Assembly (NCBI GenBank): GCA_041690105.1
Contig: JAWLHX010000003.1
Location: forward strand, 29,126-93,125
Reading direction: 5' to 3'
DNA: 64,000 nucleotides
DNA from: Phycisphaerae bacterium
Lineage (GTDB): Bacteria; Planctomycetota; Phycisphaerae; FEN-1346; JAACEH01
Part shown: positions 1 to 64,000 of the stretch, piece after piece
Numbering within the stretch: position 1 is the first letter of the stretch
How the letters are laid out: every line of letters begins with the position of its first letter
The notes under the pieces: model-generated
The model's database searches: none
Told to the model about the DNA's origin: nothing
The model's input: the letters and a program-made list of their open reading frames with translations, nothing else
Made by a program: the position numbers and the translations under genes

Positions 1-1521
1 GCCATCCATGTCGGCTGTGCGGTTAACATCGCCCGCGGCGGAATCAATGGCCGGCGAAGTGCTGCGCAGGCGGTAGTCGGGCTTTGTGCTGGTGGGCTCC
101 GCGCCCCAGTTATAGATCAGCACCATCTGGCCCTTCATCGACACGTCGGTCGGCGGATCAAACTCAAGCTCCTTGCCCTCCACCCTGACCACCTTGCGCA
201 GCACGCCATCGCGCGGCCGGCCATCGGCAATCAGAATCTCCACCTGGTCGCCCAGCGCAATTTTGCCCTCGAGCGTTTCGCGGGCCGAGAGGCGGCGGTC
301 GGTAAACTGCTCCTTGGCGCCCTTGCCCCAGTAGTCGCACTTGGTGAAAAACTTCGGGGCGTTGACGAATTGAGGATCGATCCCCGCAAGGTCGCTCTCG
401 TCGAAGACCTGCTTTCGCTTCTCGCTATCGCCGCTCTTTTCCATCCACAGGTTATGGTCGGCCCGTTCGGTGCCCTCCACCGGCAGCGAACCATCGCGAA
501 AAATGTTGTTTCGGACAATGCTGCCGGTGCATTTCGACAAGGTTACCGAGCCCTGCGGAAAGGTATTGTTGATCACCGCCAGGCCGTCGGTCTGAACAAT
601 AGTGCAGACGTGCGGCGTGTAGACGTCGTAAATCAGGTTGCCCTCTATCCGCCAGTTTTTGCGCTCGCCCTCTTTAAGGTTGAAGGCCCCGATTGCCTGC
701 GAGACGTTATGAATAACGCTATTACGCACGGTCAGGTTGTTCGATCCGTAGACCACCTGAATGGCGTCGACATGGCCGGTTTTGCGGCCCCGGTTGCCGG
801 CGTTGCTTATGCGGCAGCCATCTATCAGCACCGGTCCTTCGCACTGCATGACGCGGATGCCGTCTTCGTGGCTCCAGGGGCCGATGGTCAGGTTACGGGC
901 CGTGCAGTTGGTGCTCTGGTAGAACGAAATGCCAAAATAAACGTGATGGATGTTGCTGTCGCGCACCATGACGCCGTCGCTGCGAGTGACCGAAACGGCC
1001 AGCCCCGCGTAAACTTCGCGCTCCGCCTGGTCAGCAATTTCGCAGTCTGCAACCTCCACGTTCTTGCTCTGCGAAATGTCAATAAACGGTGTCATGCCCC
1101 GCTTGGGCCGAGTCTCCTCGGTCCAGCCAAAGCGCAAATTCTGCAGGCTGATGTTCTTGCTCTCTGCGATGGCAACGCCGCCGGTCATCACGGCCTTGCC
1201 GGCATTGGCTGCTCGAACTGTTACAGTTTGAGGAAAATCTTTGCTGATGGCCACTGCCGGGTAGTTTCCGTCGGCCAGGGTGATTATCTCGCCGCCACTG
1301 CATTTTCCCAGCGCTGCGTCGATGGTCTTAAGCGGCGCTTCGGCCGAGCCTGCGGCCGCATCGTCACCCTCCAGCGGATTGACATGAATTGCCACCGGCG
1401 GCGGTTCGGCCACGTTGCCGCCGGCCTCGTGGCCTGCATCGGTGGCCAGAGCCTGGGCCGCAATGGCGGACGCCATAAGTGCTACGATCAGCATCGACAG
1501 GGGCAGGGCGGGGGTCTTCAT
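1..1521 (-). CDS. Secreted right-handed parallel beta-helix repeat protein (pectate-lyase-fold), C-terminus cut by window edge; 507 aa in window
   Basis: Own translation of the minus strand from ATG at 1521 (GAGGA RBS upstream): MKTPALPLSMLIVALMASAIAAQA signal peptide, then repeated N-x-x-[IV]-x-N / NNLTVRNSVIHN beta-helix turns. Open to position 1 with no stop, so absent from the ORF track. The listed plus ORF 370..1551 is its antisense shadow. Confidence 0.7.
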   Translation of the reverse strand, partial: MKTPALPLSMLIVALMASAIAAQALATDAGHEAGGNVAEPPPVAIHVNPLEGDDAAAGSAEAPLKTIDAALGKCSGGEIITLADGNYPAVAISKDFPQTVTVRAANAGKAVMTGGVAIAESKNISLQNLRFGWTEETRPKRGMTPFIDISQSKNVEVADCEIADQAEREVYAGLAVSVTRSDGVMVRDSNIHHVYFGISFYQSTNCTARNLTIGPWSHEDGIRVMQCEGPVLIDGCRISNAGNRGRKTGHVDAIQVVYGSNNLTVRNSVIHNVSQAIGAFNLKEGERKNWRIEGNLIYDVYTPHVCTIVQTDGLAVINNTFPQGSVTLSKCTGSIVRNNIFRDGSLPVEGTERADHNLWMEKSGDSEKRKQVFDESDLAGIDPQFVNAPKFFTKCDYWGKGAKEQFTDRRLSARETLEGKIALGDQVEILIADGRPRDGVLRKVVRVEGKELEFDPPTDVSMKGQMVLIYNWGAEPTSTKPDYRLRSTSPAIDSAAGDVNRTADMDG

Positions 1522-1825
1522 TTCGGTTTCCTCGTGCTGGAATGGAAGTGAATTGCGGCAGCAACCATCGGCGATGGCCGCGGCCTCTTCTGATCATAAC
1601 ACGCCCGGAATCGGCAGGAGTCGCAGAAAAGCCACGCCGCATACTGCATATTAGCGCAACCGCCCATCTAATGCAGTCGCTTGACGTCCAAGCACCTTGC
1701 CATCGTGTGACAATTTTGTGCTGGTGCAGAGGCCTCGCCATTTCTAAACTTGATGCGGCAACCTGCCCGGTCGATGTCATACTTGGTCGTTAGGCATTTG
1801 GTCCATTGAGTGAGGCGGAAAGAAC

Positions 1826-3262
1826 GTGAACAAAGACAGTCTGCTGTTGCCCGAAGACGAAGCCGAAGAGACTGAGCCAACGCAACAGGCAGTACTTAAA
1901 GAGTCTGCCCCGCAGGCTGAGCCCGACGGCATCAGTGGCAGTGTGGGTGGCATTATTCAGTTTCTGGGTGGGCTCCATCCGTCCAAAATAGCCCTTCTTG
2001 GCTATTTATCGTATGTGGTCATCGGGTGGCTGGTGTTATGCCTTCCGATGGTGCAAGCCAGCAAGCCCATATCGGCCCTCGACAATTTGTTTACCGCCAC
2101 CTCCGCAGTCTCAACAACAGGTCTGGTAACGCTGAGCATCTCGGATAACTACAATTTCGCCGGGCAACTGATCGTGCTCGTGTTGTTCCAGCTTGGTGGC
2201 CTTGGATATATGACTTTCGGTTCTTTTGTCGTACTGTCGCGCAAAACACCCTTATCTGCAGCTCGTCAGGAGGTCGGACGAACTGTTTTCAGCCTGCCCG
2301 AATCATTCAGAATCGACAAATTCATCCGCAGTGTAATTACCTTTGCCTTTCTGATAGAGTTGCTTGGGGTGTTGGCGCTTTACCCGATATTTCGAGATGC
2401 CGGCGATCCTAATCCCATCTGGAGCGCCATCTTCCATAGCGTCTCGGCCTTTTGCACTGCCGGCTTCAGTCTGAACAACAGCAGCTTTGAAGCATACTCC
2501 GGCAACTTCTGGCTGAATGCTGTAATCGGCGGCCTGAGCTACATGGGAGCAATCGGTTTCATCGTTTTTGTAGACTACTGGCGAATGCTCCGGGGCAAGA
2601 TCAAAAGCGTGACGCTAACAAGCAAGATCATTATCTGGAGTAGCCTTTGGCTGATGCTGGCTGGCACTATTCTCCTGTTCGTCTCGGAGCCGAGCGTCCA
2701 GAATCTGCCGACCGAAGAACGATTGATGGCCTCTTTCTTTCAGTCTATGACTGCCATGACCACTGTCGGTTTTAATACGATTGGCATTTCGGGGATTTCA
2801 CGCGCCGCATTGCTGGTAATCATCGTACTGATGATCATTGGCGCATCACCATCAGGTACTGGCGGCGGACTCAAGACAACCACTTTTTCGGCCATGATAG
2901 GTGTTGTTCGCAGCGCTCTTCGAGGAGAGCATCAGGTTCGTTTCTGGGGTCGCGCAGTCCCGCTCGAGCGGGTGTGGCTTGCAATTGCAGGGCTTGGCCT
3001 GTACCTGTTCCTGCTGATAAGCGGCATCTATTTGCTGGAACTGACGGAGACGCTGGAATTCGAGCAACTGTTTTTTGAAGCTGCTTCCGCCCTGGGTACC
3101 GTGGGACTCAGTATGGGTATTACCTCGCAGCTTTCGGCCATAGGCAAAATTATTATCATCTTCCTGATGTTCTGCGGTCGACTTGGCCCACTGACCTTTG
3201 GCATTGCTCTGTTTACCCGCCCAGTGAACGAAACTGGTCATGATAACGACCTGGCCATCTAG
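1826..3262 (+). CDS. trkH: TrkH/KtrB-family potassium uptake transporter, membrane subunit
   Basis: 478 aa polytopic protein with repeated M1PM2 pore motifs and the GGGLKTTTF selectivity-like motif typical of the TrkH/KtrB/HKT superfamily. Confidence 0.85.
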   Translation: MNKDSLLLPEDEAEETEPTQQAVLKESAPQAEPDGISGSVGGIIQFLGGLHPSKIALLGYLSYVVIGWLVLCLPMVQASKPISALDNLFTATSAVSTTGLVTLSISDNYNFAGQLIVLVLFQLGGLGYMTFGSFVVLSRKTPLSAARQEVGRTVFSLPESFRIDKFIRSVITFAFLIELLGVLALYPIFRDAGDPNPIWSAIFHSVSAFCTAGFSLNNSSFEAYSGNFWLNAVIGGLSYMGAIGFIVFVDYWRMLRGKIKSVTLTSKIIIWSSLWLMLAGTILLFVSEPSVQNLPTEERLMASFFQSMTAMTTVGFNTIGISGISRAALLVIIVLMIIGASPSGTGGGLKTTTFSAMIGVVRSALRGEHQVRFWGRAVPLERVWLAIAGLGLYLFLLISGIYLLELTETLEFEQLFFEAASALGTVGLSMGITSQLSAIGKIIIIFLMFCGRLGPLTFGIALFTRPVNETGHDNDLAI

Positions 3263-3287
3263 TTTCGGGTAGAGCGAATCGTTCCGG

Positions 3288-3908
3288 CTATTCGCTCAGC
3301 GTCTCCAGATAATCGGTCAGGCTGGAGACGCGACCATCGGCGTAGACGCAGCGGCCCGGCTTCATCTTGCCCAGTTTCTCGTACAGGAGGTGCACATAGC
3401 TCTCGGTCAGGGTCTCGGCCTGCTGGCGGCCAAGTTGCTCGATGATGCTATGCACGGTTTGCTCGTCGGCGGCTTCGACTTCGGCAAACTGGCCCACCAA
3501 CGGCACCTGGTCCAGGGTAATCTCGCTGCCGTCGAGGTTCCATCGCCGGCGAATCTTCTGATAGCAGAAGACCTCAAAGTAGTTCATCCAGTGAAGGATG
3601 TCGCGCATGCCGCTGACGTCCGGCACCTCAACCTCGTGCTCCACCCGCACCTTCAGGTCGCCCACCTCGCGCGGGCCCTTGCAGGTAAGTCGCGGCGAAT
3701 GGTCGCCTTGCCGGGCGGCCTCGTCCAGTGGAACATCGAGCCGCATGCGCAGGGCCATGTCCTGCTCTATCAGCCTCTGCTCGGGGTGGTCGAAGAAGAT
3801 GTCCGTCTCCGACCAGGCGCCCCGATAGGTGGCTCCCAGCCGATCAATGGCCGCAACAAAGGCCGCCTCATCGTCAACACGCACTTTGGTCTCAATCTCT
3901 TTTCCCAT
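3288..3908 (-). CDS. CYTH-domain protein (class IV adenylate cyclase / triphosphatase-like)
   Basis: N-terminal EIETKVRV matches the CYTH ExExK signature; ~200 aa is typical of CYTH proteins. Confidence 0.6.
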   Translation of the reverse strand: MGKEIETKVRVDDEAAFVAAIDRLGATYRGAWSETDIFFDHPEQRLIEQDMALRMRLDVPLDEAARQGDHSPRLTCKGPREVGDLKVRVEHEVEVPDVSGMRDILHWMNYFEVFCYQKIRRRWNLDGSEITLDQVPLVGQFAEVEAADEQTVHSIIEQLGRQQAETLTESYVHLLYEKLGKMKPGRCVYADGRVSSLTDYLETLSE

Positions 3909-4107
3909 AGCGGCATTTTAGACCCCTTTGCCGCCAGGCAGCAAACAGAAAAAGAGGCGCCAGGCATCAGGGGTGCGGTCCCAACCGGCGGTCAGGTGTA
4001 ACACCAAAATAAAACGGCGGATCGCAGGACCCGCCGTGGAACAATTGATTCTGGCACTTTCAGTGTCGCAGGAGCTTGACGATTCGCATCGTGCGCGGTC
4101 TGGAGCT

Positions 4108-5175
4108 TCAGGAAATACGGACTTCGCGGCCCGTCTGGCTCGACTTATACAGACCGTCAATCACCTTCTGCACAATCAGCGCCTCTTCGCCCGGAATCGG
4201 CACCGGCTTGTCCTCCAGCAGGGCCTCGGCAAAGCCGGCAATGGCTGCCCCGTGCGGCTGGCGGCGGTCCTTGACGAATTGCGGCGTGCATTCCATCAGG
4301 TAGCCATTCTCTTCCAGAGTAATCTTCAGCGGACTGATGCTGGCCCCGCCCTTGTCGCCGACAATTTCGGCCGAAAACTTCTCTTCGCTCAGGTTGACGC
4401 AGAAGGCGCTCTCGATCATCATTGTCTGCCCGCCCTCGAAACGCACCAGGGCCACGGCAAAATCCTCAACGTCGTACGTGCTCCAGTCCCACGGACCAAA
4501 GGCCCCGATATGCCCGGGCGTCTTGCCAATGGTCTCGTAATACTGGCCGCTCACGCTGACGGGTTTCGGTTTGCCCATCAGGTACCAAGCCATGTCGATG
4601 CTGTGCACGCCGATGTCGATCAGCGGGCCGCCGCCCTGTAGCTTTTTCTGGCCGAAGACGCCCCAGCTCGGAACGCCGCGGCGGCGGATGCTGTAGCTGC
4701 GCGAATAATATATGTTGCCCAGTTTGCCAGCGTCGACCATGTCCTTGATGCACTCGACCTCGCCGCGGAACCGATTGTGCAGGCCGATCATCAGCTTTTT
4801 GCCGGCCTTCTTGGCGGCGGCAACCATGCTGGCGCCCTCTTTGCCGGTCAGGGCCATCGGCTTTTCGCAGTAAACATGCTTGCCGGCGGCAAAGGCTGCC
4901 AGGGCGGTCGGTTTATGGTCGTAGTTGGGCGTGCAGATGTCAATGACGTCGATCGACTTGTCGCTGAGCATCTCCTTCAGGCTCTTGCAGACGGTCGGAA
5001 TCTTGAACTCGGCGGCCATGGTCTCGGCCCTGCTCAGGTCAATGTCGAAGCAGGAGACAACCTTGGCGTTGGCAACATTGGCCCAGCCCGGCAGATGAGT
5101 TCCGCGAGCAATGGCACCGGTACCGACCAGACCAACACGAAGCTGCGTATCCATTATCAGCCTTTCTTTTTGCAA
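4108..5175 (-). CDS. Gfo/Idh/MocA-family NAD(P)-dependent oxidoreductase
   Basis: N-terminal Rossmann LRVGLVGTGAIARGTHLPGW and the EKP motif (HVYCEKPMALT) typical of Gfo/Idh/MocA dehydrogenases; 355 aa. Confidence 0.85.
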   Translation of the reverse strand: MQKERLIMDTQLRVGLVGTGAIARGTHLPGWANVANAKVVSCFDIDLSRAETMAAEFKIPTVCKSLKEMLSDKSIDVIDICTPNYDHKPTALAAFAAGKHVYCEKPMALTGKEGASMVAAAKKAGKKLMIGLHNRFRGEVECIKDMVDAGKLGNIYYSRSYSIRRRGVPSWGVFGQKKLQGGGPLIDIGVHSIDMAWYLMGKPKPVSVSGQYYETIGKTPGHIGAFGPWDWSTYDVEDFAVALVRFEGGQTMMIESAFCVNLSEEKFSAEIVGDKGGASISPLKITLEENGYLMECTPQFVKDRRQPHGAAIAGFAEALLEDKPVPIPGEEALIVQKVIDGLYKSSQTGREVRIS

Positions 5176-5325
5176 TGTGCCGCCCGCTGACAGCCAGAGT
5201 TCAATGCCACGCCCAGTTTCATTTCATCGCCCGTTGCACTGGAAAAGTCCATGAAAAATGGACGCCCCATGATGAGGCGCCCCCTGCGAATCTGAATCAG
5301 CGAAATAATGATGCCAACCGGACCG

Positions 5326-5472
5326 TCAAGCTACGTTAGGAAGCTTGCGACCCATGCTGCGACGGCGGTTGATCATCTTGCGGCCGGCCGGTGTCTTCAT
5401 CCGGCTGCGGAAGCCGCACTGCCGCTTACGTTTGATATAGCTCTTGCGAGGCTCTCTGTGACTGAATCCCAT
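5326..5472 (-). CDS. rpmH: 50S ribosomal protein L34
   Basis: Own translation of minus strand: MGFSHREPRKSYIKRKRQCGFRSRMKTPAGRKMINRRRSMGRKLPNVA. Matches the L34 consensus (KRxxxHGFRxRMxTxxGRxxLxRRRxKGRKxL); AAGGAG RBS 8 nt upstream. Too short for the ORF track. Confidence 0.85.
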   Translation of the reverse strand: MGFSHREPRKSYIKRKRQCGFRSRMKTPAGRKMINRRRSMGRKLPNVA

Positions 5473-5695
5473 CGCTGCTTCTCCTTCCGTATCAACACTA
5501 CGCCAACTTCGCGGATAATTGCGAGTCCGGCATTCTATCGACCTTGCCAGAGGCTGTCAAGCGCCAGTTTCGGTCCAATTGTTTTAGTTGCGTTGACCTG
5601 CGGCTCAACAATCCCTTATAATCCCCATCATCCACATGACGACGTCCGGCAGTTCCCGGTTTCGTCGCATAACAGTCTGAAGCGGGGGCAGAAGC

Positions 5696-8071
5696 ATGCG
5701 TAACCAGCAGTTTTTAAACCACAAGTTGATTCATCGGTCAGTAAGTCGCCAGGCAGCAGCGTTTATTGCCGCCCTGCTGTCGCTGGTGCTGCTGCCTGAA
5801 CCTGCAACCGGCCAGATTCCTCTCCCCCCGCCCCCCGGGCATCCGCAAGGCCCTGCGGTGGCGGCACCAAGGGGGCCCAGCAACAATCTCAATACAAATG
5901 ATAAAAGCAACCCCAGCAACTCGCGCAGCACGGTTGACGCCAAAGAGCTTGCCAAAGCCATCGAAAAAGGCGCTAACTGGTTGCTCCAGCAGCAGTTGAA
6001 TGATGGCAGCATCAATGGCAGCGATGATGATACAGTTTTTGCCGCCATTGCAATGCTGGAGTGCGGGGCCACGGTGCGTTCGCCGGCAATTCAAAAAATG
6101 CTGGCCTACCTGGCCGCCCAGCGCAGCCGCGAGACGCGCTTTATTGCTCTGCGGGCAGAAGCCTTTGCCCTGGCCGCGGCAAGCGGAGGCCCGGCTGCCC
6201 GCCGCATATACGAACCGCTCGTAGCAGCCGATTTCAAAGTAATCCGCGAAAATCAGGACGAAAATGGCCTGTGGCAATATCGCGCCAGGCGAAATGCCGA
6301 CGTCGGGGTAACTTTCGATGTCGTGTGTGCAGTGCAATCGTGCGCCGCCGAAGGCTATCGCCTGCCCGATGCTGCCCTCCAGAACGTCATTGCTGCTTAC
6401 TTTTCGCTGCAGAACCGCAATGGTGGCTGGAGCTACAGTCCGGACGGGCCGGACCGGCAGATGAGTTTCCCCGACAGCACCATGAGCGCCCTTGCCTGCC
6501 TCATGGCCTACGGCCTCGACCCGAGCGGGACCGACGACGCCACCCGGCTCAACGACAAGCTGCAAACATCCATACAGTCGGGACTTACGTTCATGACAAA
6601 ATCGATCTCGCTGCGCGATGAAGCAAGGGGGCGGGACGATCGCGACCGAGGCTTCTATTCTCGTGCCTACATCATCGGCCGCATGCTCAAATACGTGGAC
6701 CTTGAGTCGCTGAGCAACGCCAAAATCGTTGCCGAGTGGGTGAATCCGGTAATGGCTCGCCAGCAGGACGATGGCCGCTGGCGCGGAGTCCGCGAGACGG
6801 CCTTCGTGCTCTACATGCTGGGCCAGCTCCGGCCGACGCCCATTATCGCCGAGATTACCGACACAACCAAGCCCCCCACCGCCAACCGCCTGCTGGTCAA
6901 CCAGACCAAAAGCCTGTCGCGGGCCCTGCCGCAACCTGTAACCTATTGCCGCGCAAGGCTTTCGGAGGACGAGCGGTACATGGACCTGCCCCTGATTGTG
7001 CTGGACGTGCCGGAGGACTGGAAACTGGCCGCCGAGGAGAGGCAGAACCTTATCGATTACGTGGCCGGTGGCGGAACGATTCTGCTGATTGCCCCCCTCC
7101 AGCAGCGCGAGGAGGCCGCCGCCCTGGCCGAAAAGCTGGCCGAGTTGTGGCCCCAGACGCCTCTGGAGGCCCTGCAGCGTAACGACCCCATGTGGACCGC
7201 TCGCGAGACGCCCAGCACAAAACCCATCTGCCATGGCCTCAGCGATGGCGTCCGCACGTTTCTGTTTGCCCTGAACAGGCACACGGCCATCGAGCTGGCT
7301 TTCGGCCGCTACGGTACGCGTGGCAGCAACATGGCCACCATCAACAACATTCTGGCCTATGCCTCCGAGGGCCGCTTCGAGTCCGGGCAGTTGCTGGCCG
7401 AAGAGCCTGCCGATACCGCCGAGCCGCAAATTGGCCCGCAGAAGATCGTGGCCATCGGGGCGGCGACGGCCGAAGAATCCGATTTTCAGAAGCTTGGCCT
7501 GCCCGTTGCTCCGTACAACGGTTTTGCCGCGGCCGCCGGCCTGTTGCCCGCCAGCGCCGGTGTGAAGGTGCTGGGGCCCAAAGCCATCAATGCCGCCGAT
7601 GAGAATCTGGGTCTGTGTGACCTGCTTTACGTGCCCATTTCGTCCAGCACGGATTTCAGTCAGGATGAGCTCGACGGCTTGAAGAAGTACATTGCCGAGG
7701 GCGGTTTCGTCTTCATCGAGGGCCGTGCCGGCGAGCTTGCCGCCGACCGTAACACGAAGAAAATCATCGACTCCCTTGGCCTGAAGGCCGAGAGCGTCCG
7801 CGACCACAGCCTGCTTTCCGGCCAGTTTGCCGACCCGGCCAGGGGCTACAACGTGCAGCAACTGGCCGTCCGGCAAGATGGCAAACTGCTCCCGGCCCGC
7901 AATACCGACCTCCGGGTGCTCAAATCCGGCGAGCTCATTGTCGGCGTTTACAGTCCGCTGGATCTGGTCGTCTCGGCCAGCGGCATACCCTGCTTCGGCC
8001 TCCGCGGCTACGCCACCAACGACGCCCGCCGCATACTGGCCAACCTGATTATCCACCGCACCACGCGCTGA
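5696..8071 (+). CDS. Large secreted two-domain protein: N-terminal prenyltransferase/squalene-cyclase-like alpha-toroid repeats, C-terminal DUF4159-like (class-I glutamine-amidotransferase-like fold) domains
   Basis: Signal-peptide-like N-terminus (AAFIAALLSLVLLPEPATG). KAIEKGANWLLQQQLNDGS and repeated GxW / Q-W motifs of the terpenoid cyclase/prenyltransferase repeat family. C-terminal LIVLDVPEDW...GGTILLIAP and YIAEGGFVFIEG blocks resemble DUF4159 / ThuA-like domains common in Planctomycetes. The antisense 772-aa ORF is a shadow. Confidence 0.6.
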   Translation: MRNQQFLNHKLIHRSVSRQAAAFIAALLSLVLLPEPATGQIPLPPPPGHPQGPAVAAPRGPSNNLNTNDKSNPSNSRSTVDAKELAKAIEKGANWLLQQQLNDGSINGSDDDTVFAAIAMLECGATVRSPAIQKMLAYLAAQRSRETRFIALRAEAFALAAASGGPAARRIYEPLVAADFKVIRENQDENGLWQYRARRNADVGVTFDVVCAVQSCAAEGYRLPDAALQNVIAAYFSLQNRNGGWSYSPDGPDRQMSFPDSTMSALACLMAYGLDPSGTDDATRLNDKLQTSIQSGLTFMTKSISLRDEARGRDDRDRGFYSRAYIIGRMLKYVDLESLSNAKIVAEWVNPVMARQQDDGRWRGVRETAFVLYMLGQLRPTPIIAEITDTTKPPTANRLLVNQTKSLSRALPQPVTYCRARLSEDERYMDLPLIVLDVPEDWKLAAEERQNLIDYVAGGGTILLIAPLQQREEAAALAEKLAELWPQTPLEALQRNDPMWTARETPSTKPICHGLSDGVRTFLFALNRHTAIELAFGRYGTRGSNMATINNILAYASEGRFESGQLLAEEPADTAEPQIGPQKIVAIGAATAEESDFQKLGLPVAPYNGFAAAAGLLPASAGVKVLGPKAINAADENLGLCDLLYVPISSSTDFSQDELDGLKKYIAEGGFVFIEGRAGELAADRNTKKIIDSLGLKAESVRDHSLLSGQFADPARGYNVQQLAVRQDGKLLPARNTDLRVLKSGELIVGVYSPLDLVVSASGIPCFGLRGYATNDARRILANLIIHRTTR

Positions 8072-8395
8072 CCGGCGGCCGTTGTCGTTCTAAAGCCCCC
8101 TGCACTGCAGGGGGATGTCGTTGCCGTTGCTTCTTTTGATTTAAACTCGCGGAGTTGCTGCGTTTCGATCCCCCGGCAATGCCGGGGGCTTCAAAAGGCC
8201 TTCGCCACGGTGGGCGTTGCCGTTGCCGCGGCCGTTGTCGTTCTAAAGCCCCCTGCACTGCAGGGGGATGTCGTTACCGTTGCTTTCTTTTGATTTAAAA
8301 CTCGCGGAGTTGCTGCGTTGCGATCCCCCGGCAATGCCGGGGGCTTCAAAGGCAACGGCAATGGCAAAGGCAACAGAAACGGGCCGAGGGGCCAG
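8072..8395. repeat. Tandem duplication (2 x ~150 bp) of a GC-rich two-hairpin intergenic repeat element (type 1)
   Basis: Unit GGCCGTTGTCGTTCTAAAGCCCCCTGCACTGCAGGGGGATGTCGTTGCCGTTGCTTCTTTTGATTTAAACTCGCGGAGTTGCTGCGTTTCGATCCCCCGGCAATGCCGGGGGCTTCAAA occurs at ~8077-8215 and ~8229-8365 at >90% identity. Contains two 9-bp-stem hairpins (CCCCCTGCA/TGCAGGGGG and CCCCCGGCA/TGCCGGGGG) and GTTGCCGTTG / CAACGGCAA runs. Confidence 0.8.
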
Positions 8396-8462
8396 ATGCC
8401 CCCCGGCACTCACGGCCAGGATGGCCGTGCCACCGGGTGAAGAAGCATTGCCGATGGTGCGT

Positions 8463-9596
8463 TTAATCGGCCGTTGCGGTGCTCCAGGTGATGGTGACTG
8501 GTTGGCCGTCGGGCATTATGTCTACCAGTATGTTGCCCTCGGCGATGCGCGTGGTCAGGGCATTTGCCGGGGCGGCGTCGCCCTGGACTGTGGCCCGGGC
8601 GCTGGTGGCCTGTGGGGCGGGGATGACTACGGTCAGCGGCACCTGGAAGACGTCGGCCGGCTCAAGACGGGTGGCAATGCTGAGGCGGATTGAATTCTCA
8701 CCGCGTTCGATAACCTCCAGCCTGGCTGCCTCGCGGGCCCGAATGTAACGGCCAATCGTCCCCATGGGCGCTATCCAGATGGTATCTTTCTGCGAATCGA
8801 GCCACTGGCAGTGAGTGCGGAATTCGTCTTTGCTCTTAAAGGGCGACCAGCCGGCACCGACGATGGAATGAATGATGGCCACAAACCAGCCGCCCTCGTC
8901 GCGGCAGGCGATGATTCTCTGCCGTGTCCGCTCGTCGTCCCACTGCCGCCTGTCGGTATTGCCGTAGCCGGCGGTTGTCATAATCGGAAATTGAGCCGAA
9001 CTGCGGATGAAGTAATGCTTTTCGAGGATCTTCCGTCGCACGTTTTCGGTGGCCCTTGAGCCGCCTGGCAGAGCATAGGTTACGGGCGTGACATCGGTCT
9101 TCTCCCTGATCAGCCGCCAGGACTCGTTAATCAGGAAACCGAGCCGCTCGTCGGTGGCCTCGTGCAGCTTTTCTTTGATGGCCCCATGGGTGCCGATTTC
9201 GTGCCCGGCGGCATGCAATTCCTTGGCCTGCTGCCAGGAGATCATGTTGCCGCCCATGGCCGGGTTTTCCATGTGCATGGGGATGAGAAAGAAGGTGCCC
9301 TTCAGGCCTAGAGGATCGAGAATTTCGCGGGCGTCGGCCACCTCCTGCCGAAAGCCATCGTCGAAGGTCAGGCTGAGTGCGCCCCGGCGATTTCCGTAAT
9401 AGTCGGCAATTCTCGGCATGATCTGCTCCTTCTGGCCTTCATCTTGGGGCGCAGCCAGTTTAACGACGGGCGCTGCGGCCGTGGCCAGCGCGGGATCGGT
9501 GCTGGCGGTGGTCCCGGCATCATCGGGCCGGCATCCTGTGCTTACGATACTGAACAATACGACCATCATGGCCAGCGTTGCGATAGTTCTCAGCAT
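8463..9596 (-). CDS. Polysaccharide deacetylase (CE4 / NodB-homology) lipoprotein
   Basis: NodB motif LTFDDGFRQ; N-terminal lipoprotein-like signal (LFSIVSTGC). Confidence 0.8.
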   Translation of the reverse strand: MLRTIATLAMMVVLFSIVSTGCRPDDAGTTASTDPALATAAAPVVKLAAPQDEGQKEQIMPRIADYYGNRRGALSLTFDDGFRQEVADAREILDPLGLKGTFFLIPMHMENPAMGGNMISWQQAKELHAAGHEIGTHGAIKEKLHEATDERLGFLINESWRLIREKTDVTPVTYALPGGSRATENVRRKILEKHYFIRSSAQFPIMTTAGYGNTDRRQWDDERTRQRIIACRDEGGWFVAIIHSIVGAGWSPFKSKDEFRTHCQWLDSQKDTIWIAPMGTIGRYIRAREAARLEVIERGENSIRLSIATRLEPADVFQVPLTVVIPAPQATSARATVQGDAAPANALTTRIAEGNILVDIMPDGQPVTITWSTATAD

Positions 9597-10471
9597 GGTG
9601 TTCCTTCTTCAATAAGCCTGGCGATAGCTATGCCGCTCTCTCCGGCGCAGCTATACAGCAGAAAAGTCTGGTTATCATCCTCGAAAATACACGGATCGCG
9701 CAGTTGGCGGACGCGACCTGGGGCCGCAGCGTAGCGCGACTCCTCCAGCGGCAGGTCGGCACCCTCGTAATCGGTCTCGGGCTCCAGCAGCGAGACAGGC
9801 TCGGTGGTCTGCCATTTGTGCCAGTCGCCCTCAAGAGAAACCGTCGTCAGCAGCAGATGTTCCGGGCAATCGCCCGCCCTGGAAAAGATGATCCGCAGAA
9901 TGTTGCCGCACTTCTGCACGGCTACGTGACGTTGTCGCGGCAGAATGGCCGGACCGGGTTCAAACGCGGTATGGCCATCGGGTGAGCGCATAATCAGCCC
10001 GCTCTTGTGGCCGCCCATGGTAACGCAATAAAAGGCACCCTGATGCTGGAATACGCGGAAGTAGCTTGGGCCGAGGTCGACCGTGTCGGCGGTGAAGTTC
10101 AGACCATCGGCCGAGCTGGCCAGAAAGGTGCGCTGGGCCCCGGGCACCGGCACATGAAAATACATGCGCAGCTGGCGGGCCTGATGATCGAGATGCACGT
10201 CGGGCGAGGCCACGTGGCTGTAACCGCAGGTCTGCTCGAGCCGCAAGGTGCCGGGGCGGTAGATGCGCCACGGTCCGGCAATGTCGTCGGCGTAGGCCAG
10301 GCGTATGTACTGCCCGCCATGGTGGGCGAAGTAGAGGTAGTAGCGGCCAAGGGGCTTGGGCAGCCAGTTGGGCACCCTGATGAGCGAAGGCCCGTTAATG
10401 TTGGGGCCGATGGAATCGTCGAGAGCGGGATGAATTATCGGATTTACGGGCAGGCGTTCTACCGTCAGCAA
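9590..10471 (-). CDS. Glycoside-hydrolase-like beta-propeller protein (GH43/GH130-like fold), probable non-ATG (TTG) start
   Basis: Only the C-terminal ~290 aa of track ORF 9590..11110 look protein-like (PVNPIIHPALDDSIGPNINGPSLIRVP...YLYFAHHGGQYIRLAYADDIAGPWRIY...RDPCIFEDDNQTFLLYSC). The upstream part overlaps uppP and is H/R/P-rich nonsense. First in-frame start after the uppP stop is TTG at ~10471; the stop overlaps the deacetylase start by 7 nt. Confidence 0.45.
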   Translation of the reverse strand: MLTVERLPVNPIIHPALDDSIGPNINGPSLIRVPNWLPKPLGRYYLYFAHHGGQYIRLAYADDIAGPWRIYRPGTLRLEQTCGYSHVASPDVHLDHQARQLRMYFHVPVPGAQRTFLASSADGLNFTADTVDLGPSYFRVFQHQGAFYCVTMGGHKSGLIMRSPDGHTAFEPGPAILPRQRHVAVQKCGNILRIIFSRAGDCPEHLLLTTVSLEGDWHKWQTTEPVSLLEPETDYEGADLPLEESRYAAAPGRVRQLRDPCIFEDDNQTFLLYSCAGESGIAIARLIEEGTPC

Positions 10472-10491
10472 TGCAGGTACTCCGTGAATTT

Positions 10492-11421
10492 CTAGAGGGT
10501 AAGAAGCAGGAAAAGGGCCCCCGCCGCCCAGCAATAGTAGGCGAAGACGTGGAAGTTCTGGTGTCGCAGCAGGGCCAGGAAGAAGCGGATGGCCAGTATG
10601 CCGCTGATCATGGCGGCCAGGGCCCCGACCAGCAGCGGCACGAAGCCGATTGATGCTCCGCTTTCCATGGCGTCCGGAACTTTGAGCAGGCCGGCCCCGC
10701 CAATTGCAATTACCGACATCAGGAACGAGAACTCGGCCGCGGCCACAGGGTCGATGCGCCGCCAGGTGCCGGTGATTACGGTGGTGCCCGAACGCGTAAT
10801 GCCGGGCAGAATGGAGATGGCCTGGCCGATGCCCATCAGCAGGGCAGCCATCCAGGTAGGTTTCGATTGCCAGTCGTCGGTTGCGGTGGTACGGGCGACG
10901 GCCAGCAGCAGGGTGATGATGGCCAGGACGATGAGAAAGGGAATGATCGTTCCGGCAATCAGCGAGACAATGCCCACCAGGGCTATGGGCAGAATCTCCA
11001 GCGGGGTGATGCGGGTTTTTTGCCGGGCCCAGCGGATGGACCAGACCAGGCAGCCGCTGATCATGATCATGGTGGCGGCAAAGTGTGGCTCCTCGAAGCG
11101 GGCCTCGCACCAGTCCTTGAACATAATGCCGATGAAACCGGCCGGCACGCTGGCCAGCAGAAGCTTCAGCACGTAGCGCCAGGCCTGCTTATCGCCTCCT
11201 GGCCGGCCGAGCATGCCCAGCCCCAGCCGCCAGATGCGCTGACGGTAAACAATCAAAACCGAAAGCAGGGTAGCCATGTGCACGGCCACCTCAAAAAAGA
11301 TGCCGGGGATGTCGAGCCCGAGCACCGCTTTGCCCAGTACCAGGTGGCCGGAGCTGGAGACGGGGAAGAATTCCGTCAGCCCTTGCAGCACACCGAGAAT
11401 CAGCGCATCCAACCAGGTCAT
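10492..11421 (-). CDS. uppP: Undecaprenyl-diphosphate phosphatase
   Basis: LTEFFPVSSSGHL motif, 8 TM helices, 309 aa: classic BacA/UppP. Confidence 0.9.
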   Translation of the reverse strand: MTWLDALILGVLQGLTEFFPVSSSGHLVLGKAVLGLDIPGIFFEVAVHMATLLSVLIVYRQRIWRLGLGMLGRPGGDKQAWRYVLKLLLASVPAGFIGIMFKDWCEARFEEPHFAATMIMISGCLVWSIRWARQKTRITPLEILPIALVGIVSLIAGTIIPFLIVLAIITLLLAVARTTATDDWQSKPTWMAALLMGIGQAISILPGITRSGTTVITGTWRRIDPVAAAEFSFLMSVIAIGGAGLLKVPDAMESGASIGFVPLLVGALAAMISGILAIRFFLALLRHQNFHVFAYYCWAAGALFLLLTL

Positions 11422-11616
11422 GGCAGTTCTGTTCCACTGTGGCAGCGAATTTAAGTCAGATGGTCACGAGGCGCGGGCCGACTTTGGTCAGCCCTTCGCA
11501 ACGGCAGGCAGACAGCATAGAATCCTGTAATGGTGGGGTCAAGGAATTAGGCGGGCGCCCGAGAAGGCGCAGGCAGTGGATCGGCCGGATGCGGCAGCGG
11601 GGCGGCGCCTGGTTGA

Positions 11617-12471
11617 TCAGCCGGCGGACTTGTTGGTCAACAGGCAATCCATAACTTCCATCATCCAGGCCACGTCGGTCTCGCCGACCACGCAGTAGGT
11701 AAAGCCACCGGCCTCGGCGGCCACAATGGCGTTACTGGCGAAGGAGCCGACATGATAGCTGCGACCTTCGGCGCTGCCGGCCGTGCTGCCCAGGGCCAGG
11801 CTTTGCACCTTTTCCCGCACGACAATTACGGATATTACGCCGCGATCGCTGTTGAGCACGTAGCTGCCGACCGGCCGATTGCGGAAGTAAGCCGTGCAGC
11901 AACCTCGCAGGTCCATGCCGGCTCCAAGCTCCGGAAAGGCAGGCGTGAAACCCAGTTCCTTCTTAAAAAAGGCGGCCACGGTGGCCGGGTCGGCTGCTTC
12001 GTGCAGCGTCCGGTGCGACGAGAGGTTAGCCTGGTGGATGCCGGCCAGTTCGGCCGATGCGGCCACGGCTGCTTGCGGCGAGCTCAGCTGAAAACCGATC
12101 AGTATGGCGATGGCCACCAGGGCAGCCAGGGCGGCAACGCGCGGAGCAGTGGTCCGAGCAAAGCTATATATCCGCGGTCGCAGCGGTTGCTTGCGATGGT
12201 TGGCGGTCGCGGGCTTGGCGGCGGCAGGTGCGGCGGCCATATTTTCAGCGACTGTGTTCGGTGAAAAGACCGTGCCTCGGATGGCCCCGAGCACGCTCTG
12301 CTTCAGGCCATCATCGGCCCTGATGCTGCCAAAGGCCGACCTGAGCCGGCCGCGCAGAGCCTGCGCCTGTTCGACTTTCTGTCGGCACTGCGTGCAATGC
12401 AGCAGGTGTTCCGGCTGGCTGGCGCCATCGGTCAGAGTCTGCTCGATTTCTTCGGCTGTCAGGTGCGACAT
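11617..12471 (-). CDS. Anti-sigma factor (zinc-finger, single TM)
   Basis: N-terminal HxxxCxxC zinc motif (LLHCTQCRQK), central TM segment; immediately downstream of, and 13 nt overlapping, the ECF sigma gene. Confidence 0.65.
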   Translation of the reverse strand: MSHLTAEEIEQTLTDGASQPEHLLHCTQCRQKVEQAQALRGRLRSAFGSIRADDGLKQSVLGAIRGTVFSPNTVAENMAAAPAAAKPATANHRKQPLRPRIYSFARTTAPRVAALAALVAIAILIGFQLSSPQAAVAASAELAGIHQANLSSHRTLHEAADPATVAAFFKKELGFTPAFPELGAGMDLRGCCTAYFRNRPVGSYVLNSDRGVISVIVVREKVQSLALGSTAGSAEGRSYHVGSFASNAIVAAEAGGFTYCVVGETDVAWMMEVMDCLLTNKSAG

Positions 12472-13061
12472 GAGCGTCTCTCCAGAAATCCCATTTCCCG
12501 GGCATAATCTTCAAGTTTCTCGCGAAGCATCGCCCGCGCCCGGCTGACGCGGCTCTTTACCGTGCCGACGGCAACGCCAAGCACCTCGGCCACCTCCTCC
12601 TGGCTCAGCCCTTCGACATCCGAAAGAAACAGGGCCATGCGGTGCATCTCGGGCAATTCCATCAGCGTGCTTATTACCTGCTGGTCGCTGAACTGTTCCA
12701 GCATGGTGGAAAAATCGGACGTCCCCGCCTCGCCGCCAGTGCCGGGCGAAGGTTCGGCGGCGCTTGGCAGCAGGGTTTCGTCGACGCTCAGCTCGGTGCC
12801 GACGATTTTGCGATGACGCACGCGATCGATCCAGGCATTCCGCATTATTCGCATCATCCATGCCTTGAAGTTGCTTCCCGGCCTGAAGCGCCCGAAGCTC
12901 TCCAGTGCCTTCAGGCAGGCAGCCTGAACCAGATCGCGGGCATCGTGATCGTTGGCCGTCAGGGCGCGAGCCGTGCGCAACAGCGAGTCGAGGTGCGGCA
13001 TTAAAAGCGCCTCGAACTGCTCAGCCCCGTTGGCTGCATCTGGTTGCCTGCTCATACTCAT
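12459..13061 (-). CDS. ECF (sigma-70 family, group 4) RNA polymerase sigma factor
   Basis: Sigma-70 region 2 (DLVQAACLKALESFGRF...AWMMRIMRNAWIDRVR) and region 4 HTH (LSQEEVAEVLGVAVGTVKSRVSRAR). Confidence 0.85.
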   Translation of the reverse strand: MSMSRQPDAANGAEQFEALLMPHLDSLLRTARALTANDHDARDLVQAACLKALESFGRFRPGSNFKAWMMRIMRNAWIDRVRHRKIVGTELSVDETLLPSAAEPSPGTGGEAGTSDFSTMLEQFSDQQVISTLMELPEMHRMALFLSDVEGLSQEEVAEVLGVAVGTVKSRVSRARAMLREKLEDYAREMGFLERRSCRT

Positions 13062-13090
13062 AAACGATTCAGAGCCCCAATAAGTTCCCC
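13061..13090 (-). promoter_or_regulatory. Candidate ECF-type autoregulatory promoter (GGAAC-N17-CGTT) abutting the sigma-factor start; possible leaderless transcript
   Basis: Minus-strand reads GGGGAACTTATTGGGGCTCTGAATCGTTTATGAGTATGAGC: the AAC-N17-CGTT layout resembles ECF promoters, and the -10-like element directly precedes two ATGs. Confidence 0.25.
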
Positions 13091-13326
13091 GTGTGTGTTG
13101 CAGATGATGATGCCGGCCAACTATCTGCAGTCGGGAATTCTATGCCGCCCGGGCGGGCAAGGCAAACCGTTAATCAAAACTCCGTCAATCAAACGCACGC
13201 AGCGGGATGTGCTCCGCTGCGTGCGCCATCGGTTGGACCATGGCAACTTTCAACAGTGCCGGCTGAGGTGCCAGCAACAAGTTTCAGTCGCGCCACTCGT
13301 GCGACAGGTAAACTGGCGCGGGATAC

Positions 13327-14013
13327 TTAGTGATGAGCCGGCCTGGTGGCTGGGGCCGGTGCGTCATGGCCGGTTTTCTGGGCATCGAGCCGGGCCTGTT
13401 TCTCGGCATCGGTCAGGGCGTCCCACTTATCGGGGCAGCCGGCGCAGCAGAAGGCGATTGTCTGGCCCTTGTACTGCCGCGTCAGCTCGGGCTTTACCTT
13501 GTCAGGATCGATGCGGCCTTCCATGATCGGGCAAAGCTTGTTGGCCGGAGCGGCGGCATGGCGACCCATCGGGCAGTTCTTCATCTGCTCCTTCAGGCCG
13601 GTCATGACAGCCTGGGCCTTAACCAACTCAGCGGTCGCGGTCTGGGCATCGCCACCGGCGGCTGCCTTATGGGCCGAATTAATCAGCGTCTCGAGTTCGG
13701 CAATCTTTTTGTGCGGCGACATCGGACACTTCTGGCACTGCTCTCCTTCGCACTTTTTGGCGTCCTCGGCCTTGTCGCCATCGGCTTTAGCGGCCATCAT
13801 CGGACAACCCTTTTTGCCCTCGTCGGTGGCGGCCTTGGCCGGGCAACAGCCCTTTGCTTGCTCGGCCGCGCCTTCTTTGGCTACTGCCTGGTGTCCGCCG
13901 TGGCCTCTGGCCGCGGGTTCCACAGCACCGGTGCTGATGGTCCAGAAAGCGCCAATGGCCAGAGCCAAGGCGATCATGCTCAGCAGCATCATTTTCCCAT
14001 TCGGAATTCTCAT
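13327..14013 (-). CDS. Secreted metal-binding protein with Cys-Pro-Met (CPM) repeats and a C-terminal YHS/TRASH domain (putative copper-binding chaperone)
   Basis: Start chosen at internal ATG 14013 (GGAGG RBS 9 nt upstream; MRIPNGKMMLLSMIALALAIGAFW signal peptide). Motifs GCCPAK, GCPMMAAK, CQKCPMS, NCPMGRH and a C-terminal CPIMEGRIDPDKV...YKGQTIAFCCAGCPDKW (YHS-like). Divergent from the efflux operon. Confidence 0.6.
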   Translation of the reverse strand: MRIPNGKMMLLSMIALALAIGAFWTISTGAVEPAARGHGGHQAVAKEGAAEQAKGCCPAKAATDEGKKGCPMMAAKADGDKAEDAKKCEGEQCQKCPMSPHKKIAELETLINSAHKAAAGGDAQTATAELVKAQAVMTGLKEQMKNCPMGRHAAAPANKLCPIMEGRIDPDKVKPELTRQYKGQTIAFCCAGCPDKWDALTDAEKQARLDAQKTGHDAPAPATRPAHH

Positions 14014-14174
14014 CGTGTGTAACCTCCTGCTAATGCTCAAGGTAAGAACCTGCTTCCGGCCCCCCGTGAGACCGGACTTCTGTCTGCTCGACCTCCAAAA
14101 CGTGCGGCGGGACGGAAAGGTTCCAATATTTTTCAGGAACATTCTGGCCCGGCCTGTCCGTTGATGATGATAGC

Positions 14175-15740
14175 ATGAAGACTCACATGGTCCGTTTTCA
14201 CCAGGAGGAGGAGCTTCCGCTAATGGCGAACCGCCTTTACCCGATCATCATAATGACTGCCATTCTGACTGTCGCCGCCGGCTGCACCGAAGGTTTCGGT
14301 CCTTCCAGAGCCGGGGCGGGCGAGCCTTCAACCTTGCACTATAGTCGCGCAGCCTCCGAGCGGCCGCGCACAAATATGGCTTCACGGGTGGCAGAGCTTG
14401 GGCCACAGTCGACGCTCGACGATTACATCCAGCACGCCCTGCTGAACAATCCGCAGCTTGAGGCCCAGTTCAAACGGTGGAAGGCGGCCCTGGAAGGCGG
14501 CACCATCGAGGGCACGCTGCCCGATCCGCAGTTCACCTATACCTACTTTATTGTACGCATGGGGGCCGGCCCGGCCATGGAGCAGCGGCAGCGCATGGCC
14601 CTGACGCAGGTCTTTCCGTGGTTCGGCAAGTTGCGGCTGCGCAGCCAGCAGGCCATGGACCTGGCCGCCGCCGAGGAGCAGAGGTTCCAGGCTCAGCGTC
14701 TGCAGCTCATCTACCAGGTTGCCGATGCCTGGTACGATTATTATTATCTGGCCCGCTCGGTGGAGAATACCCGGCAGGTGCGCCAGTTGACCGAGCACAT
14801 GGAAGGCGTGGCCCGGGCCCGCTACAGGGCTGCCGATACGGATCATGCCGATGTCATCCGAGCCCAGATAGAGCTGGGCCGCCTGGATGATCAGCTGGCT
14901 TCGCAGGAGGATTTGCGTCGCCCGCTGGTGGCCAGGCTGAATGCTCTGCTTAACCGGCCGACGGGGGCAGAGCTGCCCGTGCCGCCGGCCATGGAGCCGG
15001 CCCAGGTGCAGCTTGACGAGGAGCAGTTGCTGCAGTTAGCCGACAGGGCGAACCCCGAGTTGCAGGCCATTGATCATGAGAATGCGAGTCGCCGACGGGC
15101 GGTCGATCTGGCTCGCAAGCAGTATTATCCGGATGTAATGCTGGGCCTGGAGTGGATGGACATGACCGTAATGCCCGGCAGGCGTGGCGTATCCAGCGAA
15201 GACAATTGGACGTTAATGGCGGGCATCAACGTGCCCATCTGGCGGCACAAGTACGCGGCCCAGGAGCGTCAGGCCCGTTTCAGGCACATGGCCGGGCAGC
15301 GCCAGCGGGAGAATGCAGCCAATCAGCTTCAGGCCGAATTGCGGCGTGTGTTCTACGACATCCGCGACGCCGAGCGGCGCATCAACCTCTACGGCGACAC
15401 CCTGTTGCCGCGAGCCCGCGATTCGGTGCAGGTGACCGAGGCCGGCTTCCGGGCCGGTACGTCCACATTCCTTGATCTGCTGGATTCGCTGCGCGTACTG
15501 CTGGAGTTCGAATTGTCGTATCAGCAGGCCGTTGCCATGCATGGCCGCCGTCTGGCCGAGTTGCAGAAGCTGAGCGGCAGCACGGCCGCGCCTTTTTCCG
15601 GGAACGTTCCAGAGTCCCCGTCCGTTCAGACAGGTGATGCCGGCTTGCAGGCAGAGCCGGTGAAGGTGGATTCTATTGTTCCGGAAGAAGGTGGCGATGA
15701 ACTTCGAGTGGATGAACGGACTGTTACGGAAGGGCAGTAA
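14175..15740 (+). CDS. Outer-membrane efflux protein (TolC/CusC/CzcC family)
   Basis: Lipoprotein signal (LTVAAGCTEG; the true start may be the internal ATG ~14223). Two long coiled-coil/helical repeats typical of outer-membrane factors; first gene of the efflux operon. Confidence 0.75.
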   Translation: MKTHMVRFHQEEELPLMANRLYPIIIMTAILTVAAGCTEGFGPSRAGAGEPSTLHYSRAASERPRTNMASRVAELGPQSTLDDYIQHALLNNPQLEAQFKRWKAALEGGTIEGTLPDPQFTYTYFIVRMGAGPAMEQRQRMALTQVFPWFGKLRLRSQQAMDLAAAEEQRFQAQRLQLIYQVADAWYDYYYLARSVENTRQVRQLTEHMEGVARARYRAADTDHADVIRAQIELGRLDDQLASQEDLRRPLVARLNALLNRPTGAELPVPPAMEPAQVQLDEEQLLQLADRANPELQAIDHENASRRRAVDLARKQYYPDVMLGLEWMDMTVMPGRRGVSSEDNWTLMAGINVPIWRHKYAAQERQARFRHMAGQRQRENAANQLQAELRRVFYDIRDAERRINLYGDTLLPRARDSVQVTEAGFRAGTSTFLDLLDSLRVLLEFELSYQQAVAMHGRRLAELQKLSGSTAAPFSGNVPESPSVQTGDAGLQAEPVKVDSIVPEEGGDELRVDERTVTEGQ

Positions 15741-18519
15741 GGCGCGAAAAGTGGCTTCGCTGGTCCTGCTGGCGGCAATTGCCCTGCTGGTAGGCTACGC
15801 GCTTTATCCGATTGTCGCTCCTCGGACCTCCGATGAGGGTGATAGTCATGACCATGTTGCCGTCGGCGAGTCCAAGACCGTCTGGACCTGCTCCATGCAC
15901 CCGCAGATCCAGTTTACCGAGCCAGGCCTCTGCCCCATATGCTTCATGGATCTTATTCCGTTGAAAGACGGCGGCGATAAAGCTGCCATGCGGCGAATCA
16001 GCGTCAGCCAGGAGGCGGCCAAGCTGCTCGATATCGAGACGGCGCTGGTTGCGCGTCGCCCGGTCACTCGCCCGGTGCGTATGGTGGGGCAGGTGGATTA
16101 CGACGAGACGCGGCTGAAGGAAATTACCGCCTGGGTCGGTGGACGACTCGACCGGCTTTACGTCGACTTTACCGGCGTCACGGTCCGCCAGGGCGACCAC
16201 TTGGCCGAACTCTACAGCCCGGAACTGCTCGGCGCCCAGCAGGAACTGCTGCAAGCGGTGCAGAGCGTGCGCGAACTCGACGCCCGCGGCCAGTCCGGCA
16301 ACCAGGGAATTGTGGCCGCATCGGTACGCGGCACCTTGGAGGCCAGTCGCGACAAGCTGCGCCTTCTGGGGCTCTCGGACGACCAGATACGCCAGATTGA
16401 AAGCTCCGGCCAGGCCAGCGATCACGTTACCATCAGCTCGCCCATCAGCGGCATTGTCATCGAAAAAAACGTGCAGCAGGGCACCTACGTGGAGACCGGC
16501 ACGCCTATCTACAAGGTGGCCGACCTGTCGCAGGTGTGGGTCAGGCTGGATGCCTACGAGGCCGATCTGCCGTGGCTGCGTTACGGTCAGCAGGTCAGCT
16601 TTACCAGCGAGTCGCTGCCCGGCGAGGAGTTCCAGGGCACCATCACTTTTATTGATCCCGTGCTGACCGAGCAGACGCGGACGGTGAAGCTGCGCGTGAA
16701 CGTGGCCAACCCCGATCTGCGGCTGAAGCCGGGCATGTTTGTGCGGGCCGTGGTCGAAAGCTCGCTGAATGCCGCGGGCGCGGCCTCGGGCCCGGATCTG
16801 ACCGGAAAATGGATTTCGCCGATGCACCCCGAGATCATCAAAGACGGTCCCGGCGAGTGCGACGTTTGCGGCATGCCGCTGGTGCCGGCCGAGTCGCTTG
16901 GCCTTGCCGGTTCGGCTTCCGACGACAACGGGCTTCCGCTGGCCATTCCGGCCTCGGCCGTCCTACAGACTGGCAAGCGGGCCGTGGTCTACGTGCAGGT
17001 CGATCCGTTTCGTTTCGATGCGGCCAGCGTGACCGATTGGCCGGAGCTTGTGGCCCGTCTGCGGAAGTTCGGCCAAGGCCAGCATGGCGGCAATTCCGAC
17101 ATCCCGGCCGACCCGGCCCTGCGACTGTGGCAGATGATCGACCCTGATATTCGCCGGGCGGTAGTGGACTGGAATCCGGACTCCGAGCCGTCGCCGGAAC
17201 TTAAGCGGGCTCTTCTGGCCGACTTCAACCGCTTGCTCCAGCGGCGCGATCTGTATCAGCCGCAACACTGGCAAAACATCAGCCTGAGCGACCAGGCCCA
17301 AGGGCTGCTGCGGCGCGGCGTCGATAACTTGCCGCACGATCGTCTCGCGCGGCTCAATCGTCTGCTGATAGAGTCGGCCCTGCCTGATCAGCTGGCCTCC
17401 AGTGTCGATCGGCCCACTTTCGAAGGTCGGCAAATTGTCCTGGGGCCGCGGGCCGGCGATCATTTTATTGTCGCTCATGGTTTGCACGAAGGGCAGCGCG
17501 TAGTGACTCGCGGGCAGTTCAAGCTGGACAGCGAGCTTCAGATCAAGGCCAAGCCCAGCATGATGTCGCCCGAAGCTGGCAGCGGGGCGGCGGCTGGCGC
17601 TGGTCACGATCATGGTGGCGGCGAGGCCACTGAAGCGCCCGCAGCGACCGCACCGTCTCCGTCTGGAAAGGTTGAGTTGCCCGGGCTGGTCCGGCCGCAG
17701 ATGCGGGCGGTTGTGCAGGCCGGGCAGGAGTTGCAGGAGGCTGCCGGGGGCGATGATCTTGCGGCCCTGCACGGGGCGTTTGCCGAGTTGGCCCGGGCCG
17801 TCGAGCAGGTGGCCATCGAGAACCTGAGCGGCGAGTCGCTGGGCTGGTGGCGCGAGTACGCCATGCTGCTGGGCAACGATATTTTCGAAGGCCGTCAGGC
17901 CGGCGACCTGCAGCAGGCGCGGCAACTGGCCGCCCAGGCCGAAAAGCATCTGGCAGCCATGCAGAGCACGTTTGGTCTGGATGAGCACGGTGCGGCCGGC
18001 GGCGCGGCCAATCCTCAATTCAATCGGCAGCTTGATGCCGTGGTCCAGAACTACCTGTCCATGCAGGAGTCGCTGGCCCACGACGAGCCGGTGGCCCGCA
18101 GCAAGGAAATTGCAGCCGCCATGAGCCAGGCTATTGCCGCAGTCGACATGAAGCTGCTGAAGGGCGAGGACCACGATGTCTGGATGCAGCGTTCGGGCGC
18201 AATGAACCAGGCCCTCGGTAAGATGGCCGGCACTGAGGATATTGAGGCCGCACGTGTGCGCTTTGAGACTATCAGCGATGCACTGATTGTTTTGCTGCAG
18301 CGCTTCGGTGCACCGGGCGGCAAGGAGTTGTACATCGCCCATTGCCCGATGGCCTTTGACAATGCCGGGGCCGACTGGATTCAGGCCCAGCAACGCATTT
18401 TGAATTCTTACGAAGGCGAGCGCATGCTCCGCTGCGGGTCGATCAAGGACGTTATCGCTCCCTCGGCCGAGGCCGCCGATGGCGCCGCCACCGCCACGGA
18501 CGAGCACCAGGGGCATTAG
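15676..18519 (+). CDS. Heavy-metal efflux membrane fusion protein (CusB/CzcB-like) with two heavy-metal-binding domains and a C-terminal DUF3347-like extension
   Basis: The track start is an alternative codon; a likely ATG start is at ~15698 (MNFEWMNG...). N-terminal TM. Two HMBD motifs (WTCSMHPQIQFTEPGLCPICFMDL and WISPMHPEIIKDGPGECDVCGMPL), HlyD-like beta-barrel/lipoyl region, then a ~380-aa tail ending ...YIAHCPMAFDNAGADWIQ, typical of DUF3347. Confidence 0.7.
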   Translation: MFRKKVAMNFEWMNGLLRKGSKARKVASLVLLAAIALLVGYALYPIVAPRTSDEGDSHDHVAVGESKTVWTCSMHPQIQFTEPGLCPICFMDLIPLKDGGDKAAMRRISVSQEAAKLLDIETALVARRPVTRPVRMVGQVDYDETRLKEITAWVGGRLDRLYVDFTGVTVRQGDHLAELYSPELLGAQQELLQAVQSVRELDARGQSGNQGIVAASVRGTLEASRDKLRLLGLSDDQIRQIESSGQASDHVTISSPISGIVIEKNVQQGTYVETGTPIYKVADLSQVWVRLDAYEADLPWLRYGQQVSFTSESLPGEEFQGTITFIDPVLTEQTRTVKLRVNVANPDLRLKPGMFVRAVVESSLNAAGAASGPDLTGKWISPMHPEIIKDGPGECDVCGMPLVPAESLGLAGSASDDNGLPLAIPASAVLQTGKRAVVYVQVDPFRFDAASVTDWPELVARLRKFGQGQHGGNSDIPADPALRLWQMIDPDIRRAVVDWNPDSEPSPELKRALLADFNRLLQRRDLYQPQHWQNISLSDQAQGLLRRGVDNLPHDRLARLNRLLIESALPDQLASSVDRPTFEGRQIVLGPRAGDHFIVAHGLHEGQRVVTRGQFKLDSELQIKAKPSMMSPEAGSGAAAGAGHDHGGGEATEAPAATAPSPSGKVELPGLVRPQMRAVVQAGQELQEAAGGDDLAALHGAFAELARAVEQVAIENLSGESLGWWREYAMLLGNDIFEGRQAGDLQQARQLAAQAEKHLAAMQSTFGLDEHGAAGGAANPQFNRQLDAVVQNYLSMQESLAHDEPVARSKEIAAAMSQAIAAVDMKLLKGEDHDVWMQRSGAMNQALGKMAGTEDIEAARVRFETISDALIVLLQRFGAPGGKELYIAHCPMAFDNAGADWIQAQQRILNSYEGERMLRCGSIKDVIAPSAEAADGAATATDEHQGH

Positions 18520-18654
18520 ACCGGATGGGTTGCCGAGTCAAGCATCAGGGGCAGGATGCCCATGCCACTGAAAACGGCCGCAACAAATAAAGACCAGTTG
18601 CACGCCGTGTCGGTTGCCGCCACTGATGGCAACTGACCGCAGTGCGACACGAAA

Positions 18655-21600
18655 ATGAGGTTTGGTACATTGTCTGATAACCTGCAGCAGAACAACCTGA
18701 CGCCTGAGCAGCGTGGCCTTATCGGTCGCCTTATCGGCTTCTGCCTGAAGAACCGCCTGGTGGTCTTTCTGTCCACGCTGCTGATTGCCGGCCTGGGCCT
18801 GCTTGTGGCTCCGTTCGACTGGCAGATTGAGGGCGTGGCCCGCTATCCGATTCCCGTCGACGCCATTCCGGATATTGGCGAAAATCAGCAGATTGTCTTC
18901 ACCTCCTGGCCAGGCCGCTCGCCGCAGGATGTCGAGGATCAGGTCACTTACCCGCTGACGGTCGCCCTGCAGGGTTTGCCGCAGGTAAAGGTAGTGCGCA
19001 GCGTGTCGATGTTCGGCTTCTCGTCAATCTACGTGATCTTCAATGACAATGTCGACTTCTACTGGTCGCGCTCGCGGGTGCTGGAAAAGCTGCGCAGTCT
19101 GCAGGCCGACACATTGCCCGACGACGTGCGCCCGGTGCTCGGCCCCGACGCCACGCCGCTGGGGCAGATTTACTGGTATACGCTGCAGGGTCGCGATGCC
19201 GACGGCAATCCCGCCGGCGGCTGGGACCTGGAAGAGTTGCGCACGCTGCAGGACTGGTATGTGCGCTATTGGCTGCAGGCGGCGGAAGGCGTGTCGGAAG
19301 TGGCCAGCGTGGGTGGCTATCAGCGCGAGTACCAGATTGACGTCGACCCCGATGCCATGCGGGCCTACGGCGTTACGCTGAACGATGTTTACCGGGCCGT
19401 CAAGGGCTCCAACCTGGATGTCGGGGCCCGATCGGTAGAAATTAACCGCGTCGAGTACTTCATACGCGGCATCGGTTTTATCAAGGACACCTCGGACATC
19501 GAAGACAGCGTCATCCGGGTCAACGCCGACAATGTGCCGGTGGTGGTGAGCAACGTGGCCCGGGTCAGCCTGGGGCCGGCCGAGCGTCGCGGGGCGCTGG
19601 ACAAAGGCGGATCGCAGGCCGTTGGCGGCGTGGTCGTGGCTCGTTATGGCAGCAATCCGCTGGCTGTCATTCGCAACGTAAAGCAGCGCATAGAGGAAAC
19701 TCGCGAGAGTCTGCCGACCAAGGCCGTGGTCGACTTCGGCCAGGTGGACCGCCGACAGGTGGCCGATTATGCAGCCGAGCACGGCTTCAGGGCCTTCGCC
19801 GACGATCGCTCGATGGATCACGAGGCCTGGCTTGCTCATCTGCGGAGCCAGCCGCGCGAGCAGTGGCCGGCCTGGGTCAATACCAGCACGGTTACTGTGG
19901 TGCCTTTCTACGACCGCACGGGGCTGATTTACGAGACCCTTGGCACGCTGAATTCGGCCCTTGTGCAGCAGGTGCTCATCTGCACGATTGTCGTCATCCT
20001 GATGGTCATGCACCTGCGCAGCAGCATCCTCATCAGCGGTATGCTGCCTCTGAGCATTCTGCTGACTTTCATCGGCATGCGCCTGGTGGGGGTTGACGCG
20101 AATGTGGTATCGCTGGCCGGCATTGCCATTGCCATAGGCACGGTGGTCGACGTGGGCATTGTTATTGTCGAAAACATGCTGCGCCATCTCAGCGAGGCCG
20201 CGCCCGAGGAGTCGCGCCTCAATGTGCTGCACCGGGCGGCCGCCGAGCATGGTGGGGCGGTTGTCACGGCTTCGCTGACCACCATCATCGGCTTTCTGCC
20301 AGTCTTTACGCTCACGGCGGCCGAGGGCAAAATGTTCCGCCCGCTGGCCTGGACCAACACGCTGGCCTCGGTTGCCTCCATCATCATCGCCCTGACCATA
20401 CTGCCGGCCGCGGCCTACGTGCTTTTCTGCATCAAACACCAGGACGCCAAGCTGCGGCGTCATGTTCTGCATGGACTGCTGGTGGCGGTGGGCGTGGTTG
20501 TGGGTTTCCTGCTTTCGTGGTGGGCGGGGCTGGCCCTGCTGTTTTTCGGCAGCTTCTACATTATCCGCGACATACTGCCGCAAAGGGCCGCCCGTTGGGC
20601 TCCGCGGCTGGCCAACCTGCTGGCCGTGGCCTTTGTGGGCATACTGCTGAGCTGGTATTGGGAACCACTGGGCGTGGAGCGCGGTTTGCTGCGCAATATC
20701 ATTTTCGTCGGTGGCATCCTGGGCCTGCTGCTGGGCAGCGCCTGGCTGTTTCAGCACTACTACACGCGGATTCTGGCCTGGTGCCTCGATCATAAGGCGG
20801 CCTTTCTGTCGCTGCCATTGGCCATTGCCGTGGCCGGCCTGCTGATCTGGCTGGGGCCGAAGATGTTTCTGGGCCCGCTCGACGCCACGCCGCAAATGAG
20901 CGACGCCCAGTATCAGCAGGCCTCGCTTCTGGAGCGCGGCCGCTATAACTGGAACCGAAGTGTCGACCGGGTTATCGGCGGCTTCAAAAAGGACCTCGCC
21001 CAGATTCGCAACGAGCCCTGGGCCGATGATTCGGCTCCGGCCGACCGCTGGATCAGCAATCGCGGCATTGTGGCCCGATTTAAGTGGACGCTGGCTCGCG
21101 CCTGGAACGGTATTGGCCGCGAATTCATGCCGCCGCTGGATGAGGGCTCGTACCTTTACATGCCCACCACCATGGCCCACGCCTCCATTGGCGAGGTGCT
21201 GGATGCCATGGGCAAGCAGGATATGGCCTTCCAGAATATTCCGGAAGTCGAGTCGGTGGTCGGCAAGCTGGGGCGGGCAGAGTCGGCCCTGGACCCGGCA
21301 CCTACCAGCATGATCGAGACGGTCATCAACTATAAGAGCGAGTACATTACCGACCGCAATGGCCGGCGGGTCAACTTCCGCTACGACCGATCCAGCGGCC
21401 AGTTTGCCCGCGACGACCGTGGCGAGCTGATCCCCGACCCGCGCGGCCGGCCGTTCCGCCAGTGGCGCGACCATATCCGCACGCCGGACGACATCTGGGA
21501 CGAAATCCTGATGGCTGCCGAAATTACCGGCACCACCTCGGCCCCGCGCCTGCAACCGATTGCTGCCCGTATTGTGATGCTGCAGAGCGGCATGCGGGCG

Positions 21601-22776
21601 CCCATGGGTGTAAAGGTGACCGGGCCCAGCCTGGAGGCCATCGAAGACTTTGCCCGGCAGATCGAAACTCATCTGAAGGACGTGCCGACCGTCATGGCCG
21701 ATGCCGTAGTGGCCGACCGTATTGTCGGTACGCCATACCTGGAGATTGTGCCCGACCGCAACGCCCTTAAGCGCTACGGCGTCACCATCGACGCTTTTCA
21801 GCAGGTGGTGGAGGTGGCCATCGGCGGCCGCCCGGTAACCCGCACAGTGGAGGGCCGCGAACGTTTCCCGGTACGCGTCCGTTACCCGCGCGAGTTGCGC
21901 AGTTCGGTCGATGATATCGACGGCATTCTCTTCAGCGGGTCGGGCGGGGCCCAGATTCCGCTGGCCCAACTGGCCGAGATTCGCTACGTCCGCGGCCCGC
22001 AGATGATCCGCAGCGAAGACACCTTCCTGACCGGCTACGTGCTGTTCGACATGCTGCCGGGCAATGCCGAGGTGGACGTGGTAGAGGCGGCCCGCGATCA
22101 TCTGCAAAAAATGGAAGAGCAGGGCCGCTTGCTGCGCCCACGCGGAGTGAGCTACGAGTTTGCCGGCTCCTACCAGAACCAGGTGCGGGCCTCGCAGCGG
22201 CTCATGCTTATACTGCCGCTGGCCCTGCTGGTGATCTTCCTGATCATTTACCTGCAGTTTCGCCGCACGACGACCACGCTGCTGGTCTTCTCGGGCATTG
22301 CTGTCGCCTGGGCCGGCGGATTCATCATGCTGTGGCTCTACGATCAGCCCTGGTTCCTGGAGTTCAGCGTCTTCGGGGTGCCCATGCGAACGCTCTTTCA
22401 GGTGGGCACGGTCAACCTGAGCGTGGCCGTCTGGGTAGGCTTTCTGGCCCTTTTCAGCATTGCTACCGACGACGGCGTGGTCATGGGAACTTACCTGGAA
22501 CAGGTCTTCCGCGAAGATCGCCCGCGCAGCATCAGCGACATACGCAAAATGGTCGTGCTGGCCGGCAGTCGCCGCGTTCGGGCCTGCCTGATGACCACCC
22601 TGACCACCACGCTGGCCCTGCTGCCGGTCATGACCTCGCAGGGACGGGGCAGCGACATCATGTTGCCCATGGCCATACCCACCTTTGGCGGCATGACCAT
22701 CGCCATCATCACCATGCTGGTGGTGCCGGTGCTTTACGGCTGGCTCCAGGAGCGCAAGTTCCGCCGCTCGCAGTAG
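18655..22776 (+). CDS. Heavy-metal efflux RND permease (CusA/CzcA, HME family), unusually long (1373 aa)
   Basis: 12-TM RND architecture with HME-family blocks (VVENMLRHL, AIAIGTVVDVGIVIVEN); about 330 extra residues in periplasmic loops compared with ~1045-aa CusA/CzcA. The antisense 1027-aa ORF is a shadow. Confidence 0.85.
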   Translation: MRFGTLSDNLQQNNLTPEQRGLIGRLIGFCLKNRLVVFLSTLLIAGLGLLVAPFDWQIEGVARYPIPVDAIPDIGENQQIVFTSWPGRSPQDVEDQVTYPLTVALQGLPQVKVVRSVSMFGFSSIYVIFNDNVDFYWSRSRVLEKLRSLQADTLPDDVRPVLGPDATPLGQIYWYTLQGRDADGNPAGGWDLEELRTLQDWYVRYWLQAAEGVSEVASVGGYQREYQIDVDPDAMRAYGVTLNDVYRAVKGSNLDVGARSVEINRVEYFIRGIGFIKDTSDIEDSVIRVNADNVPVVVSNVARVSLGPAERRGALDKGGSQAVGGVVVARYGSNPLAVIRNVKQRIEETRESLPTKAVVDFGQVDRRQVADYAAEHGFRAFADDRSMDHEAWLAHLRSQPREQWPAWVNTSTVTVVPFYDRTGLIYETLGTLNSALVQQVLICTIVVILMVMHLRSSILISGMLPLSILLTFIGMRLVGVDANVVSLAGIAIAIGTVVDVGIVIVENMLRHLSEAAPEESRLNVLHRAAAEHGGAVVTASLTTIIGFLPVFTLTAAEGKMFRPLAWTNTLASVASIIIALTILPAAAYVLFCIKHQDAKLRRHVLHGLLVAVGVVVGFLLSWWAGLALLFFGSFYIIRDILPQRAARWAPRLANLLAVAFVGILLSWYWEPLGVERGLLRNIIFVGGILGLLLGSAWLFQHYYTRILAWCLDHKAAFLSLPLAIAVAGLLIWLGPKMFLGPLDATPQMSDAQYQQASLLERGRYNWNRSVDRVIGGFKKDLAQIRNEPWADDSAPADRWISNRGIVARFKWTLARAWNGIGREFMPPLDEGSYLYMPTTMAHASIGEVLDAMGKQDMAFQNIPEVESVVGKLGRAESALDPAPTSMIETVINYKSEYITDRNGRRVNFRYDRSSGQFARDDRGELIPDPRGRPFRQWRDHIRTPDDIWDEILMAAEITGTTSAPRLQPIAARIVMLQSGMRAPMGVKVTGPSLEAIEDFARQIETHLKDVPTVMADAVVADRIVGTPYLEIVPDRNALKRYGVTIDAFQQVVEVAIGGRPVTRTVEGRERFPVRVRYPRELRSSVDDIDGILFSGSGGAQIPLAQLAEIRYVRGPQMIRSEDTFLTGYVLFDMLPGNAEVDVVEAARDHLQKMEEQGRLLRPRGVSYEFAGSYQNQVRASQRLMLILPLALLVIFLIIYLQFRRTTTTLLVFSGIAVAWAGGFIMLWLYDQPWFLEFSVFGVPMRTLFQVGTVNLSVAVWVGFLALFSIATDDGVVMGTYLEQVFREDRPRSISDIRKMVVLAGSRRVRACLMTTLTTTLALLPVMTSQGRGSDIMLPMAIPTFGGMTIAIITMLVVPVLYGWLQERKFRRSQ

Positions 22777-22780
22777 AAGC

Positions 22781-23040
22781 CCCGTTCCTCTTCTCCTCCC
22801 GCCCTGAGCCCTGTCGAAGGGCTTGACGGGAGAGGAGTTTCTTTACACTTCTCCCTTGACGGGAGAAGGTGGACCGTAGGGCCGGATGAGGGTGCGGCCG
22901 TGGGCGCAAGAGCGAGCAATTTTCCGCGCAGCCGTCACCCCCACCTGTCTCCGGCATGTGCCGGAGACATCCTCCCCCGTCAAGGGGGAGGGGTTAGCGG
23001 CAACGGCAACGACGAACGGCAACGGCAATTGCTCTTGACA
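22781..23040. repeat. Type-2 GC-rich intergenic repeat element (copy A, with internal 40-bp duplication) plus CAACGGCAACG run
   Basis: Shares with 38750-38950: CCCGCCCTGAGC...CGAAGGGCTTGACGGGAGA...AGGTGGNCCGTAGGGCCGGATGAGGGTG...CACCCCCACCTGTCTCCG...CGGAGACATCCTCCCCCGTCAAGGGGGAGGGGTT...GGCAACGGC. Contains the hairpin CCTCCCCC-GTCAA-GGGGGAGG and the palindrome GTCTCCGGCATGTGCCGGAGAC. Confidence 0.75.
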
Positions 23041-23229
23041 GTGCGGTCGTCGCGATAACTTGTATCTGCCCCGTCAAAGCCGCCGGAGAGCGAGTTGGCC
23101 GCCCCCCGGCCGGCTTAGTCCGCTGCAAAGCGAATGCTGCAACTCGCCGCTCGCCTATTGTTCCGAACCTTTGTGACTGTATAATAAACCGACCATATTT
23201 GTTGTCTATCATCGAAGGGAAGCCTCGTA

Positions 23230-23325
23230 ATGGCCCGCGGGGCAATTATTGGAGCACTCAGCCTTTACCTGGATTTCATCAACCTCTTCCTGCTGCTGCT
23301 GCGGATTTTCGGCCGCAGGCGGTAA
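23230..23325 (+). CDS. Candidate small hydrophobic protein (31 aa, single TM, C-terminal RRR)
   Basis: ATG at 23230 with GAAGGGA purine-rich region ~12 nt upstream; encodes MARGAIIGALSLYLDFINLFLLLLRIFGRRR; ends 54 nt before the ubiD-like start. Below the ORF-track size cut-off. Confidence 0.3.
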   Translation: MARGAIIGALSLYLDFINLFLLLLRIFGRRR

Positions 23326-23379
23326 CAGGGTGCAATTTCCGAGGCAGAACGTTCGGCTGCAGCAAGTTGGAGGCGCCCC

Positions 23380-24837
23380 GTGCATTACGACAATCTGCAA
23401 CAGCTTCTGCAACGTTACGAGGCGGCCGGCGAGGTCTGCCGCATTACGGCCGAGGTCGACCCGGAGCTGGAGATTACCGAAATTGCCGACCGCCAGGTAA
23501 AGAGCGGCGGGCCGGTGCTGTGGTTCGACCGGGTTCGCGGCTCGTCCATGCCGCTGGTTATTAACACCTTCGCCTCGGCCCGTCGCACGGCCTGGGCCTT
23601 GGGAGTCGAGCATTGCGATGAGATCGGCCGGCGTATCGGCGAGTTGCTCAAGCCCCGGCGCCCTGAAGGCCTGGTCGATAAGGTCCGCAGTCTGGCCGAG
23701 GTGGTTGAACTGTCGCGCTGGGGGCCGCGACTGACCGACCGGGCCCCATGCCAGGAGGTGGTCCTGACCGGCTCCGAGGCATCGCTCGACTTACTGCCCA
23801 TACTCAAGTGCTGGCCCGGCGATGGCGGCCGATTCATCACCCTGGGCGGAGTTTACACTGCTCCTCCCGGCGGTGGCCCGCTGAATGCCGGAATGTACCG
23901 GCTTCAGGTTTACGATGCCCGCACAACCGGCATGCACATCCATGCTCATCATGACGGCTGGCGGCACTACCGGCAATGGGAACAGGCCGGCGAGCCGATG
24001 CCTGCGGCCGTGGTGCTTGGCGGCGATCCGGCGGTCATTTATGCCGCCACCGCGCCCATGCCACCGGGCCTGGACGAAATGCTGCTGGCCGGCTTCATTC
24101 GGCGAAAAGCAGTCGACATGGTCCGCTGCAAAACCGTTGACCTGCAGGTGCCGGCCCAGGCCGAGATTGTCATCGAGGGCACCGTGGCCGCCGGCGAGCG
24201 ACGCACCGAAGGCCCCTTTGGCGATCACACCGGCTATTACAGTCTGAAGGATGAGTACCCGATTTTCCGCGTCTCGGCCATTACCCATCGCCGCGATGCC
24301 ATCTACCCCACAACCATTGTCGGCCGCCCGCCAATGGAAGATTGCTTCCTGGGCAAGGCCACCGAGCGAATCTTCCTGCCGATGATGCGGACCATTCTGC
24401 CGGAGGTGGTCGATTACGACCTGCCGCTGTTTGGCGTCTTCCACAACTTCGTCTTCGTCGCCATTCGCAAGGCCTACGCTTACCATGCCCGCAAAGTCAT
24501 GCACGCCCTGTGGGGCATGGGGCAGATGATGCTGAGCAAGTTCATCATCGTGGTGGATGACGATACCGACGTGCACAGCGTGGACGAGGTTATGTGGCGG
24601 GTGGGCAACAATGTCGATCCGGAGCGCGACATCGAGTTTACGCGCGGCCCGCTCGATGCCCTGGATCATGCCAGTCCGCAGCCGCTGGCCGGATCGAAGA
24701 TGGGTATCGACGCCACCCGAAAATGGCAGGGCGAGGGCCAGGTGCGGCCGTGGCCGGACGATATTCGCATGAAGCCGGAGATTGTCGACCTGGTGACGCG
24801 CCGCTGGAAGGAATACGGTTTCGATGGCCAGGGCTGA
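23380..24837 (+). CDS. ubiD: UbiD-family decarboxylase (menaquinone/ubiquinone biosynthesis; futalosine-pathway late step)
   Basis: 485 aa with the UbiD N-terminal block (EVCRITAEVDPELEITEIADR...GGPVLWFD) and prFMN-binding region; operon context with UbiX, UbiA and UbiE. Confidence 0.85.
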   Translation: MHYDNLQQLLQRYEAAGEVCRITAEVDPELEITEIADRQVKSGGPVLWFDRVRGSSMPLVINTFASARRTAWALGVEHCDEIGRRIGELLKPRRPEGLVDKVRSLAEVVELSRWGPRLTDRAPCQEVVLTGSEASLDLLPILKCWPGDGGRFITLGGVYTAPPGGGPLNAGMYRLQVYDARTTGMHIHAHHDGWRHYRQWEQAGEPMPAAVVLGGDPAVIYAATAPMPPGLDEMLLAGFIRRKAVDMVRCKTVDLQVPAQAEIVIEGTVAAGERRTEGPFGDHTGYYSLKDEYPIFRVSAITHRRDAIYPTTIVGRPPMEDCFLGKATERIFLPMMRTILPEVVDYDLPLFGVFHNFVFVAIRKAYAYHARKVMHALWGMGQMMLSKFIIVVDDDTDVHSVDEVMWRVGNNVDPERDIEFTRGPLDALDHASPQPLAGSKMGIDATRKWQGEGQVRPWPDDIRMKPEIVDLVTRRWKEYGFDGQG

Positions 24838-25594
24838 CGAAACAGGCGCAAAGTCGGCGGCCGACGTGCAACAGATGTTCGACCAGATTGCGCCGCGGTA
24901 CGATCTGCTGAATCATCTGCTGAGCGGCGGCCTGGATGTGCTGTGGCGGAGGCGGGCGGCCCGGCTGGCCAGCCAGGGGCTCGTCGGTCAAGCGGGCGAG
25001 GCGCCGCTGGTAATCGATTTGTGTTGCGGCACTGGCGATTTATCGGCCGCCCTGGCTCGACGACTGGCGTCATCGGGCGGGGCCGCGGGGCGAGTGATAG
25101 GGCTGGATTTTTCGCCGGCCATGGTGGCCCAGGCCGTGCGAAAGTTCCGCCGGCATCGGAACTTGGAGTTTCTGGTGGGCGATGCCCTGGCGGTTCCGCT
25201 GGCGGACGGCTCGGCCAGCGCCGTGACCTGTGCCTTCGGCATGCGCAACGTGGCCAGCGTGGAATTGTTCGTCCGGCAGTGCTGTCGCCTGCTGCGTCCG
25301 GGCGGCCGGCTGGTGGTGCTGGAGTTTTTTCGCCGCCGGCGAGGTTTGCGACAATCGCTTTTCGACTTCTATTTCCGGCGCATTGTTCCTATTCTGGGGC
25401 GATGCGTATCGGGGCACCGGTCGGCTTACAGTTATCTGCCGAGCTCGGTTGCCGGATTTCTCTCGGCCGATGATTTTGCAGAAATGCTGAAGGCCGCGGG
25501 ATTGCAGCAGATTGAGACCAGAACATTGGCGGGCGGCGCGGCAACAATTGTTTGCGGCGTCACTGCAACTGATGCCGAAGGAGGCTGCAAGTGA
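24824..25594 (+). CDS. ubiE: Demethylmenaquinone/ubiquinone C-methyltransferase (UbiE/MenG family)
   Basis: FDQIAPRYDLLNHLLSGGLDVLWRR and SAM-binding VIDLCCGTGD motifs; overlaps the ubiD-like gene by 14 nt. Confidence 0.85.
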   Translation: MARADETGAKSAADVQQMFDQIAPRYDLLNHLLSGGLDVLWRRRAARLASQGLVGQAGEAPLVIDLCCGTGDLSAALARRLASSGGAAGRVIGLDFSPAMVAQAVRKFRRHRNLEFLVGDALAVPLADGSASAVTCAFGMRNVASVELFVRQCCRLLRPGGRLVVLEFFRRRRGLRQSLFDFYFRRIVPILGRCVSGHRSAYSYLPSSVAGFLSADDFAEMLKAAGLQQIETRTLAGGAATIVCGVTATDAEGGCK

Positions 25595-27507
25595 GTGGCA
25601 TGGAGTGTCCGCGCTGCTATTTTGACGAGCAAGGTGAGGCTTCAGGCGGCAGTCGGCCCTGCGGCGCGTGCGGCCGAAGCTATCGACCGGCGGTTAACGT
25701 CTACCTGGGCGTCGTCAGCCTGATCTACCTGGTTTTCGTCCGCTACATCAGCTACATACTCACCGGCGAATTCTTCAAGCTGGGCACCTGGCCGCCGCAA
25801 ACGGTCTTCGACTGGGCCCAATGGCCCATCAACGTGCAATACCGGCCCGAGTGGCACCTTATTCTCGGCGCCTTCCTTGCTCTGCTGGTGCTGGTGCCTG
25901 TCGTCATGGGATTATTGTACGGCAAGCGAGGCGGGTATCTGCTGGCTTTCATCGCCCTGGTGGCCGGCCCCTCGTGGGTGGTAGCCCTGATGCTGTTCTT
26001 CTGCGTCTGGCTGGCCGGCGGCTGGACCCTGCGCCTGCACAACAAGGTGGCCTCGGTCATCATAGGTTGCATGCCGGTCTGGATTTATTACCTTGTGACC
26101 AGTCGCCCGACCACCGAGGTGACACTGCCGGGTGCCTATTTTGTGCCGGCCGTGCTGTCCATCGTCTTCAGCCTGCTGCTCATAGCGCTGATTATCGCCC
26201 CCCTGCGCTCGCTGCGCTGGAATACGCGGGTGGTGGGCATTGCCCTGGTTGTCCTGCTGGCCTCTCCGGTCGTCTCCTACAAAATGTTTGTCGGCGAAGA
26301 CTCCATGCAGTACGCCTTTCTGGCCCGCGACTATGGCATGGACGGCGATACCTTCCGCGACTCGCATAACAGTCAGATCATTCAGGACTTGCTGGCTACG
26401 GCCGAAAAGCAGGTGGACGAGAAGCTGAGCAAGCTGGCCGCCGAGCAGGCCGACTTCGGCACCGAGCCCGACATGACAACGCCGCAGGAACGTCAGCAGA
26501 TGGTTGAGGGCGAGCTTGGCGTGCTGAAGATCGACTTCGTCATCGGCTTCCGGGCCGAGATGGATCGCCGCCGCCGGGCCGTCATCGAGCAGTCCGAGGC
26601 GTTCCTGGCCCGTTACCCCGACAGCCGCCACGTGCCGGACGTGCTTTACACAATTGCCCAGGCCCAGGACATGGAGATCGACACAAGCGCCCTGTCCGAG
26701 GCTCGGGCCGTGGCCCTGCCCATTCGCTTCGATCCGTCGCGGGCGGTGGCCGAGACCGAGACCATCTGGCAGCGTCTGCTGAAGGAGTTCGGCCAGACGA
26801 AGTACGCGGCCACGGCCATGGTCAAGCTAGCCGATCTGCAAGCCCGCCGCGGCGACTTTGCCGAAGCCGTCGGCATGTACAACGCCATGATCGAGCGCTT
26901 CGGCGACGAAATCAGGCAGCCGCTGCCCGATACCAGCAGCCTCTCGGTTTTTACCGATCTGCTGAGCGTGGGCCAGCGCCTGAAGCAGGCCCGCCGCGTG
27001 CGGCATCTGGAAGACCAGTATCGCCTGGCCCAGGCTCATCGGGCCCTGCTGCTGGCAAATTCCGACTGCCCGGCCTGTGGCGGCGAATTGCTGAAGAAAT
27101 ACCTGGGCCTTGGCCGCTACCAACCGCCGCACGAGCGACAGGCACTGCTCGGGAAGCTGATGGTCGAGTGTCCGACCGACCCGCTGGTCGATAATCTGGC
27201 TTACGAAATAGCTTTGCTGCAACCCAACGACCGGCTGCGGATGGAGGCTCTGGAGCAGGCCGTGCAGCAATATGCCGGCACCGATGGGGCCGCCCTCAGC
27301 CTTTACGAAATGGCCCGCCTGGACAGCGCCGCCGAAGACGCCTCGGCCCGCCGGTTGGAGCGAGCCCTGCGGCACTATTACGATTTGCGGCAACAGTACC
27401 CGACATTCTACCTGGCGCCGATGGTGGACAAGCAGATTGCCGTGCTGGAGCATGCCGTGCGGCGGGCCTCCTCCGGCGCAGCCAACGAATTCAGGGGTGG
27501 ACTGTGA
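25591..27507 (+). CDS. Uncharacterised 638-aa membrane protein: N-terminal Zn-ribbon, ~8 TM helices, C-terminal ~380-aa helical-repeat (TPR-like) domain; embedded in the menaquinone operon
   Basis: CPRCYFDEQ...CGACGRSY zinc ribbon; multiple hydrophobic helices between aa 30 and 260; helical repeats (YAATAMVKLADLQARRGDFAEAVGMYNAMIE...). ATGA start/stop overlaps with ubiE upstream (25591-25594) and ubiX downstream (27504-27507). Confidence 0.6.
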   Translation: MSGMECPRCYFDEQGEASGGSRPCGACGRSYRPAVNVYLGVVSLIYLVFVRYISYILTGEFFKLGTWPPQTVFDWAQWPINVQYRPEWHLILGAFLALLVLVPVVMGLLYGKRGGYLLAFIALVAGPSWVVALMLFFCVWLAGGWTLRLHNKVASVIIGCMPVWIYYLVTSRPTTEVTLPGAYFVPAVLSIVFSLLLIALIIAPLRSLRWNTRVVGIALVVLLASPVVSYKMFVGEDSMQYAFLARDYGMDGDTFRDSHNSQIIQDLLATAEKQVDEKLSKLAAEQADFGTEPDMTTPQERQQMVEGELGVLKIDFVIGFRAEMDRRRRAVIEQSEAFLARYPDSRHVPDVLYTIAQAQDMEIDTSALSEARAVALPIRFDPSRAVAETETIWQRLLKEFGQTKYAATAMVKLADLQARRGDFAEAVGMYNAMIERFGDEIRQPLPDTSSLSVFTDLLSVGQRLKQARRVRHLEDQYRLAQAHRALLLANSDCPACGGELLKKYLGLGRYQPPHERQALLGKLMVECPTDPLVDNLAYEIALLQPNDRLRMEALEQAVQQYAGTDGAALSLYEMARLDSAAEDASARRLERALRHYYDLRQQYPTFYLAPMVDKQIAVLEHAVRRASSGAANEFRGGL

Positions 27508-28181
27508 GCAAGTCCCGGGGCAATCCGCCGATTGTCATCGGCATCAGCGGGGCCAGTGGCGGCTGCTATGCGGTGCGGCTGGTGGCCGAGTTGCTGCGCC
27601 TGGAGGTGCCCGTGGCCCTCGTCGTCTCACGGCAGGGTCTGGCCATGCTAATCAGCGAATGCGGTCTTGAGGTTGACGCCGACGGCCGCCCGCGATGGCA
27701 GTCGTTATGGCCCCAGGCCGACACCCCCGCGGGGTTGCTGCGCTGGTACCCGAACGATCAGCTTGATGTCAGCATAGCCAGCGGCAGCAGGCCATCGGCC
27801 GGCATGGTCGTCTGCCCGGCATCGCTGAACACGGTGGGGGCCTTGGCCGCAGGCATGGCCGGCACTCTTATGCACCGCGCCGCCCAGGTGGCCCTGAAGG
27901 AGCGCCGCAAGCTGGTTATTGTGCTGCGCGAGACTCCGCTGGCCACGCTGCATCTGGAGAAGCTGGTTGATCTTTCGCGCAGCGGAGCGGTTATTCTGCC
28001 GGCCATTCCGGCCTTTTACGATAAGCCGCAAACGCTGGACGAGGTAGTCGATTTCGTCGTAGCTCGCATTCTTGACCAGTTCGCCCTGGAGCACCACATT
28101 GGCCGGCGATGGCAGGCGACGGACGAGGCTAGCCCGGGCCGGTCAGCAGTTGACTCACCAAGCGAGGATCCCACTTCTTGA
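27504..28181 (+). CDS. ubiX: Flavin prenyltransferase UbiX (prFMN synthase)
   Basis: PIVIGISGASGGCYAVRLVAELL N-terminal flavoprotein motif, ~200 aa core. Confidence 0.85.
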   Translation: MSKSRGNPPIVIGISGASGGCYAVRLVAELLRLEVPVALVVSRQGLAMLISECGLEVDADGRPRWQSLWPQADTPAGLLRWYPNDQLDVSIASGSRPSAGMVVCPASLNTVGALAAGMAGTLMHRAAQVALKERRKLVIVLRETPLATLHLEKLVDLSRSGAVILPAIPAFYDKPQTLDEVVDFVVARILDQFALEHHIGRRWQATDEASPGRSAVDSPSEDPTS

Positions 28182-29152
28182 GCGGCAAGAAGGGACATGA
28201 TCATCAGTCGCCGTCCGGCAATAGCGGACAAAAGTCACCTGGCCGGCGGGGGCAGGGGCGGTTGGCTCGCCTGGCTCTTGTGCTCGAGACCATAAAATTC
28301 AGCCATACACTTTTTGCTCTGCCATTTGCTGCCGTCGGCGCGGTCTGGGCCCGGCAAGGCGTGCCGGGGCTGTACGAAAGCCTGCTGCTCCTTTTGGCGA
28401 TGGTGGCCGCCCGCACCTGTGCCATGTCGTTCAATCGGGTAATCGATGCCCGCCTGGATGCCGCCAACCCTCGAACCAGCAGCCGGGCCATTCCTGCCGG
28501 GTTGCTAAGTCGTCGCTATGTGCTCGCACTCGGCATAATCAGCGGCTCGATATTCCTGGCCGCGGCCGCTGCGTTCTGGCCACTGCTGGGTAACCCCTGG
28601 CCGGCCATGCTGGCTCTGCCCGTGCTGGGGCTGCTCATCGGCTACAGTTACACCAAGCGCTTCACGATGTTGTCGCACTATGTGCTTGGCGCCTCGCTGG
28701 GCCTGGCGCCGGTTGGCGCCTGGGTCGCCCTTACCGGCGGCATCGGCTGGATGCCCGTCATGCTGGGGACGGCGGTTATCTTCTGGACGGCCGGTTTCGA
28801 CATCCTTTACAGCCTGCAGGATATGGACCACGACCGTCGCAGTGGGCTGCGCAGCATTCCCGCGCGGCTGGGGCCGGAGCGCAGTCTGCTCATGGCCGAG
28901 TTCAACCATCTGCTGAGCATGGGCCTGCTGCTGGCGCTCTACCATTTAAGGCTCGATGATTACATCGACGGTCCGCGGCTCGGCTGGCTCTACATGGGCG
29001 GGGCCATCGTCTTTTATGCCCTCATATTTTACGAACACCGGCTGCTGAAGCCCGACAACCTCAGCCGCCTGAACCGGGCATTCTTCCACGCCAACGCAAT
29101 GGGCAGCATGCTGTTTGCCGCATTTGCCGTGGCCGATGTTCTGTTAGTATGA
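28178..29152 (+). CDS. UbiA-family polyprenyltransferase (4-hydroxybenzoate / 1,4-dihydroxy-6-naphthoate prenyltransferase; MqnP-like)
   Basis: NRVIDARLDAANPRTSSR aspartate-rich motif, 8-9 TM helices; ATGA overlap with ubiX. Confidence 0.8.
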   Translation: MSGKKGHDHQSPSGNSGQKSPGRRGQGRLARLALVLETIKFSHTLFALPFAAVGAVWARQGVPGLYESLLLLLAMVAARTCAMSFNRVIDARLDAANPRTSSRAIPAGLLSRRYVLALGIISGSIFLAAAAAFWPLLGNPWPAMLALPVLGLLIGYSYTKRFTMLSHYVLGASLGLAPVGAWVALTGGIGWMPVMLGTAVIFWTAGFDILYSLQDMDHDRRSGLRSIPARLGPERSLLMAEFNHLLSMGLLLALYHLRLDDYIDGPRLGWLYMGGAIVFYALIFYEHRLLKPDNLSRLNRAFFHANAMGSMLFAAFAVADVLLV

Positions 29153-29179
29153 TGCTGAACCAGTTGGAGACCGTAAGTT

Positions 29180-30328
29180 TTGACTCGACCGACAGAGCAG
29201 TTGCACGATGATATTCACCAGGAACTGACCGATCCGGCCCTGCACCCCATAGCCGACGCCGTGGCCGAAGGCCGACGACTCTCGGCCGAGCAAGGCCTGC
29301 TGCTGGCCCGCACGCACGACTTGCTGACCCTGGGCCGCCTGGCCAGCATTGCTCGCCGCAGGCGCAGCGGGGGCACAACCTGGTACATCGTCAACAGGCA
29401 CATCAACTACAGCAACATCTGCAGCAACAAGTGCCGCTTCTGCGCCTTTCGCCGCACGGCCGAGGCCAAAGACGCTTACGTCATGGAACTGCAAACGATT
29501 ATGCTGGAGGCCGAGCGGGCCGCCGAGCAGGGCGCCACCGAACTGCACATTGTGGGCAGCCTGCATCCTGATTTGCCATTCGATTATTACCTGAAGATGA
29601 TCGGCGGGCTGCATCAGAAGCACCCCCAGATTCATCTGCAGGCCTTCACCGCCGTCGAGATTGCCCACCTTGCCGAGCGTGCCGGAAGCGACACGCAACA
29701 GGTGCTCGCCCAGCTCAAGCAGGCCGGGCTTGGCTCGCTGCCCGGCGGAGGGGCGGAGGTTTTCAGCCCGCGCGTCAGGCAGATTGTCTGCCCCGAAAAG
29801 CTGCCGGGCGACCAGTGGCTGCGCATCATGGGCGAGGCTCACCAGCTTGGCTTGCCGAGCAACGCCACCATGCTCTATGGTCATGTGGAGACCGTTGAGG
29901 AATGGGTTGACCACCTGCTGGCCCTGCGCAGTCAGCAGGATGCCAGCGGCGGATTCATGACCTTTATCCCCCTGGCTTTTCATCCGCGAAATACCGACCT
30001 GCCCGAGGCCCGCGGCACGACCGGCATGATGGACCTCAGGATGATGGCCCTGGGGCGGCTGATGCTGGACAACATCCCGCACGTCAAGGCCTTCTGGATC
30101 ATGCTCGGCCTGCCGCTGGCCCAGCTTACTCAGCACTTCGGGGCCGATGACATCGACGGCACCGTGGTCCAGGAACGCATCACCCACGCCGCCGGGGCCA
30201 CCACCCCGCAGGCTCTCACGGTCGAGGACCTGCGCCAGCTTATCCGCGAGGCCGGCTTCCAGCCGCAGGAACGCAACACCGTCTACCGGCAGGTCGTCCG
30301 CCAAGGCTCTTCCTGGCACCTCGCCTGA
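29180..30328 (+). CDS. Radical SAM enzyme of the MqnC/MqnE (CofH-like) family, futalosine-pathway menaquinone biosynthesis
   Basis: CxxxCxxC cluster motif in HINYSNICSNKCRFCAF; ~380 aa; context with the late-step mqn genes. Confidence 0.7.
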   Translation: MTRPTEQLHDDIHQELTDPALHPIADAVAEGRRLSAEQGLLLARTHDLLTLGRLASIARRRRSGGTTWYIVNRHINYSNICSNKCRFCAFRRTAEAKDAYVMELQTIMLEAERAAEQGATELHIVGSLHPDLPFDYYLKMIGGLHQKHPQIHLQAFTAVEIAHLAERAGSDTQQVLAQLKQAGLGSLPGGGAEVFSPRVRQIVCPEKLPGDQWLRIMGEAHQLGLPSNATMLYGHVETVEEWVDHLLALRSQQDASGGFMTFIPLAFHPRNTDLPEARGTTGMMDLRMMALGRLMLDNIPHVKAFWIMLGLPLAQLTQHFGADDIDGTVVQERITHAAGATTPQALTVEDLRQLIREAGFQPQERNTVYRQVVRQGSSWHLA

Positions 30329-30506
30329 TATATTGCCGCTGCTCCCCGTGCGGGGCCACCCGAATTACGCCGCGTGTCTTGCCGCCCAACGCCATTGGCA
30401 TTATCCTGCAAGTGCGACTATTGCCTGCGTCGTGCGGCAAATGTCGCAGTAGCAGACGGGCCGGGGGGCAGATGTTCGCTCCGGCGGCAACAGGGGGGCA
30501 TTCGCT

Positions 30507-31133
30507 ATGGCGACCAGCATTCAGGTCATTTTCTACAGCACTTACGGGCACGTCTATAAACTGGCCGAGGCCGTGGTGGACGGAGCCAGGTCCATCGCCG
30601 ACACCGACGTCCAGTTGCTGCGGGTGGCCGAGACGCTGTCGGAGGAGATTCTGGGCAAAATGAATGCCATTGAAGCACAGAAGGCCTTCGCCCACGTGCC
30701 TGTGGCCCGCCCCGAAAAGCTGCCCGAGGCCGATGGCATTATCCTCGGTTCGCCCACACGCTTCGGCAACGTGACGGCCCAGATGCGTGCTTTTCTTGAT
30801 GCCACCGGCGACTCCTGGGTGAGCGGCAAGCTGATTGGCAAGGTCGGGTCCGGCTTCACCAGCACGGCCAGCCAGCACGGCGGGCAGGAGACCACTCTGC
30901 TGACGCTCTCCACCTTCTTCTTCCACCAGGGCATGCTGATTGCCGGGGTGCCTTACAGCTCGAAGGGATTGCTGACGCTCGAGGAGATGAGCGGGGGCAC
31001 ACCATACGGCGCCAGCACCATTGCCGGGGCCAAGGGCGAGCGCTGGCCATCGCAGAACGAGCTTGAAATCGCCAGGGCCCAGGGGCGTCACGTGGCCCGG
31101 GCAGCCAAGGCCATGAAGACTTATGCCGGTTAG
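30507..31133 (+). CDS. wrbA: NAD(P)H:quinone oxidoreductase WrbA (flavodoxin-like)
   Basis: [20 protein letters not shown]...[18 protein letters not shown]...[28 protein letters not shown] closely parallels E. coli WrbA. Confidence 0.9.
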
Positions 31134-31161
31134 TATGCTTCCAGGTCAGCATGAAAAAATG

Positions 31162-31196
31162 GCCCACACTCCCGCTTTGGGGATGTGTGGGCTTTC
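31162..31196 (+). terminator. Candidate intrinsic terminator downstream of wrbA
   Basis: GCCCACAC-(15 nt loop)-GTGTGGGC followed by TTTC; 29 nt after the wrbA stop. Confidence 0.4.
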
Positions 31197-31299
31197 AGCT
31201 TGGACCCGCTTGCCGGCAGGGGGGGATTAGCCGAATCAAGCGAGCCACAACGAATTGTTTTTTAACGCCAGCCAGCCCGCCTGCAAAAAAACTCATCCT

Positions 31300-31644
31300 T
31301 CAGGCGCAGCGGCCATTCTGGCCCTGGCGGCGAGCCACCAGCAGGCCCAGCCCGATGCCAAGCAGAGCCATGGTGCTGGGCTCGGGTATTATCATCGAAA
31401 CCGTGCCCCCGGTGCCCATGGCCATTGCTAATTGCCCGGTTGCTGCAAACTTTGGCGATGGTGCTTTCAGTTCTTCGGCGCCAGCAAAAGCGGGGTTGCT
31501 GACAGAGGCTATTACCGGATTGGCCTGAGCAGAGGCGCTTGCGGCCGCCGCCAGAAACAGGGCCGGCAGCATCAGCAGGCAGAGAGTGGTCGTCAGTAAC
31601 TGCAGAATCGTCCTGGCGCGGCAACGGACGTGGGTACGGGACAT
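31300..31644 (-). CDS. Small secreted PEP-CTERM-anchored protein (~114 aa)
   Basis: Start at internal ATG 31644 (GGAGG RBS; MSRTHVRCRARTILQLLTTTLCLLMLPALFLAAAASASA signal peptide). C-terminal IPEPSTMALLGIGLGLLVARRQ = PEP motif + TM + basic cluster. Confidence 0.65.
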   Translation of the reverse strand: MSRTHVRCRARTILQLLTTTLCLLMLPALFLAAAASASAQANPVIASVSNPAFAGAEELKAPSPKFAATGQLAMAMGTGGTVSMIIPEPSTMALLGIGLGLLVARRQGQNGRCA

Positions 31645-31947
31645 AGCAGAGCTACCTCCATGTAGTCTGAACCTGGCCACCAAGACCCCGCCGACGCTTT
31701 CCAGCCCACCGTGCGAGCCTGCCTTGCAGCCACTGACTTAGAGTCTGCCGATGGCCCCGGCGGTGTCAAATGAACCCGGCGGCAACGACACGTAAGGCGT
31801 TGCCGTGTAGCATGTTAGATAGAAATAAAAAATCTTCGGCAGAGGCTGGTCTGAGGCCAGAAAGCTAGCGTTTTATGGCTGGAAACACTCTTGGTGGGCG
31901 ACTTGACTGTTTTATGCGGCGGGGTGCGGCGGGCGCTGGTGCTTCCG

Positions 31948-31979
31948 TAAAAATGCCACGACGGGCAAGCCCGCCGTGG
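31948..31979 (-). terminator. Candidate intrinsic terminator for rny (minus strand)
   Basis: Plus strand AAAAA-GCCACGACGGGCAAGCCCGCCGTGGC; read on the minus strand this is a GC hairpin followed by a U-tract, ~70 nt after the rny stop. Confidence 0.4.
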
Positions 31980-32047
31980 CACATTACGCATTTCAGTTTC
32001 CGTCTGCAGCCGTCGGGTTGACGTCCGCGGTGAGTTGAAGCGGTGCT

Positions 32048-33640
32048 TTACGAGACATACCTGGCATATTCCACCGCTCGCTTTTCGCGCAGGACGGTCA
32101 CCTGGATTTCGCCGGGGAAGGTCAGTTCGCTTTCGATCTTCAGGGCGATATCGCGGGCCAGTTTCATCGTCTCGGTGTCGGTGCTGCGATTGGCGTCCAC
32201 CATGACGCGGATTTCCCGGCCGGCCTGGATGGCAAAGGCCGACTCCACGCCCTGCTCGCGGAACGCCATGGCAATGGACTCCAGCTTCTCCAGTCGCTGC
32301 AGGTACCGTTCCAGCGATTCGCGGCGGGCGCCCGGTCGCGAGGCGCTGACGGCATCGGCCGCACTTACTATCCAACTGTAAATGTTGGTCGTGGGCTTCA
32401 GGTCGTGATGAGCGCTGGCTGCATCGACCACCTCCGGCGGTTCGCCGTAGCGGCGGCACAGGTCGCCGCCAATTTCCGGATGGCCGCCTTCCACCTCGTG
32501 ATCGACAGCCTTGCCGACGTCGTGCAGCAATCCGCAGCGGGTGGCCAACTGCGAATCCAGCCCAAGTTCCTCGGCTATCATGCCTGACAGGTGGGCTACC
32601 TCCACGGCGTGCTGCAGAACATTCTGCCCGTAGCTGGTGCGGAACTGCAGGCGTCCCAGCAGGGGGATAAGCTTGTTGTTGAGGCCGCGGATTTTCAGAT
32701 CGTGGACGACCTGCTTGCCGCCCTCGAGTATCTGCTGGTCAACCTCCTTGCGTGTCTCGGCCACCACCTCCTCGATGCGGGCGGGGTGAATGCGACCGTC
32801 AACTATCAGCTTGCTCATGGCCCGGCGGCCAATTTCGCGTCGCACGCTGTCGTGCCCGCTGACAATGACCACGCCCGGCGTGTCGTCAACTATCACGTCA
32901 ACTCCGGTGGCTTTCTCGAAGGCCCGGATGTTGCGACCTTCGCGGCCAATGACGCGGCCCTTCATCTCGTCGCTCGGAATATCGACCGACGAAACCGTGG
33001 CTTCGCTGGTGATGTCGCTGGCCATCCGCTGGATGCTCTGCACAATGATGTTGCGGGCCCGCTCTTCGCCCTCTTCGTTGGCCCGGTCGACGTGGTGGCG
33101 GATAATCTCGCCCTCTTCGTGCTCCATCTCCTGCGAAATCCGGGTAATAAACAACTCGCGGGCCTGCTCCTGACTCAGTCCGCTCAGTTCCTGCAGCTTC
33201 TGGGCCTGCTCGCCCAGGGCCTGCTGAACCTTCTGTTCGTTCTCCTGCAACTGCTGTTCCCGATCGCTCAGGCGGCGTTCGATGCTCTCGATGGTCTTTT
33301 CTTTGCGCAGCAGCAGTTCGCTCTGCTCGGTAACGCTGTCCTCGCGTTTGCTCAGGCGGCGCTCGAGTTCCTTGAGTTCGTTTCGGGTGCCTTCGGTCTC
33401 GCGCTGGAAGCTGTCCTTGCTCTTCAGCAGCCAGTCGCGGGCTTCAAGCTCGGATTCCTTCTTGATCTGATCGGCATCTCGCTTGGCCTGATCGACAATA
33501 CTCTGGGCCGACTGGTGCTTTTGTTTGAACTCGTTAAGTTTGCCTTTGGTATACAGCCAGAGTGCAACCAGGGCGACGACGATGATGGCCGCCAGGCTGG
33601 AGACAACGATAAGAGGCACATTTGCAACGGTGGTCAGCAT
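32048..33640 (-). CDS. rny: Ribonuclease Y
   Basis: N-terminal TM helix, long coiled coil, KH domain ([25 protein letters not shown]) and HD domain ([19 protein letters not shown]...LLHDVGKA); 530 aa. Confidence 0.9.
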
Positions 33641-34641
33641 GGATTCGATCCCCTTTCTGCCGCGCGGGGCCCGTTATGGGCAGCGCTTCGGCCGTGCCAG
33701 TGTGGCAGAGGATCGCCGGCGATGGGGCAGGGGCTTTTGGCTGAAGCTCGAAAAATCGCTGTGGGAGCGACCACTTGAGCAGGCCAATTAACTGCTACCG
33801 TCTCGCATTCTGGAGATGGAGGCCTAACAGTCGCCAGGAGATAGACTTAGGCATCATGCAACAAGGATTAATGGACGGTCGCCTCGATCTTTGCCGCAGC
33901 TATCGGGCTGCAGCAACCCCGCAGTTCCCCCGGCGATAACGTCTCCGCCGCAGAGGATTGGTGTCGGAAAGATGCGGTACGATTGCGACTTCAATGGATC
34001 CGGCCCCTTTTGATCAGTGGTTTCAGGTACAGAAACCGTTTATGAGGGCTTTACTTTTGAATTACGTCCATTTACTCGCTGATGATCATTAAATCTATCG
34101 TGCGGCGGTTGCAGCTCCAGCCCCAGGTTCGCCGGCCGCGGCTCCTGTATATCAGAATACCGTTGCCCGGGCGAACTTCAGCGACTCCGCGAATTGGCCG
34201 AATCGGCCCGGCGGCGTCGATTAACCAAGTTCGGACGCGGTGTCGCGGCATTCTGCCGCCAAGCCCCTGGCAAATTCCAGAGCGGGCCCAAATCCGAACC
34301 TTATTTAGAACAACCAGACAAATCGAATCAAACTTTATGACTTTTTAGTGTCTACGTCAAGCGCAAAGCGGCCACAGGCCGGCGGCGGGTGGGCCGCAGG
34401 GAGTGTCGGCGGTTACCTGCTTGCCGCTCAATGCCCGGCTGCGACTGTGTTTGATGCTTGTCAGCAGGGCGGCGGAACCCTACAATCCACGTATTCCAAG
34501 CGTGTGTTCGGGGTCGAATAATATATCCGCCGGCTGCTGCCGGATGCGGGCGGTTCTGTCGGCTCTGCTTTCAATTTGAGCAAATCCGGTGCTTTTTGCG
34601 GGGGCCTGCCGTGTGCCTCGCCTGGAAAGAGATGAAAAACG

Positions 34642-35493
34642 ATGAGTTTTCGCACCCTGATGATAGGCGACATTGTCGGCAAACCCGGCCGCAGTGCAGT
34701 AGAAGCAATGGTTGGCAACCTGATCAAGAGCGAGCAGATCGACCTGGTAATTGCCAACGCCGAGAACAGTGCCGCCGGCTCCGGAATTACTCCTTCAATA
34801 TATGATGGCCTTCGCCAGGCCGGTGTGGACGTCATTACCATGGGCGACCACTGCTACCGGAAGAAGGAATCGATCCCCCTTTACGAGACCAAGGACCGCT
34901 TGCTGCGCCCGGGTAACCTGCCTGAGGTGGCGGCCGGACGCGGCTGGTGCGTGATCGAGACCCGCAACGGCTCGCACGTGGCGGTCATCAACATGCAGGG
35001 TCGCACCTTCATGAAGCCCATCGATTGCCCATTTGCGGCCATGGATCGGGCCCTGGAGGAGATCGGGCAGATGACGCAGCTGGTGTTTGTCGATTTCCAT
35101 GCCGAAGCCACCAGCGACAAGATGGCCATGGGCTGGTTTCTGGATGGCCGGGTGACGGCCCTGGTGGGCACACATACCCATGCCCAGACGGCCGATGAGC
35201 GGGTGCTGCCGGGCGGCACGGCCTTTATCAGCGACCTGGGCATGAGCGGGCCGTACGACAGTGTGCTGGGCCGCCGCAAGGACCGTGTTATCCGCCATTT
35301 GACTACGGGCATGCCGACCTTCTTCGAGGTTGCCACCGGCGACGTACGCGTCTGCGGGGCGATTATCACCGCCGATGAGCAGACGGGGCGGGCTACGAGC
35401 ATTCGCCGTATAAATCTCTCGTACGTGGCCGAAGCCGACCAGGCCTACGACGCTGCCGACGGCAAGGGTGGCGGCGGAGGAGACGAGATCTGA
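34642..35493 (+). CDS. ymdB: YmdB-family metallophosphoesterase (2',3'-cyclic-nucleotide phosphodiesterase-like, TIGR00282)
   Basis: MSFRTLMIGDIVGKPGR...ANAENSAAGSGIT...GDHCY...GTHTHAQTADE metallophosphatase motifs typical of YmdB; classic genomic partner of rny (divergent here). Confidence 0.8.
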   Translation: MSFRTLMIGDIVGKPGRSAVEAMVGNLIKSEQIDLVIANAENSAAGSGITPSIYDGLRQAGVDVITMGDHCYRKKESIPLYETKDRLLRPGNLPEVAAGRGWCVIETRNGSHVAVINMQGRTFMKPIDCPFAAMDRALEEIGQMTQLVFVDFHAEATSDKMAMGWFLDGRVTALVGTHTHAQTADERVLPGGTAFISDLGMSGPYDSVLGRRKDRVIRHLTTGMPTFFEVATGDVRVCGAIITADEQTGRATSIRRINLSYVAEADQAYDAADGKGGGGGDEI

Positions 35494-35746
35494 AGCCAGG
35501 AAACTTCGGAGCGTAGCAGTAACTGGCGCGCGGCGGAAATTTGAGGGACAGAAATGGTCAATCTGGATTTGCGAGGAAGCCTCTGGTTCAAGATTGGATT
35601 CTTCTTCGGACTGGGTTTGACTGCGTCAGGGGTGCTTGCCTGGGTTGTAGTTTATGTAGCAACCTGGGTATTTTCATTCTGGTTCTTATAAAGCAATACG
35701 GTCGGTGGGGGCGCCCACCGGTGTCGGTATTGAATGATAATAGAGT

Positions 35747-37486
35747 ATGGCCAAGAAGAAGCGACAGAACAGTCTGTTTGACGATGTGCCGCTGTTTGAT
35801 CCCCAACGGGTCAAGCTGCCCGATGATGCCCCTGCGCCCACGGGCGATGATGATGACGATGCAGGCGGTAGTGCCGGCAAGGTTGGCAGTGGCGGCGGTA
35901 GTGCGGCGGGTGGCAAGGTGCGGGGGCGTAAGGGCGGCAGGCGACGGAAATCGGCCAGTGTCTCGCTGGTGCCGGAGTCGGACGAGTCCTCTTCTGCAGA
36001 GTCCACATCGGGCGCAGAGGGCGGGGCGGCTTTGGTGGCGGCCAATGGTTCGCGCGAGCAGCCACTTACGGTCAGCCAGCTATCCCAAGGCATTGCCGAT
36101 GTGCTGGAGGTCTGCCTGTCGCGCGTCTGGGTGGTGGGCGAGGTGAGCGGCCTTAAGCGGGCGGCCAGCGGGCATTTGTATTTCGATCTGAAGGACGGCG
36201 AGTCGCTTATCTCATGCGTCATGTGGCGGAGCGATGCCGGACGGTTGCGGATGGACGTGGAGGACGGGCTTGAGGTTCTGGCTCAGGCCCGGGTGGGCTA
36301 CTACGGGCGGAGCGGGCGGCTTCAGTTATATGTCAGCCTGCTGGAGATGCGCGGGGCGGGCCTGCTGGAGCTTCGATTCCGGCAGATGAAGGAGCGGCTT
36401 GAGGCCGAGGGCCTGTTTGCCGCGGAGCGCAAGCGTGCCCTGCCTGAGTTTCCTTCGACCATTGGCGTGGTGACCAGCGGAACGGGGGCGGCTGTTCGGG
36501 ATATTTTTCACGTTCTGCGTCGGCGGTGGCCGGCAGTGCGGGTGATTCTGGCTCCGGTACGGGTGCAGGGCGAGGGTGCCCGGGAAGAGATTGCCGCCGC
36601 GGTGCGTGCCTTCGACCGGCATCTGTCGGACGTGGTGGACGTGCTGATTGTGGGACGCGGTGGCGGCAGCCTGGAGGACTTGTGGGCCTTCAACGAGGAG
36701 TGCGTGGCCCGGGCGATAGCCGATTGCAGCATTCCGGTGGTAAGCGCAGTGGGGCACGAGACCGATTTTTCGATCAGCGACTTCGTGGCCGATGTTCGTG
36801 CTCCGACTCCTTCGGCGGCGGCCGAAATCGTGGTGCCCGATTGCCGGGAATTCCAGCGGCGGCTGGGCAGTCATGCGGGCCGACTGGTGCGGGCCATGAC
36901 CGGCCTGCTTCAGACAGCGGGCCATCGGCTGCATCGGCTGGCGGAACATCGCTTTTTCAAGTATCCTGAGGAGATTGCCGGACAGGCAGCCATCAGGCTG
37001 GACGATTTGCAGCAACGGCTGAATCATGCGCTGGTTGGACGAATTGTCCGCCAGGGCGAGCGACTGACGAACATCGAGCGCCGCCTGTTGCAGCAACGGC
37101 CCAGTCGGCAACTGGCTCTGCGGGTGGCAGCCCTTGAGCAACTTGCCGGACGACACCGCTCGCAGGCCGATCGTCTGCTGGAGCGGGCCCGGGCCCGGGT
37201 TGACCGGCTCGGCGACCGGCTGGAGGCCCTGAGTCCGCTGGCGGTGCTGGGGCGCGGCTACAGTATTACCCTCAACCGGAGCAGCGGACGAGCGGTGCGA
37301 CGAGCGGCCGATGTTGAAGCAGGGCTTGAACTTGAGACGCTGCTGGCTGATGGCGATCGGATTCGCAGCACGGTCAGCGACAGCGAGGCTGGCCGCGACG
37401 GGCGGCCGACGGCGGCTCCGGACAATGCGGGCACTAATGAACGCGGCGGAATGGACGACGAAGACGGGAGCAGGCGAGATGGCTAA
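35747..37486 (+). CDS. xseA: Exodeoxyribonuclease VII large subunit, with ~110-aa low-complexity N-terminal extension
   Basis: OB-fold and catalytic core (VWVVGEVSGLKRAASGHLYFDLKD...GVVTSGTGAAVRDI...VIVGRGGGSLEDLWAFNEE). N-terminal Gly/Asp/Lys/Arg-rich tail before the OB fold. The antisense 401-aa ORF is a shadow. Confidence 0.85.
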   Translation: MAKKKRQNSLFDDVPLFDPQRVKLPDDAPAPTGDDDDDAGGSAGKVGSGGGSAAGGKVRGRKGGRRRKSASVSLVPESDESSSAESTSGAEGGAALVAANGSREQPLTVSQLSQGIADVLEVCLSRVWVVGEVSGLKRAASGHLYFDLKDGESLISCVMWRSDAGRLRMDVEDGLEVLAQARVGYYGRSGRLQLYVSLLEMRGAGLLELRFRQMKERLEAEGLFAAERKRALPEFPSTIGVVTSGTGAAVRDIFHVLRRRWPAVRVILAPVRVQGEGAREEIAAAVRAFDRHLSDVVDVLIVGRGGGSLEDLWAFNEECVARAIADCSIPVVSAVGHETDFSISDFVADVRAPTPSAAAEIVVPDCREFQRRLGSHAGRLVRAMTGLLQTAGHRLHRLAEHRFFKYPEEIAGQAAIRLDDLQQRLNHALVGRIVRQGERLTNIERRLLQQRPSRQLALRVAALEQLAGRHRSQADRLLERARARVDRLGDRLEALSPLAVLGRGYSITLNRSSGRAVRRAADVEAGLELETLLADGDRIRSTVSDSEAGRDGRPTAAPDNAGTNERGGMDDEDGSRRDG

Positions 37487-37751
37487 GAAGGCGCAAAACG
37501 AGCGGCAGTCGGAGGCGACATTTGCCTGCAATCTGCGCGAGCTGGAACAGATTGTGGCGGCTCTGGAGCGGGGCGAGGTGGAGTTGGAAAAGAGCCTGGA
37601 GCTTTACGAGCGCGGAGCAGCACTTATAGGCTGTTGCCGCAAACAATTGCAGCAGGCCGAGATGCGCATCGAGAAGATGCAGATCGGCAAGCAGGGCGTG
37701 AGCCTGGAGGCTGTCGAAGAAGAGGGCGGTGATGACGAGGACCAGTCATGA
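37479..37751 (+). CDS. xseB: Exodeoxyribonuclease VII small subunit
   Basis: ATG at ~37479 (8-nt overlap with xseA): MAKKAQNERQSEATFACNLRELEQIVAALERGEVELEKSLELYERGAALIGCCRKQLQQAEMRIEKM matches the XseB helical-hairpin family; the track ORF 37311.. is the same frame extended upstream. Confidence 0.8.
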   Translation: MAKKAQNERQSEATFACNLRELEQIVAALERGEVELEKSLELYERGAALIGCCRKQLQQAEMRIEKMQIGKQGVSLEAVEEEGGDDEDQS

Positions 37752-38722
37752 GCGCGGGCGGAGAGTCTTCCGGCGCCGGCCAGGCTGGCGGCAAGCCAAT
37801 TGTGGGGGCGGCCGAGTCGGCATCGCGCGGCAGCCGTGGTGCGGTCGATCTGAAGGCGGTGCTTGGTGAGGTTTCGGGCTTGGTTGACAATCGGCTCGGG
37901 GAGTTGCTGAAGTCGCCCGATCCGCAGTGCGCAAGCATTTATGAGGCCATGTTTTACAGCCTGATGGCGGGCGGCAAACGGTTCCGGCCGGCACTTGTTC
38001 TCTTGACCAGTCGCATGCTTGGGGCAGCCGATGATGTTGCTTTGCCGGCGGCCTGCGCCATCGAGATGGTTCATACTTACAGCCTGATTCACGATGATCT
38101 GCCGGCCATGGATAATGACGACCTGCGTCGCGGCCGGCCGACAAGTCACAAGGTTTTCGGCGAGGCCATGGCTATTCTGGCCGGCGATGCCCTGCTGACG
38201 GAGGCATTCGTGGTGCTTTCGACGCGAGTGGCCGATGGGCAGCGGTCGGCCGCCCTGGTGCGGGAATTGTCGACTGCGGCCGGCGCGTGCGGCATGGTAG
38301 GCGGCCAGGTGCTGGACCTGGAGAGCGAGGGCCGTGAGGGCCGGGACTGGCCGGTGGAGTCGATTCATCGGCGGAAGACGGGGCAGCTTATTCTGGCGGC
38401 AGTGCGGCTGGGGGCTGTCTCGGCGGGTGCTGATGAGGGGACACTGGATCGGCTTAGCGAATACGGTAGGCAGGTTGGGCTGGCTTTTCAGATTGCCGAT
38501 GACGTTCTGGATGCTCGGGGTACGGCCGAGAGCCTGGGCAAGACGGCGGGCAAGGACGCTGCCAGCGGCAAACGGACCTATGTTTCGGTATATGGCCTGG
38601 AGGAGTCGGAGCGGCGGGCCGATGCCGCCCTGGCGGCAGCAATCGAGGCTTTGGAGCCATTCGGGGCGGCTGCGGAGCCCCTCAGGGCTCTGGCCCGTTT
38701 TTGTGTGGAGCGAAAGAGCTAG
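37748..38722 (+). CDS. ispA: Polyprenyl diphosphate synthase (farnesyl/geranylgeranyl diphosphate synthase, IspA family)
   Basis: FARM motif LIHDDLPAMDNDDLRRG and second DDxxD motif (FQIADDVLD); ATGA overlap with xseB; classic xseB-ispA-dxs order. Confidence 0.85.
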   Translation: MSAGGESSGAGQAGGKPIVGAAESASRGSRGAVDLKAVLGEVSGLVDNRLGELLKSPDPQCASIYEAMFYSLMAGGKRFRPALVLLTSRMLGAADDVALPAACAIEMVHTYSLIHDDLPAMDNDDLRRGRPTSHKVFGEAMAILAGDALLTEAFVVLSTRVADGQRSAALVRELSTAAGACGMVGGQVLDLESEGREGRDWPVESIHRRKTGQLILAAVRLGAVSAGADEGTLDRLSEYGRQVGLAFQIADDVLDARGTAESLGKTAGKDAASGKRTYVSVYGLEESERRADAALAAAIEALEPFGAAAEPLRALARFCVERKS

Positions 38723-38749
38723 AAGTCGTACCATATTGCTGGTCGGCTT

Positions 38750-38950
38750 CTGTCGTTACCCTTCTCACCCGCCCTGAGCTCCGCCGAAGGGCTTGACGGG
38801 AGAAGGTGGCCCGTAGGGCCGGATGAGGGTGAGGTTGTTGAGAGGGCGAAGAGCTTTCCTCGCGGCCGACACCCCCACCTGTCTCCGCTTCGCGGAGACA
38901 TCCTCCCCCGTCAAGGGGGAGGGGTTTAACGGCAACGGCTGAGGCTGAGA
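38750..38950. repeat. Type-2 GC-rich intergenic repeat element (copy B) between ispA and dxs
   Basis: ~85% identical over shared blocks to 22781-23040, including the CCTCCCCC-GTCAA-GGGGGAGG hairpin, the CACCCCCACCTGTCTCCG block and the terminal AACGGCAACGGC. Confidence 0.75.
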
Positions 38951-39018
38951 GGGCTTGGCCGCCATGACTATTATGTGCCTGATCTGGGGCACTCATTAAC
39001 AGGTAAGCGAGCATAAGG

Positions 39019-40941
39019 TTGATTCTTGAACAGATAAAATCTCCAGAGGACCTTGGCGGGCTGACTGCGGCTCAGTTGCAGAGTCTGGCAGGCGAGATCC
39101 GTCAGCGGATAACCGACGTCGTGGCTCAGACCGGTGGTCATCTGGCTAGCAATCTGGGTGTGGTCGAACTTACCCTGGCCCTGCATCGGGTGTTCGACTT
39201 CAAGCAGGACCACCTGGTTTTCGATGTCGGTCATCAGTGCTACACTCATAAACTGCTGACGGGTCGCGAGGCCGAATTCAACACTCTGCGTCAGGAGGGC
39301 GGGCTGAGCGGCTTCCCGAACCGGCGCGAGAGTCCGCTCTACGATCGGTTTACCACCGGCCATGCGGGGGTCAGCATTTCGACCGCCCTGGGGTTGGCCC
39401 TGGCCGATAAGGCCGCCGGCCGGCCGCATCGTACGGTGGCGGTCATTGGCGATGGGGCCCTGGGCAGCGGCGTGGCTCTGGAAGGCCTGAACCATGCCGG
39501 CAGCGTGAAGGCGAATCTGCTGGTTATCCTGAATGACAATAAGATGTGCATCAGCGGGACGGTGGGGGCTCTGGCTCATGCCTTCACCCGGGCCCGGACG
39601 AGCGATTTGTATCGCGACTTCAGCAAAGAGGTCCGGCGGATGGTGCAGACCATGCCGGTCATCGGCAGCCAGTTGCGGCAAACGCTATCGACGGTAAAGG
39701 ATGCCATCAAGGACGTGATTGTGCCGGACCATGCTTTCGAGCACTTCGGCTTTCGGGTTCTGGGGCCGGTCAACGGTCATAATCTGCGGGAGTTGCTGCG
39801 GACGCTGGAAGAGGTGCGGACGATAAGCGGCCCGATAATGCTGCACGTCTGCACGGAGAAGGGTCACGGATTTGACCCTGCGGTGCGCAATCCGGCCGAT
39901 TATCATAGCGCTTCGCCCTTCATCGAGCAGAATGGCAAGGTTGTTCCGCGTGCGGCGGCCTCACAACAACCGGCCTGGGGCGATGCGGCTGCTCGGATCA
40001 TTCTGGAGATGGCTTCTGCGGATGAGCGGGTAATGGCCATAACCGCGGCCATGCCGGCCGGCACGGGGCTTTGTGCCTTCGAGGAGCAGTATCCGGAGCG
40101 TTTTTTCGATGCCGGCATAGCCGAGAGCCACGCCGTGGCCATGGCCGCTGGTCTGGCGGCCGGCGGCATGCGTCCGGTGTGCGCCATTTATTCCACCTTC
40201 CTGCAGCGATCGTACGATCAGTTGTTCCACGAGCTTGCCCTGAACGAGAATCTGCCTGTGCTGATGCTGGTGGACCGGGCCGGGCTGGTTGGGGCCGACG
40301 GCATGACGCACCAGGGGCTTTACGACATTGCCTACATGCGGAGTCTGCCGAACCTTGTTCTGGCGGCTCCGGCCGATGAGGGGGAGCTTGGGGGTTTGAT
40401 TCGCCTGGGGCTGGAGATTGAGCAGTCGATGGCCATTCGTTATCCGCGTGACGTTGTTCCTGCCGGCGACCTGTGCCAGGCCGAGGGCGAGCATCCGATG
40501 CGCCTGGGTCGGGCGGCAGTCATTCGCCCTGGTACCGACGGGGCTATTGTGGCCTATGGTTCGACCGTTCCGGCGGCCCTTGGTGCTGCTGACTTACTGG
40601 CCGCCGAGGGGCTGAAGGTGGCGGTCATCAGCGGGCGTTTTGCCAAACCGCTGGACGAGGATTTGATGGCCGAACTGGCCGAGGTGCAGCCCTGGCTGAT
40701 AACGGTTGAGGACGGTTGCCAGGCGGGTGGTTTCGGCAGTGCCGTTCTGGAATCGCTTCAGCGGCGGGGCTTGGCCGGCAAGCTGGCCGATATTGTGGCT
40801 GTGCCGGATGAGCTTGTTGAGCATGCCTCGCGGGGCGTATTGCTGGAACGATTTGATATGACGGCCACGGGCCTGGCGCGGCGGGCCAGGCGGGTAATGG
40901 CCGCAAGCGACGACGTAAAGCAGTCCGGCGACAACAAATAG
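39019..40941 (+). CDS. dxs: 1-deoxy-D-xylulose-5-phosphate synthase
   Basis: N-terminal Dxs signature (ILEQIKSPEDL...GGHLASNLGVVELTLALHRVFD...DHLVFDVGHQCYTHKLLTGR), TPP-binding GDG motif, 640 aa. Confidence 0.9.
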   Translation: MILEQIKSPEDLGGLTAAQLQSLAGEIRQRITDVVAQTGGHLASNLGVVELTLALHRVFDFKQDHLVFDVGHQCYTHKLLTGREAEFNTLRQEGGLSGFPNRRESPLYDRFTTGHAGVSISTALGLALADKAAGRPHRTVAVIGDGALGSGVALEGLNHAGSVKANLLVILNDNKMCISGTVGALAHAFTRARTSDLYRDFSKEVRRMVQTMPVIGSQLRQTLSTVKDAIKDVIVPDHAFEHFGFRVLGPVNGHNLRELLRTLEEVRTISGPIMLHVCTEKGHGFDPAVRNPADYHSASPFIEQNGKVVPRAAASQQPAWGDAAARIILEMASADERVMAITAAMPAGTGLCAFEEQYPERFFDAGIAESHAVAMAAGLAAGGMRPVCAIYSTFLQRSYDQLFHELALNENLPVLMLVDRAGLVGADGMTHQGLYDIAYMRSLPNLVLAAPADEGELGGLIRLGLEIEQSMAIRYPRDVVPAGDLCQAEGEHPMRLGRAAVIRPGTDGAIVAYGSTVPAALGAADLLAAEGLKVAVISGRFAKPLDEDLMAELAEVQPWLITVEDGCQAGGFGSAVLESLQRRGLAGKLADIVAVPDELVEHASRGVLLERFDMTATGLARRARRVMAASDDVKQSGDNK

Positions 40942-41053
40942 CATCTGCCAGCGGGCACCGGGCGGATGAGCGACAACGACAGGCGGACAATCGGCAGCAT
41001 GGCCAAAACCGGGGCGAATTATCGGCCCTGGCGGGTGCAGGCGGATAAATAGG

Positions 41054-41905
41054 ATGAAAACGGTCAGGAAAATCCTGGTTGTCGGGCACCGGTCGCGGCC
41101 GCAGGTATCGGGCACGATTGACGAGCTGCGCCCGTTGCTGGAATCCGAGGGTGAGGTCGAGGTGCTCGACCTGGAGGATCTGGAGGGTCGGCGGGGTAAT
41201 CTTGTGGCTGATTTGGCCCTGATCGTCGGGGGCGACGGTTCGATTCTCAGGGCGGCCCGCAGCCTGGCTCCGGCGGGCGTGCCCTGCATGGGCGTGAACA
41301 TGGGGCGGCTGGGTTTTCTGGCCAGCTATCAGAAGTCGGACATGGCTGAATCTTTTCCGGGGCTGATGAACGGCGGCGGGCGGCGGGTTGAGCGGATGAT
41401 GCTGAACGTGCGCATCGAGTCGGCGGGCGGCAACTGCCAGGAGATTCCGGCCCTGAACGACGTTCTGATCAGCCATGGCGAGCGCCATCGGATGATCGGG
41501 CTGGTGCTTGACATCGATGGCCAGTCGGTGGCCACGTTCCATGGCGATGGAGCGCTGGTCAGCACGCCGACTGGTTCGACGGGGCATAATCTGGCTGCCG
41601 GCGGGCCGATTCTGGAGTCCCGGCTGGAGTCGATGGTGATAACGCCGGTTTGTCCGCACACGCTCAGCAATCGTTCGATAGTGATTGGCGGGCAGTCCTG
41701 CGTGCGCGTGAGCCTGGCCAGCCATGATCGCGAAGCCACTTGCATTGTCGATGGGCAGGTTCAGCTGCCGATTGTGCGGGGCGACGTGGTGCAGATAGAG
41801 AAGGCCGTGGAGAAGTTCGTACTGATCGAGAACCCTCGTCGGACGGGCTACGACACGTTGCGCGAGAAGCTTCACTGGAGCCAGGCTCCGCATTACAGCA
41901 AGTGA
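41054..41905 (+). CDS. nadK: NAD+ kinase
   Basis: GGDGSILRAAR and NMGRLGFL motifs, ~280 aa. Confidence 0.85.
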   Translation: MKTVRKILVVGHRSRPQVSGTIDELRPLLESEGEVEVLDLEDLEGRRGNLVADLALIVGGDGSILRAARSLAPAGVPCMGVNMGRLGFLASYQKSDMAESFPGLMNGGGRRVERMMLNVRIESAGGNCQEIPALNDVLISHGERHRMIGLVLDIDGQSVATFHGDGALVSTPTGSTGHNLAAGGPILESRLESMVITPVCPHTLSNRSIVIGGQSCVRVSLASHDREATCIVDGQVQLPIVRGDVVQIEKAVEKFVLIENPRRTGYDTLREKLHWSQAPHYSK

Positions 41906-41918
41906 GGCAGAAGAGGAG

Positions 41919-42218
41919 TTGGTGCTGATGGCAGAAATTAGAATCAGTGGTTATTACTGCAAGGGCTGCGGGCTGTGCATCGATGCCTGCCCGTCGCAGT
42001 GCCTGCGCATAAGTTCGTCGCTGAATGACACCGGCGTACAGGTGGCCGAGGTAGTCGATGGCGGCATATGCAGGGGCTGCCTGCAATGTCATGCCGTCTG
42101 CCCGGATGCCGCAATCGAGATCCTGGTGGCTGCCAGAAAATCGCAGAAGGCGGCCGCATCGGCCGGCAGTGTCGGCGGGGGACAGAAGAAGTCGGAGGGA
42201 GCCGCCGGTGATAGATAA
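41919..42218 (+). CDS. 2-oxoacid:ferredoxin oxidoreductase delta subunit (2x[4Fe-4S] ferredoxin)
   Basis: Two CxxCxxCxxxCP motifs (CKGCGLCIDACP; CRGCLQCHAVCP); first of four por-like genes. Confidence 0.75.
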   Translation: MVLMAEIRISGYYCKGCGLCIDACPSQCLRISSSLNDTGVQVAEVVDGGICRGCLQCHAVCPDAAIEILVAARKSQKAAASAGSVGGGQKKSEGAAGDR

Positions 42219-43287
42219 TGGTTCCGCAACAAGCGAACTGATTCTGATGGCCGGTAACGTGGCCGCGGCCGAGGGCGCTGTGCGTGCCGGCTGCCGGCAT
42301 TACTTCGGCTATCCGATAACGCCGCAAAACGATCTGCCGGAATACATGTCGTCGCGCATGCCGGAGATTGGCGGCACGTTCATCCAGGCCGAGAGCGAAT
42401 TGGCAGCCATCAGCATGGTGCACGGTGCGGCCGCGGCCGGTGCTCCAGCAATGACCAGCAGCAGCAGTCCGGGTATCAGCCTGAAGCAGGAAGGGCTGAG
42501 CTACATGGCTGGCAGCCAGTTGCCCTGCCTGCTTGTGAACGTGCAGCGTGCGGGGCCGGGTCTGGGCGACGTGCGATGTGCCCAGGGCGATTATTTTCAG
42601 GCCACCCGGGGCGGCGGTCACGGCGATTACTATCATCCGGTGCTCGCCCCATATACGGTGCAGGAGACTTACGACCTGGCCTACGAGGGCCTGCTGATGG
42701 CCATGCGTTACCGCACGCCGGTCATGATTCTGTCCGATCAGCAGTTAGGCCAGATGATGGAGCCGGTGGAACTGAGCCCGATGCGTCCGCTGCCTGACAA
42801 ATGGCCTGATTGGGCTTTGACCGGGGCTGCCGGCGGGCGTCCGCGAAATTACATCCACAGTTACTGCGGGCGGCCCGGCGAGCTGGTGGCTCTTAATCGG
42901 ACGCTGATGGATAAGTGCGAGCAGATGAGCCGGGACCTGTTGCGATTTGAATCGGTTGCTACAGACGACGCCGAACTTGTTTTAGTGGCTTATGGCACCA
43001 GTGCCCGGCTGGCCAAGGCGGCGGTGGCTCGCTGCCGGGCGGCCGGGTTGAAGGTTGGTCTTTTGCGGCCGATTACCTTGTGGCCCTTCCCGAGCGATGA
43101 GCTTGCAGCCCTGGCCGAAAAGGGCAAGCGCATGCTGGTGGTTGAGATGAGTTGGGGCCAGATGGTGCAGGACGTGCGGCTGGCGGTTAATGGTGTGGTG
43201 TCGGTTGGTTTGGAAAACACCTTTGGCGGCGATGTGCCGAGCATCGGCAGCATTGTTCAGCGGATTAAGCAGGAACTTGGCGCTTAG
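42208..43287 (+). CDS. 2-oxoacid:ferredoxin oxidoreductase alpha subunit
   Basis: Probable GTG start ~42208 (the track ORF begins further upstream in the same frame, overlapping the delta gene). ELILMAGNVAAAEGAVRAGCRHYFGYPITPQNDL is the canonical PorA/KorA/VorB N-terminus. Confidence 0.75.
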   Translation: MIDNGSATSELILMAGNVAAAEGAVRAGCRHYFGYPITPQNDLPEYMSSRMPEIGGTFIQAESELAAISMVHGAAAAGAPAMTSSSSPGISLKQEGLSYMAGSQLPCLLVNVQRAGPGLGDVRCAQGDYFQATRGGGHGDYYHPVLAPYTVQETYDLAYEGLLMAMRYRTPVMILSDQQLGQMMEPVELSPMRPLPDKWPDWALTGAAGGRPRNYIHSYCGRPGELVALNRTLMDKCEQMSRDLLRFESVATDDAELVLVAYGTSARLAKAAVARCRAAGLKVGLLRPITLWPFPSDELAALAEKGKRMLVVEMSWGQMVQDVRLAVNGVVSVGLENTFGGDVPSIGSIVQRIKQELGA

Positions 43288-43289
43288 TG

Positions 43290-43575
43290 GTGCTTGCGGC
43301 GGTAGATTAAGAGGCAAGGCAACGGCAGAAGAAACTTGCGTTTTTTGGCGTGCGGACATGGCAGATAAGCACCCACAAACGAGTTTGTGGGTGGCACCCG
43401 CGGGGGATTAATACGGCAACGGCAGAAGAAACGGCGTCCCCCGGCAGTGCCGGGGGCTTCAACGGCAACATCAACGGCAACGGCAACAGCAGCAACAATC
43501 GCAGAGCAGCAATAATCGCAGAGCAGCGGCAGTCGCAGAGATGCAGCAGCGCTTGGTATGGCGGTGGCAATTAGC
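43290..43575. repeat. ~290-bp repeat-rich intergenic region inside the por operon (type-1 hairpin fragment, direct repeats, 11-bp-stem hairpin)
   Basis: GCACCCACAAACGAGTTTGTGGGTGGC perfect hairpin; CAACGGCAGAAGAAAC x2; CCCCCGGCAGTGCCGGGGGCTTCAACGGCAAC (type-1 hairpin); AATCGCAGAGCAGC x2; CAACGGCAAC runs. Confidence 0.75.
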
Positions 43576-43585
43576 CTGATTCGAG

Positions 43586-44356
43586 GTGGTTATGTCGGAA
43601 GATATGGTATTAAAGGCAGGTCGTCCGCAGTCGATGTCGGAAGCCCGGACTCATTATTGCCCCGGTTGCGGCCATGGCATCGCCCATCGGCTGATAATGG
43701 AACTGGTTGACGAGATGGACCTGCGCGAGCGCATAATCGGCATAGCGCCAGTGGGCTGCGCGGTGGTGGCTTATCATTACTTTGACCTGGACATGTGCGA
43801 GGCCGCTCATGGCCGGGCTCCGGCGGTGGCCACGGGCATAAAGCGGGTGCATCCGGACAAGCTGGTATTCAGTTACCAGGGCGACGGCGATCTGGCGGCC
43901 ATCGGCACCAACGAAATAATTCATGCGGCCAACCGCGGCGAGCTGATAAGCGTGATCTTCGTCAACAATACCTGCTACGGGATGACCGGCGGCCAGATGG
44001 CTCCGACCACGATTGTGGGCCAGAAGACCAGCACCACGCCGCACGGTCGTAACCTGCTGAGCGAGGGGCCGCCGTTGCGCGTATCGGAGATGCTGGCCCA
44101 GTTGGAGCGGGTGGTTTATGCCGAGCGCTGCATGCTGACTACGGCCCGTGAGATCGGCAAGGCCAAGAAGGCCATTGCCCGCAGTTTGCGCTGCCAGATG
44201 GAAGGCAAGGGCTTCAGCATTGTTGAATTGCTGTCGGCCTGCCCGACCCACTGGCGTATGAACCCGAGCGATGCCCGCGATTACATTGAATCGCGACTGA
44301 CGAAGGATTTTCCGCTGGGCGTGATCAAAAATACTGCCTGGCCGGATGAGGCCTGA
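43586..44356 (+). CDS. 2-oxoacid:ferredoxin oxidoreductase beta subunit (TPP-binding)
   Basis: HYCPGCGHGIAHRL cysteine motif and TPP-binding GDGD region typical of PorB/KorB. Confidence 0.8.
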   Translation: MVMSEDMVLKAGRPQSMSEARTHYCPGCGHGIAHRLIMELVDEMDLRERIIGIAPVGCAVVAYHYFDLDMCEAAHGRAPAVATGIKRVHPDKLVFSYQGDGDLAAIGTNEIIHAANRGELISVIFVNNTCYGMTGGQMAPTTIVGQKTSTTPHGRNLLSEGPPLRVSEMLAQLERVVYAERCMLTTAREIGKAKKAIARSLRCQMEGKGFSIVELLSACPTHWRMNPSDARDYIESRLTKDFPLGVIKNTAWPDEA

Positions 44357-44471
44357 ACATGTTGTGCCCCGCCCCGGGGAGGGTCGCGGGAGGGGGGGCG
44401 GCAAGGGCCGCCGGCGGCGCAATGGCGGCTGATGCGAAGAGGAATTTCAGGTAAACAAGCGGCCGAATCAG

Positions 44472-45056
44472 GTGCCGACGAGAGACGATAGTGAAGGACG
44501 GATCAGCATGGACGAACGTATTCTTCTGGCTGGGGCAGGTGGGCAGGGGGCGCTGACAATCGGCAAGTTTATCGCCGAGCTGCTGATGAGCAAGCACCGG
44601 GTGACCTGGTTTCCGAGCTATGGGGCGGAGGTCCGCGGGGGCACGGCCCACTGCCATGTGGTGATCAGCGATGATGAGATTGCCAACCCGGTGGTTGAGG
44701 AGGCGACGGCCCTGCTGATGATGAATCAGCCGAGTTACCTGCGCTTTCGCCAGCGACTGCAGAGCGATGGCGTGCTGGTGACGAATTCGTCGATGATTGT
44801 GCTCGATCCGCCAACGCCGGCATCGGTTGTGGTGGAGGTTGCAGCCTCGGAGCTGGCCAGCAAAATGGGCGACATCCGGGTGGCGAACATGATCATGCTC
44901 GGGGCCCTGAACCAGGTGAAGCCGCTGATGACGGTGGACGAGCTTAACGGCATGGTCGACAAAGTGCTCGGCACATCACCATCGAAAGCCCGCATAAGTG
45001 ACCTGAACAAACAGGCCTTTCTGGTAGGGCAGAAAGAAGCAGCGGTGGAGCTTTAA
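44472..45056 (+). CDS. 2-oxoacid:ferredoxin oxidoreductase gamma subunit
   Basis: ILLAGAGGQGALTIGKFIAELL N-terminus typical of the POR gamma domain. A likelier start is the internal ATG ~44508 (GAAGGA RBS). Confidence 0.75.
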   Translation: MPTRDDSEGRISMDERILLAGAGGQGALTIGKFIAELLMSKHRVTWFPSYGAEVRGGTAHCHVVISDDEIANPVVEEATALLMMNQPSYLRFRQRLQSDGVLVTNSSMIVLDPPTPASVVVEVAASELASKMGDIRVANMIMLGALNQVKPLMTVDELNGMVDKVLGTSPSKARISDLNKQAFLVGQKEAAVEL

Positions 45057-45069
45057 CGGGCATGGGCTG

Positions 45070-45400
45070 ACTTCGTCAGACCATGGCACAGATTTATCCT
45101 TCTTCTAACCATCTTCCGTTTGGCCTTTGAAGCCCCCGGCACTGCCGGGGGATTCGAATGTCAGCAAACTCCGCGGGTCCAAAACAAAGAAGCAACGGCA
45201 ACGACATCCCCCTGCAGTGCAGGGGGCTTTAGAACGACAACGGCCGCGACAACGGCAAGGGCCTCCCGCGGCGAATTGTTTTAAGCCCCCGGCACTGCCG
45301 GGGGATCGAACGTCAGCATTCTCTGCAATTCGAATGAGCACCCGGCGGCACAAAACATTAACGTCAACAGCAACAATCAACGGTCGCGGCGGCGGTAGAG
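45070..45400. repeat. Type-1 two-hairpin repeat element in reverse orientation, plus a second partial copy
   Basis: 45121-45250 is the reverse complement (~85-90% identity) of the 8077-8215 unit (GAAGCCCCCGGCACTGCCGGGGGAT...AAGAAGCAACGGCAACGACATCCCCCTGCAGTGCAGGGGGCTTTAGAACGACAACGGCC). A second hairpin copy lies at ~45285-45310 (AAGCCCCCGGCACTGCCGGGGGATCGAACG), and CAACAGCAACAATCAACGG runs follow. Confidence 0.8.
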
Positions 45401-45401
45401 G

Positions 45402-46775
45402 TCAGCTTGCCGGTACGATTTGTGGCGGGGTTTCGCCTGCTTCGGTCATGCGCTTAATGAGTCGGGCGGCCAGTTCGGTCCGGACATCGGCCAGTGCCGG
45501 ATCGGCAACAAGATTGTTCTTTTGATGCGGATCGGCCAGATTGTCGTAGAGGTAGTCTTCGGCGTAGAGGTCACTGTCGGGATAGTCGACTCCGCTGAGC
45601 TCCGGGGCCCTGACGCTGTAGGTCCAGCGGTGGGTGCGGATGGCCCGGCCGACGTGGCTTTCGCTTATCTGGACAAAGACGTCGTCGGGCCAGTCGGCGG
45701 GGGCTTCGCCGCAGGCCAGGGCTTGCAGCGGCCGGCCCTGCATGGTTGGCAGAGGCTGACGGCCACCGGCGGTCAGCACGGTTGGCGGCAGGTCGATCAG
45801 GCTGACCAGTTGCTCCACCACTTTGCCGCCGGTAAAGCCTGGGCCGCGGATTATCATCGGGATACGCAGGCAACTGTCGTGACAGGATCGCTTGTATTCC
45901 CCGTTGCGGGTGCGGAAGTGGCAGCCGTGGTCGCTGGTATAGATGATCAGCGTATTGTCCAGAATGCCCTGCCGCTGGAGTTCCTGGCGGATTCGTCCGA
46001 AGTTGGCGTCGAGACTGGCGCAGCAGCCGAGGTAGTCCGGATAGTTTTCGCGCCAATCGCCATCGGTTCCGCGGAGATCGCCGGGTACGTCAAAATCGGC
46101 GAATCGCTGTTTGCTGCCTTCGGGCCCTTCGAAACGGTTGTGGTCGTTCTGGTGGTGCGGCTCGATGTATGACAGAAACATGAAGAATGGCTGGCTTTGG
46201 CCCTCGCGGCTGCGCAGATACTGCAGGGCAAAATCGGTCTGGCAATCGGCCCGATAGCCCTTGAATTCCACCTTGTTCATCTCGGCGTCAAACATGAATC
46301 CATCGTAGCCATGGCTGGTTGATTCCAGGGTATCGGCCGCCATCCAGAACTCGTTCCACCCGCCGCGGCGCTCGGGCGGGGTGGCCACGGTGCGGTAATT
46401 CTGCTCCGGAATCTGCTGCTGGCCGACTTTGCCGCCACTTGAGGCCAGGTGCCATTTGCCGACGTAGGCCAGGCTGTAATCGGAATCGGCCATTTCGTGG
46501 GCGATGGTGCGCTCGTCTTGCGGCAGGGCGATATGGTTGCGGAAGCAGCCGATCTCGGTGGCGTATCGGCCGGTCTGGAGGCACGAGCGGGCCGGGCCGC
46601 AGACGGGCTGACAGGTGAAGGCCCGGTCGAATCGGACGCCCTCGGCTGCCAACTGGTCCAGGTTTGGCGTTATGTTCAGCCTTTGGCCGTAGCAGCCCAT
46701 GGTGTCCCAGCGTTGTTGATCGGAGAAGACGAAAAGGATGCTGGGCCGGGAGTCGGGGGCGGTCATAATTGTCAT
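45402..46775 (-). CDS. Sulfatase (formylglycine-dependent arylsulfatase family)
   Basis: SILFVFSDQQRWDTMGCYGQ and the C-x-P-x-R formylglycine motif (CQPVCGPARSCLQTG); 457 aa. Confidence 0.85.
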   Translation of the reverse strand: MTIMTAPDSRPSILFVFSDQQRWDTMGCYGQRLNITPNLDQLAAEGVRFDRAFTCQPVCGPARSCLQTGRYATEIGCFRNHIALPQDERTIAHEMADSDYSLAYVGKWHLASSGGKVGQQQIPEQNYRTVATPPERRGGWNEFWMAADTLESTSHGYDGFMFDAEMNKVEFKGYRADCQTDFALQYLRSREGQSQPFFMFLSYIEPHHQNDHNRFEGPEGSKQRFADFDVPGDLRGTDGDWRENYPDYLGCCASLDANFGRIRQELQRQGILDNTLIIYTSDHGCHFRTRNGEYKRSCHDSCLRIPMIIRGPGFTGGKVVEQLVSLIDLPPTVLTAGGRQPLPTMQGRPLQALACGEAPADWPDDVFVQISESHVGRAIRTHRWTYSVRAPELSGVDYPDSDLYAEDYLYDNLADPHQKNNLVADPALADVRTELAARLIKRMTEAGETPPQIVPAS

Positions 46776-47116
46776 TCCTGATGAAGGTTGTGGTGACCAA
46801 ACGTCTTGGCAGGACAGAAAATAACAGATGGCGGCCGGCTGGTCAATGTAATCGGCAGGGCGCGCCCTGGCGGGCTCAGGTGTCCAGCGGAGGCGGGCAA
46901 AAACTGCCTCTGGGCAAAGGTCGTATTATATTCCCGGCTAAAGACTTAGGGGGATTCAGGCAAAATGCGATTGGTTGGCTGCGGGTAGTCATGGTAAAAT
47001 AGATAAGGAGAAAGTAGGATTCAGTCCGATAAGCATAGGAGGCGATACGTTTGTCGTCCGCTTGCCGGTGGTGCTACCGGCCGAAGTCGGACTGGGATGT
47101 TTCCGGGAGGTGCAAG

Positions 47117-48664
47117 ATGAAGGCCATGAGAATAGCGGCTATTGTGGCGATCGTGGGTATTGTGGCGACGCCGGCCTTCTCCCAGTTGCAGCAGCCCGAC
47201 AGGCGTCTGGACCTGAGCACGCAGCCGACGTACGCTCCGTTCGGCCAGATGCCGCAGGATTATCGCGACTCGCCCAGCCTCTATTCCAGCGGCAATGTGC
47301 GTTACGGGCGAGCCTTTACGGGCAACCGCAATTTTCTTGAAGACCGTTACTTCAGTTCGCCCATCACCCGTTTCCAGCGCGACAGTTTTGGTTCGTACGA
47401 CGTTTATGGCGGCGGCAGGCAGTTTGGTGCGGCCCAGCCGTATTACGCTCCGGGCAGCCTTGTTTCGCGGGGCGACCTTGGCCGTGGAGCTACGGAGGTT
47501 GGCAGGCGGCCAGATCCATTCGGCATCGCGGCATCGCCTCCGCCGTCGTTTGCCGGTCCGGTCGATCCGGAACTGGACCGTCGGGTGATCGTGCCTGGTT
47601 CGGGGCCCCGGGCTTACACCCTTGAGCCATCCGCCGACAATGAGGATGCCTACGGCTTTGCTCCGCGGACGGAAGTGCCTTGGATGAACCAGGAGGGCAT
47701 GAGAAATCTGCAGGCAGCCATTGCGGCCCAGGAAGCTGTCAGTGATATGTTCGGACGCGGGCCCTTCGGCACGCCTCTGCCGCTGCAATGGCAGATGGAT
47801 CCGACTGCCGGCAGCGTTGAGGGCGAATTGCCGAACCCGTGGATTCTTCTGCCGGAGGAGGTTCGCCAGGGTTTGACGCCGGAGGAGGTCGAGCCGCCGC
47901 AGAATGGCGATCCGATGGCCGGCATCCGCCAGCGGTATTGGGAGGATCAGGAGCAGTTGGAGGCGGATTCGCTTCCGCCGTGGATGACTCCGGGCGAAGG
48001 GCGTTCGATGGAGGACCGTCTGCGCGAGGGCGAGGCTGAGCGTGACTCGTTTGGCGAGACCAATGGCGAAGAGCGTTCGGCTCTGACGCCTGACGAGATG
48101 TTGCCGCAGGGCGGCCCGCTGCACCCGGCCAATTTCGGCCAGAGGGCGATCAGGGTCGGGCGGATCAATCTGCAGGTTGGGCTTTATCGGCAGGCCATTG
48201 AGCAATTCGAGCGTGCGGCCACCTTCGACCGGAGCCTGCGCGAGGAGGCCAACAGGTTGGAAGGCCATGCCCACCTGCTGATCAGGGGCAACCGGATGGC
48301 GGCCCTGCTGATAAGCGACAGCATTGAGAATAGTCCGGAGCTTTACGGGCGCGATTATCGCCTGACCACTATTGTGGAAAACCAGGAGTTGTGGCAGCAG
48401 GCGGTCGAGCGAATTGGCCGGCAGGCCGACGATATGCCGCGGGCTACCATGTACCAGTTTCTGCACGGGTACCTGCTTTATGGGCTGGGGCGGCACGGGG
48501 AGGCCGAGCCCTACCTGAAGGCGGCAGCAGTGGAAGGCAGCCAATATGCCGAGGCAGCCCGAGCGCTGCTGAAGCAGGGTGAAGCGCAGGAGCAGGGTCA
48601 GGAACAGGCGCCGGAGCAAGGTCAGGAGCAGTCGCAGGATGCGGCCGAACCGGTGACGGAATAG
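47117..48664 (+). CDS. Secreted protein with long Pro/Gly-rich disordered region, C-terminal helical (TPR-like) domain and a QEQG low-complexity tail
   Basis: Likely start at internal ATG ~47117 (MKAMRIAAIVAIVGIVATPAFSQ signal peptide); the track ORF begins at 47051 in the same frame. The antisense 576-aa ORF is a shadow. Confidence 0.55.
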   Translation: MKAMRIAAIVAIVGIVATPAFSQLQQPDRRLDLSTQPTYAPFGQMPQDYRDSPSLYSSGNVRYGRAFTGNRNFLEDRYFSSPITRFQRDSFGSYDVYGGGRQFGAAQPYYAPGSLVSRGDLGRGATEVGRRPDPFGIAASPPPSFAGPVDPELDRRVIVPGSGPRAYTLEPSADNEDAYGFAPRTEVPWMNQEGMRNLQAAIAAQEAVSDMFGRGPFGTPLPLQWQMDPTAGSVEGELPNPWILLPEEVRQGLTPEEVEPPQNGDPMAGIRQRYWEDQEQLEADSLPPWMTPGEGRSMEDRLREGEAERDSFGETNGEERSALTPDEMLPQGGPLHPANFGQRAIRVGRINLQVGLYRQAIEQFERAATFDRSLREEANRLEGHAHLLIRGNRMAALLISDSIENSPELYGRDYRLTTIVENQELWQQAVERIGRQADDMPRATMYQFLHGYLLYGLGRHGEAEPYLKAAAVEGSQYAEAARALLKQGEAQEQGQEQAPEQGQEQSQDAAEPVTE

Positions 48665-48686
48665 TCTGAAGTTCAGAATTTTGCAC

Positions 48687-48715
48687 AAGGGCGGGCCATG
48701 CAGGCTCGCCCTTTT
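48687..48715 (+). terminator. Candidate intrinsic terminator between convergent genes
   Basis: AAGGGCG-GGCCATGCAGGCT-CGCCCTT followed by TTTCG, 23 nt after the 47117..48664 stop. Confidence 0.5.
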
Positions 48716-48908
48716 CGCATGGACTCGGGACCAGTGTGTGAAGCGTTCCACACCGAGAAGCCGCCTCTTGCCTCTTCACACTTTGGCGCCTGCTTCGCCA
48801 TTCGACAGGCTCATGACAGGCAGTCGCTCCAAAGTGTGGCACCCAAATTGCGACTCGATGGTGACACCCAAGCTGCGCCTCGATTTTGACCCACTCACCA
48901 GCGGGCGA

Positions 48909-51026
48909 CTATCGTTGCAGTAGCAGGATTGCTGTTGCCACCGCTGCGCCGAGGAGCAGGGCCAGCAGTATCCAGCGTCCGAGGCGATGCGTGCCCAGCG
49001 ATCCCGGCGGGTATTTTGGACGCCTGGTGAAGTAAAGTCGCTGGGTGCGGCTGAGTCGCATGCGGGCATTGATGGCCCAACCCGACCCTTCGAGTATGGC
49101 GCTGAGGTCGCGTCGTCGCAACTTGACGAGGGCCACGATGCTGGTTGGCAGCATGACGGCCAGGATGGCTCCGCCGAGTCCCGCCAGTATGATCCACCAG
49201 TTAAGGCCGGCCAGGGTACGGGTGATGAAGGCGGTGGCCGAGCCGAGGGCTGCCACGGCAATTCCGCCGCCCATCAGGAGATTTCCTGAGATTGCTGCCC
49301 GCTGTGCCTGGGGCGGGGCGGGTTCGGCTGCCGCGGCCTGCTGCGGGGCGGTTCCTTCCACCTGGGCAAAGGCCGTAGTGCCGGCGACGTCGAGCTTTTT
49401 TTCGGCCTCGGTGGTCATGGATTCGATTTTGCCGGTCAGCAGGCGGCCCAGTCTCTGGAATGGGGCCCAGATGGCCTCGGCCAGGCTGATCGGGTTTTCG
49501 ATGATCTGCAGTGTGCGGGCATCGAACTCGCGTCCAGTAATGTCGAGGAAAATGCCGCGCTTGCCTACGGCCAGGTTGCCCTTGTCGCCGCTTGTTACGG
49601 GAATGGCCACTTCGTACGGCGGATTTGCCGCCACCTCCAGATACATGACATACATGTTGCTGGTTTTGGAGAGCTCGATGTGCTGCGGGCGACTGTCGAC
49701 GCGGACAGCGAAGTTGAATCGTCGGCCATCCATGATCAGCGTGCCCATTTCGAACATAGCCCGGCTGGCTGGCTGATAAAGGTGCGGGAAGCTGACGAAG
49801 TTGTTGGCCAGGTCAATCATGTGAGCCTGGTAAAGGATCAGCTTTTCGGTCAGTCTGATGGTATCGAGGGCGAAGGCGGTGGCGGCACTTTCGGCCAGCA
49901 GGCTTTCGGCGGCTTCGGCATATTCCGGGCGGAGGAACATTCTCAGGGCATCGCGGCCCAGGGGCTCGACGGCGGGGCCTGCCTTGCTTTCCAGCCAAGC
50001 TTCGTGCGGGGCCAGTGCCGCGGCAATTCGCCTATAGTCGTCTTCCGACAGTTGGCTGACGTTTCGCTCCAGTATGGGCTCGGCGACCTTGGTGCGGAAT
50101 TCCTCCAGCCGCTGCCTGTACCACGGATTAAGAGGGGCGGCAAGGTCGAGTATGCCATCGGTTCGCAGGTCGGTCAGCGGGCTGCGCTTTAAGAGGTCGG
50201 CAATGGCCTCGGAATTCTCGAAGTCGGTCTGCTCAAGCTGGGCCGCAGGGGGCTTTACCTGGGCGGTTACCCGCGGATCGAAAGCGGCGGCCCGGCTCTG
50301 GGCGTAATATTTTTCCAGCTGATCTCGGATGGCCATCCAGGCGGCCATTGCCGCGGGGGTCTGCTCGGCCAGAGGCATTATTGCGGTGGGCGTCTCGGGT
50401 GCGGGCAAATCGGCCTTGGCTGCCCAGTCAAGGTAGCTCCTGGCTTCCTGCAGAAACCCGGTGATGTGCTGTCGCGTCACGCCCTGTTTTCCGCCCGGAT
50501 GCGCAGTCCCGCCAACGGTATCGAGCACGGCCTTCAGGAACTGTCGGACTTTTTCATCATCGGCGGCCTCGGGCAGGGCAATGCCTCCCTCGCTGACCGG
50601 CGTCTGGGTCACCTGCTGCTTTATCTGCCGCACCTCGTCCAGGGAGACGGTCTGCTCGTCCGGACGTCCGGCCCGGATGAGTATCCGCCTGACGGCCTCG
50701 AGAATGGTGCGACCGTCGGGGTGCGAGGTGTTGATGTCGGCAATGGTCAGGGTGAGCTTTTTATCGGTTACAGGCTGATGATTCTGCAGAAGTTGCAGGA
50801 GCCAGCTGATGGCGGTCCGCATGTCGTCGCAGGTTATGCGGCCATCGCTATCGATGTCGATGAGCGAAAGGAGCGTGGCATCGGCCCCCAGCATATTGAG
50901 CGGAGCGCTGGTGGCGACCCAAAGGGCCTTGTCGAGCTGCAGTATGTGCTGCAATTCATCGGCCGATTTGATGCTGAGGTGCAGAGAGCGTCCGAATCGT
51001 CGGAATCGCATGTGTCGTTGCGGCAT
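48909..51026 (-). CDS. Uncharacterised 705-aa protein with an N-terminal EF-hand Ca2+-binding loop and C-terminal membrane anchor (2-3 TM helices)
   Basis: DIDSDGRITCDD fits the canonical 12-residue EF-hand loop; C-terminal hydrophobic segments (GNLLMGGGIAVAALGSATAFI..., WWIILAGLGGAILAVMLPTSIVALV, WILLALLLGAAVATAILLL). Confidence 0.55.
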   Translation of the reverse strand: MPQRHMRFRRFGRSLHLSIKSADELQHILQLDKALWVATSAPLNMLGADATLLSLIDIDSDGRITCDDMRTAISWLLQLLQNHQPVTDKKLTLTIADINTSHPDGRTILEAVRRILIRAGRPDEQTVSLDEVRQIKQQVTQTPVSEGGIALPEAADDEKVRQFLKAVLDTVGGTAHPGGKQGVTRQHITGFLQEARSYLDWAAKADLPAPETPTAIMPLAEQTPAAMAAWMAIRDQLEKYYAQSRAAAFDPRVTAQVKPPAAQLEQTDFENSEAIADLLKRSPLTDLRTDGILDLAAPLNPWYRQRLEEFRTKVAEPILERNVSQLSEDDYRRIAAALAPHEAWLESKAGPAVEPLGRDALRMFLRPEYAEAAESLLAESAATAFALDTIRLTEKLILYQAHMIDLANNFVSFPHLYQPASRAMFEMGTLIMDGRRFNFAVRVDSRPQHIELSKTSNMYVMYLEVAANPPYEVAIPVTSGDKGNLAVGKRGIFLDITGREFDARTLQIIENPISLAEAIWAPFQRLGRLLTGKIESMTTEAEKKLDVAGTTAFAQVEGTAPQQAAAAEPAPPQAQRAAISGNLLMGGGIAVAALGSATAFITRTLAGLNWWIILAGLGGAILAVMLPTSIVALVKLRRRDLSAILEGSGWAINARMRLSRTQRLYFTRRPKYPPGSLGTHRLGRWILLALLLGAAVATAILLLQR

Positions 51027-51186
51027 GATGTGTTGGCCTCATCGAGCTCCGGGCACGCGGCCGGCCCGCACGGGCATCTGGGCTTGTGCGGGTGCAAGCT
51101 TAAGTGCACAGTTGGCCGCTTGTCAAGGCAGCAGTGCGAAAGTGGTGCGAAGAGTTGCGGCCGGAAAGGCTGTCGGCAGCAACGTC

Positions 51187-52575
51187 TTACAGGCATTCCG
51201 GCAGGTTAATGCTGTCGGAGCCGGGCTGCAGGATGCTTCGCAGTTGGTAGAATCGCTGCTCCAGGCGATGGCGATCGTAAGGTTCGGCAAGGGCGGCGCC
51301 GACCCGTTGGGTCATCAGTCCTTGGTGCCAGAGGACCTCTTTTCGGTCGGGCAGGGTGGTGCGACGGGCGATGCGTATAAGGTTTTCCATGATGCGCACC
51401 AGAGTTGCCGGTGAACGGGTAGCGTTGTGGCGGATCTGGTCAAAAGATATGTCGCAGAGACCGCGGAAGTCAGTCCGCCTCATTATTACTCGGAGCCGCC
51501 CCTGCTGGTCGCGCAGTCCGGACGGAGGCATGTGGCGTTGAGCAATTCGCAGCATGGCGTCGCCGATGTAGTCGAGAGCATTGCCGGCCGTAAAGGGATC
51601 GTTAATGCTGGGCGAGAGAGCCCGCAAGGCCACTTCGACCAGTTCCTGGATGACGAAGTCAAGATCCTGCGTGGCGCTTCGCTGGGCCCCGATGTAAAGG
51701 CTGTCATGCAGCTTGCGGGTCAGCTCGTCGCTTAGCTGTTGGGCCGGCAGCAGCCTGATGAGCGGCTCGTCCTGGACGACAAAGTCGCCGGGTTGGCATA
51801 CCAGGCGTATCTGCAGATCGTGTTTGACGGCCAGCGACATCAGGATCTTGAGGTCGACGGCCTGCAGATATCCGGTATCGGGTGCGCTTACACTTGCGGC
51901 CTCGCTCCATGGCGGTTCGGTAATAGGTACCTCAGTCTCTGGGGCACTGTCGGGACGGGAATTAGCCGGGCCGTCGCTCCTGTGTTCGTCCAGGCAGTCG
52001 GGCAGCACACGGTCGATGGTCTGGCGCAATTCTTTGGAAACGACCATCAGCACATGCGGGGCCTGGATGCTCTTGGCCAGGTGGTGCATGAAGTAGATGA
52101 GCATAGCCAGGCTGATCAGGCCGAGCAGCAGGGCGACCATGGTAGTCAGCTGAGGCAACCTTTTGGGGTCCGAAGTAATAACGCGCTCCATAGCCAGCAA
52201 CAGAACCTGGAAGTAGATGAAGGTGGCGACGAAAACGCCGAGAACCAATTGGTTGACCTTGTCGCGCATAAAGTTGCGCAGCAGTCGCGGGCCGAGCTGA
52301 CTTGCGGCCAGGGTCAGGGCCACGATTGTTATGGAAAACACCACGCCCAGGACAGTGATGATTGAAGCGGCCATGGATGAGAAGAGAGCCCTGGAGCTGT
52401 CGATGTCGGTAATTGACATCCACTGGTTGACCCACTCAGGCCAGGCCAGTTTCAGGTATTCATCGATGTATAGTAAAGCGAACGCCAACAGTAGGGCGGC
52501 CGCGGCCATGGCTGCCGGCACAAACCAGAAACTGGTGGTTAGCCTGTCGGCCAGTTGCTGTAGCCAGGTTTTCAT
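51187..52575 (-). CDS. DUF2254-family membrane protein
   Basis: N-terminal 4-5 TM helices followed by a ~250-aa soluble domain; overall layout and size (462 aa) match DUF2254. Confidence 0.5.
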   Translation of the reverse strand: MKTWLQQLADRLTTSFWFVPAAMAAAALLLAFALLYIDEYLKLAWPEWVNQWMSITDIDSSRALFSSMAASIITVLGVVFSITIVALTLAASQLGPRLLRNFMRDKVNQLVLGVFVATFIYFQVLLLAMERVITSDPKRLPQLTTMVALLLGLISLAMLIYFMHHLAKSIQAPHVLMVVSKELRQTIDRVLPDCLDEHRSDGPANSRPDSAPETEVPITEPPWSEAASVSAPDTGYLQAVDLKILMSLAVKHDLQIRLVCQPGDFVVQDEPLIRLLPAQQLSDELTRKLHDSLYIGAQRSATQDLDFVIQELVEVALRALSPSINDPFTAGNALDYIGDAMLRIAQRHMPPSGLRDQQGRLRVIMRRTDFRGLCDISFDQIRHNATRSPATLVRIMENLIRIARRTTLPDRKEVLWHQGLMTQRVGAALAEPYDRHRLEQRFYQLRSILQPGSDSINLPECL

Positions 52576-53054
52576 GGCTGGTGCTAACCTTTCCTTTAAG
52601 CAAAAACCGGTCGAACAACTGAACTATGGCACGAGCTGCGTCTGTTGTCCAGACCTACGATGGCCCAAGTGCCTTGCTTCAGCTTGCTGATGATGGGAGC
52701 CGGGCGCTGTGGTCCGGAAAAATCCCGTAGGGGAAATCATCCAAAGCCCTAGGCCACGTTGCGGAAGAAGCCTGTAGTGGCGAAAATGCAGGCGTACGAG
52801 GCTGGTGTTAGACTCGGAGTGCGGAGGCATGAAGGACAGTGAAGCAGTACCACCCTTGAGTTGCAGCAAAATCCGGATGCCATAGGCTGAACTGCGGGTC
52901 GGCCTGTTTGAGAGGTCGGGCCCCACATGAGACAGCGGTCGTGCAGTCGCCCAGTCGAGCGAGTGCTGACCGGCGGCAGCCGGAGTCACAAAGTGCTGTC
53001 GGCATCGTGGATGAAGGCAGGAGGCCAGGACGGTGGTGTTGAAGGGGGGGACGT

Positions 53055-53714
53055 ATGCCGGAGCCTGTAACCATTATCGGGTTTGGAGCTGGTGTGCTGG
53101 GTGTGGCCACTCATTTGGCCAGGCGCTACTTTGATTCGGCGAAGGAGGTGTTCGACATCATACTTGGTTGCATGCTTTTTGTGGCCATATTGCCGCTCAT
53201 GCTGCTGTGTGCGTTGCTGATCAAAATCAGCGACCGCCATGGTCCGGTGATTTTCTCACAGGTCAGGACGGGACGCAACGGCAAGCCGTTCACGATGTAC
53301 AAGCTTCGCTCGATGTACCGTAATGCGGAGTCGGCCAGCGGGGCCGTGTGGGCTGAGCGTGACGATCCGCGGATCATGCGTCTGTGCCGCTGGATGCGTT
53401 GGAGCCACGTTGACGAGTTTCCGCAGCTGATCAACGTGATCAAAGGCGATATGTCGATTGTCGGGCCACGACCCGAGCGTCCGGAAATCATGGCCGAGCT
53501 GGAGAAGGTATATCCGGAGGTTCGCAAGCGTCTGGCGGTTCGGCCCGGCATTACTGGCCTGGCCCAGGTGCGTAACGGGTACGACACAAGCGTTGAGGCT
53601 TTTCGTCACAAGCTGCTGAGCGATCTGGAGTACATTGAGACGCGTCGCTGGAGCAGCGAATTAAGGATCCTGGCCGCCACGGCGACCAAGCTGGTCGACC
53701 GAACGGCCCATTGA
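53055..53714 (+). CDS. Bacterial sugar transferase (polyprenyl-phosphate glycosyl-1-phosphate transferase, WbaP/EpsB-like C-terminal domain)
   Basis: GPVIFSQVRTGRNGKPFTMYKLRSM...DEFPQLINVIKGDMSIVGPRPERPE is the PF02397 signature; first gene of the PEP-CTERM-associated EPS locus. Confidence 0.85.
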   Translation: MPEPVTIIGFGAGVLGVATHLARRYFDSAKEVFDIILGCMLFVAILPLMLLCALLIKISDRHGPVIFSQVRTGRNGKPFTMYKLRSMYRNAESASGAVWAERDDPRIMRLCRWMRWSHVDEFPQLINVIKGDMSIVGPRPERPEIMAELEKVYPEVRKRLAVRPGITGLAQVRNGYDTSVEAFRHKLLSDLEYIETRRWSSELRILAATATKLVDRTAH

Positions 53715-53901
53715 AGGGCGGATTATCAGGCTGTCGTGCTGGTGTTTCGGAGACGCTGCACGACGGCAGTCGAGACAAGTTGAGCTGTCATGGGGGCTGC
53801 CAACGGCTTCCGGGTTTTGCGGCAGTGTTCAGCATCGGGATAGTTGGCCGGAGGCGATGGTATCGCTGCCGGAAAGAGGGACCTGAGGGGGAGGATTTAA
53901 T

Positions 53902-54600
53902 ATGAAGTATGCAACTGGGGCCGTCGGAATCGTGTTGTTGCTGCTGGTAGCAACTGGCAGCGCTTCCGGGGCTTTGACCGACTGGGGCAGCGGTCAGGTC
54001 AGAATGGTAACTGACGCCGATGAAGGGTTCATGCCGGGGCGTGAGATTTTACAGGCCTGGCACAAATACGATGCCGGCACGCACTATTTCCGGATTGACC
54101 TGGAGACGGCGCCCATGGGGCCGCCGCATTTGCCGCCGAGCTTTGCCGGCATTTATGGCTTTGCCATCAATACGGACCTTGCCAGCGGGGCCGACGGCTT
54201 TCATCCGTACCTGGCTTATGCCCCGAACGTGCAGAACATCGATTATCTGATCGATGCCCACTATGAATCGTTTTCGCCGTACCCGAATCCGGCCCAGTTG
54301 CTGTACAGCCATTATCACGACTGGGAGGATACGGCGTTTGCGGTCGAGCCGCTGGACAGCGTTGGCGGGCAGTTCCAGCGCAGCGGACCGAGCACGCTGG
54401 AGTGGTCCATTGCGGATGATCTGATCGGCAGCCCGGGAGCCACGAGGTTCAGCTGGTGCGCCTACAGTCTGGATGCCGGCAGCGAGACGGCCAAGTATGA
54501 CCTGGCCTGCTCGTTCATACCGGAACCTCTGACAATGCTGGCTTTCGGTATGGGGCTGGCTGGCGTGGGCGGTTATGTGCGCCGCAGGATTAAAGGCTGA
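53902..54600 (+). CDS. PEP-CTERM-anchored secreted protein, paralog A (uncharacterised ~200-aa domain)
   Basis: Signal peptide (VGIVLLLLVATGSASGA); C-terminal IPEPLTMLAFGMGLAGVGGYVRRRIKG PEP-CTERM sorting signal; ~55% identical to paralog B. Confidence 0.75.
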   Translation: MKYATGAVGIVLLLLVATGSASGALTDWGSGQVRMVTDADEGFMPGREILQAWHKYDAGTHYFRIDLETAPMGPPHLPPSFAGIYGFAINTDLASGADGFHPYLAYAPNVQNIDYLIDAHYESFSPYPNPAQLLYSHYHDWEDTAFAVEPLDSVGGQFQRSGPSTLEWSIADDLIGSPGATRFSWCAYSLDAGSETAKYDLACSFIPEPLTMLAFGMGLAGVGGYVRRRIKG

Positions 54601-55380
54601 AGATGAGAGTTTTGTGAAGAGGTTGAAACTTGCCGACCCGGCCGCGGGAGCAGTGTCCCGGGGGTCGGCAAGAGCTTGGAGTGGTGCAGGCTGTAACGTG
54701 CTGCGAGTGCTGTACATCAGAATGCGGCATTGAAGCGTAGGACTATGGGGATAGTTGCTGCAAGCGCTTTGAATGCCTGTCGTACGAGGGAAAACCGAGG
54801 GGGACTGCGGCCGGCGTTTCTGGTTGCTGCCTGGCGACTTGTGCCATTGTGGTGCGGGTTGCGGCAGTGCCGAAAGCCGTCGGTCGCGGGCGACGGAAGA
54901 ATCTTCGCCTGCTGTCATCTGGGGCGGAGGCCGATCGGAACGGAGCGATCGGTTTGGCGTGTCCGTCGTCGGGTGCGACTGCGGAAAAGGATTTTGCGCA
55001 GTTCACCGTCTTGCTGAGTGCGGGTGACTGATTCTGCTGAAGTTACTGGCAGGGTTGGCGCCGCCGGCATGGCCGCAGAGCGGCCGGAATGGTTCCTTCG
55101 TACGAAAGGCGTTGACATGAGCGTGATGTTCGGCAGGAAACTTACCAGCATTACAGTTGCCCGCCATCGCGAGTACCCTCTGTGGGTATGGCCACGCCGC
55201 GTACGAGTGTGTGAACCTGACCAGCCAATCGAAGCCGAAGCATCAGTTGGACAGACGGCCTGTGTTTGTGGAGGGTCTGCCTGCTGGAAAACTCTGCGCA
55301 GAACATCGGCCGGGGATAAACTCACTTGCGGTCACGACGGGCGTGGCCAGAAGAAACAACTCGTTAAGGGGGACACTGTA

Positions 55381-56079
55381 ATGAACAAACTGCGTGTACT
55401 GACAACTTTGATTGTGCTGTTGCTGATGTGTAGCCCATCGTGGGCGGCGTTGACAGATTGGGGCGTTGGAGCTGTTGAGCATGTTGCCGATCCGGATGAG
55501 GGCTTCATGGCCGGCCGCGAAATTCTTAATGCGTGGCACAAGTACGACGTGGAGAGCCAGATGCATTTCTTCAAGATGGAGCTGAAGGCTGCTCCGATGG
55601 GGCCTGTCCATCTGGAGCCGAGCTTCGCCGGCATCTACGGATTTGCCCTGAATACCGACCTTGGCACGGGTATTGACGGCTTTACGCCGGGCTTGACCTA
55701 TGCTCCGAATGTGCCTTCGATTGACTATTTGATTGACGCGCATTACGAGTACGCGGGCATTCTGGCTGCTCCGCCTGCCTTCCAGGTTGCCCATTATCAT
55801 GAATGGGACGAGCCGCTTTTTGTTACCGAGAATCTGCTCTCGATTGGCGGCGACTATGCACGCACCGGCAAAGTTCTGGAATGGGCCGTGCCAGACAGCC
55901 TGATCGGCAACCCCGGTTCCGAGCGGTTCTCCTGGTGCGCCTACACGCTTGACGGCGGCAGCGAGACGGCCAAGTATGACGTGGCCTGCTCGGTTATTCC
56001 GGAGCCGCTGACCATGGCTGGTCTTGGTCTGGGGCTGGCCGGCGTAGCGGGCTACCTGCGTCGTCGCAAAGCGGCCTGA
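55381..56079 (+). CDS. PEP-CTERM-anchored secreted protein, paralog B
   Basis: Start at ATG 55381 (MNKLRVLTTLIVLLLMCSPSWAALTDWG; AGGGGGA RBS); the track ORF begins at 55018 in the same frame. C-terminal IPEPLTMAGLGLGLAGVAGYLRRRKAA. Shared blocks with A: ALTDWG, EGFMxGREILxAWHKYD, PSFAGIYGFAxNTDL, IDYLIDAHYE, RFSWCAYxLDxGSETAKYD. Confidence 0.75.
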   Translation: MNKLRVLTTLIVLLLMCSPSWAALTDWGVGAVEHVADPDEGFMAGREILNAWHKYDVESQMHFFKMELKAAPMGPVHLEPSFAGIYGFALNTDLGTGIDGFTPGLTYAPNVPSIDYLIDAHYEYAGILAAPPAFQVAHYHEWDEPLFVTENLLSIGGDYARTGKVLEWAVPDSLIGNPGSERFSWCAYTLDGGSETAKYDVACSVIPEPLTMAGLGLGLAGVAGYLRRRKAA

Positions 56080-56372
56080 TGTTTCGGTCTGCTGCTGTTG
56101 CGTCTCGCGCCCGAAAGGGGGCGCGGGGCGCAGAGGTCCGTGCATGTAACGAACTGTGACTACAGAAGGCTGGGACGGGCGTCTCCTTATACGGGTCAGG
56201 GGGGCGTCCGTCTGGCACACCTCTGGCTCCGGCGGCCATGCGAGCCCTGAAGTATTGTTGATCACTCTGGCATTATTTACAGACCGCCGGAAAATTTTTC
56301 AATGGTCGGGCGCGCTTGTACGCAGATCGTGTTAGAGTAAAGCGACGCCAGTAGTACGGTTTCTGACATCCC

Positions 56373-57302
56373 ATGGACCCGCTGTTCAGCCTGTCATTTG
56401 CAAGGGGGGGAACCCAAATGAACGAGAGGCCTTATTTACTCCGTGCGCTATCTGTGGTGACAGCAGTCATGTTGCTGGGCGGGTTGCTCGGCGGTTGCGA
56501 AGCGCCTGAGCGAGATTCGGAGATGCTGGCTCGCTTCATGCAGACGCCACGTTCGCCGATTTCGGGTGTCAACTACAAGGTTTTGCCGCCCGATGTGCTA
56601 TCGGTGCAATCGCGCTTTGTTCCCGAAATACACGACGTGGTCCAGCAGGTGCGGCCAGATGGTATGGTCAATCTGCCGCTGGTGGGCGAAATATATGTTG
56701 CCGGCCTGACGCCACGAGAGATCGAGCAGCAGATCATCAAAGCGGCCGGCCGCTACTACGAAGACGCCGACGCCACCATCAGCGTGGCCCAATACAACTC
56801 GCAGCGAATTTACGTGTTTGGTCAGGTCTCGGCACCAGGTCCGCAGCAATGGACCGGCACGAATACCCTGCTGGATGTACTGGCACGCAGTCAGCCGACC
56901 AACCTGGCCTGGCCCGAGCGTATACGGCTGGTGCGTGGGCAATCGCCAAAGCGCGGTGGTTATCTGACGGCTGAGGACCAGGAGCAACTGGCCAGGGTTG
57001 TCAACGATGGCCTTGTGCCTGTCGAGGCAGTTCCGGCCGATGAGGGGTCGCGCAGCGACGTAGCCACCAACGGCTGGGTCGAAGAGCCCATGGTCATGGA
57101 AATCAACCTCAAGAAGATGGTTGAGACTGGCGACCTTTCGCAGAACGTTTTGCTGCAACCAGACGACGTGGTTTACGTGCCGGCCAATCCTCTGGCCGCG
57201 GTTGGTCTGACAATTCAGCAACTGCTGTTCCCGATACGCCCGGCGGTGGAGACGATACGTACGCCGGCCACCATCAGCGGCAGTACGGATTTGATTCCCT
57301 GA
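56373..57302 (+). CDS. Polysaccharide export protein (Wza/EpsA-like, Poly_export + SLBB domains)
   Basis: VRPDGMVNLPLVGEIYVAGLTPREIEQQI matches the Poly_export PF02563 core; lipoprotein-like LLGGC (start may be internal ATG ~56418). Confidence 0.8.
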   Translation: MDPLFSLSFARGGTQMNERPYLLRALSVVTAVMLLGGLLGGCEAPERDSEMLARFMQTPRSPISGVNYKVLPPDVLSVQSRFVPEIHDVVQQVRPDGMVNLPLVGEIYVAGLTPREIEQQIIKAAGRYYEDADATISVAQYNSQRIYVFGQVSAPGPQQWTGTNTLLDVLARSQPTNLAWPERIRLVRGQSPKRGGYLTAEDQEQLARVVNDGLVPVEAVPADEGSRSDVATNGWVEEPMVMEINLKKMVETGDLSQNVLLQPDDVVYVPANPLAAVGLTIQQLLFPIRPAVETIRTPATISGSTDLIP

Positions 57303-57342
57303 TCATCAGAGAGCTCGAAGATAACCAGAGGAGTGAAGGCTC

Positions 57343-59016
57343 ATGAAACAGCACGGCAAGACACCGCGCGACATACTGCGGATAGTTTTCAGGCGCAGGT
57401 GGTTGTTTGTCTTCAGCAGCATCGTGTTAATGCTGATCATACTGGGCAGCGTGCCTTACTGGCCGCGGCAGTATACGGGCGAGGCGATTTTCGAGACCAG
57501 TACCGATCCGGCCTCGGACGACCTGATGCAGCAGGGCAGCCATTCGTTTGAAGCGGTGCAGGGCACCTTGCGGCAGGAGCTTTCGGGTCGCAGCGCCATC
57601 GAAGAAGCGCTGCAGACTCTGAAGAAGACCGAGGGCCTGCCGCGCGAGCCGGGCAGCAACCAGCTTACCGACCAGGGCATGATGATGTTTCAGGAGATGG
57701 TGCGCGAAGTGCAGAGCCGCGTGGTGGTCTCGACCGACGTTCCGGGCCGCAGCGTGAATTACATTCGCGTCAGGTACACGGATTCTGATCCGAAGCTGGC
57801 CCAGGACCTGCCTAATCAGCTTGTTTTCCAGTACCGCGTGCGTAAGCCCGAGGAGCGCCTGAAGAGTCTCGAGGGCAGCCGCGAGTTTCTGCTGAGCCGG
57901 GCCCAATCGATCGAAAAAGCTCTGCGCGAGCTGGAGAAACAGCGGGACGATATGGAATCGAAGAACCGGGGCATTATGCCCGACAGCCTGGCCTCGCTGA
58001 CTAAACAACTGGAGGATCTGCGAACCGAATTGCGGGTGGCTACCACGCAGCGTGATGCGGCCCGGCAGCGGGTGGCCGGTCTGAAGGAGGTACTCGACAG
58101 GGCATCGAGCCAGACCGAACCGATCCAGGAGACGCGTGGGCCTAATCCTGAGTTGCAGGACCTTCGCGAGCAACTTCGCCAAAGCCGCCGCATGCTGGAA
58201 GGCATGGTTCCCCCGGTGGGGCGGATGAAGGAAGAGCATCCGGACGTAATCGCCCTGCGCAGCAGCATCGAGCAGATGGAATTGCGGCTGCAGGATCTGC
58301 CGGACGAGGTGGTAATTACCAAGGTCTATGGCACGCCGGAATCGGTGGCCGTGTATCGCATGCAACTGGCGGCAGCCGAGGCCGATTACAACACGCGTAA
58401 CGATGAAATTGAGCGAATGGAAGCCCGGCTTGCGGCCCTGGAGGATCTGAGCACGAACTACCTGCCGGTTCGGCAGCAGTTTCACGAGTTGTCATCGCAG
58501 ATAGCTCGCCGGCAGACGGAGATGGAGGAAGCCCAGGAGCAGTTGCGCGAAATCGAACGCCACGTGGATGCCGAGGTGCGCCATCGGGCCCTGCGACTGC
58601 AGACCATTCAAGACGCCCAGAAGCAGTATCTGCCGAGTTTTCCGCAGCTGTGGCACATATTGGCGGCGGCCATCATCGGCGGACTGTCGGCCGGTGCGGG
58701 CCTGGTGTTTCTGGCCCATGCCGTCGATCGCACGGTCGGCACCAGCGACGAGGCCGACGAGGAGTTTGGCGTGCCGGTTTGCGGCGTAGTGAGCGAAATT
58801 GTGACACCGCGCCAGCGAATTGCCCGGCGGCTTGTTTTCTGGGGGCTCGGGCCGGCTGTAACAGCGGTGCTGATGCTGGCCATGGGGGCGGTCTTCCTGA
58901 ACGCCATGCTGTGGCTGCAGTATCCGGAGGAATACGCCCAGTGGCGGCACAACCCGCTTGGTTATGTTTCGCGTCAGGTGGACACGCAGATCGATCGCCT
59001 GCAGCAATTGCGATAG
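57343..59016 (+). CDS. Polysaccharide chain-length determinant protein (Wzz/GumC family, PEP-CTERM-locus subfamily)
   Basis: N- and C-terminal TM helices flanking a long coiled-coil periplasmic domain; 557 aa; locus context. Confidence 0.75.
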   Translation: MKQHGKTPRDILRIVFRRRWLFVFSSIVLMLIILGSVPYWPRQYTGEAIFETSTDPASDDLMQQGSHSFEAVQGTLRQELSGRSAIEEALQTLKKTEGLPREPGSNQLTDQGMMMFQEMVREVQSRVVVSTDVPGRSVNYIRVRYTDSDPKLAQDLPNQLVFQYRVRKPEERLKSLEGSREFLLSRAQSIEKALRELEKQRDDMESKNRGIMPDSLASLTKQLEDLRTELRVATTQRDAARQRVAGLKEVLDRASSQTEPIQETRGPNPELQDLREQLRQSRRMLEGMVPPVGRMKEEHPDVIALRSSIEQMELRLQDLPDEVVITKVYGTPESVAVYRMQLAAAEADYNTRNDEIERMEARLAALEDLSTNYLPVRQQFHELSSQIARRQTEMEEAQEQLREIERHVDAEVRHRALRLQTIQDAQKQYLPSFPQLWHILAAAIIGGLSAGAGLVFLAHAVDRTVGTSDEADEEFGVPVCGVVSEIVTPRQRIARRLVFWGLGPAVTAVLMLAMGAVFLNAMLWLQYPEEYAQWRHNPLGYVSRQVDTQIDRLQQLR

Positions 59017-59026
59017 GAGTAAGTAA

Positions 59027-59869
59027 ATGTACTTGTCTCATTATCAGCTTGAGCAGTATCCGTTTGCTCTGGCCTTCGAGCCCGCATTTTTCTTCGAGAG
59101 CACGATCCACGGGGAAGCTCTGGCCAACATGGTTTACGCCGTTCAGCAGCGCAAGGGCATGGTACTGGTGACCGGTGAGGTCGGGGCTGGCAAGACCTTC
59201 GTGGGCAATGTGCTGTGCGAACGTCTGGGGCCCTCTGCCATTGCCATCATGCTGAAGAATCCGCCGCAATCCGCCAAACAGTTGCTTCGCGTGGTGGCCC
59301 AGCGTACGGGTCTTAATGTTCGTGGCGGGGCAGACAGGATGGACCTGGCGGAATCGCTGGAGAATCATCTTTCGCGGCTGAATTCCCGCGGACGCCTGGT
59401 GGCCCTGGTGATGGACGAGTCGCAGGAGCTTGGCGGGCCGACCTTGGAGGAGCTGCGTCTGATGTGGAACTGGGAGGACCGGGGTCAGCGCCTGCTGCAG
59501 ATGGTGCTGCTCGGGCAGCCCGAACTGCGTCAGAGAATCCAGGAGCCGCGCTGGGAGCCTTTGCGGCAACGCATTGTGCTCAGCTATCACCTTGGTCGGC
59601 TGACGGCCGAGGATGTTGCCCGCTACGTTGATCATCGCATTCGCATGGCTGGCGGCCGCGACGAGATGATTGGTTTTGACGAGGAGGCCCTGAACGCCAT
59701 TTACATGGCCACCGAAGGTACGCCCCGCCTGATCAACGTGCTGTGCGACAACGCCCTGCTGGTTGGCTATACGCGGGGTCTGCATCGGCTTGATCGGGAT
59801 GTTGTTGAAGACGTACTGCGAGACATGACCTGCTGGGGCCTGAACGTTTCGCAGAGTTCGGCTGTCTGA
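59027..59869 (+). CDS. ExeA-like AAA ATPase (PEP-CTERM/XrtA-system-associated ATPase, TIGR03015-like)
   Basis: N-terminal PF/FF motif, Walker A VLVTGEVGAGKTF, Walker B LVMDESQ; conserved position in PEP-CTERM EPS loci. Confidence 0.75.
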   Translation: MYLSHYQLEQYPFALAFEPAFFFESTIHGEALANMVYAVQQRKGMVLVTGEVGAGKTFVGNVLCERLGPSAIAIMLKNPPQSAKQLLRVVAQRTGLNVRGGADRMDLAESLENHLSRLNSRGRLVALVMDESQELGGPTLEELRLMWNWEDRGQRLLQMVLLGQPELRQRIQEPRWEPLRQRIVLSYHLGRLTAEDVARYVDHRIRMAGGRDEMIGFDEEALNAIYMATEGTPRLINVLCDNALLVGYTRGLHRLDRDVVEDVLRDMTCWGLNVSQSSAV

Positions 59870-59904
59870 CATCGATTGCCACTTCATACTCGAAGGAGCA
59901 TAGC

Positions 59905-60897
59905 GTGGGACACGTGCGTGACGCCATGAATAAGTTTGACTCGGAGACGGTTGAGCCCAAGCGGCCGAACGGTGGCGGGAAGAGCGAGAGCGATTCCGGT
60001 GCTCGCCCATCCGCGGTATCGCGGGCGGTGCAGCAGGCCGAACGCGAGCGGGAGCAGTCGTCGTACGCCGCCGGGCTGGACGCTTGTTCGGTTGGCAGCC
60101 GCGGGCAAAACTTTTCGGCATCGGAAGGCCTGGCCGAGGATAACGTAAAACCAGTGGCTGCAGCCATTGCGGCAGGTGTGGCCACGCGTCGCTCTTCGTC
60201 GACCGTTTCGACCAAGGCTCAGCCGGCACCGCGCTTTGCCGAAGCGGCGGTCGTCCAGCGGGAGAAGGGTTCTATGATCAGCGAACAATACAGAATATTG
60301 CGGACCAATCTGATGGCCCGTTTCGAGGATCGACGCTTCTGCGTCATGGTAACTTCGGCCGAGGCCGGCGAGGGCAAGAGCGTGACCACGGTCAACCTGG
60401 CCCTGGCTCTGGCCGAGTTGCAGGAAGGGCGAACGCTGATTGTCGATTGCGACCTGCGCAAAGGTCGCCTGGCCAAGCTTTGCCGCGGACCGGAAGCACC
60501 CGGCGTGTACGAAGTGCTTCGCGGACAGGCCGAGCTGCGTACAGCCTTGCATCCGACTGGCGTGCCGAACCTGGACATACTGCCTGCGGGCCGACTGTCG
60601 CCGAACGATGCCGGTGAACTCCTGGGCCGGCCGGAACTGGCGGAGATGGTCTGCGCCCTGCGTCGCCAGTACGAGTTTGTCCTGGTCGATACGCCACCGG
60701 TCAATCGTGTGAGCGATGTTGGCATGATTGGCCGTTGCGCCGGCGATGCCCTGATGGTAGTGCGGATGAATCGGACCAGTCGCGAGGCGGTCAACAAGGC
60801 CATGCGTCTGCTGCACGCAGTAAACATAAATGTTGCCGGTCTGGCCCTGACGCATCAGAAATACTTCATTCCGAATTACATTTACAAGTACGCCTAG
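59905..60897 (+). CDS. Exopolysaccharide tyrosine-protein kinase (BY-kinase cytoplasmic domain, MinD/ParA-like)
   Basis: Walker A-like VMVTSAEAGEGKSVTTVNLALALA, Walker A' LIVDCDLRKG, Walker B FVLVDTPP; Tyr-rich C-terminus NYIYKYA. Confidence 0.8.
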   Translation: MGHVRDAMNKFDSETVEPKRPNGGGKSESDSGARPSAVSRAVQQAEREREQSSYAAGLDACSVGSRGQNFSASEGLAEDNVKPVAAAIAAGVATRRSSSTVSTKAQPAPRFAEAAVVQREKGSMISEQYRILRTNLMARFEDRRFCVMVTSAEAGEGKSVTTVNLALALAELQEGRTLIVDCDLRKGRLAKLCRGPEAPGVYEVLRGQAELRTALHPTGVPNLDILPAGRLSPNDAGELLGRPELAEMVCALRRQYEFVLVDTPPVNRVSDVGMIGRCAGDALMVVRMNRTSREAVNKAMRLLHAVNINVAGLALTHQKYFIPNYIYKYA

Positions 60898-60962
60898 AGG
60901 CGGCTGATGGTGGAGTCGCCGCGTCGGGTCGCGGGCGAACTATTTGCGAGAGATAACAACAT

Positions 60963-62021
60963 GTGCGCAGGGGGGCTGCCGGCATGCTGGAGGTGGGCGC
61001 TTTTCAACCAGATGAGCGAACGGAGTGGCAGGACTATGTGCTGGCCCATCCGTCGGCCACAGTTTTTCATCGGCTGCAGTGGAGCGATGCCGTGGTCGAG
61101 GCCTATGGTCATCGGCAGGTGCACCTGACGGCCAGACGGAAGGGCAGGCTTGTCGGCATACTGCCCCTGATGGAAGTGCGCAGCATGCTGGCCGGCCGGG
61201 CACTGGTGAGCATACCCTATGCCACCTACGGCGGAGTGCTGGCCGACGACGCCGAGGCGGGCCGTAAGCTACTGCAGGCGGCCCAGCAGAAGTGTCGCCA
61301 GGACAAGTGGAAGCTGCTGGAGCTCAGGCATCGTGACAAATCGGGCCTGGACCTTCCGACAATCGACCGTTACGACACTTTCCGCAAGCGCCTGCCTGAG
61401 AAGATCGAGCAGGTGCTGGATGGTTTGCCGCGCAAGGCTCGTGCTGCAGCCCGCAAGGGTCGGCGCGAACTGCCGGCCGATGCCGTTGTCATCGGGCCGC
61501 AGTATCTGGACGATGTTTACAAGCTGTACACGGTGACCTTGCGACGGCTCGGATCCCCCAACTATCGGCGCAAACTTTTCCAGGCTTTGCAGCGGAGCTA
61601 TGGCTCGGACTGTGTGGTGCTGCTGGTGCGCGACGGGCAGCGTCCGATTGCAGGCGTGGTGAGCTTTATTTTCCGCGACGAGATTGTGCCTTACTTTTCC
61701 GGCAGCGTCGAGGCCGGCATGTCGCGCAATGCCAACAATGTCATGTACGTTCACCTGATGGAGTATGCGGTGCGGCGGGGGCTGAAGTGGTTCGACTTCA
61801 ACCGCACCCGTCGCGACAACCAGGGGCCGTACGATTTCAAGCGGCACCATGGCTTCGAGCCCACGCCACTGCAGTACCAGGTGTGGCTCTCCAATGGCGG
61901 CGAGGCCCCGAACATCAGCCCGAGCAATCCGACCTTTGCTCTTGCCGGGCAGGTGTGGCGGCGGATGCCTCTATGGCTGACGCAGGCGGCCGGCGAACGG
62001 GTCACCAAGTGGATACCGTGA
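60963..62021 (+). CDS. FemAB-related GNAT-fold protein, PEP-CTERM-system-associated (TIGR03019-like)
   Basis: WQDYVLAHPSATVFHRLQWSDAV...YATYGGVLADD...KWKLLELR layout characteristic of FemAB-like acyltransferases in XrtA loci. Confidence 0.65.
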   Translation: MRRGAAGMLEVGAFQPDERTEWQDYVLAHPSATVFHRLQWSDAVVEAYGHRQVHLTARRKGRLVGILPLMEVRSMLAGRALVSIPYATYGGVLADDAEAGRKLLQAAQQKCRQDKWKLLELRHRDKSGLDLPTIDRYDTFRKRLPEKIEQVLDGLPRKARAAARKGRRELPADAVVIGPQYLDDVYKLYTVTLRRLGSPNYRRKLFQALQRSYGSDCVVLLVRDGQRPIAGVVSFIFRDEIVPYFSGSVEAGMSRNANNVMYVHLMEYAVRRGLKWFDFNRTRRDNQGPYDFKRHHGFEPTPLQYQVWLSNGGEAPNISPSNPTFALAGQVWRRMPLWLTQAAGERVTKWIP

Positions 62022-62095
62022 TGGCCGACCGGCGTCATGTCCGCAGCCTCGGTGGCTGAAAAACAAGTGGTGCGAAGTTGGAATAAGAGAGAGAA

Positions 62096-63487
62096 ATGAA
62101 GCGTCTGCTGATGCTGACACATCGTCTACCGTATCCGCCTGACAAGGGTGAACGCGTGCGAGCCTTCGAGGCCCTGCGTGCCCTGTCGTCGCGCTTCGAT
62201 ATTGTGCTGGCCAGCCTGTCGGAGAGCCGGAACGAACTTGCCCGCGCGGCCGATGGCCTGCGGCCCTGGTGCCGGCAGGTGCTGGCGGCCCCGCTGCGCC
62301 GCAAACTGGCCCTGTGCCGGGGCGCCTGTCGCCTGGCCATGGGTGGGAGCGTCACCGAGGGCTATTTTGCCAGCCGCAGACTGTCCCGGCTTGTGCTGGA
62401 TGAGGCGTGTCGGCAGCCTTTCGACATCGTCTTGGGTTATTCTTCGGGCATGTTGCCGCTGGCCTTGCGCGTGCCGGCCGCGGGGCGCGTAATGGACCTG
62501 GTCGATGCCGATAGCGCCAAGTGGCGCAGTTATTCTCGGGCCGGGCGGGGAATGCTCTCCTGGGCCTATCAACGCGAGGCCCAGGGTGTTGCGGCACTGG
62601 AGCAGCAGGCGGTGCGGCAATGCCATGCCGTGCTGCTGATAAGCCAGGCGGAGGTGGCCGCACTGGGCATCCGCAGCGAGAGGCTGATGGCCGTCGGCAA
62701 CGGCGTTGACGCTGCGTTCTTTGATCCGGCGGCCCCATTCGATGACACGCGCGGCGAGGGAGACAAATCGTCGGCCGGGTCGCCTGAAAACGAAGGCCGG
62801 GCAGATGAGCAGTCCGACAGTGCAGGCGGGCGGCTTGTCTTTACCGGCACGATGAATTATCGGCCTAATGTCGAGGGCATCGGCTGGTTCGTCGAGCACG
62901 TCTGGCCGGCGGTGCGACGGCTGAGGCCCGCATGCCAACTGCAGATTGTGGGCCGCAACCCGACGCCTGCTGTTTGGCGGTTGGCAGATGCAGCGGGGGT
63001 GGAGGTAACCGGGGCCGTGGCCGATGTGCGGCCATATCTGCGCCAGGCCTCGCTGGCAGTTGCTCCGCTGCGGATTGCTCGCGGGGTGCAGAACAAGGTG
63101 CTTGAAGCGATGGCCATGGCCCGCCCGGTGGTAGCCTCGTCTGCGGCCATGGAGGGGCTTGAGGTGGAGGCGGGCCGGCATCTGCTGCGGGCCGATTCGC
63201 CGCAGGAATGGGTGCGGGCCGTGGACCAGGTGTTGAATGATCCGGCCGCAGCCCGCGAGTTTGGCCGCCGTGCCCGGCAGTGCGTGCTGGAACGTTATTC
63301 GTGGCCGTCGCGCATGTCGCCGCTGGTCGAGCTCTGTTGCCGCTTGTCGCAGCAGGCCGTTGGCGACGCAGCCTCGGCTATCCCCACGACCCGGGCGGAC
63401 CGCGCAGGTCACCTGTCGGGCCAGGCTGAGGCCGAGGATTGTTCGATGATGACTTTGTCGCCCAATGGCGAATTGGGGGGCAAATGA
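62096..63487 (+). CDS. Family-4 glycosyltransferase (PEP-CTERM/EpsH1-associated sugar transferase stp1-like)
   Basis: LTHRLPYPPDKGERVRAFE N-terminus and C-terminal GT-B E-x7-E region (VLEAMAMARPVVAS); 463 aa. Confidence 0.75.
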   Translation: MKRLLMLTHRLPYPPDKGERVRAFEALRALSSRFDIVLASLSESRNELARAADGLRPWCRQVLAAPLRRKLALCRGACRLAMGGSVTEGYFASRRLSRLVLDEACRQPFDIVLGYSSGMLPLALRVPAAGRVMDLVDADSAKWRSYSRAGRGMLSWAYQREAQGVAALEQQAVRQCHAVLLISQAEVAALGIRSERLMAVGNGVDAAFFDPAAPFDDTRGEGDKSSAGSPENEGRADEQSDSAGGRLVFTGTMNYRPNVEGIGWFVEHVWPAVRRLRPACQLQIVGRNPTPAVWRLADAAGVEVTGAVADVRPYLRQASLAVAPLRIARGVQNKVLEAMAMARPVVASSAAMEGLEVEAGRHLLRADSPQEWVRAVDQVLNDPAAAREFGRRARQCVLERYSWPSRMSPLVELCCRLSQQAVGDAASAIPTTRADRAGHLSGQAEAEDCSMMTLSPNGELGGK

Positions 63488-64000
63488 GCGCCAGGCGAAT
63501 TATGCGCAACGTGCTGACGAACTGGGCCGGCCACGGGCTGAACGTGGTGGTCCTGTTCTTCCTCACGCCGCTGATAATCGACACCCTGGGCAAAACTCAG
63601 TACGGCGTCTGGAGCACGGTCATAATGCTGACCGGCTACCTGGGCGTGCTGGACATTGGCATTCGCGGCAGTACGGGCCGGTACATCATCTACCACATCG
63701 GTCGGGGCGACGCCGACGGCGTAAACTCGGTGGTCCGCACGTCGCTCGGTTTCTTCAGTGTAACAGGCGTTGTCATGATGCTGGCGGCCGCGCTGCTGGG
63801 GATTGTAGCTCCCGGCTGGTTCAAGGGCCTTCCGGCCGACCTCGCCGGGCTGTTTCCTCTGCTCGTGCCGCTACTGGCCCTTAATACCTGGATGGCTGCC
63901 GTCTCTGTCATCTATTCCAACGTGCTGGCCGGGCACGACCGCTTCGACCTGACTCAGGGCGTCAACGTGGCGGTGCTGCTGGCCCGCTCGCTGGGCACAG
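63484..64000 (+). CDS. Polysaccharide biosynthesis flippase (Wzx/MOP family), N-terminal 172 aa; runs off window end
   Basis: Own translation from ATG 63484 (ATGA overlap with the GT4 stop): MSARRIMRNVLTNWAGHGLNVVVLFFLTPLIIDTLGKTQYGVWSTVIMLTGYLGVLDIGIRGSTGRY..., several TM helices, no stop before position 64000. Absent from the ORF track because it is open-ended. Confidence 0.6.
   Translation, partial: MSARRIMRNVLTNWAGHGLNVVVLFFLTPLIIDTLGKTQYGVWSTVIMLTGYLGVLDIGIRGSTGRYIIYHIGRGDADGVNSVVRTSLGFFSVTGVVMMLAAALLGIVAPGWFKGLPADLAGLFPLLVPLLALNTWMAAVSVIYSNVLAGHDRFDLTQGVNVAVLLARSLGT

Follow-up and report, generated by a model that had tools for sequence, protein, structure and literature searches.

The window analysed here, a 64-kb stretch of DNA from a Phycisphaerae bacterium, carries a cluster of menaquinone genes in the order mqnL-ubiE-ORF-ubiX-mqnP-mqnE (Table 1). 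Our ORF call agrees with an earlier note on this DNA, which had placed an open reading frame (ORF) of 638 amino acids between ubiE and ubiX. The ATGA overlaps reported in that note read differently: the 4-nt overlaps are GTGA at the ubiE/ORF junction (25591-25594), GTGA at the ORF/ubiX junction (27504-27507) and TTGA between ubiX and the mqnP-like ubiA gene (28178-28181), and the mqnL-type ubiD gene and ubiE share 14 nt. A UbiA-like prenyltransferase and a radical SAM enzyme of the MqnC/E type, both announced by the note, do lie downstream; the latter passes the equivalog cutoff for MqnE, and the MqnP exception models score the former at 204-243 bits, under their cutoffs. Judged from its sequence, the ORF is a real gene, since its GC3 (0.81) is the same as that of its neighbours and its architecture is kept in homologues down to ~20% identity. 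The GTG start at 25591 is supported by the AAGGAGG that precedes it. The overlap with ubiE is nevertheless probable and short of certain, because the equivalent of M4 (ATG at 25600) is the first residue in most homologues.

Table 1. Genes of the menaquinone cluster and features of the 638-aa ORF (positions in the window; residues are those of the ORF)
Feature	Position	Strand	Basis or remark
UbiD decarboxylase, MqnL-type	23380-24837	+	TIGR03701, 597 bits vs cutoff 496
UbiE/MenG demethylmenaquinone methyltransferase	24824-25594	+	Pfam/NCBIfam matches; stop overlaps ORF start
Shine-Dalgarno-like AAGGAGG	25578-25584	+	Read from sequence; 6 nt 5' of GTG, within ubiE end
638-aa ORF, subgroup A member of unnamed Planctomycetota membrane-protein family	25591-27507	+	
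Zinc ribbon, C6/C9...C24/C27 (CxxC-14-CxxC), predicted cytoplasmic	25606-25671	+	Cys conservation
Polytopic membrane domain, residues 33-234	25687-26292	+	Hydropathy and AF2 pLDDT >90
GKRGG motif, residues 111-115	25921-25935	+	Invariant in subgroup A; 'LYR' in C and D
Hydrophobic helical hairpin, residues 116-143, GPS turn 126-128	25936-26019	+	AF2 and insertion
VGxD(E)xxxY motif, residues 234-241	26290-26313	+	Directly past last TM helix; conserved family-wide
TPR-like all-helical C-terminal domain, residues 260-635, predicted periplasmic	26368-27495	+	
UbiX/MqnM flavin prenyltransferase	27504-28181	+	Start overlaps ORF stop
UbiA-family, MqnP-like polyprenyltransferase	28178-29152	+	PF01040 and TIGR01475 above cutoffs
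MqnE aminofutalosine synthase (radical SAM)	29180-30328	+	TIGR03700, 474 bits vs equivalog cutoff 434.55

The product of the ORF has three parts. The C4 zinc ribbon recognised in the earlier note is present; its four cysteines are invariant in subgroup A of the family described below, occur also in subgroup B and are missing from subgroups C and D, and AF2 confidence is low over this region. Elsewhere we rely on an AF2 model built from a 134-sequence alignment (mean pLDDT 92), which supersedes a model from 14 sequences whose membrane domain reached a pLDDT of ~50. The membrane domain (helices 33-58, 87-125, 129-143, 152-169, 180-205 and 212-234) consists of six full transmembrane (TM) helices and a hydrophobic helical hairpin, not the roughly eight TM helices counted previously. 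Residues 87-125 are modelled as one continuous 39-residue helix, within which GKRGG forms a conserved basic patch; the hairpin is modelled as a pair of helices with a turn of three residues between them, and three members of the family carry a 13-aa insertion at its tip. The C-terminal domain is all-helical in the model, with two long stalk helices (260-288 and 298-341) ahead of repeats that adopt the helix-turn-helix solenoid fold of TPR proteins. The TPR-like domain of about 380 aa claimed earlier thus holds in the model, at ~375 aa, but Pfam TPR_6 scores 17.3 bits, under its cutoff of 26.3; it is the structure model that supports calling the domain TPR. The closest structural neighbours, all weak matches, are periplasmic TPR proteins.

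No match to the membrane domain was found in Pfam, NCBIfam or PDB sequences (profile search, 0 matches) or by fold, and the domain therefore merits a family definition of its own. As the earlier note had supposed, the protein is not a named Mqn, Men or Ubi component: it scores above no NCBIfam or Pfam cutoff for these families. Its sole NCBIfam matches are sub-threshold, to YbgF/CpoB (TIGR02795; 31.7 bits against a cutoff of 90.1) and BamD/YfiO (TIGR03302; 22.7 against 81.4), and its sole Pfam match is TPR_6; its N-terminus, a zinc ribbon followed by a polytopic domain, is unlike the lipoprotein start of BamD or the signal-peptide start of YbgF. SCP2 (UbiJ), HemY_N and LapB-family models gave no Pfam or NCBIfam match in the ORF. 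Source annotations call the relatives just 'tetratricopeptide repeat protein', 'BamD/ComL family' or 'TolA-binding protein', and precomputed TPR_6 or YfiO matches are present in some of them.

A profile search with the membrane domain recovered 225 representatives, all of ~600 aa, which fall into four subgroups (A-D). A word-based search had returned a tiny family of 14 clusters, a count that the profile search overturned and that is an artefact of divergence. The family, which is specific to Phycisphaerae and related Planctomycetota, is conserved and has been shown to keep one and the same architecture, in which ~200 aa of polytopic domain precede ~350 aa of TPR-like domain, even in subgroup C, which is ~20% identical to the window ORF. 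The residues conserved family-wide are mainly Pro, Gly, Tyr, Arg and Trp at helix ends, and the C-terminal domain is triplicated in two members; these features, together with the modelled TPR solenoid, suggest a non-enzymatic protein. The long members had been considered as Rosetta-stone fusions, a reading that was rejected as they are merely C-domain triplications.

On which side of the membrane do the two flanking domains lie? In a charge-bias test of 134 sequences under the positive-inside rule, loops 2, 3 and 5 carry a net positive charge, loop 1 and the stretch past the last TM helix a net negative one, and the loops on both sides of the hairpin are strongly positive (loop 3 has a net charge of +3.5 in subgroup C). 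The hairpin sets the parity of the topology. An N-in/C-out model gives a summed K+R of 10.8 inside versus 4.4 outside, and a plain six-TM model gives 7.9 versus 7.3. The 13-aa tip insertion and the helix-turn-helix modelled by AF2 point to an even number of passes at the hairpin. Based on the positive-inside rule and this one indel, the N-terminus and zinc ribbon would be cytoplasmic and the TPR domain periplasmic, an orientation made less secure by the single 39-residue helix that AF2 draws for residues 87-125. Associations from cysteine co-variation in the C-terminal domain, used as a test for periplasmic disulfides, were weak (p = 0.005-0.1, uncorrected for phylogeny). UbiE, UbiX and UbiD work in the cytoplasm and would be out of reach of a periplasmic TPR domain; contact would be possible by the loops and the zinc ribbon alone.

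The earlier note had named a lack of synteny with menaquinone genes among homologues as a reason to give up its proposal. Such synteny was found: mqn genes flank the gene in 22 of the 26 subgroup-A loci outside the window, where ubiE-ORF-ubiX(-mqnP) is kept, and ubiX lies immediately downstream in 64 of 66 subgroup-C loci. Subgroup C also has ubiE immediately upstream (44/55 loci) and ubiA at most 1.7 kb away (39/57). The stop of the ORF overlaps the longest ubiX ORF in 20 of 20 subgroup-A loci and in 40 of the 66 from subgroup C. Altogether the operon position is conserved in ~86 of 92 assessable loci across these two subgroups; neighbours were counted by tblastn, and a greedy ORF-based labelling was set aside as noisy in GC-rich DNA. 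Starts and stops often overlap, and co-transcription is predicted with ubiE, ubiX and mqnP, and in other lineages with a gene for a DUF748/AsmA-like protein.

This second neighbour, of ~1400 aa, is encoded upstream of the family gene in subgroups A, B and D. It matches Pfam DUF748 at 20-40 bits, under the curated cutoff of 50, and YhdP, AsmA and GspN weakly; six loci have precomputed DUF748 matches with E ≤ 1e-5, and an N-terminal hydrophobic anchor is visible. Among mqn-flanked subgroup-A loci having >7 kb of upstream sequence, 11 of 12 carry the gene, and it directly adjoins the ORF in four subgroup-A loci (L001, L006, L010 and L030). In subgroups B and D, one context each, the DUF748-ORF pair has haem-related or glycolipid genes near it, an MGDG synthase among these neighbours, and no mqn genes: in the single subgroup B example (L032) DUF748 is directly adjacent (profile E 2e-43), and in that of subgroup D (L113) the two genes overlap by 14 nt (E 5e-97). 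Four subgroup-A loci also lack all five mqn genes on either side and yet keep DUF748-ORF; they retain 42-44 of 44 invariant residues in the ORF and occupy at least two places on a neighbour-joining tree. The gene is adjacent in just two of 33 subgroup-C loci with ≥6 kb of upstream sequence, and no DUF748 gene lies within the 64-kb window, from which we conclude that the mqn and DUF748 linkages seldom coexist outside subgroup A. A CusCBA efflux operon occupies the position where relatives of the window's genome carry the DUF748 gene, which is why this linkage is invisible in the window.

What could such a protein do among menaquinone genes? That a generic TPR membrane protein landed in the operon accidentally and is functionally unconnected to it would agree with the annotation of its relatives as plain TPR, BamD/ComL or TolA-binding proteins. 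The synteny census effectively refutes this reading, which we regard as extremely improbable; the membrane domain is moreover family-specific with invariant motifs, and the BamD and YbgF model scores lie far under their cutoffs. A cytoplasmic metabolon scaffold, whose TPR domain would tether UbiD/MqnL, UbiX, UbiE and MqnP in the manner of UbiJ/UbiK for ubiquinone or LapB for LPS, would explain why synteny is strong and deep, and translation coupled, with the genes for just this set of enzymes. TPRs are protein-binding modules, some members carry repeated copies of the domain, and a plain six-TM reading of the hydropathy puts the C-terminus in the cytoplasm. Charge bias, however, clearly disfavours that orientation, loop 3 of subgroup C included, and the hairpin-tip insertion, the modelled helix-turn-helix and, weakly, the best structural neighbours tell against it as well. 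The gene also persists in loci devoid of mqn genes and in subgroups B and D. The TPR domain being predicted periplasmic, the protein differs from the accessory factors UbiJ/UbiK, LapB and HemY (hemCDXY), whose counterpart would be cytoplasmic; relative to LapB, which joins TPRs to a C-terminal rubredoxin, its domain order is opposite, with an N-terminal zinc site parted from the TPRs by the membrane domain. We consider such a scaffold rather unlikely. Of the earlier note's suggestion, a scaffold or membrane organiser for the late menaquinone steps, the association with these genes is upheld by the synteny, whereas a cytoplasmic TPR scaffold is weakened by the topology, the mqn-less loci and the contexts of subgroups B and D. 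A periplasmic TPR chaperone like CcmI, NrfG or YfgM, acting on quinone- or haem-dependent respiratory proteins, might be co-expressed so that cofactor supply matches client maturation. It appears improbable to us. In comparison with these proteins and with BamD and YbgF/CpoB, the ORF has a domain of six TM helices plus a hairpin where they have a lipid anchor or a lone TM helix, no lipoprotein signal and a different genomic context.

A further possibility is that the protein is a partner of DUF748 and has no specific role in menaquinone synthesis; it would anchor or load a periplasm-spanning lipid-transfer protein, and in Phycisphaerae the mqn genes would share its operon for historical reasons. 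The adjacency and even overlap of the two genes in subgroups A, B and D fit this idea, as do their persistence in the scattered mqn-less loci and a periplasmic TPR domain. LetA and PqiA load lipids at the inner membrane and work with the MCE tunnel proteins LetB and PqiB. Like them, the ORF has a cytoplasmic CXXC-n-CXXC ribbon directly before a polytopic TM domain, and their genes, like the family gene in related loci, adjoin a gene for a very large periplasm-spanning lipid-transfer protein, a putative one in the case of the family. The spacing in the ORF (n = 14, with TM1 beginning at residue 33) falls among those of LetA ribbons (n = 11-18), and the architecture parallels that of LetA, which loads LetB (PMC13017536); homology of the TM domain to PqiA or LetA was found neither with the Pfam PqiA model nor with the LetA fold. 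Set against this, ~95% of subgroup C loci still have the gene flanked by ubiE and ubiX, with DUF748 seldom nearby, chance operon hitch-hiking seldom survives divergence to ~20-40% identity, and the window's genome keeps ubiE-ORF-ubiX with no DUF748 gene in the 64 kb. A partnership divorced from menaquinone is to our mind doubtful.

We tentatively prefer, at something short of an even chance, a model in which the protein is a non-enzymatic inner-membrane adaptor that connects the late steps of menaquinone synthesis with a partner in the envelope, a function that we infer by guilt by association. Its membrane domain would sit beside the prenyltransferase MqnP in the cytoplasmic membrane, where the cytoplasmic loops and the conserved patch of basic residues (GKRGG; 'LYR' in subgroups C and D) may contact polyprenylated naphthoate or menaquinone, or the enzymes that handle them. 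The periplasmic TPR array would then dock an envelope partner, which in many lineages might be the AsmA-like DUF748 bridge. In this way the protein would link new quinone, or in paralogous subgroups other lipids, with the periplasmic face of the envelope. A bolder version, in which the family is the inner-membrane partner of the AsmA-like bridge and the pair exports new menaquinone toward the periplasmic side or the outer membrane in Phycisphaerae, we hold to be unlikely. Were such an export route true, it would provide both an accessory factor for the late futalosine pathway and an AsmA-like system specific for one cargo, each the first of its kind.

What are the implications for the pathway and for the envelope? 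MqnP, MqnL and MqnM were predicted by comparative genomics, and the late futalosine steps comprise prenylation, prFMN-dependent decarboxylation and methylation, with no accessory protein described (PMC4746308). The inner-membrane partners of AsmA-like lipid bridges have been posed as an open question (PMC10345924). The family reported here is unannotated and, throughout a bacterial class, is embedded in the late futalosine gene set; an AsmA-like gene is its immediate neighbour, sometimes overlapping it, in three of the four subgroups. If either link is functional, the family would be a testable candidate for the hand-over of a hydrophobic cofactor or of bulk lipid from its site of synthesis to the rest of the envelope.

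Profile identities of the flanking genes place the 638-aa ORF in a late-menaquinone context, as the earlier note had claimed: its neighbours are an MqnL-type UbiD, UbiE, UbiX, an MqnP-like prenyltransferase and MqnE. The start/stop overlaps reported there are also real, but none of the junctions is ATGA. Read from the sequence, the overlaps are GTGA with UbiE (25591-25594) and with UbiX (27504-27507), and TTGA between UbiX and UbiA (28178-28181); the UbiD and UbiE frames share 14 nt. An AAGGAGG site (25578-25584) lies 6 nt 5' of the GTG start of the ORF, and in most homologues the start corresponds to its Met4 (ATG 25600). The composition of the ORF is consistent with that of its neighbours (GC3 0.81 versus 0.71-0.82). 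In the window a quinone-using enzyme, WrbA, is tacked onto this quinone-synthesis operon; among the related loci examined, none was found to have wrbA beside its operon. A complete CusCBA-type efflux operon, 600 nt from mqnL, fills the slot held in nearly all related loci by a DUF748 gene, and no DUF748 gene is present within the 64-kb window. Genes for DXP synthase (DXS), which supplies isoprenoid (quinone side-chain) synthesis, and for a pyruvate:ferredoxin oxidoreductase (POR) subunit lie ~10 kb downstream. POR, NAD kinase and DXS genes are likewise downstream of the family gene in the related loci L001 and L006, therefore wider regional synteny is conserved. The housekeeping cluster appears unrelated to the ORF finding.

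Coordinates of the ORF, its operon and other features of the window
Feature	Position	Strand	Basis or remark
791-aa protein	5696-8071	+	squalene-hopene-cyclase-like repeats (sub-threshold to weak matches) and DUF4159
CusCBA-type heavy-metal RND efflux operon	14175-22776	+	complete
OEP outer-membrane factor	14175-15740	+	CusCBA operon
CusB-like fusion protein	15676-18519	+	two HMBD heavy-metal-binding domains and DUF3347
AcrB/CusA-like pump	18655-22776	+	1373 aa
MqnL-type UbiD decarboxylase	23380-24837		TIGR03701, 597 bits, above cutoff
UbiE/MenG methyltransferase	24824-25594		profile search
638-aa ORF	25591-27507	+	ORF call
UbiX flavin prenyltransferase	27504-28181		profile search
UbiA-family, MqnP-like prenyltransferase	28178-29152		profile search
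Aminofutalosine synthase MqnE	29180-30328		TIGR03700, 474 bits vs 434.55
WrbA-type NAD(P)H:quinone oxidoreductase	30507-31133	+	NF002999, 271 bits; directly 3' of mqnE
Housekeeping cluster	32048-37486
RNase Y	32048-33640	minus
YmdB-like phosphoesterase	34642-35493
Exonuclease VII large subunit	35747-37486
DXP synthase	39019-40941
Pyruvate:ferredoxin oxidoreductase subunit	42058-43287

A word-indexed search with the ORF returned only 14 clusters, none with a name beyond 'hypothetical protein [Phycisphaerae bacterium]'. A membrane-domain profile run against 1.84 billion representatives matched 225 proteins at E <= 1e-3, of which 92 reach E <= 1e-10; almost all are 550-700 aa long. They form four subgroups split by the N-terminus: A, which contains the window ORF, has a zinc ribbon and the motif GKRGG; B has the ribbon without GKRGG; C and D lack the ribbon and begin with 'DVWSRTxPKYRxRA' and 'DHHRGxxPLLRPT', respectively. 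The C-terminal domain is common to all four. Positions P79, P86, P103, Y110, P186, VGxDELxY, F338, S345 and DN are conserved family-wide, and the conserved residues do not look catalytic. Subgroup C, ~20% identical to the window protein, comes from Phycisphaerae or Phycisphaerales, in some cases from complete 5-6 Mb genomes, under the name 'tetratricopeptide repeat protein'; subgroup D comes from Planctomycetota MAGs. Seven loci (L011, L013, L015, L017, L021, L022 and L024) belong to MAGs titled 'uncultured Anaerolineales/Anaerolineaceae bacterium' despite a Phycisphaerae-type locus, and one relative (P0253) is titled 'cyanobacterium TDX16'. The titles probably reflect mislabelled bins and are not evidence of the family outside Planctomycetota.

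In the close family all four cysteines of the CxxC-14-CxxC ribbon (C6, C9, C24, C27) and GKRGG (residues 111-115) are invariant. The membrane part came out poorly in an AF2 model built from 14 sequences; a second model, built from 134, reached a mean pLDDT of 92 and a pTM of 0.89. In it the membrane domain comprises helices 33-58, 87-125, 129-143, 152-169, 180-205 and 212-234, followed by long helices 260-288 and 298-341 and helical repeats to residue 635. The ~8 TM helices of the earlier note give way to six plus a hydrophobic hairpin. Among 30 close relatives the net charge is +2.0, +2.3 and +1.3 for loops 2, 3 and 5, and negative for loop 1, loop 4 and the stretch that follows the last TM helix; the values for 120 distant relatives are +3.3 (N-terminus), -2.4 (loop 1) and +3.5 (loop 3). 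If loops 2 and 3 are both cytoplasmic, residues 116-143 must form a hairpin. The AF2 model has two helices with a 3-residue turn there, and three members carry a 13-aa insertion exactly at the tip. An N-in/C-out model gives a summed K+R of 10.8 inside versus 4.4 outside; a plain six-TM model with the C-terminus inside gives 7.9 versus 7.3. As this bias and the established positive-inside rule favour N-in/C-out, the most likely location of the TPR domain is the periplasm. Two long members, P0072 (1275 aa) and P0276 (1101 aa), have one membrane domain and three tandem C-domains of ~340 aa each, with no foreign domain. A binding module behaves in this way, and the two proteins may be natural variants in the length of the periplasmic arm.

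Which genes keep company with the family? Outside the window, ubiE and/or ubiX/ubiA adjoin the gene in 22 of 26 distinct subgroup-A loci, usually in the full order mqnL-ubiE-ORF-ubiX-mqnP-mqnE where mqn genes flank it. Locus L028 (926-3795, protein P0005) departs from this order: it reads ubiE-ORF-ubiA, with a 4-nt overlap, and lacks an intervening ubiX. In L005 ubiX is followed by a beta-helix protein in place of ubiA. Across 75 distinct metagenomic loci of subgroup C, ubiX is directly downstream in 64/66 assessable cases, ubiE directly upstream in 44/55 and ubiA within 1.7 kb in 39/57; all 25 loci longer than 15 kb contain both ubiE and ubiX. The longest ubiX ORF reaches back over the stop of the gene in 20/20 loci of subgroup A and 40/66 of subgroup C. 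The earlier note had set loss of synteny in homologues against its own proposal; that test does not refute it, and the association with late menaquinone genes is deep and specific.

The second partner is a ~1400-aa upstream gene, mutually orthologous across loci, with an N-terminal anchor and sub-threshold matches to DUF748, YhdP, AsmA and GspN. It occurs, often right next to mqnL, in 11 of the 12 mqn-flanked subgroup-A loci whose upstream sequence exceeds 7 kb, and is nearby in only 2/33 subgroup-C loci. In four subgroup-A loci the ORF is directly 3' of DUF748 and no mqn genes were found, on both flanks of L001, L006 and L010 and on the upstream side of L030, whose contig stops 50 nt past the ORF. 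Of the 44 invariant columns these ORFs retain 42-44, and they are not a single clade in an NJ tree; the outer flanks of three of the loci match those of mqn-containing relatives. In the one subgroup-B context (L032, JGI 3300033145) a DUF748-like gene (1218 aa, E 2e-43) precedes the family gene (9001-10806), and a haem cluster of hemC, hemD/cobA, two radical SAM genes and AhbA/B-like regulator-type proteins lies downstream; this single example brings to mind HemY, a TPR membrane protein of E. coli hemCDXY that is itself unexplained. In the one subgroup-D context (L113 5866-13125, GCA_021371965.1) a DUF748/YhdP-like gene (E 5e-97) runs 14 nt into the family gene, and an MGDG-synthase-like lipid glycosyltransferase comes next, an arrangement that fits a lipid-related role for the pair.

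There are thus two recurrent partners, and neither accounts for everything. The place beside DUF748 is kept without mqn genes in the four A loci and the B and D examples, which argues for a function not confined to menaquinone synthesis; that the protein is purely a DUF748 partner is nevertheless rather doubtful, as the place between ubiE and ubiX is kept without DUF748 in subgroup C and in the window, which argues for a real menaquinone link. With the same gene order in view, chance placement in the operon is scarcely credible. A cytoplasmic metabolon scaffold, one form of the scaffold for late menaquinone steps that the earlier note proposed, shares the menaquinone link, but it is unlikely: UbiD, UbiX and UbiE are cytoplasmic enzymes that a periplasmic TPR domain could not reach, and contact could occur only via the loops and zinc ribbon. 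The earlier note was substantially right in what it observed, details aside, and its interpretation is partly supported: the menaquinone link is supported and the scaffold is weakened. The C-domain resembles BamD, YbgF and YfgM as a generic TPR fold only, failing their family cutoffs. We consider a periplasmic chaperone for respiratory proteins improbable.

Given the dual partners, the probably periplasmic TPR domain and residues that do not look catalytic, we tentatively favour a non-enzymatic inner-membrane adaptor, which might link the place where polyprenyl-quinone is made with a partner in the periplasm; in many lineages this would be the AsmA-like bridge. The nearest working analogy is LetA/PqiA, lipid loaders of a partner that spans the periplasm, which share with the ORF a zinc ribbon and a TM domain (PMC13017536); tests for homology found none. 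Comparative genomics predicted MqnP, MqnL and MqnM with no mention of an accessory factor (PMC4746308), which inner-membrane proteins partner AsmA-like proteins is among the open questions named in the literature (PMC10345924), and our literature search found no paper combining Phycisphaerae, menaquinone and futalosine. The protein represents an undescribed family that combines familiar parts with a membrane domain that has no known relative, and whose dual gene-neighbourhood signal is unusually strong.

Follow-up and report, generated by a model that had tools for sequence, protein, structure and literature searches.

MITEs found inside operons, such as the Correia elements of Neisseria, are small non-autonomous repeats that separate co-transcribed genes and contribute hairpins to their mRNA. 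The malE-malF REP of E. coli and the puf hairpins of Rhodobacter have been shown experimentally to act as intercistronic stabilisers that give differential expression, and the puf hairpins are conserved. REPs are defined as extragenic, palindromic stem-loops of ~14-40 nt with a common consensus and many copies per genome (PMC12306157). Those located between the genes of polycistronic operons form a recognised class that is reported to stabilise upstream mRNA (PMC12306157), and the discovery of REPs in 1982 was itself made in a polycistronic-operon context, according to the passage of the same paper that cites it. Two described REP superfamilies are marked by a tetranucleotide, GTAG or CGTC, that stays unpaired beside one end of the stem (PMC3733652). 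REPINs, in the outline description of Bertels and Rainey 2011 (PMC3116915), are inverted REP doublets mobilised by RAYTs.

Here we analysed a repeat-filled spacer within a 2-oxoacid:ferredoxin oxidoreductase operon, located on a 64-kb stretch of DNA (64,000 nucleotides, GC content 0.615; hereafter the window). Our verdict is that its repeats represent a new family of the known REP kind and not a dedicated regulator. The gene order is dxs (39019-40941), NAD kinase (41054-41905) and then the delta, alpha, beta and gamma genes, and Pfam domains support a four-subunit enzyme (delta, 2x[4Fe-4S]; alpha, POR_N/PFOR_II; beta, TPP_enzyme_C; gamma, POR). The delta-alpha-beta-gamma order is identical in ten relatives. 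The alpha protein matched the NCBIfam VorB subfamily with 479 bits (cut-off 399), and the beta protein matched sub-threshold beta-subunit families only (best 116.6 bits, cut-off 402). Beta is 100% identical to protein P0001 of an NCBI-derived collection. MAGs labelled Planctomycetes/Planctomycetota and Phycisphaerae supply the nearest named homologues. The alpha start is uncertain, as the longest ORF runs from 42058 and overlaps the delta gene; its stop codon is TAG (43285-43287). The features surrounding the spacer are:

42208-43287, plus strand: alpha subunit gene, VorB-type (Pfam POR_N and PFOR_II; NCBIfam VorB subfamily)
43288-43591, plus strand: alpha-beta intercistronic spacer, 304 bp, from the alpha TAG to the beta ATG at 43592
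43583-43589, plus strand: Shine-Dalgarno-like GAGGTGG, 2 nt 5' of the beta ATG, as read from the sequence
43592-44356, plus strand: beta subunit gene, TPP-binding (Pfam TPP_enzyme_C)

The original prediction held that alpha and beta genes are normally adjacent and that a repeat-laden spacer of ~290 bp (43290-43575) separates them here. Both statements are borne out. Our baseline of 73 orthologous alpha-beta loci, none of which exceeds 63% identity, has a median gap of 4 bp, with gaps of at least 100 bp in seven loci and a maximum of 279 bp; these lengths are approximate owing to automatic start-codon assignment. The spacer is real and slightly wider than proposed, and its 304 bp make it the longest among 84 orthologous junctions examined.

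No single element fills the spacer, which combines at least two dispersed palindromic units with local duplications and tandem slippage. Its parts are:

43318-43335, plus strand: direct repeat copy a, GGCAACGGCAGAAGAAAC (18 nt), a perfect repeat of copy b
43341-43346, plus strand: run of six T preceded by a weak stem (5 bp, 16-nt loop), a poor intrinsic-terminator candidate
43370-43402, plus strand: family-2 unit, a perfect 24-nt palindrome CACCCACAAAC-GA-GTTTGTGGGTG (43370-43393) followed by the conserved tag GCACCCGCG (GCACCC)
43393-43412, plus strand: GGCACCCGCGGGGGATTAAT, an inverted repeat 80% complementary to 43437-43451
43415-43432, plus strand: direct repeat copy b, GGCAACGGCAGAAGAAAC (18 nt), which is the 5' flank of the family-1 unit
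43424-43489, minus strand (canonical orientation): family-1 unit, a perfect 19-nt palindrome CCCCCGGCAGTGCCGGGGG (43438-43456) with conserved flanks AACGGCGT / CTTCAACGGCAAC
43460-43491, plus strand: hexamer tandem array (CAACGG)x5.3, found by TRF
43488-43545, plus strand: 17-nt tandem repeat AGCAGCAAYAATCGCAG, ~3 copies (3.1 copies over 43488-43540), found by TRF

The perfect 11-bp-stem hairpin, the two direct repeats and the hexamer runs that had been read from the sequence are all present: the hairpin is that of the family-2 unit, the GGCAACGGCAGAAGAAAC pair is an 18-nt duplication, the two copies of AATCGCAGAGCAGC form part of the 17-nt tandem array, and the CAACGGCAAC runs are the (CAACGG)x5.3 array. 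What had been described as a type-1 hairpin fragment does contain a hairpin, but its palindrome (43438-43456) is complete and only the longer flanking unit is partial. Shuffle controls gave an expectation of ~0 matches for each of the spacer repeats.

The family-1 unit is ~60-75 nt in size and consists of a GC-rich palindrome within GGCAAC/CAACGG hexamers, with AGAAGAAAC on its 5' side. The hairpin has perfect 9-bp arms and a 1-nt centre (dG -18.5 kcal/mol, z -2.4). Eight matches to the family-1 pattern were identified in the window (0.03 expected from the shuffle control), with hairpins at 8096, 8170, 8249, 8325, 43438, 45133, 45208 and 45286, distributed over three intergenic loci. A covariance model of the unit (R1) recovered exactly eight copies in the window, and the spacer copy had the top score (60.6 bits, minus strand). 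Within the 64-kb window, segment 43430-43489 is the only part of the spacer that matches other sites significantly. Positions 43437-43489 align with 8324-8376 at 89% identity (53 nt), and a 30-nt stretch of the spacer copy aligns with 45123-45152 at 97%. The spacer copy differs from the other window copies in its loop and flanks. The two other loci are:

8082-8357, no strand assigned: four family-1 hairpins in a 153-bp tandem duplication, with alternating orientation and stem variant, BIME/REPIN-like
45119-45318, no strand assigned: three family-1 hairpins (45133, 45208, 45286) 3' of the gamma gene, between convergent genes

At both of these loci the stem variants CCCCCGGCA and CCCCCTGCA alternate with orientation and the linkers are conserved. 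More generally, 16 of the 19 perfect hairpins with stems of at least 8 bp are intergenic, as are all nine occurrences of AACGGCAAC, in a window of which 13.5% is intergenic DNA. Orientation relative to the upstream gene, tallied by hand for family 1, was 7 to 3 and is uninformative.

The family-2 hairpin (43370-43393) has 11-nt arms that are 100% complementary and a 2-nt centre. Folded as RNA it closes a CGAG loop with a stem of 10 bp, at a dG of -15 kcal/mol and z -3.7 relative to shuffled sequences. Its covariance model (R2) scored 53.7 bits at this unit, the only copy in the window. A near-identical copy was found in L081, one of the two nearest relatives and the nearest for which flanking DNA was available, where contig positions 1-27 (CCACAAACAAGTTTGTGGGTGGCACCC) match window positions 43373-43399 at 26 of 27 nucleotides. 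This copy of the stem and tag lies upstream of nadK, a non-orthologous site, and the L081 contig begins within the hairpin; we looked for a family-2 hairpin upstream of the window's own nadK and found none there. Further R2 matches were confined to loci of the window's clade, and a search of 80 loci from other lineages (~840 kb, two Pirellulales included) returned zero matches. The same architecture occurs in L092, L093, L090 and L084, with perfect 10-11-bp stems that start with CA and end with TG, a C-R-A-G loop and a 3' GCACCC(G)CG tag. In four of eleven genomes (the window, L092, L093 and L097) a family-2-like hairpin lies in the alpha-beta gap in sense orientation, that of L097 having a C-A-A-G loop and no GCACCC tag, and in the window and L093 the alpha-beta copy is the sole family-2 copy seen in each locus. 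This shared placement and orientation hints at non-random placement. We rejected a sigma-54 promoter at TGGCAC in the tag after visual inspection, on account of the misfitting GG-to-GC spacing and the absence of TTGC after it.

The remaining spacer repeats are partly related to these units. With up to three mismatches allowed, GGCAACGGCAGAAGAAAC has four matches in the window (0.07 expected), and the perfect copies are 97 bp apart. Its motif (AGAAGAAAC plus hexamers) recurs at window positions 8363-8380, and AGAAGAAAC is also found 5' of a family-1 hairpin in L081. Comparison with 45141-45160 suggests that GGCACCCGCGGGGGATTAAT may be what remains of one half of a family-1 hairpin in reverse orientation. 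The tandem repeats make up an A/C-rich, unstructured tract in the 3' third of the spacer, and its T fraction (0.08) falls in the lowest 0.14% of 90-nt windows. A literature text search for the hexamer returned primer sequences only.

Downstream of gamma, L081 carries AGAAGAAAC-N6-T-CCTCCGGCAGTGCCGGGGG-CTTTAA...AACGGCAGC...TGGCACCC, the same composite as at window positions 43424-43470, the motif of the 18-mer included. Since the L081 copies are at non-orthologous sites, both hairpins and the AGAAGAAAC motif are dispersed repeats. Exact scanning of metagenome contigs for the family-1 pattern found seven contigs (GC content 0.67-0.71), among them L089 with AACGGCAACGGCGT-hairpin-CTTCAACGGCAA, the same grammar as in the spacer. 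The family-1 units of L091 and L092 keep the flanks GCCGTACAAG | stem | AYGCCGTTGCCGTT with other stems (CCGCCGCCA and a 10-bp variant); the L089 unit, too, has a different stem on shared flanks. Fifteen aligned family-1 copies from four sources have invariant AG, CC, CA-N-TG, GG and A positions, and four stem positions have changed on both sides; a covariation statistic on these copies is circular because they were chosen as perfect palindromes. A flank-only search is a fairer test, and it recovered eight inserts, each a full palindrome, from 155 kb that comprised clade loci and the window; in 839 kb from other lineages it found no palindromic insert. No G-U pairs occur in the recovered copies, all of which come from searches that required perfect pairing. 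That all pairs are Watson-Crick suggests that the palindrome is kept at the DNA level and is not a selected RNA fold.

To place the spacer among its orthologues we compared ten related operons, each with the delta-alpha-beta-gamma order. Their alpha-beta gaps are:

L091: 16 bp
L096: 16 bp
L083: 20 bp
L094: 25 bp
L081: 37 bp
L098: 59 bp
L082: 70 bp
L097: 89 bp
L093: 112 bp
L092: 159 bp

Besides the source itself, the searched collections contained nothing above 84% beta identity. The two nearest relatives are L082 (84% beta identity) and L081 (81%); a neighbour-joining tree groups the window with these two and places the other five included relatives in a second clade. The spacer repeats were sought in the alpha-beta junctions of L082 and L081 and are absent from both. 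A case of independent gain is the pair L092 and L091, which have 92% alpha identity and gaps of 159 versus 16 bp. Directly after the alpha stop, L092 has ~143 extra nucleotides, comprising two 24-nt palindromes within an outer stem plus a family-1 unit (the two spacers were compared by eye, as MAFFT misaligned the 3' ends). The 16-nt spacer of L091 matches that of the outgroup L083, and L092 has therefore gained its insert. The family-1 copy in L092 is opposite in orientation to the copy in the window's spacer, so the two are independent. The junctions of L093 and L097 contain yet other palindromes, and expansion extends to other junctions of the operon: beta-gamma in L083 (170 bp), delta-alpha in L091 (144 bp, with two hairpins) and nadK-delta in L092 (157 bp). 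Related genomes have filled alpha-beta and other operon junctions independently with different palindromes.

This comparison of orthologous operons had been proposed as the check on the original prediction, on the argument that the same spacer in close relatives, dissimilar to other loci, would point to a conserved regulatory region. The relatives lack the same spacer and its repeats are similar to other loci. The suggestion that an element had been inserted into the operon therefore survives in part: the nearest relatives have gaps of 70 and 37 bp and the hairpins come from dispersed families, but the insert is not one element. The other suggestion, a structured region that modulates subunit stoichiometry, found no support here: the spacer has no Rfam match, shuffled versions of it fold at least as well (z +1.36), it is not conserved in the nearest relatives, and relatives carry palindromes of these kinds at other junctions of the operon.

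The repeats resemble REPs and BIMEs: they are GC-rich palindromes of 19-24 nt in extragenic DNA, they lie 3' of genes or between the genes of an operon, and they form mosaics of alternating orientation with conserved linkers (8082-8357, 45119-45318). All eight family-1 copies and the one family-2 copy lie between ORFs; their stem-loops have perfect 9-bp and 11-bp arms; and their lengths are 19 nt (family 1) and 24 nt (family 2). A common consensus is seen in the invariant positions of family 1 and in the CRAG loop and GCACCC tag of family 2. Copy numbers are eight in 64 kb for family 1 and one in 64 kb for family 2, plus the near-identical L081 copy. By analogy with REPs, the units would be expected to act as mRNA-decay barriers. 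They differ from described REPs in several respects. The GTAG or CGTC tag is lacking: the family-1 flanks are GAAG, AAAG, CAAG, TAAG or TGAG, the sole GTAG-reading copy being the metagenomic L087, and the plus strand of the spacer copy reads GCGT-CCCCC without the A-T first stem pairs and 4-5-nt loop of the CGTC families. Instead, the 5' flank of the planctomycete units is NAAG/NGAG in most copies (with invariant AG) and the 3' flank starts with A. Stems are perfect, with 9 bp around a 1-nt centre or 11 bp around a 2-nt centre, several stem variants occur on the same flanks, and units are set within (GGCAAC)n hexamer arrays. The host belongs to a planctomycete (Phycisphaerae-like) lineage. Neither a RAYT nor another IS200-like Y1 transposase was found among the ~47 ORFs of the window, which is a small part of the genome, and with no transposase there the mechanism of mobility is one that we infer.

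Inverted hairpin pairs ~75 nt apart (8096/8170, 8249/8325 and 45133/45208) are reminiscent of REPINs, as is the L092 alpha-beta insert, in which the outer stem encloses two 24-nt palindromes as an inverted doublet. Unlike REPINs, however, the spacer copies are singlets, the stems of doublet partners differ, and the window has no detected RAYT. Like operon-internal MITEs, the spacer units are small, non-autonomous repeats between co-transcribed genes, but neither terminal inverted repeats nor a defined target duplication were found, and the spacer does not qualify as a MITE. The malE-malF and puf systems share with this locus a stable hairpin 3' of the upstream cistron in a polycistronic mRNA and may serve as a model for how the spacer could act; unlike the conserved puf hairpins, the spacer is lacking in the nearest relatives.

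We consider it probable that lineage-specific intergenic repeats of a REP/BIME-like type accumulated in what was probably a short junction at first and built up the spacer. It is most likely tolerated repeat DNA that is largely neutral, rather than a module under selection in this operon. A selected intercistronic control module is unlikely. In this reading, the hairpins and the A/C-rich tract would set the expression ratio of delta-alpha to beta-gamma, whether by RNase Y cleavage combined with a block to exonucleases, by termination of part of the transcripts, or by Rho that loads on the 300 nt of untranslated RNA. Such a module would fit the two very stable local hairpins (z -3.7 and -2.4), the window-encoded RNase Y and YmdB, and the C/G ratio of at least 1 and very low U content of 43457-43552. 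It would also fit the tagged C-R-A-G hairpins found in sense orientation in the alpha-beta gaps of the window, L092 and L093 (similar but untagged in L097), these being the only family-2 copies in the window and L093, and the fact that stems differ yet all recovered copies are perfect palindromes, although the searches required perfect pairing. Against it, seven of the ten relatives have no such hairpin, including the two closest and L091, the sister of L092; L081 has the same hairpin stem 5' of nadK; and the relatives' palindromes occur equally in delta-alpha, beta-gamma and nadK-delta junctions. The exclusively Watson-Crick pairing, in copies chosen for perfect pairing, suggests a DNA-level palindrome. 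The 321-nt region as a whole folds worse than its own shuffles, with structure confined to the two hairpins, and Rfam returned nothing at gathering score for the spacer (at E <= 10, the best E-values were 2.8 and 4, to irrelevant families). Judged by covariance-model match together with orthologous conservation, the spacer is not a known cis-regulatory RNA. No intrinsic terminator was flagged by a scan of 43288-43591, and neither hairpin is followed by a T run. A related and slightly more doubtful reading is that the Phycisphaerae-like clade has an undescribed system of perfect palindromes with compensated stem changes, fixed flanks and loops (NAAG...A; CRAG plus GCACCC) and (GGCAAC)n embedding, whose repeated same-orientation arrival in the vor alpha-beta junction would reflect targeted insertion or a selected RNA-processing/stability module setting subunit ratios.

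It is very unlikely that the spacer is a single MITE-like insertion, in which the 18-bp direct repeats (43318 and 43415) would be a target duplication around a 79-bp insert carrying the 24-nt hairpin. The repeats are indeed perfect and 97 bp apart, and the segment that they flank is dissimilar to the one that follows. However, 18 bp is unusually long for a target-site duplication, too long to be typical, and the 79-bp segment has no terminal inverted repeats. Because the 18-mer belongs to the flank of the family-1 unit both in L081 and at 8363-8380, it is better read as a partial second unit, and a single insertion leaves the family-1 unit and the tandem arrays unexplained. Highly improbable is an independent gene or signal, whether an internal beta-gamma promoter, a small RNA or a small ORF. 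ORFs of 74 aa (plus strand) and 87 aa (minus strand) do span the spacer, but their translations are low-complexity repeat products, no Shine-Dalgarno-like sequence is evident 5' of their starts, no sigma-70-like promoter was found on the plus strand of the spacer (planctomycete promoters may differ), Rfam gave no match, and the region is not conserved in relatives. Finally, a repeat-induced misjoin that placed foreign repeats between alpha and beta is scarcely credible. Repeats do break assemblies, and the L081 contig ends inside a family-2 hairpin. Here, though, the flanks are collinear with the conserved dxs-nadK-delta-alpha-beta-gamma order, alpha and beta are intact to their ends, the spacer copies differ from other copies, and relatives show the same phenomenon independently.

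Under the accretion of REP/BIME-like repeats that we favour, small non-autonomous palindromic elements would have been copied or transposed into the junction, and replication slippage would have lengthened the tandem repeats. The delta-alpha-beta-gamma operon is presumably still one transcript, in which beta would be translated from its own Shine-Dalgarno sequence and not coupled to alpha. Repeat accretion would be tolerated because beta has its own ribosome-binding site. A REP-like effect of the spacer on mRNA decay is possible by analogy: if the hairpins have any effect, they may block 3'-to-5' decay or weakly attenuate transcription, as enterobacterial intercistronic REPs do, and this would favour the upstream delta-alpha over beta-gamma.

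In a phylum that has received little study, the locus illustrates how REP/BIME-like repeats can colonise the interior of an essential-looking metabolic operon, and related genomes show independent refilling of the same junctions. Annotation of such spacers as regulators or small genes should be avoided. The repeats break short-read assemblies and could serve as strain markers. Should the hairpins prove to control mRNA decay, this operon would offer a natural setting in which to ask how equimolar enzyme subunits cope with, or make use of, translational uncoupling. Outside the clade, in other phyla, long alpha-beta gaps are also rich in palindromes or REPs: two GTAG-tagged hairpins are present in L014, and inverted repeats extend across the whole alpha-beta spacer in L023, L030, L048 and L072.

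In the vor operon, which encodes a VorB-type 2-oxoacid:ferredoxin oxidoreductase, the longest open reading frame for the alpha subunit begins at 42058, so that its first 160 nt or so lie within the delta gene (42058-42218). Comparison with relatives, in which alpha is 353-372 aa long, suggests that translation starts near 42208, which would give an 11-nt overlap with the delta stop codon, as in the related operon locus L081. Like the alpha-beta spacer, the beta-gamma junction (44357-44507) is long; its length is 115-151 bp, according to which gamma start is used, and among relatives it ranges from 10 to 170 bp. This junction is very GC-rich (0.69) with G-runs, and contains no units of family 1 (a 19-nt perfect palindrome with conserved flanks) or family 2 (a 24-nt palindrome with a GCACCC tag).

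Downstream of the gamma gene, at 45103-45320, lies an inverted copy of a two-hairpin family-1 unit that is found 37 kb away at 8075-8376, where it forms a 153-bp tandem duplication 3' of a gene ending at 8071. The two sites share 62 nt with 100% complementarity and 77 nt with 94%, and both are flanked by convergent genes. Two separate intergenic sites in the related locus L092 (937-1018 and 7410-7500) each pair a family-1 unit with a palindrome that has the canonical GTAG tag (TGTAGGGGCRGACCCCCGCGTCYGCCC). This pairing suggests BIME-like composites in which tagged and untagged hairpins are mixed. Three metagenome contigs (L084, L086, and L088) carry the 19-nt family-1 hairpin followed by a (CCGCAAT)n tandem repeat in place of (CAACGG)n, which suggests that this hairpin is associated with short tandem repeats in general.

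A composite repeat of approximately 200 nt is present in two copies (22798-23030 and 38768-38956; 82-95% identity by segment). One copy separates two genes that run in the same direction, and the second lies in a divergent promoter region. It comprises three perfect hairpins (CTTCTCCC...GGGAGAAG, TGTCTCCG...CGGAGACA, and CCTCCCCCGTCAAGGGGGAGG) and is closed by GGCAACGGC runs. Similar hairpins (CCCTCTCCC...GGGAGAGGG-TGGCC) were found in three related operon loci, L093, L094, and L096. The unrelated MAG L047 has a CCCTCCCCCGTCAAAGGGGGAGGG hairpin between its alpha and beta genes. A lone perfect hairpin with a 12-bp stem (CGCACGCAGCGG-8 nt-CCGCTGCGTGCG) at 13194-13225, within the intergenic region 13062-13345, belongs to neither family 1 nor family 2.

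A direct repeat of 188 nt (54397-54584 and 55876-56063; 76% identity) falls within two predicted ORFs that lie on opposite strands and both lack a Pfam match. One of these ORFs has therefore probably been miscalled, unless the copies are diverged paralogous segments.

Genes for RNase Y, on the minus strand, and YmdB, on the plus strand, are located at 32048-35493; the interval of approximately 1 kb between them (33641-34641) contains no ORF as long as 100 aa. The relatives L092 and L093 retain the gene order ymdB-xseA-...-dxs-nadK-vor.

Follow-up and report, generated by a model that had tools for sequence, protein, structure and literature searches.

A probable BIME-like cluster of REP-type palindromes between two convergent genes: relation to a Planctomycetota repeat family, Y1 transposases and IS200-group ends

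The repeat between the gamma subunit and sulfatase genes

In the 64-kb stretch of DNA analysed here (the window), the region 45100-45400 carries a repeat with three GC-rich hairpins. As the initial annotation had placed it, a POR/VOR gamma subunit gene lies on one side and a convergent sulfatase gene on the other; both assignments are supported by Pfam. The features of the region are as follows.

44472-45056, + strand: 2-oxoacid:ferredoxin oxidoreductase gamma subunit gene, left neighbour (Pfam POR, E 4.9e-30)
45061-45085, + strand: separate small hairpin, CATGGGCTGAC-TTC-GTCAGACCATG, then a T-rich stretch, just past the gamma-subunit stop codon
45124-45247, + strand: full repeat unit, with hairpins B1 and A separated by a 56-nt spacer and followed by the conserved right flank CTTTAGAACGACAACGGCCGC
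45133-45151, foot on the + strand: hairpin B1, GAAG-CCCCCGGC-ACT-GCCGGGGG-ATTC, with an 8-bp stem on folding
45208-45226, foot on the - strand: hairpin A, AAAG-CCCCCTGC-ACT-GCAGGGGG-ATGT, inverted relative to B1 and B2
45286-45304, foot on the + strand: hairpin B2, TAAG-CCCCCGGC-ACT-GCCGGGGG-ATCG
45305-45385, + strand: diverged half unit, 63.6% identical to the reference unit, with a hexamer tract of the CAACAG/CAACGG type at its end
45402-46775, - strand: sulfatase gene, right neighbour, convergent (Pfam Sulfatase, E 1.7e-51)

The initial annotation had described 45121-45250 as an inverted copy of 8077-8215 and had proposed a pairwise alignment as a check. Global alignment of 45121-45250 with the reverse complement of 8077-8215 gave 114 identical columns out of 127 (89.8%) with four single-base gaps, which bears the description out. 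In a repeat search of the whole window, 45186-45247 was complementary to 8075-8136 at 100% over 62 nt, and 45190-45266 was complementary to 8209-8285 at 94%. The full unit 45124-45247 was 88.5% identical to the reverse complement of 8228-8355. The second hairpin copy and the partial second unit with hexamer runs, both described there, were also found: CCCCCGGCACTGCCGGGGG recurs at 45286-45304 and is followed by the diverged half unit, which has CAACAG/CAACGG runs 3′ of the third hairpin, ends in GTCAACAGCAACAATCAACGG and stops 16 nt short of the sulfatase stop codon. The element at 45124-45385 thus amounts to 1.5 units, and that at 8075-8382 to two units.

The same short peptide, KQRQRHPPAVQGALERQRP, had been noted in the open reading frames (ORFs) 45127-45525(+) and 8049-8258(-), and it is present in both. 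This sharing is what would be expected of a small conserved gene. The peptide, however, spans the 62-nt perfect DNA core alone, the four single-base indels in the 127 aligned columns shift the frame between copies, and ORF 45127-45525(+) enters the sulfatase gene antisense. The shared peptide is therefore a trivial by-product of DNA identity. Since indels between the copies break any common frame, the repeat is best treated as non-coding, and a protein-coding function is extremely improbable.

Copies elsewhere in the window and their effect on transcription

The hairpin pattern had eight matches in the window, compared with 0.02 expected from shuffled sequences. Copies were seen at three sites, and all eight hairpins lie inside three intergenic spacers bounded by Pfam-supported genes. 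Besides the region described above, the copies and the tracts that accompany them are the following.

8075-8382, - strand: two complete units in tandem, oppositely oriented, reading A-B-A-B on the + strand
8096-8114, foot on the + strand: hairpin A
8170-8188, foot on the - strand: hairpin B
8249-8267, foot on the + strand: hairpin A
8325-8343, foot on the - strand: hairpin B
43438-43456, foot on the - strand: solo hairpin B, in the 298-nt alpha/beta spacer of the vor operon
43460-43491, + strand: (CAACGG)n hexamer tract directly adjoining the CTT side of the solo hairpin, an arrangement shared by the other copies
8215-8242, 8347-8373, 22998-23028, 43460-43491, 45238-45265 and 45359-45385: hexamer tracts of the window

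The array at 8075-8382 lies between the convergent genes 5696-8071(+) and 8463-9596(-). It has a period of 153-155 nt with 2.2 copies, and its two units are 85.2% identical to each other.

The palindrome core is 19 nt long, with an 8-bp stem of the form C5-N-GC, a 3-nt loop A(C/T)T, a foot AAG and a tail AT. The hairpins of the window are strand-asymmetric, one strand reading (A/G/T)AAG-stem-loop-stem-AT. Type B is CCCCCGGC-AnT-GCCGGGGG and type A is CCCCCTGC-ACT-GCAGGGGG; the two stems differ by one compensated change, from G-C to T-A. Judged by the foot, neighbouring hairpins are opposite in orientation, giving B-A-B at 45133(+), 45208(-) and 45286(+). The conserved unit, from CCTTTGAAGCCCCC to GGGGGCTTTAGAACGACAACGGCCGC (about 125-130 nt), is an inverted palindrome doublet with a 56-nt spacer. 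This B-56 nt-A doublet is about 90% conserved between two distant loci, in three copies in all. On folding, hairpins A and B2 can pair instead into one long REPIN-like stem. A BIME is defined as a mosaic of REPs that alternate in orientation and have conserved spacers between them, often in tandem; the copies here have this organisation, with a period of 153-155 nt. A CRISPR array was also considered and rejected. Such an array has many direct repeats of 24-48 nt with unique spacers of similar length, whereas the window has just 2.2 units of 153 nt, in which the "spacers" are repeats too; the match to Rfam CRISPR-DR9 scored 23.8 bits against a threshold of 45.

Hexamers of the CAACGG type had 23 matches in the window (0.96 expected), adjoining the hairpins on the CTT side. 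Almost all of the matches were beside the hairpin repeat or beside a second repeat family. The tracts could be an insertion target, the footprint of the reaction or part of the element. The second repeat ("type 2", about 160-200 nt) is unrelated to the first; it occurs at 22798-22995 and 38768-38926 and ends in CCTCCCCCGTCAAGGGGGAGGGGTT, followed by a (CGGCAA)n tract.

The solo hairpin at 43438 lies in the 298-nt spacer between the genes for the alpha subunit (42058-43287) and the beta subunit (43586-44356). In relatives with alpha subunits 70-78% identical and with conserved upstream synteny, the corresponding spacers measured 13, 37, 112 and 243 nt, and the hairpin was absent from the orthologous spacer in all four. 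For this reason, the hairpin copies look like lineage-specific insertions.

Other repeats were observed in the same vorB-vorA spacer. Two copies of an 18-nt direct repeat, GGCAACGGCAGAAGAAAC, at 43318 and 43415, bracket a 79-nt piece with a hairpin (43369-43393) and a half-palindrome, CCCGCGGGGGAT, at 43397; the stretch 43318-43432 looks like another small insertion with duplication. Directly past the solo hairpin and its hexamer tract, about three copies of a 17-nt tandem repeat, AGCAGCAACAATCGCAG, extend over 43488-43549. In one relative (locus L049, 11081-11323), a type 2-related element fills the vor alpha-beta spacer.

The initial annotation had proposed that the GC-rich hairpins act as a bidirectional intrinsic terminator, halting transcription from both convergent genes. 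Two of the three sites do lie between convergent genes. RNA fold prediction, another check named there, recovered the 8-bp stems in the minimum free energy folds; the stems are very stable, and folding of the 345-nt intergenic region gave z values of -4.5 (+ strand) and -3.3 (- strand). E. coli REP elements, moreover, can attenuate transcription or stabilise upstream mRNA. Nevertheless, no T/U tract follows either hairpin type on either strand, the following sequences being ATTCGAAT, CTTTAGAA, ATCGAACG, CTTCAAAG and similar, and a terminator scan of both strands did not report hairpins A and B. Terminator-like hairpins separate from the repeat are found instead, one per site, directly past one of the stop codons: 45061-45085(+) after the gamma gene, a candidate native terminator outside the repeat, and 8407-8383(-) after the deacetylase gene. 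In addition, one copy lies between the alpha and beta genes inside the vor operon, where a strong terminator would be harmful. Finally, the hairpin family flanks a transposase gene in relatives (see below) and forms arrays, and termination requires neither. Because of the missing T-tails and the copy inside the operon spacer, the terminator proposal lacks support as the primary explanation, and we consider it unlikely. The hairpins may have a secondary effect on transcript 3′ ends; such effects (3′-end protection, pausing) would be a by-product and not the work of a designed bidirectional terminator. The position between convergent genes points to where insertions are tolerated.

The strong predicted folding, together with the asymmetry of foot and loop, which implies that one strand matters, could also be read as a structured non-coding or cis-regulatory RNA made from the intergenic region. 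Rfam scans at the gathering threshold, however, gave no match in the window and only two tRNAs in 12 loci. An Rfam scan of 7900-8500 by E-value returned nothing beyond sub-threshold hairpin look-alikes (miRNA precursors and CRISPR-DR9), and a tRNA scan of the window found none. Relative to the genes beside them, the copies face either way. From genome to genome there is no conservation of the spacers that separate the hairpins, and association with a transposase acting on single-stranded DNA accounts for the strand asymmetry equally well. We regard an RNA of this kind as very improbable.

Related hairpins and Y1 transposase genes in other genomes

For occurrence elsewhere, one genome per species was scanned for exact matches to a 22-base pattern of hairpin plus flank, AAGCCCCCGGCANTGCCGGGGGA. 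It was found at 45 loci at least, and among the matches listed about 34 were in Planctomycetota metagenome-assembled genomes (MAGs), several of which had many hairpin loci each. In the planctomycete loci, an inverted partner hairpin usually lies 4-70 nt away, and its stem has C-G, A-T, T-A or G-C at position 6. A metagenome scan with the 29-nt A module gave no match; one with a pattern of hairpin plus ATGNTTAC gave a contig of M_DeepCast as its sole match. A plasmid search with the window element had no match.

We compared 83 distinct oriented hairpins. The AG of the foot was invariant, the A before it and the A of the tail were each present in at least 90%, and the foot can be written (C/A)AAG. 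The loop was A-(C/T)-T on the foot strand, so that foot, tail and loop are all strand-specific. The stem pair 11-19 (stem position 6) took all four Watson-Crick types, a count that is partly circular, as the hairpins were chosen as palindromes and their pairing percentage is true by construction. The other MAGs showed a trend to extragenic location (p ~9e-4) when the longest stop-free frame was used, a method that is unreliable in GC-rich DNA: 47% of the hairpins in these GC-rich genomes still lay under frames of 900 nt or more.

In the Planctomycetales MAG CSMAG_1454 (locus L030) there are six hairpins, with a 155-amino-acid ORF between two hairpin clusters. The ORF matches Pfam Y1_Tnp (E 1.1e-7; 32.5 bits, curated cutoff 23), and its product falls under the NCBIfam cutoffs for IS200 transposase and for REP-associated tyrosine transposase (REP_Tyr_transposase). 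The protein has an N-terminal YFLTWTTYGTWLPGD-RGW motif, the HUH motif NHVH, WWT-GSKR, and RYV-NQ with the Y motif YVMNQ. Its family has more than 2000 members at E <=1e-5, many of them named "REP element-mobilizing transposase RayT" (JGI) or "transposase [Planctomycetota bacterium]" (NCBI). In the same locus, about seven copies of a 22-nt tandem repeat, CCGGGGGATTATTTTTCCCACA, lie at 3275-3425 between the two hairpins of one doublet; this array amounts to an iterated 3′ arm and tail of the palindrome.

Six loci with such a Y1 gene were compared. In four of them (L030, L054, L055 and L057), hairpins of the same type lie on both flanks of the gene, the arrangement known as a REPtron: a Y1 HUH gene between copies of one palindrome. 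In L058, related hairpins are found only upstream of the Y1 gene, and in L056 the homologue (50% identity) is flanked by different repeats. This pairing of Y1 gene and hairpin across the six loci is the pattern to be expected if repeat and enzyme co-evolve. Locus L054 comes from the same MAG as the hairpin locus L014 and has alternating hairpins with a 155-nt tandem period. The hairpins of L055 are bordered by GCAACGGCAAC tracts and stand in a CAT-hairpin-CTTAGAA context, as do the window copies; its hexamer tracts, at 2830-2900 and 3500-3620, border the hairpins around the Y1 gene.

By motif, profile and tblastn searches, the window itself holds no Y1 gene. A tblastn search with E. coli TnpA-REP found nothing convincing in the window or the planctomycete loci. 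With IS200 TnpA as the query, the only match was in L024, and there was none in the window or the planctomycete loci. In profile comparison (hhalign), the planctomycete Y1 family aligned to the TnpA of ISMex34 from the HUH motif to the Y motif (E ~1e-4) and weakly to E. coli TnpA-REP, around HUH only (E 0.018). Its best solved relatives are the IS200-family transposases 2F4F, 2EC2 and 2XM3. As a separate observation, a Rhodocyclaceae locus (L007, 895-1443, - strand) carries a RAYT-like Y1 gene (NHVH ... YIELNP) with a weak match to TnpA-REP, 4.3 kb from an IS200-type hairpin.

Affinity to IS200-group ends and REP systems

The matches outside the planctomycetes share an additional tail, GGGGGATGyTTAC. 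When plasmids were searched with this end, the same 33 nt turned up on p2META1 of Methylorubrum extorquens and on a Fukatsuia plasmid, in each case 55-75 nt downstream of an annotated tnpA of the IS200/IS605 family (ISMex34). From this location downstream of tnpA, the match can be recognised as a right-end subterminal hairpin: annotated IS200-group elements (ISMex34 and the element on the Fukatsuia plasmid) have AAAGCCCCCGGCnnnGCCGGGGGATGyTTAC at their right end, and a similar hairpin stands at their left end. In locus L024, a fragment of IS200 tnpA, detected by tblastn with IS200 TnpA, lies 100 nt upstream of the hairpin. Y1 HUH transposases recognise such hairpins in single-stranded DNA, as in IS608 and ISDra2 (PMC3597680, PMC6006769). 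Judged by its sequence, foot and tail included, the window hairpin corresponds to an IS200-type right-end hairpin.

Two observations were made at other loci with such ends. In the Clostridia MAGs RGIG1656 and RGIG1828, six contigs (L012, L013, L019, L028, L038 and L039) share a terminal sequence of about 110 nt whose last part is the IS200-type right-end hairpin plus TGTTTACT, and the sequences diverge straight after it; this is a multi-copy insertion sequence breaking the assembly. In L011, the hairpin marks the exact end of an aldehyde dehydrogenase ORF (6070-6602) that accounts for only positions 2-141 of a 461-position profile. An IS200-type end may have interrupted this gene, or the junction may be an assembly artefact in this MAG of ~2.7x coverage.

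The hairpin with its flanks, AAAG-CCCCCGGC-nnn-GCCGGGGG-ATGyTTAC, is thus nearly identical in the window and in the IS200 group (ISMex34). The window, however, has no adjacent tnpA, its hairpins are inverted instead of direct and are multiplied into arrays, and the TTAC tail, mostly lost in the family, is absent from the window copies, which have ATCG, ATTC or ATGT in its place.

These similarities raise the alternative of a miniature IS200/IS605 derivative (PATE/MITE) composed of insertion sequence ends, with a genuine IS200 TnpA as the mobilising enzyme. The agreement of the hairpin and its flanks with an IS200-group right end speaks for it, as does one planctomycete locus (L036) that still has the ATGCTTAC tail, and MITEs derived from IS200/IS605 (PATEs) are a known class (PMC3119063). 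Like PATEs, the window element is short, non-autonomous and related to hairpin ends of the IS200/IS605 type (PMC3119063); unlike them, it has no established left-end/right-end pair, target site or boundaries. An IS200/IS605 element or PATE is bounded by left-end and right-end hairpins in the same orientation, with a defined target or cleavage tetranucleotide and, if autonomous, a tnpA. Hairpins A and B are both right-end-like and mutually inverted, so that they form inverted doublets and not a direct left-end/right-end pair. Moreover, the planctomycete loci surrounding the hairpins, about 250 kb in total, yielded no IS200-type tnpA. The Y1 gene that does stand beside hairpins scores below the NCBIfam IS200 cutoff; its neighbours are housekeeping genes, and hairpin clusters lie to either side of it, as in a REPtron. 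We therefore think a miniature element of this type an improbable explanation.

As in REP/BIME/REPIN elements with their RAYTs (E. coli REP, PDB 4ER8), the palindromes are short and GC-rich, and one strand carries a conserved unpaired foot. A REP is a palindrome of 20-40 nt that can fold into a stem-loop; the core here, of 19 nt, folds in this way. As in E. coli REPs and BIMEs, the copies in the window are extragenic, alternate in orientation and form mosaic tandem clusters. The inverted doublets can form a longer stem, as REPINs do, and in relatives the clusters flank a small single-domain Y1 HUH gene, as in RAYT systems. There are also differences. Published REPs form two super-families by their foot, GTAG and CGTC (PMC3733652), whereas the planctomycete foot, although conserved, is (C/A)AAG. 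The planctomycete hairpin has a perfect 8-bp C5-N-GC stem and a 3-nt loop, and the planctomycete Y1 protein aligns better with IS200 TnpA than with E. coli TnpA-REP.

Class 3 TnpA-Y1 proteins, described by Quentin et al. (2018), are found mainly in Planctomycetes, and their genes are flanked by repeated hairpins in a REPtron-like arrangement (PMC6006769). The Y1 family described here shares with class 3 the HUH motif NHVH, a W-T motif, a Y motif related to that of class 1 and an extended N-terminal conservation (PMC6006769). The paper, however, gives a "CnGA" foot and "weaker" structures for class 3, while the hairpins here are strong and have an AAG foot (PMC6006769). Going by motifs only, the planctomycete Y1 family appears to fit class 3. 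The supplement of PMC6006769 had no match for the hairpin sequence or the planctomycete names.

Because the hairpins flank a Y1 gene in relatives, we regard the repeat as a mobile repeat of the REP/BIME type. The region 45100-45400 is likely to be a BIME-like cluster of three REP-type palindromes that belong to a Planctomycetota repeat family. Under this explanation, the hairpins would extrude in single-stranded DNA. A small Y1 HUH tyrosine transposase of a divergent IS200-like clade, called RayT in JGI annotation, would bind them there and cut and join them in trans. The enzyme would spread hairpins into intergenic DNA, and local duplication would then build the arrays, with REPIN-like doublets in tandem at a period of about 153 nt. 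For this particular genome, we infer mobilisation by a Y1 enzyme by analogy with the relatives.

A more tentative proposal, which we put forward as possible but doubtful, is that this REP system stands near its IS200 origin: an IS200-type transposase would have been domesticated into a REPtron a second time, independently and recently, with (CAACGG)n as target or footprint. Under that proposal, IS200 TnpA and these REPs might possibly show cross-recognition. REP, BIME and REPIN elements, RAYTs and the planctomycete class 3 Y1 proteins have all been published; what is new here is the family defined by its foot and hairpin. That the hairpin is nearly identical to IS200 right ends is an evolutionary pointer and not a new principle.

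As a REP-type family, one selfish repeat would explain three odd intergenic regions in the window and many more in Planctomycetota MAGs. It would help to account for the breaks of planctomycete assemblies at such sites, and it serves as a warning that small ORFs overlapping these repeats should not be annotated. The link between the hairpin, the IS200 right end and the Y1 clade offers a test system for the origin of REPtrons from insertion sequences.

Two other features of the window were observed. Near 35 kb the GC skew rises from about 0.02 to 0.15-0.2, and it remains high over the rest of the window, with the cumulative minimum near 7-8 kb; the jump may reflect a switch related to replication or the boundary of a rearrangement. 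A 188-nt direct repeat (76% identity) occurs at 54397-54584 and 55876-56063, 1479 nt apart. Its copies lie inside or beside ORFs 53902-54600 and 55018-56079, which are probably paralogous genes.

Follow-up and report, generated by a model that had tools for sequence, protein, structure and literature searches.

The window, i.e. the whole analysed stretch of 64,000 nucleotides from a Phycisphaerae bacterium, contains a complete open reading frame (ORF) on the minus strand (48909..51026) that encodes 705 amino acids (aa) followed by a TAG stop codon. The ORF is a real gene, its start agrees with the starts of its homologues, and the ORF list together with these full-length homologues (45-52% identity) bears out the preliminary description of a large membrane protein. 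The neighbour at 51187..52575 is, as described, a DUF2254 (PF10011) membrane protein encoded on the same strand (Pfam E-value 1.3e-115); since both genes are on the minus strand, however, it is located 160 bp upstream of the ORF and not downstream. For a convergent ORF (47051..48664, plus strand) the likely start codon is an internal ATG (nt 47117), from which the product would have a signal-peptide-like N-terminus. This ORF had been regarded as a convergent secreted TPR protein, of which the convergent orientation holds and the signal-peptide-like N-terminus is probable, but the TPR matches are sub-threshold only (best 18.4 bits vs 25.7). A sulfatase gene (45402..46775) lies on one side of the locus and a Bac_transf gene and a PEP-CTERM protein on the other flank, in agreement with the proposed position between a sulfatase and an EPS locus. 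Rfam and tRNA searches gave no matches within the window.

The three proteins had been suggested to form a Ca2+-responsive envelope module. In the window the DUF2254 protein and the 705-aa protein are both membrane-bound and encoded by adjacent genes on the same strand, the TPR gene is convergent, and no terminator-like site was found in the 160-bp gap, all of which would speak for such a module. However, the sequences of the DUF2254 and 705-aa proteins are unrelated and, as determined by tblastn, neither DUF2254 nor the TPR protein is encoded within ~6 kb of any of 83 homologue loci (0/83 each). Clustering of the flanking ORFs of 84 loci revealed no conserved neighbour, with the top neighbour family present at no more than 13/84 loci and on no fixed side or strand, and eight independently gene-called contexts differ from each other and contain unrelated housekeeping neighbours. 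Moreover, the EF-hand domain of the 705-aa protein is predicted to be cytoplasmic (see below). As the homologues never co-occur (0/83), the outcome that the preliminary description itself had set against its proposal, the three-gene module is refuted and we consider it extremely improbable. The 705-aa protein is a stand-alone protein without a conserved partner gene.

The 705-aa protein belongs to a very large bacterial superfamily that has no name and constitutes a gap in the family databases, i.e. neither a Pfam nor an NCBIfam model exists. The family profile matches 2,598 clusters when sequences are grouped at 50% identity, and at 90% identity the superfamily comprises no fewer than 7,900 clusters. 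Members are found in Planctomycetota, Verrucomicrobiota, Acidobacteriota, Calditrichia, Desulfobacterota, and Gammaproteobacteria. Proteins of a sister branch can be aligned end-to-end with the 705-aa protein (E-values 1e-68 to 1e-80), with the identity between the two branches being only ~28%. All superfamily members are labelled 'hypothetical'; the JGI label 'F0F1-type ATP synthase assembly protein I' of one member (P0071) was not reproducible and was discarded. Searches of Pfam, NCBIfam, PADLOC, and PHROGs with the 705-aa protein resulted solely in sub-threshold EF-hand matches, and in the PDB the protein sequence itself, the profile of its branch and that of the superfamily all retrieved nothing but EF-hand proteins. 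About 85% of the protein has no sequence match in these libraries or the PDB, which is in line with the long soluble region of no recognised family noticed earlier, and apart from the EF-hand its fold has no match among solved structures. In member-by-member Pfam scans (panels of 30, 69, and 59 members) Virul_Fac (SrfC), IcmF_helical, DUF7937, Rv1476, and holin-X appeared sporadically (no more than 4 members) and below threshold, and were dropped. A 925-aa member carrying DUF481, considered as a functional hint, is encoded on a short contig and probably results from faulty gene calling. The extra length of the remaining long members consists of low-complexity tails only. An origin from a mobile element or a defence system was rejected, as no relatives were found on viral contigs or phages and a single shortened remnant represents the superfamily on plasmids.

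The N-terminal domain (aa 1-205; 50412..51026, minus strand) comprises a β-hairpin and three helix-loop-helix units in the AlphaFold2 (AF2) model (pLDDT mostly above 88), the first unit being an EF-hand (aa 50-79; 50790..50879, minus strand) according to the AF2 helices, the PDB profile search and hhalign. Its 12-residue loop DIDSDGRITCDD (aa 57-68; 50823..50858, minus strand; translation verified), for which Ca2+ binding is predicted, corresponds to the canonical EF-hand loop postulated near the N-terminus and has oxygen ligands at positions 1, 3, 5, and 12 (D, D/N/S, D/N/S, and E/D, respectively). The loop matches a PROSITE-type EF-hand pattern, and the chance of such a match in shuffled copies of the protein is 0.09% (0.0009). 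Among 262 members of the own branch the ligand positions are kept in 92-98% (position 1 D, 98%; position 3 D/N, 92%; position 5 N/D/S, 93%; position 12 E/D, 97%), position 6 is a Gly in 227/262 and position 8 I/V/L in 261/262. The strict canonical loop pattern is present in 196/262 of these members, down to 29% identity, and in 105/117 members of the sister branch. Thus, the conservation that the earlier reading had called for is found in both branches, and the loop can be classified as a canonical and strongly conserved putative Ca2+ site. There are also atypical features. Position 9 is often R/M/L, so that the full PROSITE-type pattern is present in only 62/262 members, position 7 is a conserved Arg, which is unusual for EF-hands, and ~12% of the members have degenerate loops. 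In the 705-aa protein position 12 is an Asp instead of a Glu, as in 47/262 members, an exchange that in EF-hands generally makes Ca2+ binding weaker and less selective versus Mg2+.

Structure prediction and remote-homology searches agree with this assignment. In the AF2 model the loop lies between helices 50-56 and 66-79 and includes a strand at residues 63-65 (pLDDT 91-96), and the predicted exit helix from loop position 10 and the short strand at positions 7-9 correspond to EF-hand geometry. The superfamily profile retrieves EF-hand proteins alone from the PDB (query residues 52-86), i.e. a CDPK with an E-value of 7e-4 followed by many calmodulins, the EF-hand being the only part of the profile with sequence similarity to a solved structure, and hhalign yields an E-value of 6.9e-4 for EF3 of calmodulin. 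EF-hand families are also the only Pfam families that recur across members (33/69, 22/69, and 20/69 in one panel, 26/59 in another), but no scanned member reaches a Pfam EF-hand gathering threshold, the 705-aa protein scoring 17.7 bits vs 30 for EF-hand_7 and 13.4 vs 25 for EF-hand_6. The motif shares the loop ligands (D, D/N, D/N/S, and E/D at positions 1, 3, 5, and 12), Gly 6, Ile/Val 8, and the two flanking helices with the EF-hands of calmodulin and CDPK and with Pfam EF-hand_1/5/6/7; in contrast to these, it is a single recognisable hand with no detectable pair and is located within a 705-aa integral membrane protein. A single hand (aa 52-86) is aligned by hhalign as well as by the profile search of the PDB. 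EF-hands without a partner hand often bind weakly. AF2 predicts a second helix-loop-helix with a strand at aa 103-140 and one weak CDPK alignment of the superfamily profile covers aa 54-152; the EF-hand loop may pair with this degenerate unit. We infer that the EF-hand would bind Ca2+.

At the C-terminus three hydrophobic helices form the membrane module, where two to three had been proposed. TM1 (aa 581-606; 49209..49286, minus strand; hydropathy and AF2 helix 584-606) is a Gly/Ala-rich 'small-xxx-small' helix with a conservation of 0.70, whose Gly/Ala-rich character is kept in the sister branch. It forms a hairpin with TM2 (aa 610-634; 49125..49199, minus strand; hydropathy, AF2, and conservation) over an outer loop of ~3-7 residues. 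The following basic loop KLRRRDLSAILEGSGWAINARMRL... (aa 635-680; 48987..49124, minus strand) is the most conserved segment of the protein (0.74), contains R639, W650, and N653, which are invariant in both branches, and is predicted to be cytoplasmic. TM3 (aa 681-705; 48912..48986, minus strand) is hydrophobic (hydropathy 2.66, AF2 helix 682-704) and poorly conserved (0.29), and the C-terminus is predicted to be outside the cytoplasm. As the TM2-TM3 loop contains on average 10.8 K+R vs 2.6 D+E across the family, and as an N-terminal hydrophobic, signal-peptide-like stretch is present in 0/262 members, the first ~580 aa including the EF-hand are predicted by the positive-inside rule to be cytoplasmic. 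This predicted orientation disagrees with the envelope location that had been assumed for the EF-hand. Moreover, the term 'anchor' used for the C-terminal helices understates their role since nothing else in the protein is as conserved as TM1 and the TM2-TM3 loop; judged by motifs that persist in both branches, the membrane module is more than a mere anchor. The 705-aa protein might be taken for a pore-forming, holin-like or toxin-like protein that permeabilises membranes, as Foldseek gives weak matches to the ClyA-family α-pore-forming toxins PaxB, XaxB, and AhlB (E-values 0.04-0.8) and as the TM1-TM2 hairpin sporadically matches holin-X below threshold. Yet, the Foldseek TM-scores are only 0.10-0.16 with probabilities of no more than 0.28, holin-X (PF07332; 18.2 bits vs a cut-off of 28.4) is matched by no more than 4 members of any panel, neither PADLOC nor PHROG gives a match, no relatives were found on viral contigs or phages, and the genomic contexts consist of housekeeping genes. 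A permeabilising function is thus very improbable.

Between the EF-hand domain and the membrane module lie a helical bundle region with no known relatives (aa 220-411; 49794..50369, minus strand), a small and highly conserved β-barrel core (aa 412-514; 49485..49793, minus strand), a long helix (aa 515-552; 49371..49484, minus strand; AF2 helix 515-557) and a variable, low-complexity A/P/Q-rich linker (aa 553-580; 49287..49370, minus strand), which is flexible according to AF2 (pLDDT <50 for aa 553-590) and has the lowest conservation (0.27). Structurally the conserved core is closest to PilZ domains, and like those of BcsA, Alg44, YcgR, and PlzA it may form a small barrel of six or seven strands with a helix behind it. 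The PilZ barrel of BcsA and Alg44 adjoins a membrane module of the same protein, similar to the arrangement in the 705-aa protein. The barrel might be a divergent PilZ-type receptor that binds c-di-GMP or a different nucleotide second messenger and perhaps combines this signal with Ca2+. However, the PilZ motif [DN]xSxxG occurs in 1/262 members and the combination of RxxxR and [D/N]xSxxG at proper spacing in 0/262, so that a canonical PilZ domain was rejected on the missing c-di-GMP motifs; a divergent receptor is very improbable as well.

The conservation of the barrel (0.66) and of the TM2-TM3 loop (0.74) exceeds that of the EF-hand region (0.56), and the polar residues D433, R435, H449, T478, K/R489, N511, R639, and N653 show little or no variation in both branches. 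This pattern, together with the degenerate loops tolerated by some members, would be compatible with a structural Ca2+ site that stabilises the N-terminal domain, the barrel and the basic loop forming a site for a membrane-proximal anionic ligand, e.g. a phospholipid head group, a lipid-linked precursor or polyphosphate, within a membrane scaffold or enzyme whose activity does not depend on Ca2+ as a regulator. The searches recognised no catalytic family or fold, though, and the four side-chain ligand positions are kept at the frequencies given above in a superfamily that has diverged to ~25-30% identity, and we regard a purely structural site as unlikely, while giving it serious weight.

Taken together, we tentatively favour, at a confidence somewhat short of an even chance, a stand-alone inner-membrane protein that acts as a switch responding to cytoplasmic Ca2+ and has a membrane effector. 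The first ~580 residues would reside in the cytoplasm, with the EF-hand domain first, followed by the helical bundle and the PilZ-like β-barrel as conserved core, and the last ~125 residues would form the conserved three-helix membrane module. A rise (or loss) of cytoplasmic Ca2+ would fill or empty the EF-hand, and its occupancy may alter the conformation or the oligomeric state of the cytoplasmic assembly. This change might be passed on to the effector, i.e. the Gly/Ala-rich hairpin of TM1 and TM2 together with the conserved basic loop next to the membrane, although the disordered linker counts against a rigid mechanical coupling of soluble and membrane parts. The effector could be an oligomeric pore or channel, which would require oligomerisation as each chain contributes three TM helices, or a surface on which a membrane partner from an unlinked gene docks; the whole output step of the switch is what we infer. 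A more specific version, in which the cytoplasmic EF-hand, a new helical/PilZ-like core, and a glycine-zipper TM hairpin make up a sensor-effector for intracellular Ca2+ at the inner membrane, e.g. an oligomeric channel that Ca2+ opens or closes, or a protein that senses membrane damage or the influx of Ca2+, is rather unlikely as it stands.

A comparable logic is known from the EF-SAM region of STIM1, where one canonical EF-hand and a 'hidden' non-binding hand control the conformation or oligomerisation of a membrane-spanning protein and thus transmit a Ca2+ signal. The likeness to the 705-aa protein is an analogy, not homology, and in STIM the EF-hand faces the ER lumen and the protein has a single TM helix. 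The superfamily offers a testable candidate, namely a conserved canonical EF-hand that is predicted to face the cytoplasm and is fused to a conserved membrane module, present in thousands of sequence clusters from at least six phyla. As cultured carriers exist (Rheinheimera sp. MMS21-TC3 and Opitutales bacterium ASA1), genetics and biochemistry are feasible. If the reading as a Ca2+ sensor-effector is true, bacteria would have in this superfamily their first widespread EF-hand Ca2+ effector that is cytoplasmic and dedicated to this task. In bacteria the role of Ca2+ as true intracellular second messenger is still debated and cytoplasmic sensors are the missing piece (e.g. PMC13599509, PMC9132961). 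The characterised bacterial EF-hand sensors retrieved here, with canonical loops and implicated in Ca2+ sensing, are EfhP (PA4107) from Pseudomonas aeruginosa (Kd 13.7 uM; predicted periplasmic location; PMC9132961) and CaBP from Caulobacter (PMC13171946). Both are described as small periplasmic proteins with 2-3 EF-hands. The 705-aa protein has no sequence relationship to them outside the loop and, in contrast to both, combines one hand, predicted to face the cytoplasm, with a conserved three-helix membrane module in a single chain of 705 aa.

The 705-aa ORF at 48909..51026 on the minus strand is present in the ORF list, and its start is consistent with where its homologues begin. Near the N-terminus it encodes an EF-hand loop, DIDSDGRITCDD (aa 57-68, nt 50823..50858, translation verified), fitting the PROSITE-type EF-hand pattern; such a match occurs in only 0.09% of shuffled copies of the protein. 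Loop position 12 is Asp, not Glu, as in 47 of the 262 full-length members of the window branch. In the AlphaFold model (mean pLDDT 82.9, pTM 0.63) two helices (50-56, 66-79) and a short strand (63-65) adopt canonical EF-hand geometry. Pfam returned only EF-hand matches, all sub-threshold (EF-hand_7 at 17.7 bits, cut-off 30, aa 53-105), and NCBIfam, PADLOC, PHROGs and a PDB sequence search gave none, in line with the preliminary description, which had recognised no family in the soluble region. The EF-hand is a known kind of module; Pfam, NCBIfam and the PDB contain neither the overall architecture nor the remaining 85% of the protein.

The loop is kept in homologues with identities down to 29%. 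Among the 262 members position 1 is D in 257, position 3 D/N in 242, position 5 N/D/S in 243, position 6 G in 227, position 8 I/V/L in 261 and position 12 E/D in 255. The strict pattern D-x-[DNS]-x-[DNS]-G-x-[ILV]-x3-[ED] is found in 196/262 members of this branch and in 105/117 of the sister branch, whose loop consensus is DxDxDGR[VI]RxPE. As position 9 is frequently R, M or L, just 62/262 window-branch members fit the full PROSITE-type pattern, and about 12% of members have degenerate loops. In Pfam scans of single members EF-hand families were the only recurring ones (33/69, 22/69 and 20/69, and 26/59 in a second panel), all scoring under the curated cut-offs. Moreover, a superfamily profile searched against the PDB matched exclusively EF-hand proteins, each at query 52-86, led by a CDPK (E 7e-4) and followed by dozens of calmodulins. 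With calmodulin, hhalign aligned a single hand (E 6.9e-4, probability 27%), and no second EF-hand was detected by sequence. An Arg unusual for EF-hands occupies loop position 7 (aa 63) in 246/262 members and is also conserved in the sister branch. Cys residues occur at loop position 10 (aa 66) in 128/262 members and at aa 48 in 154/262, and they tend to co-occur (odds ratio 2.4, p 7e-4, uncorrected for phylogeny). They might constitute a redox- or metal-sensitive pair, of which the window protein carries only C66.

The family is very large. A word-indexed search yielded at least 490 relatives, the best 120 of which are all full length (674-775 aa, 45-52% identity), 'hypothetical', without Pfam domains and from Phycisphaerae/Planctomycetota MAGs. 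A profile built from 30 members and searched against 1.84 billion 50%-identity representatives retrieved 2,598 clusters at E <= 0.001, 995 of them at E <= 1e-30; the best 150 of the 2,598 are mostly ~650-790 aa and cover nearly the whole profile, the shorter minority looking like fragments. Carriers among reference genomes include Phycisphaerae, Bryobacterales and other Acidobacteriota, Calditrichia, Lentisphaerae, Verrucomicrobiota, Kiritimatiellia, Desulfobacteraceae, Myxococcota and Spirochaetes. The sister branch (~720-760 aa) aligns end to end with the window branch at ~28% identity (E 1e-68 to 1e-80 against the window ORF), and both branches together gave at least 7,918 clusters at 90% identity, with Rheinheimera sp. 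MMS21-TC3, Opitutales bacterium ASA1 and Chromatiaceae bacterium AAb-1 among the cultured carriers. Source names are all 'hypothetical protein' save one JGI label, 'F0F1-type ATP synthase assembly protein I' (homologue P0071), which no library reproduced. In homologue P0130 (925 aa) a C-terminal DUF481 outer-membrane domain is probably a fusion introduced by gene calling on a contig of 3.7 kb.

The sister branch was reached via a chance tblastn match on Aeromonas salmonicida plasmid pBY3 (NZ_CP060033.1, 1733..2120 of locus L086), an unannotated, truncated remnant of ~130 aa in an in-frame fusion with an unrelated membrane ORF. It adjoins tetR(Y)/tet(Y), an ISVsa3 transposase and what reads as a putative C-terminal fragment of GMP synthase (guaA). 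It led to a full-length gammaproteobacterial chromosomal relative (ENA ERZ1714335 contig_433, 4858..6828 of locus L087), frameshifted into at least four frames. Since the adjoining alkaline phosphatase, GluRS and 6PGD genes are likewise fragmented, this indicates frameshift errors from long reads in that assembly rather than pseudogenes.

The preliminary description had combined the ORF with its DUF2254 and TPR neighbours into a Ca2+-responsive envelope module. DUF2254 (51187..52575, Pfam E 1.3e-115) does lie 160 bp away on the same strand, yet upstream, not downstream, as the minus strand carries both genes. The convergent plus-strand ORF (47051..48664) is present, its TPR label deriving from sub-threshold matches only. 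It, and not the ORF antisense to it, is the plausible gene, P/G/R/E-rich over its initial ~300 residues and probably starting at an internal ATG (nt 47117), which gives a signal-peptide-like N-terminus, MKAMRIAAIVAIVGIVATPAFSQ. A 576-aa minus-strand ORF (47021..48751) wholly overlaps it, a usual high-GC artefact. Pfam also confirmed the sulfatase (45402..46775), the Bac_transf sugar transferase (53055..53714) and, after it, the PEP-CTERM protein (53902..54600). The ORF at 55018..56079 looks paralogous to the latter in its C-terminal half (translations compared by eye) and shares its PEP-CTERM-like tail; 53055..56079 looks like an exosortase/EPS-type locus. GC skew is ~0 over the first ~34 kb of the window and positive (+0.08 to +0.20) to its end; the change, near 34000-36000, could reflect a switch in which strand carries most of the coding sequence, or a boundary related to replication. 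The whole 64 kb window contains no tRNA genes and no Rfam families at gathering score.

Across genomes this arrangement is not found: tblastn up to 6 kb to each side placed neither DUF2254 nor the TPR protein near homologues (0/83 loci each), and after clustering of all flanking ORFs no family exceeded 13/84 loci, the commonest being inconsistent in side and strand. Independently gene-called contexts all differ (UbiB/phasin and VIT-VWA/SecA; ABC ATPase and GTPase; TruB; CinA/Fpg/adenylate kinase; TonB receptors; Band_7/ATP-grasp; HrpA/porin). Thus, the window ORF is a stand-alone gene among housekeeping genes, its adjacency to DUF2254 is most simply a coincidence, and the proposed module is refuted, retaining only a marginal probability.

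Hydropathy and the AlphaFold model agree on three C-terminal TM helices (~aa 581-606, 610-634, 681-705), TM1 and TM2 being connected by ~7 residues. An N-terminal hydrophobic stretch was found in 0/262 members, and the TM2-TM3 loop averages 10.8 K+R versus 2.6 D+E. By the positive-inside rule, the N-terminal ~580 residues, EF-hand included, and this basic loop are predicted to be cytoplasmic and the variable C-terminal tail to lie outside, i.e. the putative site would read cytoplasmic and not envelope Ca2+, contrary to the envelope role proposed before. The model comprises a beta-hairpin and three helix-loop-helix units (aa 1-205), long helices (220-411), a small beta-domain (412-514), a long helix (515-557), a disordered linker of variable composition (553-590) and the 3-TM module. 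Conservation peaks in the basic loop (635-675, 0.74) and Gly/Ala-rich TM1 (0.70); next come the last part of the helical bundle (398-411, 0.69) and the beta-domain (0.66), and the linker (0.27) and TM3 (0.29) score lowest. Among the residues invariant throughout the superfamily are D57, G428, R435, H449, Y462, G491, P512, P522, R639, W650 and N653. Possible but less probable is a protein in which Ca2+ has a structural role only, a scaffold or an enzyme with the barrel and the loop as its active site.

The reading with most support is a stand-alone inner-membrane protein that faces the cytoplasm and responds to Ca2+. Family membership, conservation of the loop, the absence of a partner gene and the domain layout are results of the analysis; the orientation, Ca2+ binding and the output are inferred. 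Its input would be the EF-hand, probably paired with a degenerate helix-loop-helix at 103-140. TM1, which has a small-xxx-small face, and the juxtamembrane basic loop are very highly conserved, which argues for the membrane module as output rather than passive anchor. This output could be a pore formed by oligomerisation, or a surface on which an unlinked partner in the membrane docks. Both a divergent nucleotide receptor and a membrane-permeabilising pore-former or holin are very unlikely.

The very large, conserved and uncharacterised family offers a candidate bacterial sensor of cytoplasmic Ca2+ that is open to testing. With calmodulin-type proteins it has the EF-hand motif in common, but its matches stay below Pfam thresholds and one hand is detectable by sequence. 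In STIM1, one canonical and one hidden EF-hand control a membrane-spanning protein, to which the window protein may be compared as a functional analogy only. Two bacterial EF-hand sensors already characterised, EfhP and Caulobacter CaBP, are small soluble proteins of the envelope: EfhP is predicted periplasmic, with two hands and a Kd of 13.7 uM (PMC9132961), and CaBP is periplasmic (PMC13171946). In contrast to both, the window protein is an integral membrane protein of 705 aa whose hand is predicted to be cytoplasmic.
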